Assembly (NCBI GenBank): GCA_051294375.1
Contig: CM119263.1
Coordinates: 31,240,358-31,292,824 of the forward strand
Origin: Paraspadella gotoi
Taxonomy: Eukaryota; Animalia; Chaetognatha
Direction of reading: 5' to 3'
Length of the DNA: 52,467 nt
The translations under genes were made by a program, and so were the position numbers. Positions 1 through 52,467 of the stretch are shown piece by piece. A model generated the notes under the pieces. That model had not been told where the DNA came from. It did not search any database and saw only the letters and a list, made by a program, of their open reading frames with translations. Position 1 is the first letter of the stretch; each line of letters opens with the position of its first letter.

Positions 1-235
1 TTCTTATGCGATTGCGACGATCCTTATGCTTTTAATATTTAAAAAAAAATAAGATTATTCGTTTTTATAATCATAATTAACATTTGTTGTCAACAGAATG
101 TGGACTCTGAATTCGAGCGTAATCTCCAACAGGCGCTGCTTCTTAGTAAACTTGAAGCGGAACAAGCGCGAACATTAATGGTGGGTTTATATTCTATACC
201 ATGATAGAAAAAAAATTGTCGCGGTTACTTTCCAT
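1..235 (+). repeat. Near-identical duplicate of 2883-3116, including a GKAP1 exon
   Basis: Identical apart from one A in a homopolymer; the copies lie either side of the N gap. Confidence 0.95.
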
Positions 236-3200
236 CTATTATGGGTTAAAATAAGTAAAAAGATTCAAGTAAATGTGACTCATATTTTTTTATTAAACTC
301 ATTTCCACTTGTACGTTTCCACCGAAACTTTATATCAAGCATCGTTACACATTTTTCTACCCACACAAAAAAATTTGAACTCAATCTATCCATCCAATTA
401 TGATTAATTAGAGTACTTATTGGTTAAAATATGTAAAAATATTTTAGTAAATGCGACTTATGTTTTTTCCACTTAAACTCATTTCCACTCACACGATTCC
501 GTCGAAACTTTATATCCAGCTTTATCACACACTTTCCTACCCACACACAAAATTTCATTCCAATCCAACCAGCCAATCACGAGTTATTGGAGCTTTTTGC
601 TAAGGTGGGACGGATGGACGGATTGATAGATTGATTAATTATTGATTAATTAATTTGACTAATTGATTATATAATTGATTAATTATTTGATTTATTAATA
701 CAACCTGCATATACATTTAATATAAAAGGAAAAAGAATCATAATCAATTAGTGAAACAGGTTTTTTGTTTTTTTCCATTTAAACTCATTTCCACTCAAAA
801 GATTCCATCGAAACTTGGTTTCCTGTTCAATCACACACTTTTCTACTCGCATACAAAATTCCAGGTCAATCGATAATTAAGTGGTAATAAGCTAACTTGG
901 TCAACTTGCATAATTTAATCAACTTGCATAATTTGGTTAACTGACATAATTTGGTCTACTGACATAATTTGGTCAACTGACATAATTTGATCAATTAAGA
1001 TAATTTGGTCAACCGGCATAATTTGGTCAACTGGCATAATTTTTTCAACTGGTGTCTAATTTGGTCAACTGGCATAATTTGGTCAACAGGCAAAATTTGG
1101 TCAACAGGCAAAATTTGGTCAACTTGCAGAACTTTATCAACCTGCAGAATTTGGTCAACTGGCATATTTGGTCAACTTTAAAATATTTGGTCAACTGGCA
1201 TATTTTTGTCAATTGGCATAATTTTGGTAAATCAATCAATCAATCAATCAATCAATTAATCAGAGAGAGATAGAGAGAGAGAAACTTTAAAAAATTCAAA
1301 TAAATGTGTCTTTGGTTTTTTAATTTGAACTCTTTTCCACTCCTACGATTCCATCAAAAAATTTATATCTATGCAATAATATACAGACAGAACTAAACAA
1401 TCAAATTCCATACCATACACAAGATTATTTGTAGGCAGTATCTGCTTCTTTCAAGGGGATCTTATTAATATGTGGCCATTTTTTTTAGATAAAAATAATA
1501 ATTATGAGTAAATTCTAAGTAAAAATACTTCGAAAGTAAATATACTTTTTTTTTTCCATTTTAACTCATTTCATCGGCACAGTATTCTTATCGAAATTTT
1601 ATATATCCAGCTCAATCACATTCAGCTGTTTCCTACCATCACTACAAATTTCAAGTCAACTTCCTAATCGCACTCATGAGCAATGCGTTCAAATTAGTGA
1701 AATATATTTCTTTATATATTATATATATAATATATTTTTAAACCAATTTCACTCGCACGATTCCTCGAAACTCATATCCATCTCAATCAAACAAGTTTCC
1801 TACCCACACACAAAATTTCATACCAATCCATCCATCCAAACAACGAGTAATTGGAGTTTTTTGCTAAGGTGGGATGGAGGACAGACGGACGGACGGAGGA
1901 CATCGTTTTTTTTTGCATAATTAATCATAATTCGATTGTTCTGACATGATATAAGTGTGTGCCCGACAATATTGAGGGCGGCGGACCGACAAAGTGAATT
2001 ATAGAGTCAGGATCTGCTGATAAGCTGATAAGACTAAAAACGAAATAAAAACCGATACAAAATGATACACGAATGCGATGCCTAATTTTACGAGTTCAAT
2101 CCTATTTCAATTTTTTTTAATTAAAAAAAAAAGAAAGAAATCAAAAGGTAGCAGCAGAAGCAGCAGGAGAAAAGAGAGAAAGAGAGCCTTGCAGAGCCAG
2201 CTGCAGACTCTTTTTTCCCTCATGAATTAGTGACTAGGGAAAGAAAAAGGGAGAGAGACATATAATTAAGAGAAAAGAGAGAGAGAAAGAAATATAAAAA
2301 TAAAAAAGAGAAAATTTGTTTGTTTGATAAAACGTAAACAAAACATATTTAATCACTGTCCTGACCCAATTTAAGCACATCGATGATTGAGAAGCTGTAA
2401 ATATTAAATTTTCAGCTTCCANNNNNNNNNNNNNNNNNNNNNNNNNTTTAGATGAAATTTTGTGAGCGGGTAGGAAAGTGTGTGAATTTTTGACAGTTAT
2501 TAAATATGTTTTATATTTAATAACTGTCCTAACCCAATTTTAAGGACATCGATGATGATAAGTTGAATATAAATTTAAAATTAATTATTACATATTAAAA
2601 TTAATTAATTAATTAATTATCGTAGGCAGATCCGACATTGTTTGCTCAAACTTATTTTTTTCTCAGAAGCTGCGTCTGCTGATTAGTTTATTTTTTAACA
2701 ATGAAAAAAGTTTTTGTTTTTTTTCCTTTTTATTTCAGAAACTGTAACTTTAATTTCCCTCGGTACTTTATTATTTTTTTTAATTGACAATCGCAAAATA
2801 GAATTTTTCTTTGTTTATAAATTAATTTCCTTTTTTCAAATTTTTTTTTTTTAGTATCAAAATTTGTCGTCAATCCAGATTTTTCTTATGCGATTGCGAC
2901 GATCCTTATGCTTTTAATATTTAAAAAAAAATAAGATTATTCGTTTTTATAATCATAATTAACATTTGTTGTCAACAGAATGTGGACTCTGAATTCGAGC
3001 GTAATCTCCAACAGGCGCTGCTTCTTAGTAAACTTGAAGCGGAACAAGCGCGAACATTAATGGTGGGTTTATATTCTATACCATGATAGAAAAAAAATTG
3101 TCGCGGTTACTTTCCAGCTATTTTTCGGCATTTTAATGTGAGAATCGAAAAATAATATCGAGAAACTTTGACCTTTTGTGATTCATATAAGCTGTGTCTC

Positions 3201-5445
3201 ATTTATGTACGACAAAAAATACAAGAGTTCCATGCAAAAGAAAATGTCCAAAAAAATGCTTCCTTCTTTTTTATCTTTTTCATATCTCCACTTTTCATTT
3301 ATACTAATTTCCAGTTCTTTTTTATTACTTTTTCAGTTAAATCGTTACTATTAAAAATCTCTGCCTTTTCTCAGTCTCATGTCAAATAGTTATTGCATCA
3401 TCTCCATTAGGATAGATTCAGGGATGAATCTTAATTCATATATAAAAAAAAATAGCGGTATTAAAAATACATTAATGCTGTAGATGCTCCAGAATATTTT
3501 TTTTTATATTGTAAAGTATTAATAAAAGTTTTTTTTTCATGGTAAAAAAAAATTATAAGGTTATGTTTAACCATACCAATTGTCTTTATTCTAAATTAAG
3601 GCTCTGGCCGGGGAACCGGAGCCAACATCACCGCCAGCGGCGGCCCCGGCAGCGACCGGCGCCGTTTCGAAAAAGAAGCAGAAAAAGTCCCAGCAGAGCA
3701 GTGGCAGCAGCAGCGCCAAAGTCAAGACGGAGAAGACGCTGCCTCTCGCCTCCTTTCTCAACGAACCGTCACCGCCGAGCGAAGGTAAAAGGCGGTAAAT
3801 GAGGCCTTTAAAATCCGTTAATAATATGATTATTTATTATATGTTTATTTAATAATGACCCTTTTCTCGCAGGACGCGCGTCGGACGCTTATGGAAGATT
3901 AAAAGGCGAAGAGGGTTCCTCCGAACAAGAGACGCTCTTGGTTCGTTTGTGATGTCCGGTATTTTACTAAAACGTCTTTATTTTCCTTCCTTTTAAATGT
4001 CTGTTCCTCCCCCCTTGTGGTTACTCTAAATTTACAATAAATGTCGTTTGAACTCTCGATTAATTTGTGTGATGTTTTGTATTTGTTATTTCTTTTAAGT
4101 ACAGTTCTCTTTTCTTTACCTCCTTTCCAGTTCCGAGATGATTAGTAATTGATTAGTAATTGATTATGGCGAACAAAATGACATGTATCGATTTATTGAA
4201 ATAGGAAAAGCGAATGGAACCGAATAGTCTAATTGTATATCGTACAAGCTGGATTCTTTTGAGAGGCTAGGAAAAGAGAGAGAAAAACCTTGGTTAACAT
4301 TTGTAAACAGAACAATACAAAATCAAAAAGAATCCACGATAATTTCTTATTTGTTATTTCATATTAGTTTGGCGACTCCGATTCCATCTCACTCCCCCCT
4401 ATCTTCAGATCTCCCCTCACTTCGCGACCCTCGCTCCGAAGCCTAAGACCTACGAGGTGGAGGCGTCGGACGTGGCCTCCGCCGAAGAGTTCGTCCGCTC
4501 GGAGAAGTGGAAGGAGGGAAGAAAGGAGGACAAGAGACTCAAAGAAGAGAAAGAGAAGGAGAAGTCGCTCATTGATCAACTCCAACGCGACGTGGGGAAG
4601 ATCATTCGCAAGGAAGAGTGCACCCAATTTCTCAAGAATAATGAGGTGGACACTTGTAGGATGTTTAGAGATGTTTCTATGTAAACAGATTCGAGTAAAA
4701 TCAGTTGATTCGAGTTAAGTCTGGGCTTAAGGCCGCAAACGGTAAGGCATCCATCTGTAAATCAAATCAACAAATCTAGTACCAGCCGATGCTAAATTGC
4801 TTAGAAAATCGTTGATATGACTTAATTCGACCGGGAACTGGTTCTTTTCTCACGCGTCGATGGGATTGAAACGGGCCCCGCGTATTTAAATAACCAAGTT
4901 TACATCTCAATTTCCAGCATCTTATCTCCGAGACGGTACGTTCCGCTCAATTTCTGGCGGACATCGAAGATAAGGACAAAGAGATCCAAACTTATAAAGA
5001 GCAAATCGAAAAAATGAAAGAGGAATTCGCAAAAGTCAAAAAGAGGAACAAACAGTTGGCCTTTATAATCTCGCAGGGAGAGAGTGAGTAGTGCCCTTTG
5101 CTTTATTACCTTATTACATATTTTTAAATCCTCGCTTTTTAATTGATTTATTTTTCAGTGCAAGAAAAAGCGGACTTAATCACGGAGATAGATGAACTGC
5201 AAGAAGTTAAAAATGAACTCACGTCACAGGTGATTTTAAAAAATACATATTTACATAAAAAGTAAGGCCGTGAAATATGTTTGTTTAAACGTCTTTCCTC
5301 AATTTTCTCTTTGCCACAGACAATCCAATTGCAGCAAGAGTTGGAGCAAGAAAGAACGAAAAATCACAAATTGACGAAAGAACTGCAATCGCTGAAGGGC
5401 AGCAAGGGAGGGAAGCAATCATCGCCATCTGGCTCCGATTCCTGA
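97..5445 (+). CDS. GKAP1: G kinase-anchoring protein 1 (GKAP42) homologue, 3' exons; 5' end lies upstream of the window
   Basis: GT-AG exons joined in frame: 97-180 (duplicate at 2979-3062; NVDSEFERNLQQALLLSKLEAEQ), 3601-3784, 3873-3940, 4409-4645 (LIDQLQRDVGKIIRKE), 4918-5083 (KVKKRNKQLAFIISQGE), 5159-5229 (MQEKADLITEIDELQEVKNELTSQ), 5320-5445 (LQQELEQERTK...TGA). Matches my recollection of GKAP1 motifs ALLLSKLE, VKARNAQL...QEGEMKDKAE, IKNELT, LEQERSK. Confidence 0.82.
293..1900 (+). repeat. Cluster of ~6 degenerate ~150-180 bp repeats with (GGAC/GGAT)n tails (interspersed family D)
   Basis: Motif taaactcatttccact...cgaaactt.tatatccagc...tttcctacccacac at ~293, 474, 780, 1326, 1561, 1745; inverted copies at ~2447-2485 and ~38470-38650. 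Confidence 0.75.
893..1228 (+). repeat. 18-bp minisatellite (consensus ATAATTTGGTCAACTGGC)
   Basis: Tandem degenerate units; gives the 6-aa periodicity (NWHNLV) in the ORF track. Confidence 0.92.
2050..2421 (-). mobile_element. Fragment of Helentron/HINE-like family A, inverted
   Basis: Reverse complement of ~20015-20400 and ~12920-13220 (ctgcagctggctctgcag, ctgctgcttctgctgct, ttaggcatcgcattcgtg). Confidence 0.75.
2422..2446. other. Assembly gap (25 N)
   Basis: Run of N in the sequence. Confidence 1.
2733..2920 (+). mobile_element. 3' end of Helentron/HINE-like family A
   Basis: Matches 20410-20588, ending in gcgattgcgacgatccttatgcttttaa. Confidence 0.75.
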
Positions 5446-5458
5446 AAGGGAAGATGGC

Positions 5459-5461
<3 letters not shown>

Positions 5462-5507
<46 letters not shown>

Positions 5508-5517
5508 GAGAGAGAGA
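5462..5517 (+). repeat. (GA)n microsatellite in GKAP1 3' UTR
   Basis: Seen directly; similar tracts at ~6454-6476 and ~41404-41442. Confidence 0.95.
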
Positions 5518-6319
5518 CACGCCGACGCCGAGAAATGACCCCGCCCAAGTTTGCCGTTCATATATTCCATGCGTGGGGAACTTTTTTTTTGGCGTTGAAG
5601 GTTCGACCAAATTATAACTTTCCCGAAAAACTAAATCGGACGGTGATTAATCAATAATCATTATGTTAGTTAATAATTCGCTTGTAAGTTTGTAACGCCC
5701 TTCACAGTTATTGTTGATTCGTTAAAGCTTTTGCGATTTTTCTAGTGTCCAGTTGCGTATTTATTTTTTAGATTGTTAGATTTTTTTTCACATTTCCGGT
5801 TCGGCATTTATGTAGAATTACCTAGTTTTAAAGTATATATAGAATATTTGTATTTACTTTTATAAAAATAAATATTTTAAAGACACTTATGACCGAAATA
5901 ATAAATTTTATTTGTTGGTCTGGGACAATGTTCAACTGGAACTCGTTGAAATGAGAAACATTTTTATTATCGCATTAAAATTATTTTCTCGTTTGTGATT
6001 GTTCTTAATTAAAATAGAGACATTAACAAAAAAAAAATTGGCTGGAAACTCTTCATATTTCTCCGAGGATGAAGTAACTCTCGAGTCCTTCACTACAACT
6101 CTAAAGACTTTTGCTAAGATAACGGGTTCGCTAAGGCGAAGGTGGAACGGACGCTTCCAGTTGGGCCGTAGTGACGATTATTTATTGGATGGCACATGTC
6201 TACACCAAAATCACCCAATCCCGATCTGCAATATTTTTCTTCAAATTTCATTGTGTTAAATCTTTCTCTTTTGTTGTTTGTGTTGTACTAGGAAGAACAA
6301 CGAAAATTTCGAATGTTTG

Positions 6320-6428
6320 TCCCTGATCTCTTTTTTTTTCCTTTTTTGTTCGCGTTTATTGTTGACAAAGGATCTTTTTGCAACCATTCCCGCAATTATT
6401 TGTTTGCTCTGTTTTCTTTCAGAAAAAA
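6320..6428 (+). mobile_element. 3' tail of RLE-type non-LTR retrotransposon (same family as 31640-32050)
   Basis: ttttgcaaccattcccgcaattatttgtttgctctgttttc..tcagaaaaaa is the reverse complement of ~31660-31715. Confidence 0.75.
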
Positions 6429-6601
6429 CTATTCAAATCTTTCAAACATTTGTGAGAGAGAGAGAGAGAGAGAGAGTTGCCATCTAAATATCAAAAAGTT
6501 ATACTTATTATTTTCAGTATTTGAGAAGTTGGTCTCCCTTGAAAAATTTACTTTGGACCTTGTTTGGTCATAAAAAAGAACTATGATGAATTGATGATAG
6601 T

Positions 6602-8606
6602 ATGACGATAAATTTAAAATCGATCGTTTCGAGCCTATCAAAAAAACGATATAAAAGGTCAGTTGGGACGCAGTGCCTCTTGGGTGTGACATGCCTCATT
6701 GTCGTCGTCATCAATTGGTTGTTTTTCTCAAGTTCACTTCTCGAAATCTTTCGCCCAAACGGTCGACCAACTTCACTCGTTTCGTTGCGAAGAGACAAGG
6801 TTTTGTTGGGTTTTTTGTTGCGCCGCGAGTACTCGAGGAGCAACTCTGTCACTTTTCGGTCGGTCTGTCCGTCATTCTGTCCCATTTACGTTGAAAATGT
6901 ATGCAATTTGCCTATAGTTGGTTGCTGATTTGTTTAAACAGAAAAAACTACAAATCTAAGATACTGCTAGCGCCGCCTTCAGGCATTACTAAAATTAAAG
7001 AATAAAAGACAGATTTTGATGCTGGCAAAAAGTTTTTAGTTATATCATGTCATATCATATCATGTCATCAAAGGGAAATACACGTGAAAAAAAGTCACGT
7101 TCTTTTGTCTGTCTTTGATTATGTTGGTCCGTGGATAATACATTAATCTTAATTTATTTAATGTCATTCAATAAATTAAGATTAAAAAGTTAAATTTGTA
7201 AAGAAAAAAGGAGAAATGAGGAAAATAAAAAACCTAATGTTGACCTAATCGCTATAGCCGTGCCTTTGGTATGTTGCAGTCCGAGACTGGATTCGGTGTA
7301 CACTGTACAGGACTTCTGCCTTCATCACGACTTCTTTTGTAATTTCATTAATTTGAACCAGGGACGATTCACGACTCCACTGAGCTGGGAGCTAAAATTC
7401 GAGCGAGAGCGGAGGAGGATAAATTTGAGGGACATTCATCCATCGATCGCTGATCATCGATTGGAGAAAAATTTGAAAAATCCTTGTTGGTTCGAAAATG
7501 AGGAGAGAAGCAGTTTATACGAGAATAACCCTTACGCCAAGTATTCCGAATCACTCAAGGAAAATTTTGAGAAATTCGAGAGACTCGAGCGAGACGATCT
7601 TTTCCTGCGCGGACGGAGATTTCGATGCATGCCCTACTTTTACATCTTCGGAGTCCAAAAAAGCGGGACGACGGATTTTTACGAGAAACTCACCTCTCAT
7701 CCGCAGATAGAGACTGGTCCGTTGAAAGAACCCGATTGGTGGATTAGGCGGCGTTTCGGTCTTTTGAACCCCGAAGTCTTTTTTCATCAACAAAGATACT
7801 CGAGATCTTTTCCTCCGGCGACGTTTCGAGATTACTTGGATCTCTACGACGGCGTCGCGATGAAGATATTGAGATCGATCGGTGATCCCGCGATCGAATC
7901 CGATGGTCGCTTCAAAGTCATCGTCGACGCCTCCGTTTGCCTCATGTGGGACAGCGACGGTTGGCTCAAATTCTTAAATTGGCGCTCATCCGATGGATCG
8001 TCATTGCCGTCCCTCATCGCCTCCCAATTGTTCGACCTCAATCCCTCCGCCAAGTTGATCGCTGTGCTGCGGGATCCCGCGTCGAGACTTTACTCCGAGT
8101 ATCGCTTCCGCAGAGATTGTCGGGGCGAGAAGTCTCCTCAGAATTTCCACGAGCTCGTCGTGTCGGCGATAGAGACGTTCGACTCCTGCTTGAGCAACGC
8201 CACGTTGGAGAGCTGCAGTCACGAGCGAGAGCTCAACTCTTTCGAGGGAGACTGTCTCGAAATTCCCTTTCGCCTTCGCGCCGGCCTCTACCACGTCTTC
8301 CTTCGCGATTGGCTCCGGCATTTTTCTCCACGACAGATTCTGCTGCTGAGGATGGAAGACTACGTCCGCGACATCCCCGCCGCTTTGGAGGAGGCGAGAG
8401 GATTTCTCGGCCTCGACCTCGCCTTCCGCGCTGGAGACGAGAAGTTGAAGGGAATTCGGAATCGAGGACGCGTCGATGTCGGGAGAATGAAAACAGAGAC
8501 GGCGGAGCTGCTGAGGAATTTCTATGAGCCGCACAACAGGGAATTGGCCAAATTGTGGCAAGACGAAAGGTTTTTATGGCGAGATTTTGGAACGACCCCG
8601 TCTTAG
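6602..8606 (+). CDS. CHST15: Carbohydrate sulfotransferase 15-like (GalNAc4S-6ST) Golgi type II membrane sulfotransferase
   Basis: Exon 1 6602-6799 (basic tail plus TM LLGVTCLIVVVINWLFF) spliced in phase 0 to 7362 (or 7311); KNPCW, 5'-PSB PYFYIFGVQKSGTTD, 3'-PB LRDPASRLYSEY, C-terminal FYEPHNRELAKL; stop 8604-8606. Orthology within an expanded family is uncertain. Confidence 0.8.
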
Positions 8607-8937
8607 TGATAAATTTTATCCAAAAGGCGTTGATAATCGAGGTTATCAAAACCTCGAACTGCATTCTTATTTTAAGGTTGTTAATTTTGAAGAAAAAAAA
8701 TTATTGGAAAAGAATCTCTTTCCTCTTTTTATTATGTTAACCCTACTAATTTTATAATGTTCTATGAAAATCTTTTTGAAAATTTTTGTTTTGACCGAAA
8801 AAATTTTGTTTATGAATTACTACTTTTTTGTCTCGTGGAATTGTTTCGAATGTAAAAATCAAATTTTTGTATTAAATTATTTGAAGAAAAAATCCATCCC
8901 CGTTTTTAGAGATCAAATTCTTAAAATTGATCATACA

Positions 8938-9240
8938 ATGGAATCAAATGAAGAAGCTGCTAACAAAGAGGCGGGTCGTCCAAAAATGGAAGAGGTTTTG
9001 CAAGTGAATGATACAAAAGCCCAAGGCATCATCCTAATAATCCTGGCTGTCGTAATTATTTTATATTAAATGTAAATGCAAGATGTATTAATTAATCAAA
9101 TAATTGATCAGTTAATTAATCAATTAGTCAATTAATTAATCAATAATTAAATAATCAGTCAATCAATTAAGTTAATCATTATCGGCATTATTCTCATCGT
9201 CGTTATTGCTTTTGTCGTGGTTAGTGACGAAAATACCTAA
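8938..9240 (+). CDS. Possible 60-aa hydrophobic microprotein or relic paralogue of the MS4A-like first exon
   Basis: ATG 8938, donor after 9051 (gtaatt), acceptor aag/9172, TAA 9238-9240; VLQVNDTKAQGIILIILAV resembles VLPVRTTRAQGITHIVLGV of the next gene. Confidence 0.35.
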
Positions 9241-9753
9241 AAACTAACATTTGGGATCAAATTAATTGTCTATTTAATTAATAATTAATTAATTACCGAT
9301 AATGATCGTGGGCAGATCCGACATTGTTTGCTCAAAATTGTTTTATTAGTAAATAGGTTTTAATATATAGTATAATCTCCCTACGGCTATATCTGTAAGA
9401 TGAACCAAAATTTCTCCTTTTTTTTTCATAAAAATAAATATGCTTACAGTAAGGTCCTATTCAAATGCAATAAAAATTTATCTTTTGAAATTCGACCTTG
9501 ACATTGATGAGCACATAATTAAGAAAGTAAGCAAACTGGACTACTCGGATTTTGAAAATAAAAAACGTCAGCGATTTTTTTACCTGGGTGCAAAAATTGA
9601 AGTTGCTATAATTAATCATTTAGCCACAGTATTTGATCTTTTCATTTCACTCCCATTTCAAATCCGTGTATGATGAAAATGTTTTCTTTTAAGATCCGTT
9701 ATTCAATTGTTGAAATAATTTTAAAAATATCTAAGGATACAATATCAATCATT

Positions 9754-11600
9754 ATGCAAACAAATACTGGATTTGGTGGGAGACGAGAAGGAGCGAGCTA
9801 TCAGACGGTTCCATCACCAACGATGTCTCTTGTTTTGCCAGTGAGGACGACAAGGGCACAAGGCATCACCCACATTGTGTTGGGCGTCATGATGGTTGGC
9901 TTTCAGATTGCGGCCATCATCGTCCTCGACAATCAAAACCACATTGAGCACAATCACTCGGACTCTGTTCTTGAGGTTGGCTCCGCCATCTGGTGCGGCC
10001 TCTTGGTCATCGGGTGTGGCATCATTGGATGCTGCGCCGCCGCTTATAAAACTAACAACACTGTGAGCATTTTCATATTATTTGTACGAATTTAAAAAAA
10101 TACAGCTTCTCTTATTTTGATGCTAGAGCGGGTTCAATATAGTATTCCTTAATCTAATACCTGAGGGAGTGGTCCTTTCAGACAATTGAAACATTCTTTG
10201 AAATATTATGCCACTTCATTGAAATGCCAGATACTCTGGGAGTAAATAAACGAGTCTTGATTGAAAGCTTGCAGGGTCCTGCTACGTTATTATCTTTTCA
10301 GGACTTAAACCACTTAAGCCTGTCCAATAAGGCGTAGTGAAAGTTACATACGAAAATTCTAAAAGTCAATTATGAACAAAATACCATCAGTGAACATTAA
10401 TTTGTAAAAAAAATTAATTTTATGTTTTTTAATTTTCGCAGTAGGCTATATTTATATATAGTACTATCCTTATAAAATCGAAAAATTTTAAAATAGGTTT
10501 TCTTAATTTTGAATGCAGATTTGAATTCCTCGTCAAAAGTTGATAAAAGAAAATATAAATCATTTTTAAAAATTCTTTCATTAAGTGGGTTAAAAATTAA
10601 AAAGACTATATTTAATATATAAAAAATTAATTTTCAGCGTATTTCTTTTTATCAACTTTTTATGACGAATCCAAATCTGCAAAAAAATCTTAAAAAAACT
10701 GTTTTGAAATTTTAACATTTATTGGTTTAGTACTAGAATAAATAATTAAATATGGCCTACTGCGTAAATTGTAAAATTTATTATAAATATTTTTATTATA
10801 TGAATGTCTATTAATATAATGTTGTTCGTTCCTCACTTTTAGAATTTTAATTAAAGTTAAATTTAGAAATTTTACTACGCCTTACTGTCCAATGTTTATA
10901 GTCAAGGCTCAGATATCTTATTTATTAAATGATTGGATCATTTTTATATTGGTTATACTAATATGATACTATAATTTTCATGCAGCAGCATTTACATACG
11001 GTATCTTTATAGTATAAAGATCCCGTATGTAAATGCTGCTGCCTGAAAAGAAAGAAAAAAGATTCGTAATTGCAGGTGATTGGGTTTTTGATTTTCAACA
11101 TATTTTCACTGATTTTATCGACGACCGTGTTGGGAATGATGGGTGGGGATTTGTCGCAACGCGATGTGATCTATTGCGATCATCGATGGATCAACGACAA
11201 ATACGAGGCTTATAACTGTTCTCCCTCTTACACGCCTTTGATTGCCATGACCTCCGTTCTCTTATTCGCCGCCTTGGTTGTCTTTTCTATCTCCATCTGG
11301 AGTATCGTCTCTTCATCCATTGCTATTCACAAGAGCAACGCTTGCTGTTGTCGTGGCCGTTGTTGTGTCAAGCAAGAGCCTCCCGTTTATGTGTACGGTC
11401 CTCAGCATCGGACGGTGAGTGACGTCTCGCGACTGGAGACGCATGAAAACGCGATGTCGACGCCTTCGATGGGGGAGGTCACGGAACGGGCTTCATTGGC
11501 TCAAGGATATGTTGCCCCACCGCCTTATGCCCCAGCGATGCCTTTACCGAAAGCTCTCGGTCGAGAACGAGCTAATCCTCCTTATCAACAATTGTACTAG
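9754..11600 (+). CDS. MS4A/CD20-like four-TM protein
   Basis: Exons 9754-10062 and 11076-11600 (GT-AG, phase 0); four hydrophobic segments, GSAIWCG motif, Cys-rich juxtamembrane CCC..CC, C-terminal PPPY. Confidence 0.75.
10150..10960 (+). repeat. Interspersed family C element split by a hAT MITE
   Basis: Homologous to ~28090-28260 and, in reverse, to ~15810-16030, ~36660-36830 and ~50235-50345 (aagcctccatcactcttacaagataatg core). Confidence 0.7.
10328..10884. mobile_element. hAT-type MITE (family B)
   Basis: TIRs TAAGGCGTAGTGAAA / TTTTACTACGCCTTA; 8-bp TSD CTGTCCAA at 10320-10327 and 10885-10892; YARNG terminus typical of hAT. Confidence 0.88.
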
Positions 11601-12311
11601 TATTCGGTGTACTTACATGGGGAATTATTGCTGATTACCAAAAAAAAATGATTAAATGATCATTGGGTGAAATAATAATTGGATCCGATATAAAAACTAA
11701 GCACGGTCGAGTTATCGACATTAGTTTTCACTTTTTTTATAGAAATAAGTCACTACCAAAAAAACTAGTCGAAGACGTCTCTAATTTATGCAGTTGGTTT
11801 TTAATACGTTTTTGAAGCGTTATAAAAATTAAAGTATGCTCAGAGATTTGCCAAGTTGCACAATGCACAATCACTCAAAACGAAATAATTGAATTAATTT
11901 CCTTGAAATTAAATGAAATTGTATTTTAAAATCGCCAAATATTTGGTAAACTAATGAATTTGTCATGTAAAGCTACATCTGTTATTGCATTTACGGTTTT
12001 TATTTCATTACAAAGTTAATTACGTTCATTCTTTTTGATTTATATTTATTAACAGCTTAAGAAAAGAGGCTAAGGGCAATGACAACTCAATGTGAACATT
12101 CTTTATCTTGCCTAAAAATAAATGTTTTTAACTATAAACCTTATTTATGACGATATAGCGCCTCTGACCAATCATTGCCTCCGACAACTTCATCATTAGA
12201 TCCCATGACTCCCAGGTTCGAAACTTGTATCGACGCCAAACCCCGACCCCCTCGCCGACGCATCCGCATCTCTCGCCGACGCCCAATCGCTTCGTGGGAC
12301 GTTAAAGCGCA

Positions 12312-15300
12312 ATGAAGTTCTCCGTCGGGATTCGCCTCTTTTCATGCGCAGCTCCTTTGCTGCTCCGCTGCGTCACGACCCCGCGCCCGCTGCTTCGACG
12401 GACTCCTCTTCCGTCGTTCTTTCACTCCGCCTCCGCGAGACATCTATCGTTAACGGACTCATCTTTGACCGACCAATTGCTGACTTATCACGACGACGAC
12501 GAAGATGACGACGTCATCGCTACCGAGGTTTCCATGGATTGCAAAATCACGTTTCAGGCTCGATCCATCGACGAGTTGTTGGATAGGATGCGGAATCTCG
12601 ACCTGCTGTTGCCGCCGCGAGACTTGAAAATTCTCTTCCGATCGAATCAGCGACTGGCGACCAGTCTTATGCCCAGACCCAAAGTACATTGTCCTTTTAA
12701 TTCCGTTGTTTTATTTTTTTTTTTTTATCTCGCCAGACGGCGTTATGGCGTGATAATCGTTTAGAATTGCTTCTTTGTGCCGTCGTTGACATGGTTGTCA
12801 CGCTTTTTATCGTTGATCTTGTAACGCTTTTGTACATAAGTGGCGTCGTCGTCGTTGTCGTCGTCATCGTTATCGGCGTTCCAAATTATAGATCGCCTTT
12901 TTGATGATTAAATTTGGATGTTTGAAGCTGAAAATTTATATACAGCTTCTCATCATCGATGTCTCTTTTCCCCAGTCTCTGATTCATCGGAAAAAACCGA
13001 GTCTGCAGCTGGCTCTGCAGGGGCTTTTCTTTTTCTTTCTTTTCTCCTGCTGCTTCTGCTTTTTTATTTTTTATTTTTGTCTCTTCTCTCTTTTCTTTTT
13101 TAATTATATGTAGCTCTCTCTCTCTCTCTTTTCCCCAGTTGCTGATTCCTTGGGCTCTGCAGGGGCTTTTTGTTTTTCTCTTTTCTCCTGCTGCTTCTGC
13201 TGCTGCCTTTTGATTTCTTTCTTTTTTTCTGGCTGCTTCTGCTGATTTGTCCGAAAACGATTTGGTTAAAAAATTCACCAAATATTTTTGTTTGCAATTT
13301 AAAGAAAATTCTAAATATCAATCAGAATAATATTTTTTTAAATAAATATTTACTTTATTATTTTATTTTACTTTACTTCTCTTTACTTCCCTTAGTCAGT
13401 CTCATTCAAGTTTCACTTTGTCTTTTGTCTGGGAATGCTGACAGTGTTTAGAGAAGTCGCATTCGATCAAACTGCTCGCTTATGCGGGCTAAAAGTAAAA
13501 CAAAAGTTCCTTCAATAATATCTCTCCAGACTTATTTTTCTTATTTTTTATTTTCCTTTCTATTCTTTCTTTCCTTTCTAATTTTTCTTTCCTTTATATT
13601 CTTTCCTTTATATTCTTTCCTTTATATTCTTTCTTTCTTGCTTTTCTATCCTTTTTTCCTTTTTTCCTTTCTATCCTTTTTTCCTTTCTATTCTTTCTTT
13701 CCTTTCTATTCTTTCTTTCCTTTTTATTCTTTCTTTCCTTTCTATTCTTTCTTTCCTTTTTATTCTTTCTTTCCTTTCTATTCTTTCTTTATATTTATTC
13801 TTTTCTTCTTTTTCTTTCTGTTTATAAATTAATTTTCTTTTCTCAAATTTGAATTTTTTTAGTATTATGGTGGACTAAGATCCACCAACCATTCATCAGC
13901 GGCCATTGGTGCCGGAGGCAAGTCAATCGCGTCCCAACCCAAAGGTCCGGGGTTCTAGCCCGGTGGTCGCCTAGCAGTTAAGAGGGACGGGGCGCTTAAC
14001 CCGCCTGTAACATGGTGTTACAGCCTGATCCGAAGCTCAGGGACTGCTTACATTGAACGGTTCTGTCACTAACACATAACAAATATCACTGTCTCTTCAT
14101 TGGTGAGCCCGACTTCCGAACACAACAGCAACAACACTTTCAGGCGACCTGCCTCAACCTGGCGATGCACTTTCCGCCATCAACACATCAGGCGACATGC
14201 CTTAACTTGGTGACAAACTTTCCACCAACAACAATAATTCACTGAAGAGACACAACAGACTTCTCCCTACCGGAGGGGGGGATGTATGGTGGACTAAAAT
14301 CCACCAACCATTCATCAGCGGCCATTGGTGCCGGAGGCAAGTCAATCGCCTCCCAACCCAAAGGTCCGGGGTTCTAGCCCGGTGGTCGCCTAGCAGTTAA
14401 GAGGGACAGGACGCTTAACTCGCCTGTAACTCGGTGTTACAGCCTGATCCGAAGCTCAGGGACTGCTTATATTGAACGGTTCTGTCACTAACACATAACA
14501 AATATCACTGTCTCTTCAGTATCAAAATTTGTCGTCAAGATTTTTCTTAAGCGATTGCTACGATCCTTATGCTTTTAAGATTTTTTTACATTTTTTTAGA
14601 TTATTACGGTTTATATAAAATTGGTACAACCAATATAAAAAATATCCATTTATTTAACAAATAAGCGGGTAACTTTACTATTCGACATCCACAACCAACT
14701 TTAGTTACTACTGGTCGGTACTTTGTTAATCCATTTAATTTTGTTTTCCCTCGAGCTTCGAATCTCAGTTTACGCAATAATATGAATTTTTTTGTTTAGT
14801 AATACTAATTTTATAATAAATAATAATTGTTTTAAATTTATTTTAATTGCTATTTTTATATTTGAGATAGAAAATGAATTGCTTGTTTACGTACAAGTGT
14901 TATAAAGAAACATGAAATTGTGAATTGTCAAAGCACTGATGAAGGCTTGAATGAAAGCCGAAACTTGTCTGTACCATTAAAATAAAAAACCGTTGATGTA
15001 ATAAGACTTCGTCTTGAATCTCAAAAAAGTTTAATCACAAACTCTTTTTTAAAAATTCTTTCATTAAGTTGATCAAATATAAAAAAACTATATTTTAAGC
15101 TGAAAATAAAAATTTTATGTATTAAATATGGTTTTTTTAAATTTTTAACCCACTTAATGAAAAAGTTTTTAAAAATGATTTATATTTTCTTTCATCAACT
15201 TTTGACGAGGAATTAAAATATGAAATCAAAATTCAGAAAAACCTATTTTGAAATTTTACGATTTTATAAGGATAGTTCTATAAATAAATATAGACTTTTA

Positions 15301-18300
15301 TAGTTTACTACAAAAATTGAAGAACATAAAATTAATTTTTTTTATAAATTAATGTTTACTGATGGTATGTTGTTCATAATTGACATTTAGAATTTTTGTA
15401 TGTAACTTTCACTACGCTCTATTGGTTAGGGCTGGTTTTACAGGGCGCCACACCCGCAGCGGTGTCACCTCGTGGCGACAGCGAGACAGCATGTTCATAT
15501 AGTCCAGAGCTTTGGATCTGGCAGTAGACCCATGCCTACAGGCGGGTTACCCGGTCCATCCCACTTTCAACATGACAACCTCAGGGCTCGAACCAGGGAC
15601 GCACATTGGGATGGTGCATTAGTCCACTGAGCTACTGAGGCGCTGCAAAAGAAACAGCTTTAATCCATCTGTGGTGATAGGACCACCAGAAGGGGTTGTT
15701 AGGGTTAAGGTGGTTTATTTTTGCGTAGCGAGATTTTTATATGTCGCTTATAAGAAGCAAAAAAAAAATAACCGACCGAAAAATCTTGGTGGGCGAATGT
15801 AAAAAGAGCCAAATAAGCTATCTTGCCCCTGGACAGGCTTTGGTGGTTCAAAGCCTCCATCACTCTTACAAGATAATGATATAGCAGGTCTCTGCAAGCT
15901 TTCAATCAAGACTCTTTCACAGTCGAGTTTATTCATTCCCAGAGAACTTGGCTTCCCTATCAATGAAGTGGTATAATGTTTCAATTGTATTAAAAGACCA
16001 TTCCCTTAAGTATCAGATCGGGGAATACTATATTGTATTTCGCACTAACATCAAAATACAAGCTGAATTTTTTGAAATCTTTTTTATTAAAAACAGTATT
16101 AACATAATGAAATTGGTACAACCAATAATTATAAAAATTATATAAAGATTATGACGGTTTATAATTTTTTTTATGTAAAAACTACTACAAATTATGATTG
16201 ATTTTTATAAAAGTGTACGATCATTATTTAGTACTGGGTTCCGCGTACAAACGTTGCATTTTTAGACCGCTAAACATAATATTTTTGCCTTTCACGCATT
16301 AAACAACTCTCGATAATTTTTACCAAAAATCTCAAGTAAAGTCACGACACATTTAGGAAAAAAACGACTCTTTCCACTATTGTTCAGTTGTTACTTAAAA
16401 TGTTAATTAACTTTGTACCACAACACAAATTAGGCCGAACGAAGGATTGGTTAGAAACATCTCCACCCATTTCTAATGATAAAATAGTACCATTTTGGCA
16501 ACTTTTAGCCAAAAAAATTATGTCCATTTTTACTTACGACTTCTGATTTGAAAGCCAAGGAAAGTTGAGAAAAATTTTTTACTTTGGAAATCCGTTCTTT
16601 CTTATCTTTTTTACCTCTGGGTAAATTTATTAGCTTAAATCATTTATAGTTTGCCTATGAATTAATTTTAAAGTTAACAAGTCAAAAAGTTGGAGTTTCA
16701 GTCTTTATCATAATTTGTTAAACAAAAATAAAGCAAATTGGTTAAAATTAACAGAAAATATAGCCTATTGAATAAGCTTTTAACACCTATAAAATTATCA
16801 AAAAAACTTTTTTGGTTTAGCCACAAATAATTTTTAAAGACGTCTTTTAATTTGTGACTTTTTGTGACTTGCATTTATTTTTGATAAAGAGAATATTTTC
16901 AACTCATTTATTAGTTTCAAAAGATGAGGTACATACTGACCTTGATTAAAAAAAACCGCATCCTTTTAACCCAATGGAAAGCGTCAGGACCCTTTTTTTC
17001 TCAGAATCGACAGATTTTGCGGAAAAATTTTCCGCAAAATCTGTCGATTTATTAAATTTGCTAGGCAACCAAAATTGAAAAAAAAAATCATGCGCTACCG
17101 TTCATTTTCTTTCTTATAATGCATTTTAAATATTTTATTTGATTTGGCTCGATGTAAACGTAGTGAGAGGAAATAGGAAAGGGAAAACAAGAAAAGGAGA
17201 AGGGGAGAGAATGAAAGAGAGGGTGAAAGGCAAAAAAACGAAGGAAAATGGGGAAAAAATAGTGAAACAATTGTAAGGTAAGAAAAGAGGGGAAAAATGG
17301 AAAGAAAAAGATGGGAAAAATGGAAAGAAAAAGAGGGGGAAAAAAGGGAAAGAATGAAGATGAGAAAAAAAGGTGAGGAAAGTGCATGAGTGACAGAAAA
17401 TGGTAGGGGCCAAAAAAATGGTAAGTGACAGTGTGAGAAGTAAGGGAGGAAAGAGGAAGAGAAAAATATAAAGTAAGAGAAGAAAAGAGGTGAAGAACAA
17501 TAATCAGGAAAAGCGTATGAAGGAAAAAAAATTGTATCAGATAATTTGGCGTCTTACCTAAAATCTTTTGTGTAAGTAAAAGACATGAGGATTCTTATAA
17601 GGAATTCGATCTTTAAAAATCATCTGTACCATAAAAATTCAAGCATACTTTTTTCTAAAATTAAGCAGTTAATGAGATTAGATTGACAATCATTGAAGAA
17701 ATCATGTCTTACCGTATTTTTAACTCATAGAAATTTACATGGGAAGTTCTAAGTGATAAGAAGGAGATAACTTGAGACTACCGTTTTTTTAAATGAAGAA
17801 AGCTTCGTACTAACCAATGAGATCAAAAAATATGGTAATTATTGAAGTTCAGATTTCGTTGTTTAAAAGATACTGATTGTATGCGAAACCACTGTTATTA
17901 GTTAGCCTCAGCTGAAAATAAATCTATCTCCAAGACGCCGAGTTGATAACGTAATTGTTGATGTAATCGCCAATTGATGAGAATGTGTGGTTGATGTGGT
18001 TGTTAAGAACTTAGTAATGATTGATTTTTATAAAAGTCTACGATCATAATAAGTGAAAAATTTAGATATGGGTTCTCATCTTTAAGATCTTTGAAATTGT
18101 TACGTTTCATATTGATTGGAATATTTTTGTTTGAATTTCCTTCTCATTATGATTTACTGCAATATACAAATTAGAATATAGTACTTACTGCAATATGAAA
18201 ATTAATATATAATATACTATATTCTAATTTGCATATTGCAGTAAGTCAAAATATTAAAAAAATTTAAAAAAAAAATACTTGAATCCATATGAAACATGAC

Positions 18301-21300
18301 AGTTTAAAAGATCATGATGATGAGAAGCTATATCTTAATAATCAATTATTATTGCGTCAATAATCAATTACTACATCAATAATTCATTATCACATTAATC
18401 ATTCATTTTTTTTCCGGATTTTTTTATTAATTTTCTTTGATAGTAACGTCTGGCGAGATAACTTTACTTTTAAGATTTTTTTGTAAGATTTAAAATGAAA
18501 TACTCTTCCCCCCTCTTTCCCACCAAAGTCCCGATGTTTCTTGCTGGAGATCGAGCATCTTTCGCTGATTTGCCTGAAGGACCGCTGCATTATTCTCAAT
18601 CCCCGCGACGAGATTGTCAAGAGTTTTGTGGAAGATTTATGCTACTATCGATTGGGCAACAAGGATTCGACCGAGGAAAGGTAAATATAGTAAAGCTTGT
18701 AATATGGTTGTTACTAAGTCTACTTGAGTACTTAGTCCTTAAGGCGCCCCAGTGATAAAAATGATATCATAAACATAAGGGTCTATCATCAAAGGAATTT
18801 GAATGGTGATAATTGTTAATTTTTCTTTGCACGGGAAAGTGGAGAAAAATATTTTCATCTCCTAGTTGCATTGCGAACAAGGATGAGAAAATTTTTAATT
18901 GATCTCCCCGAGATACTGATACAGTCCATCCTCTTACTTTCTCTTAGGAAATCATTTTTTCATAAATTATAAGTGATATTATGGTAACAGCCGGGTTGCC
19001 TGTGATGACCATTGGGATGGGGCATCTTCACTGTTAGCTTTGGGGCTTCCGATCCTTAGTGACGTTTGGGATGTTGCCTTCCCCTCTGAGCCAATGATAT
19101 TGGCTGAACGATGGTGGTCGTGAGGCCTCAATATTATCTCCTTCATATGCACAAAGAAAAGTATAAAAAAAAACCAAATCCTGTGGCCTCATGTCCACCA
19201 TCGTTCAGCCAAATCCATTGGCTCAGAGAGGGGAACACACCATCCCAGGCATAGTGTTCCATCCACAGTCCTAACGACTTCCCTCTGCGTTGGCAAAGCT
19301 AGACCGTCCTAGGGTAACCGCGCCAGTGACTGGAGGCGTCACTGAGGGTCGAAAGCCCCAAAGCCAACAGTGAGATGCCCCATCCCAATGGGCATCACAG
19401 GCAACCCGGCTGTTGCCATAATCCCTATTTTAACTTGCAGTCCAAAGCCCAAGACTAAGGGTTCCAACAAACCGACGGCGCGAGACTATCACAAGATGTT
19501 AACATGCAGCATCCAAAAGATGGACTTTGAACACGTTGTGCTCGAACAGGCATTGGCCAACATCACCGCCAGATACACTAGACACGTGGAACTGACGAAA
19601 CCAACTCTGGAGCTGCTTCTTTATCAAATTGAACTCGATCCCGCTGTCTCCATGCTGCGCCGACTGTTGGCCTTCAGAAAGAGTTTGATTGAGTTTGAAA
19701 CGGGTGTCCATCAGGTAGAATGGTCAAGATTGGAATTCCTGTCTTAGTAGTTATTAAGGCGTCGTTAGTTGCAGATCAAAAATTCGAATAGTTCATGAAC
19801 ACTGAAGTCTTGTACTAACGAACAATGATATCTTTGATAGACGGGGGAGGCGGATCCTCGTATCCGCTGACGATATATAAAAAATTTTATCGTCGCAATC
19901 GCTAAGCACTTGCGATGATATTGTATTGCTTTTGCCCATAAGTGGCGTCGTCGTCGTCGTCGTCGGCGTTCCAAATTATAGATCGCCTTTTTTATGATTA
20001 AATTTGGGTGTATGAAGCTGAAAATTTATATACAGCTTCTCATCATCGATGTGCTTAAAATTGAGTCTCGACAGTTATTAAATATGTTTTGTTTACGTTT
20101 TATCAAAACAAACAAATTTTCCTTTTTATTTTCATATTTGTTTCTCTCTCTCTTTTCTCTTTTAATTACATGTCTCTCTCCCTCTCTCTTTTCCCTAGTC
20201 ACTGATTCATAATCATAGGGAAAAAAACGAGCCTGCAGCTGGCTCTGCAGGGGCTTGTTCTTTTTCTCGCTTTTCTCCTGCTGCTTCTGCTGCTGCCTTT
20301 TGAGTCTGCAGCTGGCTCTGCAGTGGCTCTTTCTTTTTCTCTCTTTTGAATTAGGATTGAACTCGTAAAATTAGGCATCGCATTCGTGCATGTTATCATT
20401 TTGCTATTTTTCAGAAACTGTAAGTTTAATTTTTTTCCGTACTTTATTATATTTTCTTTATTAACAATCGCAAAATAGAATTTTTCTTTGTTTATAATTT
20501 AATTTTCTTTTTTTTAGTATCAAAATTTGTCGTCAATCCAGATTTTTCTTATGCTATTGCGACGATCCTTATGCTTTTAAGATTTTTTTAAAATTTCTTA
20601 ATTTTCGCATACGCCCATAGTTATACATAGTATCTACCATAGAAAATGTCAAAATTTAAAAATAGTTTTTTTGTTTTTGTTTTAAAAGCAGATTCGAATT
20701 TCTCATAAAAGTTGAAAAAAGAAAATGTCTTAATAAAAAATTTTTTCATTAAGTTAGCTAAAAATTAAAAAAATATATATATATACTAAAATTAAATTAG
20801 AGGTTAACTATAACAGTTTTTTAGGATTTTTACCCACTTAATGAAATAATTTTTTAAAAAGAGTTTTCTTTTTATCAACTTTTCGTGAGGAATTCGAATC
20901 CGCTTTCAAAATTAAGAAAAATCTATTTTAAAATTTTAACATTTTCTATGGGCGTATACGAAAATTGAGAAATTTTTAAAAAAAATTATATATCAATGTT
21001 TACAGATTCTACTTGATTTTAATAATTTTGCTACGCTTTAGTAGTTATTGATGGTTAAATCAAATAATTTCTTTGTTTAAGTTGTGCCACGTCTTGGAGA
21101 ATCTCCTCAACAGCGACGAGGATATGGCGGGATTTTACCTGACTTCGCCCGTCGAAAATATCGCCGACCACAACGAAGTGGAGCTTTTAGTTGAAGCTTA
21201 TAGTCATGACCTCGGTGATATCGTCAGTGAAATCAAGACGATGAAGGTCGGTGACATGGCTTATCTTCCTGGGATTTCAGGTTTCGTAAAGTACTTGATT

Positions 21301-22979
21301 AAAGTTATTGGAAAATTTGGTTTACAACAACGGCTGTTTTAAATTGTAGAGAAAAATAACGGACATGTTTTGATTTTTTTGTAAGAGTTCATCAATGCAA
21401 AACAAAAAGTTGAAAATCAGTTTAAAAAAATATTTTGTGTGTGTGAGAGAAATGAAACAATTTAACTTGGTCATTTACCAAACCTTACCCTTACCAATGT
21501 ACTGTGGATAAAGCGCTAAGTGGGGCTGAAGAGTACTATCCGCAACTTCTTCAACCCCCTCGAGCAGCGATGGAACGGGTCCTGGGCTTGGAACCAGGCT
21601 TAAGGGTTTTCCACGCCCCCCAAATAGGGACCAACTCCAGAGATAATATAAAATTTCGACTATTATCAAAGTATTTTTAGTTGTCTTGACTAAATATTTA
21701 AGCAATCATTTTCAAAAAAAATTTACATAATACGTCTTGATTAATACATTAAATATTACTTGTCTTTTTTTACATTATAAAAAAATTTTTTTGAAATCTT
21801 AAAATATAAAAAAATGATAAAATCATCGAAAAATATTTAAAATAGAATTATACTTTGTGTAGACAACTTTTTATGAGCTATCTGAATCTAGTCTTACAAT
21901 TTTAAAATTATCAAAAAAAATTTTGGCCTTTCCTATTTATAAATAATATTAAAAAAATAATTTTTTGGGTATAGAGCCACATAAGAAATGTTTTTGTCTA
22001 TTGAAAGTATACTTTCAAAATGTATAAATTTTCGTTTGAGCATGTAGTCATTCTAAATTTTTGACTCACCCCATTGAGTGGAGCTACCCCTACCCTAAGG
22101 CGGCTTAAGGCCGTCCTCACGCTTCCCGTAGGGTAGGTACTAAGTGGTCATGTGCTGATGGCTTTATTCAATGAGCCACCGGGTCACGACTGAAGGTGTC
22201 ATGCTTATAGTCGGGGTGAACCTAGGCAATGCCCGACTACAGTACTACAATAGCAAATTAAAAACTCTGTATTTTTACTGTAAATTATTTGGTTAATTAA
22301 ATGAGTTTGTAAAAAAAATAAGACAAATTGAGAAAAAATGAACTCGGAAAGAGAAATATGTAGATGGTGTAGTTGCTCCCCCCACAATTAAATTCCTCAT
22401 TAAAACCACTTTTCTTCAAGAACATTTTTTTTTTTTTTTTTTAAGGACATGGTTGAGGAAACAAACCAGTTCATCAACACTCACCTCGACACGGTCCGCA
22501 ATCGCCTCATACGCATGGGCCTCTTCATGGACATGGCCATGATGTCGTTGACCGTCTCCGCCGTAATTGCCAGCGTCTTTGGAATGAATCTCGTCAACGG
22601 TCTCGAGAACAGGCCGGCCGCTTTCTTCGTCGTCGTCAGCGTCATGACCGGATTGACGGTCGGCGTCTATTCTATCATCTTCATCAAATACGTTCGCAAC
22701 ATCGGCGACGCCTCCACGGCCCATTCCTACGTGGCCCTCAAGAACTTCTTTCAATACGTGGACGAGTTGGATCGTATCGTGGAGTTGAAGGGGAAATCCA
22801 GTTTCACCAAGACGGATTTCAAGGAAGTTCTCGTCGGCCTCACGGGGACTAAAGTGACCAGCGACGAGGCGGAATTCATCTTTAAGATGTTCGACGTTAA
22901 TAAAGACGGGACCTTGAATCTGGAAGAAGTAAAACTGGAGTCGGCGAAGAGGAAAAACAGGAAGATTAACATGTGGTGA
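12312..22979 (+). CDS. MRS2: Mitochondrial Mg2+ channel MRS2 (CorA family) with C-terminal EF-hand
   Basis: Exons 12312-12683, 18529-18680, 19441-19714, 21082-21246, 22446-22979 join in frame; Arg-rich targeting peptide, LPPRDL, FEHVVLE, LLNSDEDMAGFYLT, EVELLVEAY, LDTVRNRLI, FGMNL signature, two TMs, DVNKDGTLNLEE. Confidence 0.9.
13899..13970 (+). ncRNA. tRNA-derived head (degenerate Pol III A/B box) inside the LTR; second copy 14318-14389
   Basis: 72 nt; acceptor-like stem GCGGCCA/TGGTCGC; T-arm CCGGG-GTTCTAG-CCCGG; anticodon arm is not intact, so not a functional tRNA. Confidence 0.7.
13973..14048 (+). ncRNA. Twister ribozyme, P5-type circular permutation (5' LTR)
   Basis: P5 AGCAGU/ACUGCU; AAGAGG-G-A-CGG; U^AA-CCC-GC; P3 UGUAAC/GUUACA; P4 CCUGA-UCCGAAGC-UCAGG; pseudoknot CGG/CCG; predicted cut between 13997 and 13998. 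Confidence 0.75.
14392..14467 (+). ncRNA. Twister ribozyme, P5-type (3' LTR); one pseudoknot mismatch
   Basis: Same fold as 13973-14048, but CAG replaces CGG in the pseudoknot; predicted cut between 14416 and 14417. Confidence 0.65.
14933..14972 (+). ncRNA. Minimal type I hammerhead ribozyme (Penelope-like element type)
   Basis: GCA-CUGAUGA-A-GGCUU-GAAUGA-AAGCC-GAAAC-UU-GUC^-UGU; predicted cut after 14969; AATAAA ~10 nt downstream. Confidence 0.75.
15040..15420 (-). mobile_element. Truncated hAT MITE (family B), inverted relative to 10328
   Basis: Reverse complement of ~10330-10620, ending ...gtatgtaactttcactacgc; other end not found. Confidence 0.7.
15433..15690 (-). mobile_element. Solo LTR or SINE-like element with tRNA head plus twister, a divergent relative of the TRIM LTR
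   Basis: Minus strand: 5' hairpin TGGTG-GTCCTAT-CACCA (LTR has TGGTGGA-CTAAGA-TCCACCA), A box TAGCTCAGTGG, B box GGTTCGAGCC, then twister; boundaries approximate. Confidence 0.65.
15490..15574 (-). ncRNA. Twister ribozyme, P5-type
   Basis: CAUGUU-G-AAAGUGG-G-A-UGG-ACCGGG-U^AA-CCC-GC-CU-GUAGGC-AUGG-GUCUAC-UG-CCAGA-UCCAAAGC-UCUGG...AACAUG; compensatory changes relative to the LTR copy. Confidence 0.75.
15810..16030 (-). repeat. Interspersed family C copy
   Basis: Matches 36660-36830 and 50235-50345 in the same orientation, and 10150-10325 and 28090-28260 in reverse. Confidence 0.7.
18065..18333. mobile_element. AT-rich foldback/MITE
   Basis: Imperfect arms gatatgggttctcatc...gtttcatattgatt / aatccatatgaaac...gatgagaagctatatc, plus inner arms tttactgcaatat / atattgcagtaag. 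Confidence 0.6.
18978..19422. mobile_element. GC-balanced foldback element with ~150-bp inverted arms
   Basis: attatggtaacagccgggttgcctgtgatg... / ...catcacaggcaacccggctgttgccataat; right arm has a ~90-bp insert (~19250-19337); possible TA TSD. Confidence 0.8.
19755..21040. mobile_element. hAT-type MITE (family B) with nested HINE-like element
   Basis: Ends TAAGGCGTCG / GCTACGCTTTA; 8-bp TSD GTAGTTAT at 19747-19754 and 21041-21048. Confidence 0.85.
19885..20588 (+). mobile_element. Full-length non-autonomous Helentron (HINE/DINE-1-like), family A
   Basis: 5' subTIR ATCGTCGCAATCGC (19889-19902) with nearby partner TTGCGATGAT; (GTC)n microsatellite; 3' subTIR GCTATTGCGACGAT (20553-20566), short CTTA..TAAG hairpin, T-rich flanks, no TSD. 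Confidence 0.72.
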
Positions 22980-23952
22980 AAATGAAAAAAAAAATGAGAA
23001 TTGGGGAGTCCGATGGAAACTACTAATCCCTCTGTCAACTAGAATTGAAATATCATAGAGGGAACCTTAAATTTTGAGGTCAAATTAATGTCGGCCAAAA
23101 AGCAACTGGAAGATTTACATGAGGTGAAGAGAGGGGATGAAACATCCTGCGCTGAGCTTCCAGGCGAAACCGAGTATTACCTCAGAACCGTAATTTCTGA
23201 GAAACCATTTGAAATGTGATATGACATTAACCCCGTCCAATTTCAGACCTTCTATAACAATAACAGGCTCCTATTGCAGACACCAGCAACTCAGGACCTT
23301 AAGTTAGTAGTTGTCATGTGGGCATGCAGAGAAACAATAGAATTAAAACCTGGGAAATAAATGCTTGCTTAATATAAATATTTTAGGTCCTATATTAAGC
23401 TGTTTTAGTGGCTTTTGTCATTACATCAGTTTTATAGAACTGACATTTTTCCGATTGAATTTTTACCCTCTAGTCTTTTTAGTTGTCTGTATTTTTATTT
23501 TTATAAAATTGTCTGTAAAAAGATTAATACAGTATGTTCCTCCAGCAATGTTTTAGTTAACATTTGTAAGAGAGCTAAATGGTATACATTTTCTTCTCAT
23601 TTTTAAAATTATTTATTCTACATCAATTAAAGCAATCTTTTATACAACAGTATGTAGTTTTACGAAATATTAATTAATTAATATTAATTACTACTAATAT
23701 ATACTCTCTGATAGCAAAACTTTAGAAATTACAGTTGACTTATTTTCAAAATCTAGGTTTTACTAGATTTTCCATACCGAACGCAAACCGTGCATGGATT
23801 TAATTTTTCTGCTGTCGGGTTTTTTTTTTTCCGACATTTTCTTTGGTTAAATTATTTTTATTTTGTTTTAATTTAGATAGTCATTTAAAAACTTTATAAT
23901 GACTATACCGTTCTCTAATTATTAAACTCCACGATAACCTGCCGACGTCGTC

Positions 23953-30934
<6,982 letters not shown>

Positions 30935-31639
30935 GAAAGAAGGAATTATTATTATTATTATTATTAATCATTTGATTAATTAGCATCTTAATCATTCCTC
31001 ATTCCGACATCCGCATGATTTTTTTTTTTTATTTTTAACATTATTTCTCTCACGCGAATGTTTGAGAACATTTTTTTATTTTCGAATTGTTTTCTTTTTG
31101 AAGTATAGCCATTTTATACACATTATACAACGTTATTATAGTTTTTGTTTTCTTTTTTTACATCTTTGTATTTGATTTAGCGGCGAGGATGAAAACTTGT
31201 TATTCTCAATTTTTTTCCCCGAATTTCTGATACTTAATTATGTTTATACAATACGAAAATTTATAGATATGAATTATTTTTAATTGCAACAAATGTTAGG
31301 AAAGAAAAAGGTAGGGATAAAATGTTTGTTCATTATCTTGAGATCAGATATATATTTAAATATATATCATATGATATACATAAGAAAATATTTGCAATAA
31401 GATGACTGACACTTGAACTTTTTATAAGTTTCGTTTATGGGGTTTTTTTTTGGTCAAAATGTTGAAAACTTATTGTTTAATTTTTATAAAAAATATATTT
31501 GTGATAATTTTTCTTTTACTTTAGGTTTTTTAAAGTTCCATCAACCACGTGTACTCGTATAAACATGAGTCAGAACATTCATAAGTATGGAGCGGAAAAG
31601 TTATACACTTTGTCAAAGTTACTATAAGTTATTTAGAAT

Positions 31640-32050
31640 TTTTTTTTTTTTTTTTTTTTTCTGAAAAGAAAACAGAGCAAACAAATAATTGCGGGAATGG
31701 TTGCAAAAATATCTTATGTCCACAATAAACGAGAACAAATAAGGGGAAGATAAAAATGAAAAAGAAGAAGAGATCGGGAGACAAAGTCAAGCAACTCCGT
31801 CCACATGAGACGGCAACTCAATCACGGGACTTCGGGAAGCGAGCAGGTCCCCGTTCTCGCGCTGAAGGCAGACAGAAAGTCTCTCAAAAAAGTGCTTAGA
31901 CGTTTTGCCGATATCTAAGCCTGCATTCGTTGCTTGGAGTTTGGCGAAATCTTTTAAGTTTGAGAAAGCATCCAGATCCATGCCCCAAAGGTAGTAACAA
32001 CCAGAGGGATGAAGCCAACGTCCGGCCGGCAGTTTGCCTTCGTACTTAGC
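31640..32050 (-). mobile_element. 5'-truncated non-LTR retrotransposon with restriction-like endonuclease C-terminus (CRE/NeSL-like), frameshifted
   Basis: Minus-strand AKYEGKLP/DVGFIPLVVTTFGAW/DLDAFSNLKDFA...FFERLSVCLQRENG...stop, 3' UTR, poly(A) (T run 31639-31660); candidate TSD TTTAGAATT at 31632-31640 and 32072-32080. Confidence 0.72.
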
Positions 32051-32154
32051 ATGTTTAGAATGTTTAGCATGTTTAGAATTGGTAGTTGCTTTTAATAATG
32101 ATTATAATTTAGTCGTATTTCAAATTCTGGCTGCTGCAGAATTTTAATTTAGCG

Positions 32155-32305
32155 TTTTTTTTTTTTTGTTTTTTTTTTTCTAAAAGAAAACAGAGTAAAC
32201 AAATAATTACGGGAATGGTTACAAAAAGTTCCTATGTTAACAATAAATGCGAACAAAAAAGGGAAAAGAAAAAAGAAATCTGGAGTGTAAGTCAAGCAAC
32301 TCCAA
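32155..32305 (-). mobile_element. Second 3' tail of the same LINE family
   Basis: Matches 31660-31800, including gtcaagcaactcc and a T run. Confidence 0.72.
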
Positions 32306-35270
32306 AATTGACTACTGCACCCATTTTTAAAACCGCGGAAAAATCGAATAATCGAGTTAATTTTAATGACTAGAAATAAAAAAGCGCAGTAAAACAAACG
32401 TAAAGATAACAAATGAGCAATGATCAATGAACGGAATTTTTGTTCCATTCTTTTGGGGGCCCTGCGATTAAACTCCACAAAGCTGATAAAAGATATGAAT
32501 ATTATTGAGTGACGAACATCTTTTTGAGATTTACAAACGAACGACATCATTCTCACTTTTAAAGAAACTCGTCATAAGATGTTGCAAGCCGATTTGGTCC
32601 CAAAGCTTGGAAAAGATTGACTTGACCAGCTGAAAATATTTTTTGACAAAGATTATTATGTGGTGAAATTTTATTAAAAAGATAATTTCTGTCACCGTTT
32701 GAATCGTTATTTGGTTGAGATATGACTTTATCATCTCTGTTTTTCTACCAGCAAAGTTTTGTGGCGTCAGTTTGTACACGGGCTAAAACAAGAACTTAAT
32801 ATTTAACAAAATAAATGGACGAATTCTGGTCGCATTTGTTTAAAATGTATATCTTAAATGGTGAATATAAAAATTTTCCCTTAGAAAATGTGCTTGGTCA
32901 TGTTCAGAGTTAACTAGGTTCTGCGGTGACAACTCTAATCTCTGACAACTCTAATCTCTCACTCATCTCTCTTCATCTCTGCGTTGACAACTTTACAGAC
33001 GACTTCATATTAGAAAATGCTCTTAAGTTAAGACATTAATGCAAATGATCTCATGAAAAAAAATTTCTTTTTTTTAAAAAAAATTCTGTTCATTCTTTGC
33101 CCCCCTGGAGTGACCCTGTATCGTACCTCAGGGGTAAAATATTGAAAATCGCCTTGATTGTCCCATTTCTACGGCTATTGGGATACTGAACGCAAAATCG
33201 TATCAAATTTGGTTCAGTGATTTGGTCAGAACTGATTCTCGGTTCGAAAAAACCTTCTGTAATCTCTGACAACTCTAATCTCTCTTCACCTCTGCGTTGA
33301 CAACTCTAATCTCTGGTTTCTTCCCTCTCATCTTTCGCCACTTGTGCTTTGGCTTTACGTGCCAAGGATCCTTCTTCGGTTTGGGTCTTTCCTTTCAATA
33401 AAATATAAATAAATATTTTATATGCAAATAATTTGAGAACGCAGACTTGTCACCTCTTGAGTGGTGATCCTTCGATACTCAAACCAATCGAACCATCCTT
33501 TTCTTCTCTTTTCTGTCGTCGATCTTTCCACCTGAGATTTGAAATCATTTCCCGTTGAGTCTTCTTTCCTTCCTTCTCTTTCCTTTTTTCCTTCAGCTCT
33601 ACGAGTCTACGACCCGGCCATGAGTTTCATCCGGGGGTTTCATCATGTCGTTCCTCGTTGCCGTCGGGTGGTTCAGTCCTCAAGATTATTCGTATTAAAA
33701 TGAACAAATTTGACCTTTTTTTTCGGCAACTTTTTTTTTAACTCACTCAATGATCGGGAATCCACGAAGGTTTTATCTCGAGTCGCCAAGAAAAGAATCG
33801 ACGCCATGAGCCATTTTTCTTTTTCTTTCCATCTCATGATCTTTTGGAAAAGAAAATTTCTTTTTTAATCGATACCTAGTCTTAAATTCTGTTCGGTCAA
33901 ACAGTACGTAGTTTTTGTTTAATTCATCTCAGTGAACTGTCATGTAATTAAATTGAAAATGTTCAGGTAGTTTCTACAATGTCTTTTCTTGAATTAAATA
34001 TGGTTTAGTCTTGCAATCATTGTGATCAAACTTTTTTTTACTTCATTTCCAAATGATTATAATAACTCAAGTTTTTCTTTCTTATCTTACATTATACATA
34101 CTCTTATGCTACTCAAAATACTGTTATAATACTTTAATATATTTATGATTTTTATTTAAAAGTATGATTAGTAATATTTAAACTTTCATAATAGTAATCT
34201 TAGGTAATTTGTTATTAGTATAACGGACATATATGGCACTATCACATTTTTAGTATGATTTACACATTTCACCGTAAATGTGATCCTACTCTATTTTAAG
34301 TAATTTTGAAATTCAACATAATTTAACAAGTGACGCGATGAAATATGGCACGAGTCTAATTCTTAATATTATTTAGACTATTGTATATTATAAGATAACA
34401 TACGTAGCTCCAGCAATCTGGCAATACATCATTCCTCTACATCTCTCTCCTCCACATCCATGAATTCGTTGCCATTTTCTCTTCTTCAAAATGATTATTT
34501 CCCGCAAAACGAAAGATGTCGATCTCCTCTCTCTCTTCTTCCTTCAACCGCGCCCAATCTCGTCACGACATCTCGCTTCTCGAATAGAATATCATTCTGT
34601 TACGTCGTTCGGTTTCATTCGACTCTGTTCGTGTCAAGACTCATAGTTTTTCTTCCACCCGCCCGCTCGATCGGGGCCGCGTTATTTTCTTTGTATTTGG
34701 TCTTTATCTGTTGGCTCGATCGGGGCCGCGTTGAGATCCGCTCCGTCCCGTGGACTCGACAGCCCGGACTTTGAAGGAAGAGAGAGAGAGAGAGCCACGT
34801 TGGGTCTCTTTAAGCTGTCGTCGTCTCGTTTGAATTAATTGGTGATGATATGTCTTAATATTGAGTTCATGGTGTCGTCGTTAATTTCTCGTGGGACGAT
34901 TTTAATTATTTTCTTGTTTTATTAATTGATATTTATTATATTGATTACTCGATTCGTTTTTGACGCTCGGGCGTGAGTTCGCAAGTCACATCCGCCGACG
35001 ACCGCCCTTTCACTATTTATAGAATTGGTTCAACCGATATGATAAATTAGCCATTCATTCCACAAATAAAAAATAAACAATCTTTTAATATTTTTCTTGG
35101 TCGTCGACATTTTTTCTTTAGTTGCGAAAATCTCTTTTTTTTTGTCTTAAGTTTTATCTTTGTCAGTTTATTATACATTGTCCACATTCCCAGGTCATTT
35201 GATATAAATTCATCCGCTCAATACTTTTTACATCGAATCCAAATCCAAACTTTTTCTTTTCTTTCTCACG

Positions 35271-38200
35271 ATGATTCTTAAACGCGACAAGAAAGACGAA
35301 GAGGATCTCGTCAACCCTTTCCTCAATCTGGACAAGGCCACGGTCCTGCAGGAGGCGAGGACCTTCAACGAGACGCCAATCAACAATCGGAAATGCACGA
35401 CCATATTGACCAAGATCCTCTTCATCCTCAATCAAGGGGAGCAGCTCGGCACCACCGAGGCGACGGAGGCCTTCTTCGCCATGACCAAGCTGTTTCAGAG
35501 CAAGGACCTCACCGTCCGCCGCCTCTGCTATCTCACCATCAAAGAGATGGCCGACATTTCCGAGGACGTCATCATCGTCACGTCCTCGTTGACCAAGGAC
35601 ATGACGGGCAAGGACGACCTCTTCCGCGGCCCGGCCATCCGCGCCCTCTGCAAGATCACCGACGCCTCCATGATCCACGCCATTGAGCGCTACATGAAGC
35701 AGGCGATCGTGGATCGAGTCAACGCCGTCGCCAGCGCCGCTCTCGTCTCTTCGCTCAAGATGATGAGTTCGTCGCCGGATGTAGTGAAGCGTTGGGTCAA
35801 CGAGGCGCAGGAGGCCGTCAACAGCGATAACGTCATGGTGCAGTATCACGCTTTGGGTGAGTTACTTGGGTGATATCGCGTCTTCGGTGTGAGATTCTAT
35901 CAAGTCTTCTTGGTCATTTCTTTGCAATGTTTCAAAAATGTAATTAAAGATATTGGGCGACGAATATTCAATCACAAATATTTTCAGAAAACAACTCAAA
36001 ACGAGATGACAAATCGGAGAGATTATCTAAAAATGATTCTTATCACGAATCATAATTAAACTAATTTAATTTTAGGTTAATTTTGGTTTAATTAAAATAA
36101 GATGATTTAGACCATTTACAAATAATAAAAAAAATATTTTGTCCTTTTACAACCAAATTCACTTATGATGTTAGATTCTAATTAAATTAATTTTCCTCAT
36201 GCATGGAAGCATTTTAATATTTAACGATATATAAGAAATGATTAAAAAAATTTTAAAGAAATTTAAATTTTTAAAAATGGATTCTGATAAATTATTAACA
36301 AGTTAGATAAAGGTTAGTACTACAAATCATCATCATCTTTCATTAGATTTTATAGTTTTTATTATTTTTATAGATAAATCATTAAAATTTCCAAAAGTTC
36401 CATAATAACCTTCATCTAACTTTTCAAGCTCTATCAGAATCCGTTTAAAAAAATTTACATTAATTAAAAAAAAATTTTGACATTTTATAGTATTTGTTTA
36501 ATATAAAATAGCTTTCATGCTTTTAACTATAAGATAAATCTTGAATTTTTTAAAATTTTTACCAACTTTAATAAACACATTAACAAAATTTATACTGGAC
36601 TTCTGTTAGTTTGTAACCTGTTCCGCCTTAGTGTACAATAATGCAACTTTTTATGAAATTGGTACAACCAATATAAAAATTATCCATTCATTTAATAAAT
36701 AAGCTATCTTGCTCCTGACTTTAGACGGGCCTCGGTGGTTTAAGGCCTCCATCACTCTTACAAGATATAGACATAGACTCTCTCAAAGTCTCGTTTATTC
36801 ACTCCCAGAGTTCCTGGCTTACACGAGTCAGTATTTTGATGATCTTTAATTTAAAAACTTTTCCTTTCCCCCCCCCCCAATTCTCCAAGGCCTCCTGTAC
36901 CACATCCGTCGCAACGACCGCCTGGCCGTCTCCAAACTCGTCGCCAAATTCACCAAATCGAGTCTTCGGTCTCCTTACGCCGTCTGCCTCCTCATCCGCA
37001 TCGCTTGCAAGTTGATCGAGGGCGATCCCGATGGAAAGGCTTCGCAGGTCCGCCTTCCTAATATTTATTATTATTATTATTTATTGATTAAAAATTTTTT
37101 TTCTTTCGCTTTCAATCGCTTTATTTACCATTTGCAGGAATACTATTCCTTCATCGAGAGTTGCCTCCGCCACAAGAGCGACATGGTCATCTACGAAGCC
37201 GCCCACGCCATCGTCAACATGAAGGACACTTCGCCCAAAGACCTCGCGCCGGCCGTCTCTGTGCTGCAGCTCTTCCTCAGCTCGCCGAAGCCGACACTCC
37301 GCTTCGCCGCCGTACGGACGCTCAACAAGGTGGCCATGCGTCACCCGGCCGCCGTCACCGCCTGCAATCTCGATCTGGAGAATCTGATCACCGACGTCAA
37401 TCGGTGAGGGATGATGTGTCAGGGATAGTGAAATGTTTGTGTGAAAAGTTTTTTCGAAATCTGTGCTCAATTTAGAATTTTTGTTTGTAAGAAAATTTAG
37501 CTTAATTTTACTTTCGCCGACCGCGGTTTTGGCGCCCTTTGAAAAATTACTTAAAAATAGTGATTTTTTTAAAAAAATATATAAAAAAAATTTACCCAAT
37601 TACCCTAACCCTAAACCCTCTTAACCCTAATCACCCCTAACCCTAAACCACCTCTAAACCACCTTTAACCTTAATCTCTCCCTAACCCCGGTCGGCGAAA
37701 GTAAAAGTAACTCGAAAAGGGCTTTATAATTCTTAGTCCGTTGCCTAGTTGCATACGTTTTTATCAGTAATAAGACTGTTTTTTTGATGATGCATGTTTT
37801 GTGGCTGAGGTAAAGAAAGATGCAAGATGGATGTTTCAGTAAATTTTTAATTGATGCAAATCATATATTTGCCCGCGGTTAAGTATTTATGTAGGATAAT
37901 GAGGTTGAGTGTGTTCAGGACATTCGTCATTGCAAGCATCGCTGAGCTGCAAATGAGAAGAATCGTTAATAACTAACAATTTGGAAATGAATATTTTTGT
38001 TTTATTTTATTTTTGTTGACATTTCCTCTTTTTCCCTTGAAAGTTCGATCGCGACGCTTGCGATTACGACTCTCCTCAAAACGGGAAGCGAATCTTCGGT
38101 GGATCGACTCATGAAGCAAATATCTTCCTTCATGAGCGAAATCTCTGACGAGTTCAAGATCGTCGTCGTCCACGCCATCGCCTCGCTCTGCTCCAAATTC

Positions 38201-41200
38201 CCGCGCAAGCACGGGGTCATGATCAACTTCCTCTCTTCCATGCTGAGGGAAGAGGGTGGCTACGATTATAAAAAAGCCATCGGTGAGGACTAAGGAACCA
38301 GGGCCGGTGGGGGTTTTTACTTCAATTCACTTTGTCAATCCGTTGGTTTCCCCCTAAAATTTTGTCCGTGAGTTATTTAAATCATGTCAGAACATCAAAT
38401 TATACTATAATATTATTATAATATAATATATATAATATTATATTATAATATTATGCACAAAAAATTATGTCCGTCCATCTGTCTGTTTGTTTGTGTCTGT
38501 CTGGTTATCCAGCCCCTCGTTGGCATTTAATTCGAATTACTCGTGATTGCATTGATGGATTGGAATAAAATTTTATATGTGGGTAGGAAAGTGTGTGATT
38601 GTGCTGGAAATTAAGTTTCGATAGAATCGTCGGAGTAGTTATGAGTTAAAAAAAAATAAAATGCCCGTTTTATTATTTTTTTAAACATAATCCAATTATA
38701 AAACAGGTTTTTTGTTCAATTAATTTATAAATTAATTATCTAAAAAACTTTTAGAATGTAATTAAAGTTCAATTTACAATTTTTACTACGCCAGAACCGG
38801 CATTTTTTGCTCCAACTTGTTTTTGTCGTGTTTGAATTATTAGAGTCGCGTCGATAACAAAAAGGTTACAGATGATGATTTGTCAGTTTCATGGATTCTT
38901 GAAAAATTTGAGTTCCACTCATTTCCTAAAATATAAATATTAGTTAATATACACGGATTTGAGAATTAACGATTTTTGTTTGATCAAATTGGCACACCGC
39001 TCTCCAAACTACACCAACGTTCCTTCAGTGGACGCGATCATCGGGATCATCGACGACAACCCCGAAGCCAAAACCGCCGGGTTGGCGCATCTCTGCGAAT
39101 TCATTGAGGACTGCGAACACACGGTTTTGGCCACGAGGATCTTGCATCTGCTCGGCCGCGAGGGGCCTCAGAGCCTTTTTCCAGCAAAGTAATTCAAATA
39201 ATAGAATAACTATATATAAATGTTAAAATATTATTAATTTAACATTAATTCAATTTAATTTAATATTATTAATTTTAAAATATTATAATAATCAGTTATA
39301 ATAATATTAAATATTAATTATCTCGTCGCTATTTCAAGATACATTCGCTTCATCTACAACCGCGTGATCCTAGAGAACGCGGCCGTCCGCGCCGCCGCCG
39401 TCTCCGCTTTGGCCAAATTCGGCGCCAGCTCCGCAGAGATTCTTCCCAGCGTTTTAGTTCTGCTGCGGCGCTGCACTTTAGATACGGACGACGAAGTCAG
39501 GGACAGGGCCACCTTTTATTACCAGGTGGGAGTTCGATTGTGTTTGTTGTGAAAATACGCTTGTTTTGATGAGACTCTGTAATGGAACATTCCAAAATAC
39601 CAAAATCATAGAGTTGACATCGACTCGAAAATTATTCCGATTCTTGATCAATGATGCATTATGCAAATGAGATAGAAGACTGTGGTCTCATTTAATAATT
39701 AATCTAAATCTTTCTTCGATCTACTCAATCGGTTTTCCTTTCGTGTATCATTATCACTCCTTCCTTATCACATCTCTCACAGGTGCTGATGGAACGGCAG
39801 GCGTCGCTCAACTCGGCCTACATCCTCAACGGCCTCAACGTGAACGTGAAAGGGATGGAGGCGGCGCTGGTGAATTACGTCAAGGATCCGAGTGAGAAGA
39901 TGTTCGATGTCAAGTCTATTCCCGTCGACACGCAGGTTTTGAGAAGTTGCTTAGTTCTTAATTTTATTTGTCTTTTAGACATTAGGTTTCTAATAATAGA
40001 TGCTTAGTTCTTAATTTTATTTGTCTTTTAGACATTAGGTTGCTAATACAAGAGTTATAACGGGGGGGGGGTGCCGGCCGTTGCACCACTCTAACGGGGG
40101 GGATTGATTAGTTAGTGGTAGAATTTATACGTAAACTAGATTAAAATATTAAAAAGTTTTTATTCTGCCTTTATTTCCCGATGAAGTTCACTTCTCCTGC
40201 GGAAAATAAGGTGGTTTTTTTTCGGATCCTTTTTGCTTTTTTTGTTGCTTTTTTCACATTTGGATTCTGATAATCAAATTATTTCTTTTCCCCACTACCA
40301 ACCTCGTCTCTTTTGTTCTAATTTCTAATGCAAGTTCAACGTCACAAATTTCGTTCTTGTCTTAATCTGTTCCTACTAAATTTAACTAATAAACATTTAA
40401 TATTTTAAAATTTTCCGCAGCCGGCCGCCAGAGCCTCTCCCTCTCGATCCTCGATCGATAAGCCCGAGTCGAAACGCGGCGCCGACGCGGCTCTGCAGCA
40501 ATCCTGCGAGATGCAGCACGCGGCGGAGATGGCCAAGGTTCCAGAGTTGGCGCCCCTGGGGACGCCGTTCAAGTCCAGCCAGCCGGCGGAGTTGACAGAG
40601 TCAGAGACGGAATACGTCGTCAAATGCATCAAGCACACTTTCAATAATGTCGTAGTTTTTCAGGTTGGAAGATGAGAAGAAGAATTTACATTGTAAATGT
40701 CCTGAGATGATTACTTATCTTTGTCTAATCCTTTCAGTTCGATTGCGTCAACACATTGAATGACCAGCTGTTGGAGAACGTGTACGTTTCGATGGAATCG
40801 TTGGAGGAAAGCTTCAAAGTGGTCAAGTACATTTACTGTCCCAAGTTGGCCTACAACGAGAGAGGAACCACTTATACAGGTTATCATCGGAATATATATA
40901 TATATCGACTTGTAACGATCATTTTTATGTTTTTATCGATGACTCAAACTTTATCTTAATCTTAATCTTTATGTATTAAGTGATTTCCCTTCCCGCCGAC
41001 GAACCGACGACGGTGGGGGCCTCCTTCTCGTGCACCCTCAAGTACCTCGTCAAGGACTGCGATCCGGTAACGGGCGAAGCCGAGGGAGACGAGGGATACG
41101 ACGACGAATACGTTCTGGAAGACGTGGACCTCTGCGTCGCCGATCACGTCCACAAGGTAGTGTGGATGTTGGAGTTGTTGAATACGCCCCCAGGGCCGCG

Positions 41201-41400
41201 AACCTATGACCGCTGCGCCGTTTCCCCCGACGCTAGCGATTCTCCAATGGACGAATCGATTTTCGTTCTTCGTAACGAAATCGATTTTTTTTCATTTTTG
41301 GCCCAAAATCAAAACTCAAGCCGAATTTAGATGGAGATTTTTTTTTTTCTTGAGACGCGGGATTTTCCATAAAGGCGAGGCTTGACACTTTTTAAATCTA

Positions 41401-41444
<44 letters not shown>

Positions 41445-42198
41445 GTAAACAAAACCAACTTCGCGGCTTCGTGGGAGGAAGTCGGGGAAGCCAACGAGTT
41501 GGAGGACACCTACGCCCTCTCGGTGGATACGCTGCCAGAGGCCGTTAAAAACATCGTCTCCTTCATGGGGATGCATCCTTGTGAAAGATCGGAGAAGGTA
41601 AGAGAGATGGTTGACACGGTTGTTTTATGGTTATTGAAGGAAAATAGCTGGAAGAGATCTCATTGAAAATGGTTTTTAACATGGAGGAAGAGGTGATTTT
41701 CTTGACATATTGCAGTAGTGAAGTTTTATCCCTTTGTCTCGGTTTTAAACTTTCCCAATAGTTTTGTTTCTCGGTTGTAAGAAATTAATTTAAGGTGACG
41801 GTTATCAAGCTATCCCGAGTAATGGTTAAATGATTTTGTCTACTTTTGTAAATTAGGAATAAAGATTACAAATAATTTATTAAGCGAAAACGATAAGATA
41901 AACTAATGGAAAACTAAAATCAAACGATTTTTAAAATATGCAAATGAAGATTAAGATCTTCATTTAATTTCATTTCATTTCATTTCATTTCATCCGCCAC
42001 TTTTAAATCCTCATCCATGAATCTCAGCCCTGCGAAGGAAAGAACTCTCACGTTCTCCTCCTGGCGGGAATCTTCCGCGGCGGCCACGACGTCTTGGTCC
42101 GCGCCCGATTGGTTCGAGACTCGGGAATCACGATGCAGATCACCGTCAGATCCACGGATCCCATCGTCGCCGAAATCATCGCCTCTGCCGTCGGATGA
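35271..42198 (+). CDS. COPG: Coatomer subunit gamma (COPI)
   Basis: [35 protein letters not shown]; [10 protein letters not shown]; CEFIEDCEH; [10 protein letters not shown]; [10 protein letters not shown]; last exon ends IIASAVG-TGA at 42196-42198. Confidence 0.97.
37499..37713. mobile_element. MITE with internal telomere-like (CCCTAA)n
   Basis: Perfect 18-bp inverted repeat TTTTACTTTCGCCGACCG (37506-37523) / CGGTCGGCGAAAGTAAAA (37689-37706) around degenerate CCCTAA units. Confidence 0.75.
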
Positions 42199-42546
42199 TG
42201 AAGAGGACTTCTCTCGTTTATTATCATTAAATATAGATGATTTACTTATTACTTTTATTCGCTCTCTCTAGTCTCTAGTCGCTGGTCGTTCATTAAGTTT
42301 GGAGGAACTCATTTGCGGGAAAAATGTTTTATTTTACTTGCCAGTGAATAAATTATAGTATATTTTCTTCATTTAGAACACGACTTATTGAAAAAAACTT
42401 ATTATTAATTGTTGTACTTTGGCTTAGCTAATTGCTACTACTATAGTCATCAGAGTTGCACGCAAAGTCTATCATTTTTTATTATTGCCAGTTCTCTCCT
42501 TTTTCTCTTTGTCAAAACTTTGTTCCCTTCGACTCTCGATCCGGCG

Positions 42547-43885
42547 ATGTCCCCCTCGGCGAAAGGCGACGGCGCAAAAGCCTCCGGCAACGGAGCCGTC
42601 AACGAGATGGAGCTGGTGGACAAGCCGCTCCAGATCGACAAGTGGGACGGATGCGCCGTCAAGAACGCCCTCGACGACACCGTAAAAAAGATCATGATCG
42701 ACACTTTCGGCTACACTGAGAGTCACGCCCTGATGGACGGGAGACTCGTCATCTGCACCGTCGCCTGTCTCTTCGCTCTCTTCGCCATGGCTTGGGACTA
42801 TTTCTATCCTTTTCCAGAATCGAAAAACGTACTCATCATTTGTGTCTTAGGTGTGAACGCGAGAAATTTGACGAAGCTCGGACTATATAATGTTGTCTTT
42901 TTTTTTACTCCGCGTCTGCCTTCAGCTTATTTCGTGATGATGGTGGTGTTGACCTTCTACACGACTTATTGCGAACAAGGAATTTTTCTCGAGGCGATCG
43001 ACGTTGATCCAACGGGAGTCGATCCAACCAACAAGTGGATCCTCTCCTCAGGTAGAAAAAAACCCAAGGGAGAAAAGGAAAAAACCTTTTGGGTAAATGG
43101 AATAACAGATTGTCACACTCCTAACGCTTTTTCAAGTCTGCGCTTTAACAGAGGAGAACAGATTTTACGAAATTGTATAATTAAAGTTAGTACAACCGAT
43201 ATGAAAATATTTCGTCCTGACTTTGGACACGACATTTGTGGGTTGAGGCTTTCTGATAATAACAGAGCAATAAAAAAATTTAAATTCTTTTTGAGTTTTT
43301 CTAAAATCTCGTTATCCACATTTTTTTATTTCTCGCCCGACCCCCAAAAAATTGAAACGCAGCCCGCGTTCCCGAAATCGGAATGAAGCCATCGCACATC
43401 GGGCCGATTCGTCGAGCCTATAGTTGGATTTTGCAGGCCCTGTTTAGCTTTCCGATAAACATTGATGGTAGTTAAGCCTCTTCTGTACACTTCACACTTT
43501 TTTCTTCAAAATGTTTTTTTTTATTTTCCGTTCTTTCGTTAATTATTTTGTTAATTAATTAGACATCAGATTCTCTCTAGGAATTGTTTCCATTCGACTC
43601 GTCTCTCGTGTCCTTCTGTCTTTGGCGACTGCTCAATCTATCTTATCGGGATTCTTTTAAACGCCCTCCTCCTCCTCCTCCTCCTCCTCAGGCATGACGC
43701 GCTTTGACGACGTCTACACACTCGAGATGGTCTTCGTGGACGGAAAGTCGGGGTCGACGCGATCCGCGGACGTCTCCAAGTCGGTCGCTGCCTACGTCGA
43801 CGAGAACGGCCTCGTTTGCGAAGACATTTTCACTGAGGACGTGAACAGACTCCATTTGGAGCTGCTGACGAAGAAGGAGCAGTGA
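42547..43885 (+). CDS. SPCS2: Signal peptidase complex subunit 2 (SPC25)
   Basis: Exons 42547-42850, 42926-43051, 43692-43885; IDKWDGCAVKNALDD, LMDGRL, WDYFYPFPESK, RFDDVYTL, KSVAAYVDENG. Confidence 0.95.
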
Positions 43886-44549
43886 GAGATTTGTGAAGAC
43901 GGTTGGTTCATGGTTCACGCCAATTCTAGATTAGCTTAAAGATTAAGGAACCTCATTTTATTCTCATATAGGAGTCGAAAGTTGGAATCGAGCGGCGGGG
44001 TTTTTTTTTACGAACTATAATTAAATATTATCTTTTAATTATTTTTATGTGATAATTATCTTATGATATTAAAATTTATTTATATATCTCGTTATTTATT
44101 GTCCTTTATGACTTTAATTGGAATTTATTTCTCAAAGACGCCGTTGTAATTCGCTTTTCCGAAGATGATAACGAATGAAAAGCGACATCGTTGCATTAAG
44201 AGTATGTAGTATAAAATCATTCCATTATTGCCATTAATTTCGATCGTCCGTTTACTCTTCGATGCCATAAGCTTTAGTCTTTAGAATATATATTGATGAT
44301 TTTAAATTTTTTTCGAAGTCCAGCGACGCTGACCAATTGAGTTTTGAAGATGAGTTGAATCGCTCAACCGAAAAAGATATGAGGGTCGGAGAGAGACGGA
44401 AAGAGAGGAGGAGAGAGGCGACCCTTTTATTCGTCTGGGCGGATGACTTCATTACCTCTTTACAATAACGCCCTCGAGTGTGTAGAGTAAAACTCGTTGC
44501 CATTTATCGTCGATATTAAATTTAACCGCGCTAAACTATTTACTTCAAA

Positions 44550-47500
44550 ATGGCGAGCCTCATCAAGAACCAAATTCTAAAACATCTGGCAAAGTTCACC
44601 AAAAATTTGTCGCCGGACAAGATTCAAATCTCGACCCTCAAGGGCGAAGGGGCTTTGTCCAATTTGGAGCTCAACTCCGAGTTGCTCATGGAGATAATGG
44701 AGTTGCCTCTCTGGCTAAGATTGACCAAAGCCGTTTGCAATAAGGTATATTAATTTATTAATTTATATTAATATTAAAAACGTCTTTGCGAGCTATCGGT
44801 TATCAATCCTCCCGATTTCGTTTTCAGGTTCAAGTTAAGATTCAGTGGACAAAGCTGAAGAGCGAACCGATTCGATTGTACCTCGACGAGATTATCGTGG
44901 AGATGGAGACGGTGGCCGAGTTGCGGAAGCCTCCCGAGGAGTCGGCCATGTCCGGCGGGATGCCGCAGATGGCGTCCGGCGGGAAATACGGATTCTCGGA
45001 TCGAGTCATCGATGGAATTTTTCTCTCCGTCAATTCCATTCACGTTCGACTCAAATCCGAAGCCTTCAACGCCTCCATTCAGGTTTAGCGTTGCCGTCGA
45101 TTGAGCCTGATAGAATATAGCTAATGCAAAGGTTTAAACCAACTATCATTTTAGGCTATAAGTTTTTTTTCCGCCTCATTTAAAGAAATGGATTAAAATT
45201 TTAAGCAAAAGTTTATTCCCAATATTTTAAGACTGTTGCTAAAAAGAAGAGTTTTGAAAAAGGAAAGTATCTTTCTGGGAACCTTAATACGGGAGGAAGA
45301 ACGATTGTTTGTTTAAAATAATTTTTCTAACATTATCATCCTTCCAAATTTCACTCTATTCAATCATTTACTCCAGTTTACTTCAACATGCAAACGAGAT
45401 TTAAAAACGGTTTTACTTAACGTTAGTTAAATCGACTCCACGTCCAATCGGTGAATCCAAAATGGCAGCCTTGCGATTTGCGGTCTACTTGCCTTCGCGA
45501 CAGGAACAGGGGAGAAATTTTACTCTTCAAGCTCATTGATTGGCAGGTAAAGTGCTAAATGATAAATGATAAAAAGAAATGTAAATGACAAATGTAAAAA
45601 ATGACAATGAAGATGATATATGTAAAAAAATTATGCAGTTACGTTTGGAGACTCTTAATCGAAAAACGAGAAAATTCATATATAATTCGATGGGGTCTTG
45701 AATTCTTTCACGAACTAAGGGAAAGGTCTATTTCCTAGTCGATTGACCAGGAATCCATCCCTCGCCATACTATAACTTAGTTTCAATTTGTAATCCGCTA
45801 AACCCTTTATTAAATTCAGACGATTCGCATTGAAGCTTGTGCAAGTAACGTCGCGGATTCGGTCAAGCTAACACCAATACGGCTGATCACGAACCAAGGT
45901 GACCTTTCGCTATTTTATTCTATTTTATTTATTTATTTTATATTGATACGATATTTAGTAGTTAGAAGTAAATCAGATTTAAATTTTAGGCAAAGTCCGT
46001 ATTACAATGAAGAAGCGAATGTCGGACTCAAGTCTGGTCTCCTCTCGTCTCATGCTCATCATGGACGACCTCCTTTGGGTCCTCACGGATTTGCAGCTCA
46101 AGGCCGCCATCCTCTTTGCCAACTCTGTCTCCAAATACATCGAGAAATCCTCTAAATATTCTAAGATGAAAGCGGGTTAGGAATGCGCGCATTCGTTCAA
46201 CGCTGACCCTTTAAAAACTCTTAAAGTAAAGCCTTGTTTTGGTTTCTTTTTTAGGGGAAAAGGTTCAAAAGAGCACGATTCCCGCCATGGCCTACAAGCA
46301 GCAGCAATCCGCCCCTGGCGGCCGCAACTCGCAGCAGCAGCTGCATTCTACAGCGGCGGGGTTTTTCGATCGACTCGACGTCATCGAAACTTCTTTTCAT
46401 CTCATCATTTCTAGGTGATTTGGTCGTCGTTGTAGTTATATCTTCGCCGTCGTCGCCATCGTCGTTTTGGTTTCTGTCGTCGTCTTCTAAAAAGTTCCAG
46501 CGCGTCTTCAGGTTGGACCTTCATCTCTGCGACGACTTCTCCCCCGCGACGGCGGAGAAGCACAACACCCGCATCAAGGACGGCGCAATGCAGATGACGC
46601 TGATGAAGATGCTCTTAGACTACTACCCCTACCACCTGGCGGGCGGGGATCGATCCCATTGGTTTCGTTACGTGGAAAGCGGGAACACTCGCGAGCAATG
46701 GACGACCAAACTCTACACGGAATTCAAGCAACGAATTCGCGCGGCCAAGTCTTCGCTGGACGCGTCTCGACCTCGCTCCTCCTCCGAACCCGAGGTGCTC
46801 TTGTCCCCTGGCGCGGGTCTCGTCGGTGGTAGCGCCACCGCCGCGGGTCCGGGCGGCGCCGCGGGACCGCCGTTGCGCAGTCCGGCCCCGCAGGGCTCGG
46901 TGACTTCGCAACCGAGTGTCGCCAATCAGGTTTCGCAACCGCAGATACGAATGCGACAACCGCGCTTACTGGAGAGCGTCGCCGTGTTCCGCATGGACGA
47001 CTTCGTGGTCTACTGCGTCTCGACGGGCGACTCGAAGAGAGCCACCCCGCAGAAGTTGCTCTCGTCCGACAAGAAGCAGCTCTACCTCCCCGCCGACACT
47101 AACGCCGTGCATCTCGAGTTCTCCGAGTATTACTTTCCCGAAGGGATGACCTTTCCCGTCCCGAGGTAAGAAAGAGAAGAAGAAGGGAAAGGGCGAGAAG
47201 ATAAGCTAAAAAGAGAAAGACGATACGAAAATAGAAATACAATCCAATACAAATAATTTAATACAAATACTTGTACAAAGACAAGATCCTGTATGTATTT
47301 CTTGTCTTTGACTTTTTCCCAACAGCAAATACCTCTACTCGAGTCTTGCGCCTCTTCGCGTCTTCGTCGATTTCCCGACTTTGATGTGGATGAACTCTTA
47401 CTTCGTCAACCTTTACAAAGACATTTCCATTCCGATTCCCGAGGCGTCCAAGGAGCACGTCGACGTCCGGTTCGAAGCCATTATGCCCAAAGTCGTCGTT

Positions 47501-50173
47501 CCAGCAGGTTTGGCCTATTTTCGTTTTTTCTCGAAAATCCAATGTTTTATTTCAATCGTGAAAATTCAGCCGATACCTCGGACGATTCTAAACCGGCCCA
47601 TCCTGATCGACCCACTGCTTTGCAATTGCAAGTGGCCAAAGTGGTTGTGAGCAACACGCGCTCGGAGCCCGGGATGGGCGTGGCCGAATTGCGCGCGAGC
47701 TGGCGTCATGTCTTGACGCGCGGGTCGATGTTCGCGGGCGACGACTTCCCGCGCGCAGATCACGACCTGCAGGATCTGCCCTCCTGTTGGTCCGAGTTTC
47801 TCGCTGTCGCTAATTTGCTCAGACTCAACATCGTTCCGTCCACAGAAGATGGAAACGGTAATGAGGAAGGGAAGGTAGGATGGAATGAAAGAGGGAAGGA
47901 AAGAAGGAAGGAAGAAAGGAAGGAAAGAGGGCGAGAAGGAAGGAAGGAGGGAGGGCGAGAAGGAAGGAAGAAAAGAAAGAGAGGAAGGAGTGAGGAAAGA
48001 AAGGCAGGCGGGCAGGCAGGAGGGAGAGGACTTAACTCTTGTAAGGGGAAACGACAAAAGTCGACACTAAAGCGTACCAAAAATATTAAAAACAAGTAGA
48101 CTCAAAATTCGAATAGTAGATCAGGCTTGTAAATAAAAAAAAAAATTTCAATTTTCGCATAAGCCCATATTTATACATAGTACTTGCCATACAAAATGTC
48201 AAAATTTTAAAACGGTTTTTTCTTATTTTTAAAAGCAGATTCGAATTCCTCAGGAAAGTTGATAAAAGGAAATATAACTCTTTTTAGAAAATTATTTCAT
48301 TAAGTGGATCAAAATCCTAAAAAACGTTTATTATTAACCTTGTAATGATTTTCTTTCTTTTCGTTAATTTAGAAATTTTTAGGAATATCAGTTTTTGTGT
48401 TTTAACGAATTTTTAAATTTTTAAACTATGATTAAAAATTCGTTAAAACACAAAAACTGTTATTCCTAAAAATATTATTAACCTATATTTAAATTTTAGT
48501 ATAAAAAAGTTTTTTAAATTTTTAGCAAACTTTATAAAAAAAAAATATAAGTCAATCAAAAATTCTTTCATTAACTTTTCATGAGAAATTCAAATCTGCT
48601 TTCAAAACTAAGAAACATTATTTTAAAATTTTAACATTTTCTATGGTTAGTACTATGTATAAATATAGGTGTATGCGAAAATTGAGAAACTATAAAAAAT
48701 TTTTTTATATATCAATGTTCTTTAGTCCAAGACTGTTCCTGATTAACTATTCGAATTTTGATCTGCAACTTTCACTACGCCTAAGTCGACACATATAGTT
48801 GTCGTAGAATAAATACATTTGTCGTAGAATTTAGAATTTATGTACGCATTAATTCCACCAAACTAACTTTTTTTATTCGGGGTTTCAAACTGGCTCTATT
48901 TTTTGATTAGTGTTAGTGTTTATTTATTATTATTTATAAATAATAAATTTCAAATTAGACGAGGTCCTTTCTTCCTCCAGCGCCTGACGCCGGCCTCGAA
49001 ACGCTGCGCACGAATTCGCTCAAGCAACTGGCCGACGAAGACATTTGGTGCGTTTCCCTCAACCAAGTCTGGGCGGATTTCACTGGGATAAAAAGGTGAG
49101 ATTTTAAGAGGAATTAACTAAGAAACTCGTCGTCAGTCAAACTCGAATAATTGCGACAATCCTCAGTTGCCGCGGCGGCCGCCTGCCTTTCCTCGATGCC
49201 TTTTCCTCAACTCTCTGGCTGTGCTCGCCGCGGCCGAACCTCTTCACCGCCGGCGAGACTCTCTTTCCTCCAGAAATTCCCTCCGCCACGCCGCCCGCCC
49301 ACGACCGCCTCCTCCCGAACGGGTTTACGGACGATGTGGACGCCGCGCCGCTGGCGCATCCCGACGCCACCACGCCCGACGTTGCCGCCATTTTCGTCTG
49401 CGACGAGCGCCTCTCAGTTCAGTTGGATCATTTTCAGTTCCTCTTTCTCGTTCGACTCGCCGACGCCGCCGCCGACGCGCAGAAGCAGGTGGAGAGTGAC
49501 GTGGAGCGGATCACGGGTGAGTCATGCTCGGGGGAAGGTATTGGGGAAAGTAAAACAGTTGGCTCATCGAAAAACGACTTACTGCTCACTTTGAGTCACC
49601 CACTTTGAACCAACGAAATAATATTACTCACGATTTATCATTAAAAACTAGTTTTGCCTTTCAACAAAAAAATTGTTAAGGATTTACCCCTAAAAAAGTA
49701 ATAAATTTTGCAAATAAAATGTAACTCATAAAAGATGTACGCTTGACAATAAAATGATCCACGACTCATTAAAAAACTAAAAAAATTATCCGGGTTGACA
49801 TACATTTAATGGGAAAACGACTCGCATCTGACTAAGATGCAGAAAACCAGAAAATCTGACTCAAACTCTTTTTCTTTCTTCTTCTTCTCCTCCTCCTCCT
49901 CCTCTCCATTTCTCACCCACAAAGGTCATTCGCCTCACGAAGATGCGAAGACCCTCTCCTTGGTTTCGCTCCTCCCTCCCGTCGACGTCTTCTTTGTCCA
50001 TCCGCCCGTCGTCGTCAACGGCGGCATCGACGCCGACATGACGCCGCTTCCGCCGCCGGCGCCCGGCGCCAATCGGTCTCGCGCCGCCACGGATGTCGCC
50101 ACGCCGGATCTTGTCAAGACGCCGGACGCGATGAGTTCCGAAGTCGAAGGCGCCACCAACTTGGGATTTAAGG
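44550..50173 (+). CDS. BLTP3: Bridge-like lipid transfer protein family member 3 (UHRF1BP1/UHRF1BP1L), partial; continues beyond the traced exons
   Basis: Chorein-N start MASLIKNQILKHLAKFTKNLSPDKI; ELPLWL, IQWTKLKSEPI, DYYPYHLAG, HLEFSEYYFPEG, HVDVRFEAIMPKVVVP; exons traced to the donor at 50173. Confidence 0.9.
48068..48784. mobile_element. hAT-type MITE (family B)
   Basis: Ends TAAAGCGTACC / TTCACTACGCCTAA; 8-bp TSD GTCGACAC at 48060-48067 and 48785-48792; long internal inverted arms. Confidence 0.87.
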
Positions 50174-52467
50174 GTGCGTTGCGGTGCAATCTTGCTATCT
50201 TGATCCTGACTTTGTTACGGTTACGATGACGTTGGCTTTGGTGGTTTAAGGCCTCCATCACTCTTACAAGATAATGACAAAGCAGGTCTCTGTAGGCTTT
50301 CAATCAAGACTCTCTCACAGTCTAATTTATTCACTCCCAGAGTACCTTCCTAATTTAAATATTGTTTTAATTGATAAATATCATTTTGTTTTAAATTTAT
50401 CGGGTAAAAAAAAAAAACTTAGTCGAGGTTTCGATTCCTTTTTTTTTTTCAATGCAGCAAAAAATAGTTGTGCCGTTTGCTGCGAATTGATGACCGGATG
50501 CGGTAGGTCGATTGGTTTTTCTTTTTTGTTGTGAATTAATCCGCACCGCAGGGCGAAGCGGGTGGAGGGACTCGATTAGTTAAATTTTAAAAAACAAAGC
50601 AAAAGACACTTAACTTTTTTGCGTGGTTCACTCACTCCCGATATTTTTTCTCTGCTCCTACGCATGTAGACTCTGAATTCTCATATCGGTCCGCCTCGCC
50701 ACGAAATGCCCTTTTTGTTCGCGCTAGTCGATAGATCGCGCGTTTATCAGAGTAAGAAAAACGAACAAAATAACATCGATAGATGAAAAAAAGAAAATCC
50801 AGGGGAAGCCGTCACGTGACCGGCCTCGACCAATGGGAGCCCGGCAAATCCCAAGCCGGCTCCCTCCCTCATCCGGGAATACGAAGCCTCAATTCTTTTT
50901 TCGCGCTCATCTAGTTCGGTTGTTTCCTTACTGATTTCGCGTTTTTTCTTGACTTTTTCACATTTTCTCGTATATCTACGTTCGAAACCCGCTCATTAGA
51001 AGTCATCTAGTAGAGACGAACGTTCGGACAAGAAGTCTGACAGCCGAAAACGTTCGGACATGTCTCTAAACGTAGAGAGGGTTTGGAGATCCCTCGGGGG
51101 CTTTAGAGGTCCAAGGAGACCGAGCGGTCTCGCCCCCGCCGCCACCTGCCCCACCGACACCGCCTTCTCCCCCCTTTTACCGTGGTTTTCGGCAGCCCGA
51201 TTCCGTCGGTTTTGGGACTCGGCCCGTACCAACCGACACTTTCCGTTGCCCGGCCGAGCGGTGGGGCTTAGTCCGAGGCGCCCTCTCTCGCTGCTCTCGG
51301 ACCTAGTGGCGGCCGGTCTGGTCATCCCCCACTGCCGGATGACGTGACCAGAGGACTGGAGTCTGTCCTTACGACGATGGTTTCGTCACTGAACAGCTTT
51401 AGGAAGGATTTCGACGATTTTCGCCGCAAGTCTCAGCTTTCGACGCTTTTGGCGGTGAGTTTTTCCCGCCAGTTGGCGTAGTGGGGGTTTTAGCTCGTTT
51501 TTCAAACGCCTCGCCTCCCTCTTTTGTTTCTCCTTTATTTCTTTTTTTTTTTCGAATTATTCGATTTTTGGAATTTTTAGAATTTTTTATTTCTCTGTTT
51601 CGATCGAAATAATTTTATTGAAATAACCGCTTTCCTCCGCCTCTTGGCATGGGGCATTTCGTGCGAGCGGACATATAGAATTTTTAATTCCTTTATGGAA
51701 TATTAATTTTATATCGGTCCGCCTCGCCACGATCCCACCGTCCGCCCCTTTTTGTCTCCTACCATGTTTTTTTTTCGTGCTTTGGCGTGGCTTAGGGAAA
51801 GGGGTTTGGAGAAGGGAGGGGGGGGGTTCGGGAGTTTTTCCGTTTATTTATCGCGCTAATTTGTTTACCGCTTACGTTTTTTTACATGTGACGATTCTAT
51901 ATCGGTCCGGTTTTTCTCTCCACTACGCTTCGCCTCGTTTGACGAGTCTCGATTTCCTTCCATGCTGTTCCGACTCCAGTGGGCGGCCCCCCTCAGATCG
52001 GGCCCCGCCTCGGACCGTCACACGGTCTCGCCTCTATCCAAGCGTCATCGATCCCACACAGTGCCGGATCCGGACGCCAAGTACTCCTCCGATTCGGCGG
52101 AGGAGGAGAAGTTTCGTCTTCGGATGACGACGTCGGCGGTTTTCGACGACCTCCTGCTCACGATCAGGTCGGCGCCGGTTCCAGGTTCGTGACTTGTGGC
52201 GTTCTTTTAGCTGCGTTGGGATGGGGACATCCTCACGGCCAACTGGAACTCGCTGGGACCCAGCGACCGGCAGAATACGCCACTGGATCGACGTCGCTTC
52301 TCCTCCGGAGTCCACCGCTCCGACGCCGGACACGTGCCTCTCCGCTCAATCGAGGGCGTTCTCCAAGGGGATAACGCGGCTACTCTCCGCTCCCTCTCTC
52401 GTGCGATGCAGGAGAATGGCGCTACCGCGCATTCCATCCTTACAGTTGCTGATTATCTGCCGGATCA

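Follow-up and report, generated by a model that had tools for sequence, protein, structure and literature searches.

A short tRNA-headed LTR element of Paraspadella gotoi with a predicted twister ribozyme in each LTR

The window analysed here is a stretch of 52,467 nucleotides from Paraspadella gotoi (GCA_051294375.1 CM119263.1:31240358-31292824), with sulfotransferase, CD20-like, MRS2-like, COPG, SPC25 and BLTP3 as neighbours of the element described below. In a COPG tree made by a quick method from 38 of 120 hits, the host stood on a long branch with no named relatives. It holds an exact direct repeat of 240 bp (1-240 and 2883-3122), which is either a recent duplication or an assembly artefact. 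A 104-aa frame at 31787-32101 on the minus strand, which had no Pfam match, is presumably similar to the end of a non-LTR retroelement protein. The window also contains a short non-coding LTR element (family 1) and, about 1 kb from it, a solo LTR of a diverged family (family 2), found by BLAST of the family 1 element against the window. Their features are as follows.

13866-14518, plus strand: non-coding LTR element of family 1, 653 bp, with a 4-bp target site duplication (TSD)
13862..13865, plus strand: left TSD, GTAT, from the sequence and from empty host-repeat sites
14519..14522, plus strand: right TSD, GTAT, from the sequence
13866..14099, plus strand: 5′ LTR of family 1, 234 bp, first letters TA, last letters CA
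14285..14518, plus strand: 3′ LTR of family 1, 234 bp
13868..13887, plus strand: terminal hairpin at the LTR start (family 2 has one too)
13899..13970, plus strand: tRNA-like head of the 5′ LTR, A-box-like at 13907-13918 and B-box-like at 13951-13960, one mismatch each
14318..14389, plus strand: tRNA-like head of the 3′ LTR, from sequence and folding
13973..14048, plus strand: P5-permuted twister fold of the 5′ LTR, element order after Table 1 of PMC8501958 and PMC5408937
13973-13979/14042-14048, plus strand: P5 of that fold
G13986, then A13987, plus strand: its general-base G and the following A
13988-13990/14030-14032, plus strand: its T1
13991-13996, plus strand: its P1 linker, 6 nt, self-complementary
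U13997^A13998, plus strand: its predicted cut
14003-14004/14035-14036, plus strand: its T2
14005-14023, plus strand: its P3
14024-14028/14037-14041, plus strand: its P4
14392..14467, plus strand: 3′ LTR twister fold, with a cut predicted at 14416^14417
14101..14113, plus strand: primer binding site (PBS) of tRNA-Trp type, 12/13 letters
14130..14237, plus strand: internal duplicated unit of ~53 nt, each copy with two predicted hairpins
14243..14252, plus strand: block of 10 nt, the complement of the LTR end (14090-14099), pairing probability 0.93 predicted in a circle
14272..14282, plus strand: polypurine tract (PPT), from the sequence
15430..15690, minus strand: solo LTR of family 2
15573..15646, minus strand: tRNA-like head of family 2, A box 15634-15624, B box 15594-15585
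15495..15574, minus strand: twister fold of family 2, G15560/A15559, T1 at 15558-15556
15555-15550, minus strand: linker of family 2, predicted cut 15549^15548

The two family 1 LTRs, which an earlier note made from the sequence alone had put at about 235 bp, differed at 8 positions over 234 bp, were spaced 419 bp apart and enclosed an internal part of 185 bp. The PPT named in that note is present, and the lack of an ORF was confirmed, the longest ATG-started frame being 37 aa. The PBS, likened there to that of tRNA-Trp, agreed at 12/13 letters with the tRNA-Trp PBS printed in Fig. S2 of Kojima 2024 (PMC10886601; Gypsy-32_NVi and Helenus-2_SyJa). The proposed GTAT duplication is real, since the host repeat around the element is uninterrupted at 2854-2857 and 20517-20520 and carries GTAT only once at each of these two empty sites. 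In contigs from public DNA runs of the same organism, 108 and 116 departed at the LTR start, and 68 and 78 at the LTR end, into unrelated and mutually disagreeing flanks, so that the ends of family 1 are fixed and its insertion sites many. Family 1 is abundant in the host. A Penelope-type pseudo-LTR was rejected because of the PBS, the PPT, the 4-bp TSD and the fixed ends, and the copy at 13866-14518 is almost certainly a TRIM.

The integrated left end is TA in family 1 (13866-13867) and TC in family 2, and the PPT is separated by TG from the 3′ LTR (14283-14286). The left attachment end of family 1 is non-canonical. In the internal copies of ~53 nt both hairpins stay paired despite substitutions, and this duplication is a possible packaging signal.

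The head of each LTR had been described as a 72-nt tRNA-shaped segment, and its tRNA-type origin was upheld. The family 1 head folded as a long closing stem with no proper cloverleaf, and a functional tRNA gene was rejected on that ground. The Rfam search of the window called no tRNA at this head, nor did ARAGORN at its default or down to -ps80, a call appearing only at -ps70. The single mismatches of the A and B boxes each fall at a conserved position of the usual box consensus. The family 2 head has an A box near consensus and a consensus B box, and 45/76 of its columns (59%) are identical to the family 1 head. This homologous head settles the tRNA-type origin of the family 1 head, which is tRNA-like, not a tRNA; from its boxes, the putative Pol III promoter of family 1 is degenerate.

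This anatomy is close to that of Helenus (TRIMp3), tRNA-headed TRIMs that were reported from six animal phyla, have a 4-bp TSD and a gypsy-like PBS, and are considered polyphyletic by Kojima (Kojima 2024, PMC10886601). Shared with them are a length below 1 kb, the lack of coding sequence, two LTRs with a tRNA-like segment, a PBS, a PPT and the 4-bp TSD of the animal elements (PMC10886601). The Trp PBS of family 1 is that of Helenus-2_SyJa and Helenus-2_SyUm, and LTRs starting with TA occur in some wasp Helenus (PMC10886601). Pol III transcription is as putative for Helenus as for family 1 (PMC10886601). However, most of the published animal Helenus LTRs compared stop a short way past the B box, frequently with a T-run (PMC10886601), whereas in family 1 the twister fold stands there. 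Family 1 thus differs in having a twister after the head and no run of four T, and by eye it showed no sequence likeness to the families listed in the available part of that data set.

A P5-type twister fold directly after each head had been claimed, and element order, catalytic letters, pairing and a structural descriptor all agreed with it. The general-base G, the GA, the UAA, T2 (GC/GC) and L4 were kept in all three copies, that is in both family 1 LTRs and in family 2. The cuts placed at 13997/8 and 14416/7 and the 419-nt monomer between them are likewise supported by the sequence, the interval between the two predicted U^A sites (13997/13998 and 14416/14417) being 419 nt. The P1 stem is absent and a 6-nt linker stands in its place. 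P2 has only 2 adjoining bp, with a third pair beyond a bulge. Its 5′ strand of 3 nt is one base shorter than the 4 nt of eight of eight phage P5 twisters, a set whose search pattern itself required a 4-nt P2 strand, and of seven Schistosoma examples in PMC8501958. P1 has been reported as dispensable, and an imperfect P1 or P2 was tolerated in the natural twisters tested (PMC5408937, PMC11662667). In a high-throughput assay of natural P1-type twisters, P1 and P2 defects were well tolerated and pseudoknot mismatches were partly harmful (PMC11662667). Folding without pseudoknots gave the catalytic P2 register a probability of 0.0 and preferred to pair the T1 strand with the P2/T2 strand, while in a modelled primary transcript P3, P4 and P5 of the 5′ LTR formed at 0.91-0.96.

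The fold of the 3′ LTR deviates by a T1 mismatch (14408, mid-T1), a linker change (14411) and a P2 wobble (14420). Among the variants listed, which are 40 of 78, these deviations are minority or copy-specific letters in the DNA runs. Judging from these letters, the 3′ ribozyme of the 13866-14518 copy is slightly decayed, and defects like its mid-T1 mismatch reduced cleavage in PMC11662667.

The Rfam twister models (P5 and P1), which the earlier note had named as a check, gave no match to the window even at E<=10. Across the whole window nothing reached gathering level, and the four weak matches at E<=10 were unrelated ones, with no twister-P5, twister-P1 or hammerhead among them. A hammerhead in the LTRs was rejected, given the lack of its core motif and of an Rfam hammerhead match. 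For the P5 model, RF02684, the LTR folds fell below the gathering threshold with no match at E<=10. They share with RF02684 the order P2′-GA-T1′-P1-UAA-P2-GC-P4-L4, the catalytic G and A and both pseudoknots. However, RF02684 and the eight phage members have a P1 hairpin of 17-25 nt, no P3 and a 4-nt P2 strand, whereas the LTR twisters have a 6-nt P1 linker, a P3, a closed P5 and a 3-nt P2 strand. The long P1 hairpin and the lack of P3 in the model are the reason why it misses them.

We built a descriptor from published twister elements and ran it on the whole window. With a perfect T1 it matched twice only, once in the 5′ LTR and once in family 2; permitting one T1 mismatch added the 3′ LTR, so that all three window matches were LTR copies. 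The chance expectation was 0.02-0.04 matches per window (0.06-0.37 with the T1 mismatch) and 1-2e-4 per LTR. A looser version, whose matches among 20,000 shuffles numbered 6 and 7 for the two LTRs, had given four AT-rich false window matches beside two real ones, and the descriptor was tightened for this reason. The tightened descriptor recovered seven of the eight Rfam-positive phage P5 twisters and none of 13 other loci. The Rfam P5 model recognised eight of 17 phage-contig loci (L005, L008, L009, L012 and L014-L017, above threshold), and L006, L007 and L011 were P1-type twisters below the Rfam threshold. A pattern scan of viral contigs for relatives of the LTR twisters returned none. Four further loci from the pattern scan, three metagenomic (two of them near-identical, and all three without direct repeats) and one bacterial, were rejected as chance matches, none passing the pairing descriptor.

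Family 2 is abundant in the host, with 763 matching contigs in one public DNA run. No full-length family 2 element was seen, and the window holds the solo LTR. Other copies extend ~6 nt beyond its end and share the terminal hexamer of family 1, and the window copy was accordingly read as a solo LTR without its last ~6 bases. It sits inside another dispersed repeat (15380-15430 and 15690-15760) with CTAACC-like motifs, pieces similar to which lie near 10324, at 37470-37674 and near 48750. This repeat is reminiscent of Helentron/HINE ends.

The earlier note had called for a covariation check, and comparison of the two families revealed compensatory changes in T1, P4 and P5, within the span of two lineages. 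Over the three copies, 64 of 66 cells of the pairing table paired, for 22 scored pairs and with the inner P3 and P5 pairs left out owing to gap placement; the three rows represent two lineages only. In 5/22 pairs both partners differed between the families, namely in one T1 pair, one P4 pair and three P5 pairs, in a structure drawn from the same sequences on which it was scored. Only 3/500 shuffles reached the three-copy result, and the slid controls gave 23-44%. P5 was fully rewritten between the families and still paired. Identity between families 1 and 2 was 46/61 in the twister core, 45/76 in the head, 28/68 in the tail and 5/24 in the spacer. Eight of the 20 family 2 variants listed lay in the ribozyme and none in its core. 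At three places in P5 and P3 the common letter of the runs makes a Watson-Crick pair, in contrast to a mismatch or wobble in the window copy; the five remaining ribozyme variants are minor, lie in P3 or its loop and may come from one subfamily. A twister-derived fold under selection is very probably what these LTRs hold, and cleavage by young members of the family is, from their sequence, a likely prediction.

This conservation bears on the possibility that a SINE-like or Penelope-type tRNA head with its twister was captured for the promoter, the ribozyme being weak or irrelevant to the TRIM. SINE capture has been proposed by Kojima for Helenus (PMC10886601), Schistosoma SINEs with a tRNA promoter and a hammerhead exist, and a ribozyme is absent from most Helenus in the part of the data set available. 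The P3 and flanking motifs also resemble RTE-type twisters (PMC8501958). Between the two families, however, which have diverged elsewhere, conservation is highest in the twister core, with compensatory changes and a P5 that was rewritten yet paired, and we consider such a passenger quite unlikely.

We put at even odds the reading that the element is a tRNA-headed TRIM of Helenus design working as an LTR retrozyme through a double cut and a circle. Its transcript would probably start at the tRNA-like head, presumably under Pol III, and cleavage at the U^A common to both LTRs would release a 419-nt unit. This unit would be ligated into a circle, by RtcB in analogy with PMC7229834, where RtcB circularised animal retrozyme monomers in vitro. 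Reverse transcription would be primed by tRNA-Trp and carried out by a probable Ty3/gypsy helper (by analogy with PMC10886601 and PMC4918200). Double cleavage, the RtcB step and a gypsy helper are reasonable inferences.

With both cuts the RNA would lose the terminal redundancy on which reverse transcription depends, so that a circle is the expected template, and Cervera et al. have proposed a circular template for a monomer without such redundancy (PMC4918200). The 419-nt monomer contains exactly one LTR equivalent with the promoter head at its 3′ end, and the junction of a circle would be identical in sequence to the LTR. As a circle the monomer folded at -122.6 kcal/mol, better than all of 100 shuffles (-108.6 +/- 5.1; z -2.7), with P3, P4 and P5 re-formed across the junction and the LTR end paired with the 10-nt block before the PPT. 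There is no TTTT from the head until 14541, past the 3′ LTR, which is weak evidence as 24% of shuffles lacked TTTT too. Since it would hold a complete ribozyme, the circle could re-open; plant retrozyme circles, in contrast, keep their hammerhead blocked. For the circle route by itself, we see the chances as balanced.

An active ribozyme could also cut each transcript only once, leaving an RNA that keeps its terminal redundancy and is copied like that of any TRIM. In one form of this explanation the 3′ LTR ribozyme makes a 3′ end that replaces the T-run of Helenus and leaves an R region of ~99 nt; in another the 5′ LTR ribozyme trims read-through host transcripts, as for Perere-3. By the coordinates every singly cut product retains the R region, the ribozyme takes up the place of the T-runs of other Helenus (PMC10886601), and trimming of 5′ ends by a twister has been shown for Perere-3 (PMC8501958). 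The degenerate boxes of family 1 would fit a reliance on read-through transcription. However, the LTRs are identical at integration and modelling predicts no block at one site, P3 to P5 of the 5′ LTR forming as readily as given above, and circles do arise from plant elements whose two LTRs both carry a ribozyme (PMC4918200). Single cutting appears an unlikely alternative to the circle.

The linkers raise a further point. Those of the 5′ LTR and of family 2 differ at 4/6 positions and are both self-complementary, with predicted self-duplexes of -8.3 and -8.1 kcal/mol, while the 3′ LTR linker is weak (-2.1). Their central palindromes differ by a swapped pair. The chance that the four central bases form a palindrome is 1/16 in each, so that this is a lead only, and a 2-bp mini-hairpin would give the same swap. 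Because of this self-complementarity, the two LTRs may pair in order to cut. With the linkers of both LTRs paired, an ordinary P1-type twister with a P5 loop of ~350 nt would arise from the 3′ half of the 5′ LTR and the 5′ half of the 3′ LTR. A parallel to this idea are the hammerheads of amphibian retrozymes and of Penelope elements, which act as dimers (PMC7229834, PMC7761336, bioRxiv 10.64898/2026.07.22.740005). We hold dimer-dependent cleavage to be a tentative proposition, on the doubtful side.

Retroelement RNAs are packaged as dimers, and the fold might be a twister-derived signal that does not cut, its self-complementary linker being a kissing site for co-packaging with helper Gag. The stability of the two self-duplexes, the short P2 and the competing fold are in line with this. 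A pure dimer signal, however, would have no need of the catalytic G and A or of the two pseudoknots, all of which are kept, and this explanation strikes us as improbable.

Returning to the double cut, family 1 shares with plant LTR retrozymes a ribozyme fold in each LTR, a PBS, a PPT, a 4-bp TSD, the lack of an ORF and the occurrence of solo LTRs, as well as cleavage, predicted in family 1, into a monomer without an R region (PMC4918200). The plant elements have a type III hammerhead, 600-1000 nt and a Met PBS, whereas family 1 has a twister, 419 nt and a Trp PBS and belongs to an animal (PMC4918200). In the available text of PMC4918200 no tRNA-type promoter is described for the plant elements; their circles are shown there and are only predicted for family 1. 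LTR retrozymes are defined by a type III hammerhead in each LTR, in place of which we found a twister fold; a putative self-cleaving motif at the same position of both LTRs, with PBS, PPT and 4-bp TSD, is present at the level of sequence. Family 1 may therefore work like a retrozyme and is not a member as defined.

Likenesses to other ribozyme-bearing elements are partial. With the T-variant twisters of Schistosoma Perere-3 the LTR folds share a similar P3, L4 and L2 motifs, a poor P1 and the retroelement context, but the Perere-3 twister has P1-type order and is a single copy, sitting at the 5′ end of a non-LTR element that is autonomous (Liu et al. 2021, PMC8501958). Family 1 would have in common with animal non-LTR retrozymes and with the hammerheads of Penelope pseudo-LTRs small animal circles, RtcB ligation and weak-helix ribozymes acting as dimers. 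Unlike family 1, the animal non-LTR retrozymes carry type I hammerheads in tandem repeats and are stated to be without LTR, PBS or PPT (PMC7229834, PMC7761336, bioRxiv 10.64898/2026.07.22.740005).

The earlier note had regarded the combination of tRNA promoter and twister in an animal LTR element as new. A full-text literature search, covering few subscription journals, found no description of a twister in an LTR element or of a ribozyme in Helenus, whereas tRNA-headed animal TRIMs with 4-bp TSDs were already known as Helenus (PMC10886601). Ribozymes appear only in one reference title in the available text of PMC10886601, and a motif search of its Data S1, which motifs split across lines could escape, found no twister L4 in a twister context. 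By eye, directly after the head of Helenus-2_SyJa-LTR and Helenus-2_SyUm-LTR (Synergus), we noted a candidate core of a type III hammerhead, with stems and with complementarity between its loops. These are the two Helenus families with a Trp PBS (PMC10886601). From their sequences they are candidate animal LTR retrozymes within a published data set, their hammerhead being unmentioned in the accessible text of the paper. In the same Data S1, the fish LTR-11_DR group has a short internal part complementary to an LTR block, resembling the pairing of the LTR end with the block before the PPT, and long-range pairing between LTR and internal part may be general in TRIMp3.

In our best reading, what is new is only the ribozyme in a tRNA-headed TRIM, that is, Helenus anatomy and retrozyme logic with a different ribozyme. 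LTR retrozymes have been placed mainly in plants, with hammerheads (PMC4918200). A wider proposal, to which we give a low probability, is that animal LTR retrozymes have been overlooked as Pol III-headed, Trp-primed TRIMs with swappable ribozymes, a twister in this host and a hammerhead in Synergus wasps, and that the twister acts as a two-copy enzyme with a shared P1. Cutting would then occur only in the full two-LTR transcript, the ends would be kept together for ligation, and the circle with its one ribozyme would be guarded from re-opening. The element offers a natural test, 76 nt in length, of a twister acting as a dimer. Twister elements with a short P1 and a P3 may be undercounted, since current Rfam models miss them. 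If the retrozyme reading is true, twisters would have a second role in retroelements beyond the trimming of 5′ ends, and the circle-based route would extend to the LTR elements of animals, with the class of ribozyme being exchangeable.

Follow-up and report, generated by a model that had tools for sequence, protein, structure and literature searches.

Three twister folds lie within the 52,467 nucleotides of DNA analysed here (the window). As read from the sequence, each has the core of a twister in P5 permutation: both pseudoknots are present, a linker of 6 nt stands where P1 is expected, and P2 has 3 bp and a bulge. Two copies belong to a non-coding LTR element of 653 bp, one in each LTR, and the third lies nearby on the opposite strand. 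In our preferred explanation, to which we give nearly an even chance, the missing P1 is likely supplied by two copies whose palindromic linkers pair with each other; efficient cleavage is accordingly predicted only for the double ribozyme, which would drive a retrozyme cycle.

A type-P5 twister fold with a six-nucleotide linker

The twister fold was searched with a structural descriptor composed of G-A, the T1 strand, a free linker of 3-25 nt, N-A-A, then the P2 strand, G-C, P4 and its loop; the P2 strand had 3 or 4 nt with at most one bulge, P4 had 4 bp and the loop had to match. With the P1 region left free in this way, exactly three sites were found in the 52-kb window, starting at 13986 (+), 14405 (+) and 15560 (-). 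The features of the three copies are:

13973..14048, + strand: twister fold of type P5, copy 1, in the 5' LTR (descriptor and pairing test)
13973-78/14043-48, + strand: P5 of copy 1
13982-85 (bulge 13983)/14000-02, + strand: P2 of copy 1
13986, + strand: general-base G of copy 1
13988-90/14030-32, + strand: T1 pseudoknot of copy 1
13991..13996, + strand: palindromic linker GGCGCU of copy 1, at the place of P1
13997..13998, + strand: predicted U/A cleavage site of copy 1, from its place in the twister consensus
14003-04/14035-36, + strand: T2 pseudoknot of copy 1
14005-23, + strand: P3 of copy 1
14024-28/14037-41, + strand: P4 of copy 1
14392..14467, + strand: twister fold, copy 2, in the 3' LTR, with linker GACGCU at 14410-14415
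15495..15575, - strand: twister fold, copy 3, with linker ACCGGG at 15555-15550 and a predicted cut at 15549/15548

All three copies have the catalytic G and A, the U/AA site in L1 and the conserved L4 of type P5. T2 is intact in all of them, while T1 is complete in two, with one two-sided change, and broken in copy 2; P4 has 5 bp, also with one two-sided change, and the molecule ends in a P5 of 6-7 bp. Two features depart from type P5: a 6-nt linker replaces the P1 hairpin, and P2 has 3 bp and a bulge instead of 4 bp. The initial annotation had described both, and both descriptions are confirmed: the linker (GGCGCU, GACGCU, ACCGGG) is 6 nt in 3/3 sites of the descriptor with free P1, and the 3-nt P2 strands CCC, CUC and CCC (copies 1, 2 and 3) pair with G-N-GG, leaving one bulge each. 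The bulged base varies (A, A, U) and the three paired Gs are invariant across the copies. The 23 bases highlighted in the initial annotation (13981-14003) make up the 5' half of the permuted core of copy 1.

As control, the window was shuffled 100 times block-wise with preservation of dinucleotides. Sites with perfect T1 were observed twice, compared to a mean of 0.08 per shuffle, and none of the 100 shuffles reached two; for sites with at least two of the three T1 pairs the numbers were three observed, a mean of 0.36 and one shuffle that reached three. Standard pairs fill 52 of the 54 pair cells (18 pairs in three copies), compared to 22-46% in slid-register controls. Two-sided changes are found in two of the 18 pairs (T1 C-G to U-A and P4 U-A to A-U); tested against shuffles, covariation over the three rows did not reach significance (60/500). 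The three copies represent two lineages rather than three independent observations.

In copy 2, the middle T1 pair is mismatched (14408), the palindrome of the linker is disrupted (14411) and P2 contains a wobble (14420). By our own mapping, 14408 is the equivalent of G48 in Osa-1-4, which is among the four positions whose substitutions all left a relative activity below 0.2 (PMC5113685). A mismatch at the equivalent of such an intolerant position means that copy 2 is probably impaired: judged by its bases, the 3' ribozyme of the present insertion is probably damaged, and the insertion half-disabled.

Known twister models and pattern relatives

An Rfam scan of the whole window (E<=1) returned no twister match and no hammerhead match; the matches to miRNAs and snoRNAs remained under their gathering scores and were rejected. 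When two short stretches, LTR1 and copy 3, were scanned at E<=10, there was again no twister match, and the gathering threshold of the type-P5 model RF02684 (37.6) was not reached. Phage P5 twisters served as positive control: they were taken from pattern matches in viral contigs, of which five of 17 had 4/4 pairs in both P2 and P4 (4 distinct). All five scored above the RF02684 threshold (44-59 bits versus 37.6), and all five have a P1 hairpin of 18-25 nt and a P2 of 4 bp. The motif in the window is therefore non-canonical, as Rfam is silent on it and detects canonical phage P5 twisters with their long P1; the poor scoring by standard covariance models had been anticipated correctly.

No relatives were found among phages, viruses or metagenomes: blastn of LTR1 against phages gave no match, and the pattern matches from viruses (8/8) and metagenomes (13/13) were without P4/L4 when judged by eye. 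The pairing test (T1 3/3 and P4 4/4) was passed by none of 98 viral and prokaryotic pattern matches; seven of the 98 had T1 3/3 with P4 3/4 and were treated as chance.

The missing Rfam support is one reason to ask whether a structured SINE or LTR segment just resembles a twister by chance. There are only three rows, with no significant covariation against shuffles, and ARAGORN, at relaxed threshold, draws the stretch as a cloverleaf too. However, the catalytic and pseudoknot bases are all present in order and register, at a chance rate of 0.08 per 52 kb, the same pairing test failed in all of the prokaryotic and viral matches, and the P2-T2-P3 stretch is, by eye, like that of the Schistosoma twisters in Table 1 of PMC8501958, in the part of that paper available. 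We consider a chance resemblance very improbable.

Anatomy of the LTR element

The element that hosts copies 1 and 2, one in each LTR, has the characteristics of a TRIM: it is smaller than 1 kb (653 bp), non-coding and has two LTRs, a PBS, a PPT and a TSD. Its features are:

13862..13865, + strand: left TSD GTAT, identical to the four bases at 14519-14522
13866..14099, + strand: 5' LTR of 234 nt with TA...CA termini, 96.6% identical to 14285-14518
13899..13970, + strand: tRNA-like head of the 5' LTR, with a 7-bp acceptor-like stem and boxes A and B
13907-13918, + strand: box A of this head, degenerate
13951-13961, + strand: box B of this head, one mismatch
14100..14284, + strand: non-coding internal region of 185 nt between the LTRs
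14100..14113, + strand: PBS of tRNA-Trp type, 13 of 14 bases as in a known tRNA-Trp PBS
14272..14282, + strand: polypurine tract, read from the sequence
14285..14518, + strand: 3' LTR, direct repeat of 13866-14099
14519..14522, + strand: right TSD GTAT, paired with the left TSD at 13862..13865

GTAT is present only once in the uninterrupted copies of the host repeat elsewhere in the window (2835-2922 and 20498-20585), and the loose ends of family contigs cluster at 14285 and at 14099/14518. The 13/14 match of the PBS is to the tRNA-Trp PBS of Gypsy-32_NVi and Helenus-2_SyJa (Fig. S2 of PMC10886601, available in part). At the level of sequence, both the TSD/PBS/PPT anatomy and the abundance of the family (see below) are established.

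In both LTRs, the tRNA-like head adjoins the ribozyme on the 5' side. ARAGORN folds the LTR head into a cloverleaf at relaxed threshold only and misses it at default setting; GGTTC is present in it, and the TRGCY/YGG motif (Kojima) is matched in the third element and not in the LTR head. Two of the listed variants of the family, T>C at 13967 and C>T at 13970, leave the acceptor-like stem paired.

An alignment of the two LTRs shows eight differences in 234 positions. Five of these differences fall inside the ribozyme (13989, 13992, 14001, 14012, 14013), two of them in the P3 loop region; the count in the initial annotation was correct, but it carries little weight: with a binomial p of 0.075 for a 75-nt target, an enrichment of LTR-LTR differences in the ribozyme was rejected.

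The third element

Copy 3 shares about 70% of its sequence with copy 1 over 112 nt and has a head and tail of its own:

15576..15646, - strand: tRNA-SINE-like head, with boxes A and B cleaner than in the LTR head
15634-15624, - strand: box A of this head, TAGCTCAGTGG
15594-15584, - strand: box B of this head, strict
15431..15494, - strand: tail of the third element, which gives way to another repeat at about 15430

Neither LTR ends nor a TSD were found for this element, which is present as a single copy in the window, and an nhmmer search for a fourth twister copy in the window found none. The element could also be a solo LTR that stems from a related TRIM, with a similar TGGTGG...CACCA hairpin upstream, but we prefer to read it as tRNA-SINE-like. 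When the TRIM and the third element are compared, the twister core and its pairings are kept, while tRNA head and tail have diverged.

Family abundance and variants

The element family is very abundant in one organism: 19,167 public contigs on the element come from run X2, 14,503 from X4 and 1,136 from X9, all of the same organism, and run X10, from another organism, has two contig records. The copy-1 form is dominant among the family contigs. In run X2, the summed depth, which is not a copy number, is 4.6 million over 13984-14007 compared to 19,082 for the 14408 allele; the alleles of copy 2 are thus a small minority within the family. Among the 15 of 105 family joints listed, the greatest depth is 1,017.

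Among the 40 of 78 family variants listed, those inside the copy 1 ribozyme are at 13973 and 14013; both are neutral, as the former retains the P5 pair and the latter sits in the P3 loop. The indel table of the family has a single row, outside the ribozyme. With no linker indel among the variants listed, the short linker appears to be the state of the family, and a normal P1 in most family members, named in the initial annotation as a refutation of its reading, was not found.

These data also bear on the possibility that the twister is a passenger, brought in by a tRNA-SINE that once inserted into a TRIM's LTR. The TRIM would then use the promoter alone and replicate as an ordinary LTR element through a linear RNA, with a ribozyme of little or no activity. 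The third copy, with its cleaner boxes A and B, resembles such a SINE, and an origin of Helenus by SINE insertion has been proposed (PMC10886601, in its available part). The 3' copy of the insertion is mutated in T1, linker and P2, and the monomer folds are blocked. However, damage after insertion is normal for any copy and the copy-2 alleles are rare in the family; moreover, an idle ribozyme fits poorly with a core whose pairings were kept, with two-sided changes, during the divergence of head and tail. We regard this scenario as improbable.

Palindromic linkers and folding energies

The linkers of copies 1 and 3 are self-complementary: as self-duplex, GGCGCU reaches -8.3 kcal/mol with six pairs and ACCGGG -8.1 kcal/mol, and the altered linker of copy 2, GACGCU, -2.1 kcal/mol (nearest-neighbour energies are used throughout; pseudoknots are unscored). 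Among all 4096 hexamers, GGCGCU and ACCGGG rank in the best 1.1% and 1.3%, at equal G+C in the best 4.7% and 5.5%, and among the permutations of their own letters in the best 11.7% each. By the strictest control the joint value for the palindromes is only about 0.014, and it rests on two lineages. As the cores of the palindromes differ (GCGC versus CCGG), the common trait is self-complementarity and not sequence. Fold, 6-nt palindromic linker in two diverged lineages and bulged 3-bp P2 can all be read directly from the bases.

The modelled energies are equivocal on dimer versus monomer. For two isolated molecules of copy 1, the dimer with swapped halves has -50.9 kcal/mol compared to -39.2 for two P1-less monomers; for copy 3 the values are -38.3 and -28.0. 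An unconstrained co-fold of two copies reaches -69.4 with a structure other than the swapped twister. In the natural transcript of the insertion, the swapped form (-181.5) is less favourable than two separate twisters (-189.4), and the free MFE is -208.2. The altered linker of copy 2 contributes to this penalty.

The initial annotation had called six nucleotides too short for a P1 hairpin. Strictly, one pair with a tetraloop can be formed from 6 nt, but this monomeric P1 is unfavourable, at +3.9 kcal/mol. On paper, each of the three copies also allows a 2-bp micro-P1 that includes U-1 and closes a triloop (G-U/G-U, G-U/A-U and A-U/C-G); its pairs are destabilising and have a probability of 0.01 at most.

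The question is whether each copy may cut alone, as a mini-twister with P1 shrunk to a short tether and with palindromes that reflect chance or a weak hairpin; the element would still be a retrozyme. In the available parts of the respective papers, P1-less twisters cleave at near wild-type rate (PMC5408937), and 1948 natural type-P1 twisters show imperfections of P1 and P2 without loss of cleavage (PMC11662667). As P1 is dispensable in other twisters, a dimer is not needed in principle, and with both P1 loss and P2 bulges known to be tolerated, the monomer remains a strong rival. For the same reason, the suggestion of a new minimal variant holds only in part: the motif is non-canonical and invisible to Rfam, but dispensability of P1 and tolerance of bulges were known from the same two papers. 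The drawable micro-P1 and the better score of two separate twisters in the natural transcript also favour monomers. On the other hand, the published data come from open-ended type-P1 twisters or bimolecular constructs (the survey of bulged P1 and P2 covered type P1 only) and not from a 6-nt covalent tether, the micro-P1 pairs are destabilising, and both lineages have top-ranked self-complementary linkers. In addition, P2 is blocked in the monomer: the MFE of copy 1 hides P2 and T2, with pair probabilities of 0.0 for P2. On balance, we consider cleavage by single copies rather unlikely.

A proposed retrozyme cycle with a dimeric double twister

In the preferred dimer reading, the tRNA-like head of the 5' LTR would be the start point of Pol III, with transcription continuing across the whole element. 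No TTTT run occurs within the element; this absence itself was rejected as evidence for Pol III, as 35% of shuffles are equally without TTTT. The two LTR copies of one transcript would then exchange halves, the 5' half of one copy joining the 3' half of the other with the linkers paired centrally, which would give a nested double twister. Cleavage at two sites, 13997/8 and 14416/7, would release a 419-nt monomer, to be closed into a circle by a tRNA ligase (RtcB circularises animal retrozymes in vitro). The predicted circle is 53% paired; for retrozyme-type RNAs, more than 70% has been reported (PMC4918200, in the part available). As the circle would contain a single ribozyme only, it would resist being cut again, and solo LTRs and host read-through RNAs would be largely spared. 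Finally, with tRNA-Trp as primer, a Gypsy-type reverse transcriptase would travel round the circular template and thereby rebuild both LTRs; a cycle with reverse transcription of the circle has been modelled for plant retrozymes in the same paper.

The idea of a weakened ribozyme that spares host transcripts, put forward in the initial annotation, is plausible, and the palindromic linker, which that annotation had not noticed, suggests dimer dependence as a possible mechanism. A more far-reaching version, with an obligate-dimer twister whose P1 forms in trans and which thus counts its copies and cuts in two-LTR or tandem transcripts only, with the first animal LTR retrozyme, a TRIM with a tRNA promoter that passes through a 419-nt circle, and with a widespread class of twisters in animal retroelements invisible to current models, is possible but appears doubtful to us.

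Comparison with known systems

Most of the cited papers were available in part, and the comparisons refer to those parts. With type-P5 twisters (RF02684; via PMC5408937 and PMC10085705), the window motif shares the order of elements, G-A before T1, the U/AA cut site, the T1 and T2 pseudoknots, a P4 with U-C-C-N-A-A-G-C loop and the P5 ends. It differs by having a 6-nt palindromic linker and a bulged 3-bp P2 rather than an 8-bp P1 hairpin and a 4-bp P2, by an added P3 hairpin, by its residence in an animal retroelement rather than a phage and by its absence from the matches of the RF02684 model. The accessible text of PMC10085705 lists only P1, P3 and P5 as permutations. Ribozymes of this kind, to which the P5 model of Rfam is blind, may be common but have escaped counting.

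A comparison with P1-less Schistosoma twisters had been proposed in the initial annotation. The T-variant twisters of Perere-3 (PMC8501958) likewise have a poor P1, reside in an animal retroelement and are similar in their P2-T2-P3 sequence, but they are of type P1, with an open P1 provided by flanking DNA, have a 4-bp P2 and are placed at the 5' end of a non-LTR element; the window twister has a different topology, being permuted, LTR-internal and with a covalent linker. Truncated active twisters were demonstrated for Schistosoma in that paper and mentioned as unpublished for RTE elements (PMC7761336). The Schistosoma Sm-alpha SINEs (PMC6765202) combine a Pol III promoter with a ribozyme that separates the promoter from the body and needs tandem copies; unlike the window element, they are non-LTR and carry a hammerhead.

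Among LTR elements, Helenus/TRIMp3 (Kojima 2024, PMC10886601) is similar as a TRIM of less than 1 kb with a tRNA-like LTR sequence, PBS and PPT; animal Helenus has a 4-bp TSD, like the GTAT here, and Helenus-2_SyJa the tRNA-Trp PBS. Unlike Helenus, the window element has a ribozyme after the tRNA-like part, an LTR that starts with TA instead of TG and a degenerate box A. Pol III transcription of Helenus is itself an unvalidated proposal in that paper, whose accessible text has no mention of twisters; motif searches of its supplement showed no twister context, although line breaks could hide one. For Naiads, the accessible text of PMC8557442 reports no canonical hammerheads and has no mention of twisters. 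In the literature searched, we found neither a twister described from a TRIM, Helenus or tRNA-SINE nor a naturally dimeric twister; subscription papers may bear on both.

Plant LTR retrozymes (Cervera et al. 2016, PMC4918200) are likewise non-coding, with one ribozyme per LTR, PBS, PPT, a 4-bp TSD, Gypsy-type signals and a monomer defined by two cut sites. They have a type III hammerhead and a tRNA-Met PBS, whereas the window element, in a host taken to be an animal from its gene set, its repeats and the 4-bp TSD, has a twister fold and a tRNA-Trp PBS; it is also shorter (234-nt LTR, 419-nt monomer) and has a tRNA-like head, and its circle is a prediction. Thus, it shares with LTR retrozymes a ribozyme motif in both LTRs, with predicted activity, but not the type III hammerhead. 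In its available part, a 2026 preprint (10.64898/2026.07.22.740005) still describes LTR retrozymes as elements mainly of plants that carry type III hammerheads; if the dimer reading is true, LTR retrozymes would be extended to animals and to the twister and joined to Pol III TRIMs. A short P1 and a bulged P2 alone would be a modest finding: the value lies in the hypothesis of a palindromic P1 in trans and in an LTR element that combines a twister with a tRNA head.

The proposed mechanism has a parallel in hammerheads that depend on dimers, known from amphibian retrozymes and from Penelope-like elements (PMC7229834, PMC6765202): there, one essential helix is reduced to about one pair with a palindromic tetraloop and a repeat places two copies on each transcript, as in the window element. 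The axolotl HHR_Amex1, with one pair and a palindromic tetraloop, cleaves to 6% as a monomer and much better as a dimer (PMC7229834). This is a different ribozyme class, and dimer dependence is demonstrated there and predicted here. If it is true, the twister would have converged on the copy-counting trick of minimal hammerheads, and a fast ribozyme would be tolerable in an abundant repeat, as host RNAs and the element's own circle would stay uncut.

Sequence context and insertion sites

The window holds pieces of host genes (sulfotransferase, CD20-like, EF-hand, adaptin N, SPC25 and BLTP3A/B) and two further kinds of repeat:

7194-11600, 22404-22979, 35208-37407, 42409-43386, 46255-49608: host gene pieces
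10319-11051, 15043-15430, 20498-21027, 48140-48780: AT-rich inverted-repeat family (MITE-like)
29173-29645: 21-nt minisatellite

Both the TRIM (the non-coding LTR element) and the third element (a tRNA-SINE-like head with twister copy 3) lie within or against AT-rich inverted repeats of the MITE-like kind. In each of the two, the tRNA-like head is preceded, at a distance of 15-25 nt, by a TGGTGG...CACCA hairpin:

13868-13887 (+): hairpin of the TRIM
15689-15670 (-): hairpin of the third element

The TRIM LTR starts with TA, not TG. In most of the rows listed for loose contig ends of the TRIM family, the majority flanking sequence has TAT as its last bases ahead of the 5' LTR and ATA as its first bases behind the 3' LTR; together with the 21 contigs of the public sequencing run X2 that read through GTAT at family flanks, these sequences hint at a target preference for RTAY/ATAT.

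Predicted circle and relation to known twisters

The 3' end of the LTR (14090-14099) is complementary to 14243-14252 in the internal region, and in the predicted circle this pairing would close a long stem around the PBS.

Canonical type-P5 twisters of the phage contigs L120, L121, L127, L130 and L134 served as controls. The P3 stem begins with CUGUA in copies 1 and 3:

14005-14023 (+): P3 stem, copy 1
15541-15522 (-): P3 stem, copy 3

This CUGUA start is common to the window twisters and the Schistosoma type-P1 twisters listed in Table 1 of PMC8501958, and copy 3 in addition retains the U-U mismatch of the latter at the second P3 pair, which suggests that the window twister descends by permutation from an RTE-type twister.

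Follow-up and report, generated by a model that had tools for sequence, protein, structure and literature searches.

A probable solo LTR with a tRNA-like head and a predicted self-cleaving twister-type fold in an intron of the chaetognath Paraspadella gotoi

The window, by which we mean the whole stretch of 52,467 nucleotides analysed here, is animal DNA in which seven host genes were recognised by Pfam. A COPG exon shares 93-94% identity with unnamed proteins and 76-79% with the majority of named animal ones, and a search with BLTP3 gave no match. Within it, an intron of about 5.8 kb of an MRS2-like gene (exon matches end near 12690 and resume at 18499) carries in antisense orientation a 261-base copy of a repeat that we call family B (15430..15690, minus strand). 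Read along the minus strand, the copy begins with a terminal hairpin, TGGTG..CACCA (15688-15672), in the register of the LTR start of a neighbouring element (family A), and continues with a tRNA-like head (15578..15641), a predicted Pol III promoter with acceptor-like arms in which an A box (15634-15624), an anticodon-like hairpin (15619-15599) and a B box (15594-15585) follow one another. The folding z-score of this head is -2.2; ARAGORN returned no genes in the window and no tRNA at the head. A twister-like fold of type P5 comes next (15496..15574), and the 3' part of the LTR-like unit holds two more hairpins (15430..15480). Homology to the family reaches 15430, after which the family runs for 6 nt more (TCTTCA) that are absent from this copy. 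The original prediction had read this strand as a hairpin, a tRNA-like head with A and B boxes and a twister, and every part that it named could be located on the sequence.

The twister-like fold is composed, in order, of P5a, GUGG, G-A, UGG, a 6-nt slot, U15549^AA, CCC, GCC, P3, P4 and P5b. P5 spans 7 bp (15574-15568 with 15502-15496); G-A lies at 15560-15559 and is followed by the UGG of T1' (15558-15556), by the P1 slot ACCGGG with its self-complementary core CCGG (15550..15555), whose predicted partner is a second copy, and by the predicted cut U^AA between 15549 and 15548. P3 occupies 15539-15524 and P4/L4 15521-15504, with 5 bp in P4 and UCCAAAGC as its loop, and two pseudoknots are formed, T1 (CCA:UGG, 3 bp) and T2 (GC:GC, 2 bp). 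The conserved nucleotides of twisters (U^AA, G-A and an L4 of the form U-N3-AA-GC) are all present, as are P4 and the closing P5, the latter with two defects private to this copy. Two peculiarities had been missed earlier: a regular 4-bp P2 is absent, being replaced by 3 bp and one bulged base in families A, B, D and E and by 4 nt in family C, and P1 has no intramolecular hairpin, its slot measuring 6 nt and monomer P1 pairs not being favoured. A search of the whole window with Rfam at gathering score gave no match of any kind, twister and hammerhead included, and at E<=10 no twister was reported at family B or A and only a partial twister-P1 match at family C (14 bits, E 3.2). Because it falls below the Rfam twister thresholds, the family B ribozyme is filed as a twister variant outside the membership of Rfam twister-P5. 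In nearest-neighbour folding the structure is not the preferred one, whether for the twister alone (z +0.2, the MFE being uninformative for a double pseudoknot) or in LTR context (P4 0.76, P2 and P3 about 0, with the misregistered P5 value set aside).

Where at least two subfamilies had been proposed, the window holds five twister families (A to E). Family A is a complete two-LTR TRIM of 653 bp on the plus strand (13866..14518), whose LTRs (13866-14099 and 14285-14518) are 234 bp long and 96.6% identical; a PBS-like TGG stands at 14101, one base past LTR1, a G-rich PPT lies immediately before 14285, and the 4-bp TSD, GTAT, is confirmed by two empty-site paralogues. The twister motif is found in both LTRs, with cuts predicted after 13997 and after 14416 and hence a monomer of 419 nt; in LTR2 it is damaged, the slot and T1 both being broken. 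A B box is present in family A and its A box is degenerate. Family C (19182..19421, plus strand) is an LTR-like unit with a degenerate tRNA-like head and a twister with an 8-nt self-complementary slot at 19307-19314 and a predicted cut after 19315; a second copy on the minus strand (18980..19130) carries an internal deletion, and each of the two is flanked by its own direct repeats of 4-5 bp. A search with a covariance model of families A, B and C added two weak matches (E 0.051 and 0.054), which led to families D and E. The four twister-bearing copies of family D in the window are each damaged: one, decayed, lies directly upstream of the family B copy (15815..15874, minus strand) and the others at 28144 (plus), 36766 (minus) and 50272 (minus). 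Its twister is devoid of P3 and has T2 changed on both sides to AC:GU, and no tRNA head was seen in this family. Family E (21527..22241, minus strand) comprises a hairpin start, an A-box-like motif and a twister with a T1 of UCC:GGA and a predicted cut after 22107; a 416-bp insert of 19% GC (22058-21643) splits this twister inside its long P3, and TCTTCA is found 3' of it (21532-21527).

Comparison of the family A LTR1 and family B twisters, registered on fixed landmarks and with random placement of changes as the null, bears out the original claim of selection on the RNA structure. Nine of the 28 paired positions differ, eight of them within four double-sided pair changes; these four pairs, out of 14 in the core, are still paired (three Watson-Crick, one G.U), and 13 of the 14 core pairs are kept overall (P=9e-5, or 0.004 if only Watson-Crick pairs are counted). 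The sole pair lost lies at the base of P3 and reads U.U, a feature also described for Schistosoma twisters (PMC8501958, in part). The individual changes that had been pointed out, from CGG:CCG to UGG:CCA in T1, from U-A to A-U in P4 and those of P3, were all recovered; the claimed invariance of UAACCCGCC holds against LTR1 and fails against LTR2, in which it shows one change and T1 is broken. In a four-row alignment 84.9% of the cells are paired, as against 75.0 +/- 2.5% after shuffling and 30-47% for slid partners, the P3 counts being lowered there by a register error in the family C row at this helix. Pair-preserving changes are seen across families A to E in all three T1 pairs, T2 (in family D), P2, P4 and P5, so that the permutation test and the pair counts are joined by paired changes in three further families. 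Despite the divergence of the flanking sequence, none of the five families has lost the catalytic G, the UAA at the cleavage site, L4 or either pseudoknot. Since the stems were read from the same few sequences, which moreover share ancestry, these covariation figures are support for the fold and not proof of it.

The abundance of family B was assessed from four sequencing runs mapped on 15405-15745 (X1, X4, X7 and X9; three are DNA runs and X7 only presumed RNA). Summed depth in X4 is about 340,000-660,000 over the element and 77-308 on its flanks, with a similar picture in the other three runs; summed depth is not copy number and speaks to abundance only, and it indicates that family B is a very abundant repeat family. 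At five positions private to the copy at 15430..15690, 97-100% of the depth in the three DNA runs carries another letter. The private changes at 15528, 15569 and 15499 weaken P3 and P5: a G.U in P3 and two P5 defects stand where 97-100% of the depth has the Watson-Crick letter, and both helices are fully Watson-Crick in the family majority. The remaining listed variants stay below about 10% in the DNA runs, so that the family is young, and the four runs hold too little variation for any covariation to be seen inside family B. On the 3' side the loose ends show TCTTCA in each of the four runs and then pass into variable flank; the exact position of the 5' end has a margin of a few nucleotides (loose-end agreement 0.42-0.62), and both flanks differ between contigs. 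There is no fall in depth 5' of the predicted cut in any of the four runs (563k versus 513k in X4, 81k versus 94k in X1, 17k versus 34k in X9 and equal values in X7).

The P1 slots of the twister families are all different and all self-complementary: GGCGCU in family A LTR1, ACCGGG in B, UCCUAGGG in C, AGGCCU in D and CGGCCU in E. The slots of family A LTR1 and family B thus differ by one more paired change, uncounted in the original prediction. Calculated self-duplex energies are -8.3, -8.1, -11.0, -9.1 and -8.7 kcal/mol, respectively, and -8.1 kcal/mol is reached by 54 of the 4096 possible hexamers (54 of the 1408 GC-rich ones). The family D slot is a perfect palindrome in three of the four window copies and in 96-100% of the depth at the fourth; having been recovered without a palindrome criterion after the idea of a dimer had been noted, this family constitutes an independent test, which family E does not, as a search filtered for palindromes (nine matches versus 3.9 expected) supplied its 5' half. 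Because a self-complementary slot of 6-8 nt is not long enough to form a hairpin, a two-copy, domain-swapped twister is predicted. Such a dimer is calculated to be better than two monomers by 10.3 kcal/mol in family B, 11.7 in family A LTR1 and 13.4 in family C, with the pseudoknots unscored, and the P1 duplex accounts for 7.2, 8.6 and 9.9 kcal/mol of these gains. On the strength of these models, a P1 shared between two twister copies is our moderately favoured arrangement. In the family A element itself a cross-LTR P1 has no predicted probability, since the slot and T1 of LTR2 are broken.

How far the resemblance to twisters carries can be judged against several alternatives. That it arose by chance is hardly credible and largely refuted already: the sequences are few, and our structure-aware descriptor, which permits a 3-nt P2, was written and tuned after the copies had been seen, yet in its strict form it finds two matches in the window (family A LTR1 and the family B copy) and none in 300 block shuffles (four and five, respectively, when relaxed), and paired changes recur across five families. 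Twelve metagenome matches to a B-box plus twister pattern served as a negative control and were discarded as chance matches, complementary T1 being found in none of the 12. Rather improbable, too, is a fold that is kept but non-catalytic and signals in RNA structure or packaging, in a Helenus-type TRIM that replicates in the ordinary way by R-region strand transfer. The non-canonical P2 and P1, the lack of an Rfam match, folding models that do not favour the active fold and the existence of copies untruncated at the cut site would all suit it; the preservation of the catalytic G, UAA, L4 and both pseudoknots in five of five families with diverging flanks speaks against it. We regard self-cleavage by the twister fold of the family, as predicted from its modelled structure, as quite likely. 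The twister might instead act as a monomer whose slot is closed into a short loop, a mini-twister without P1 whose palindrome is a relic or an aid to RNA dimerisation and packaging. Monomer cutting could occur, given that P1 is described as dispensable in vitro (PMC5408937, in part) and that, in the available account of a large set of natural type-P1 twisters, P1 imperfections do not reduce cleavage and P2 imperfections are tolerated (PMC11662667); T-variants without P1 are known in Schistosoma (PMC8501958, in part). Against this stand five distinct self-complementary slots exactly at P1, including that of family D, in which neither a tRNA head nor an LTR is seen, and the finding that only 12 of 236 chance descriptor matches have a self-complementary slot core, so that we consider an exclusively monomeric twister unlikely and retain the shared P1 as the preferred arrangement.

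A last alternative concerns the kind of repeat that bears the fold, the original prediction having left the choice between a solo LTR and a SINE. Family B could be a tRNA-derived SINE, or a dispersed or tandem monomer of a non-LTR retrozyme like the Schistosoma repeats that join a tRNA unit to a hammerhead, that is related by descent to LTR A and moves without PBS or PPT. Neither the window nor the runs showed an internal region, a PBS, a PPT or a clean TSD for family B, the flanks of which vary among contigs at both ends, and SINE-like Pol III repeats with ribozymes exist (PMC6765202, in part). The tRNA head, however, sits 45-50 nt inside family B and not at its 5' terminus, there is no A-rich or microsatellite tail and no tandem repeat at the 3' end, and the TCTTCA end and the register of the start are those of a proven LTR. 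Family B and LTR A are 70.5% identical over about 112 nt (E about 1e-6); a whole-LTR alignment, which misplaces family C and was used solely for the start register of A and B, puts their starts at the same point, and TCTTCA is common to family B, LTR A and the stretch after the family E twister. The distance from start to cut is likewise similar (132 nt in A, 142 in B, 134 in C and 136 in E). The depth that keeps up 5' of the cut, with copies untruncated there, also favours LTR status, for a one-copy SINE would lose its own head: a single-copy SINE with a ribozyme would cleave away its own promoter (PMC5786205, in part). For the family B copy, which has no intact TSD, a 4-bp CCCT repeat that afterwards suffered a small deletion would be compatible. 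The balance of shared 3' terminus, sharp ends, internal head and missing tail leans towards a solo LTR without proving it; we deem the copy quite probably a solo LTR, and a SINE or non-LTR monomer appears distinctly unlikely, somewhat more so than an exclusively monomeric twister.

Our main reading, to which we attach a probability of roughly 0.6, is that the stretch is a damaged copy of the abundant family B and likely the solo LTR of a small non-coding LTR element that combines a tRNA-derived, predicted Pol III promoter with a predicted self-cleaving twister-type fold. We infer Pol III transcription of the element; a T4 run is absent from the sense strand of family A, and the single one in family B lies upstream of the tRNA head. 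With family A, the sister family, as the model, transcription by Pol III would be initiated at the tRNA head of the 5' LTR and continue across the two-LTR element, whose two twisters, likely paired via P1 as a double twister, would cut 419 nt apart. The monomer so released would have no terminal redundancy or R region and would have its promoter supplied by the 3' LTR. A host ligase could then circularise it, and the reverse transcriptase of an autonomous LTR element could copy the circle from the PBS through the junction, much as the plant retrozyme model has the circle reverse-transcribed from the PBS (PMC4918200, in part). Full-length precursors would be cut well, and circles and solo LTRs, holding one copy, poorly, whereby host introns would be spared. 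The formation of unit-length circles is, on balance, what we would expect. The broader proposal that these repeats represent an undescribed animal class of LTR retrozymes, made of Pol III-driven TRIMs with at least four LTR families in the genome and an obligate-dimer twister, whose palindromic P1 lets only the two-LTR transcript be cut to a circle and leaves single copies uncut, is tentative, and we rate it below even odds.

The closest functional parallel is with the LTR retrozymes of plants, which are non-coding and have a ribozyme in each LTR, a PBS, a PPT, a 4-bp TSD, solo LTRs and a cut-to-cut monomer without an R region (available sections of PMC4918200). Plant LTR retrozymes, however, use a type III hammerhead (PMC4918200, in part), whereas the present element is animal, of twister type and with a tRNA-derived promoter in its LTR; family A is also smaller, at 653 bp and a predicted monomer of 419 nt. 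Animal hammerhead repeats are reported in the same sections to have neither a PBS nor a PPT that could be found (PMC4918200), and LTR retrozymes are placed primarily in plants by the available part of a 2026 preprint (10.64898/2026.07.22.740005). The element would operate in the manner of an LTR retrozyme, yet the definition of that group excludes it, because it has no hammerhead. In architecture it resembles Helenus and TRIMp3, TRIMs of less than 1 kb with A and B boxes in the LTR, a PBS and a PPT (Kojima 2024, PMC10886601, in part), and, in animals, with 4-bp TSDs, solo LTRs and, among wasp families, TA..CA termini (same source). Of the Helenus features tested, PBS, PPT, 4-bp TSD and size are found in family A and the tRNA boxes in family B. 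In the animal Helenus LTRs inspected by eye (PMC10886601, in part), the tRNA part is near the 3' end and has a short tail after it, with one ctenophore exception, whereas here it occupies the 5' third and precedes a twister of about 80 nt. The sections of PMC10886601 available to us mention neither a twister nor a ribozyme, and a search of the accessible part of its supplement with six short motifs gave only an unrelated match, in the 5S-derived Ajax.

As for the ribozyme itself, type-P5 twisters share with it U^A, G-A, a 3-bp T1, a 2-bp T2 and a U-N3-AA-GC L4, along with P4, an optional P3 and termini in P5 (available sections of PMC5408937 and PMC8501958); it departs from them in the 3-bp, bulged P2 (4 nt in family C), the self-complementary P1 slot and its sub-threshold Rfam scores. 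A precedent for a short palindromic helix that pairs only two copies is provided by dimeric hammerheads of type I from Penelope-like elements and from animal non-LTR retrozymes (PMC4209133 and PMC7761336, in part), whose palindromic helix III has been proposed to limit cutting to multimers (PMC4209133, in part). The present case differs in the class of ribozyme and in the helix, P1, and is set in true LTRs. The T-variants of Schistosoma Perere-3 are likewise twisters of an animal retroelement with P1 altered or missing, but they are of type P1 and set the 5' boundary of a non-LTR element (PMC8501958, in part); by comparison, the whole type-P5 fold is here internal to an LTR and the copies are not trimmed to the cleavage site. 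A scan of viral contigs with the A/B twister pattern gave no matches. In the literature searched, with most subscription journals and Repbase outside its scope, there was no case of a true LTR with a twister, of a Helenus element with a ribozyme or of a natural twister dimer with a palindromic P1. The best model is that of a Helenus TRIM architecture joined to the logic of plant retrozymes, with a twister, in an animal, a combination that appears to be new.

The known LTR retrozymes come from plants and carry hammerheads, and the known TRIMs with a tRNA promoter are devoid of ribozymes. If the model is true, retrotransposition through circular RNA would be extended to animal LTR elements, and these would supply the promoter that, according to the available part of a review of retrozymes, seemed to be missing (PMC7761336). 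Eukaryotic type-P5 twisters overlooked by Rfam would also acquire a function. A natural two-copy twister would amount to a copy-number-sensing RNA switch, and hammerheads and twisters would have converged on one way of confining cleavage to multimers. A non-LTR repeat such as family D may have been the donor of the twister module. The 3' part of family B may resemble RTE ends. Folded as a circle, the family A monomer has a z-score of -2.7, and none of 100 shuffled sequences was as stable.

A possible donor of the twister module is the family D repeat, whose twister variant is the same as that of the family B copy (15430-15690, minus strand), a likely solo LTR in which a tRNA-like head precedes a twister-type fold. 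Its read depth is even greater than that of family B. Twister-bearing copies of family D lie at 15815-15874 (-), 28144-28210 (+), 36766-36706 (-) and 50272-50195 (-), with fragments near 10090-10296, 10911-10975, 14610-14666 and 35012-35069; no tRNA head was seen in the copies within the window. The family D tail motif is found again approximately 300 bp upstream of the twister, an arrangement that resembles a permuted or tandem unit. Two candidate identities for family D are a non-LTR retrozyme and a Penelope-like pseudo-LTR.

The family B copy is embedded in short CCCTAA-like repeats and adjoins, on its 3' side, a member of an AT-rich palindromic MITE-like family (10324-10848, 15096-15425, 20590-20951 and 48148-48791). 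Its 9-nt loop CAUCCCAAU (15619-15599, -) is identical to one in family C (19374-19396, +), but the stems beneath differ; the loop lies within the tRNA-like head in B and 3' of the twister in C. The two family C copies (18980-19421), each flanked by its own direct repeats, stand head to head with about 50 bp between them, forming a large imperfect palindrome, which an MRS2-like exon follows about 60 bp downstream. The family E twister (21527-22241, -) has a long P3 helix interrupted by a 416-bp insert of 19% GC, of which no second copy occurs elsewhere in the window; the termini of this family are ambiguous, and no target-site duplication could be confirmed.

Element A, a complete two-LTR TRIM (13866-14518, +), lies within an intron of a host gene and runs in the sense direction. 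The twister of its downstream LTR is altered in the T1 pseudoknot, the self-complementary slot at the P1 position and P2, changes that might reflect selection against cutting of the host pre-mRNA. The internal region contains a 10-nt stretch complementary to the LTR 3' end.

Among the host genes, the MRS2-like magnesium transporter, for which only three relatives were found, ends in an EF-hand pair (22443-22976, +). All seven genes recognised by Pfam (sulfotransferase, CD20-like, MRS2-like, SMC hinge, COPG, SPC25 and BLTP3; 7194-49600) lie on the plus strand, which is suggestive of operon-like clustering.
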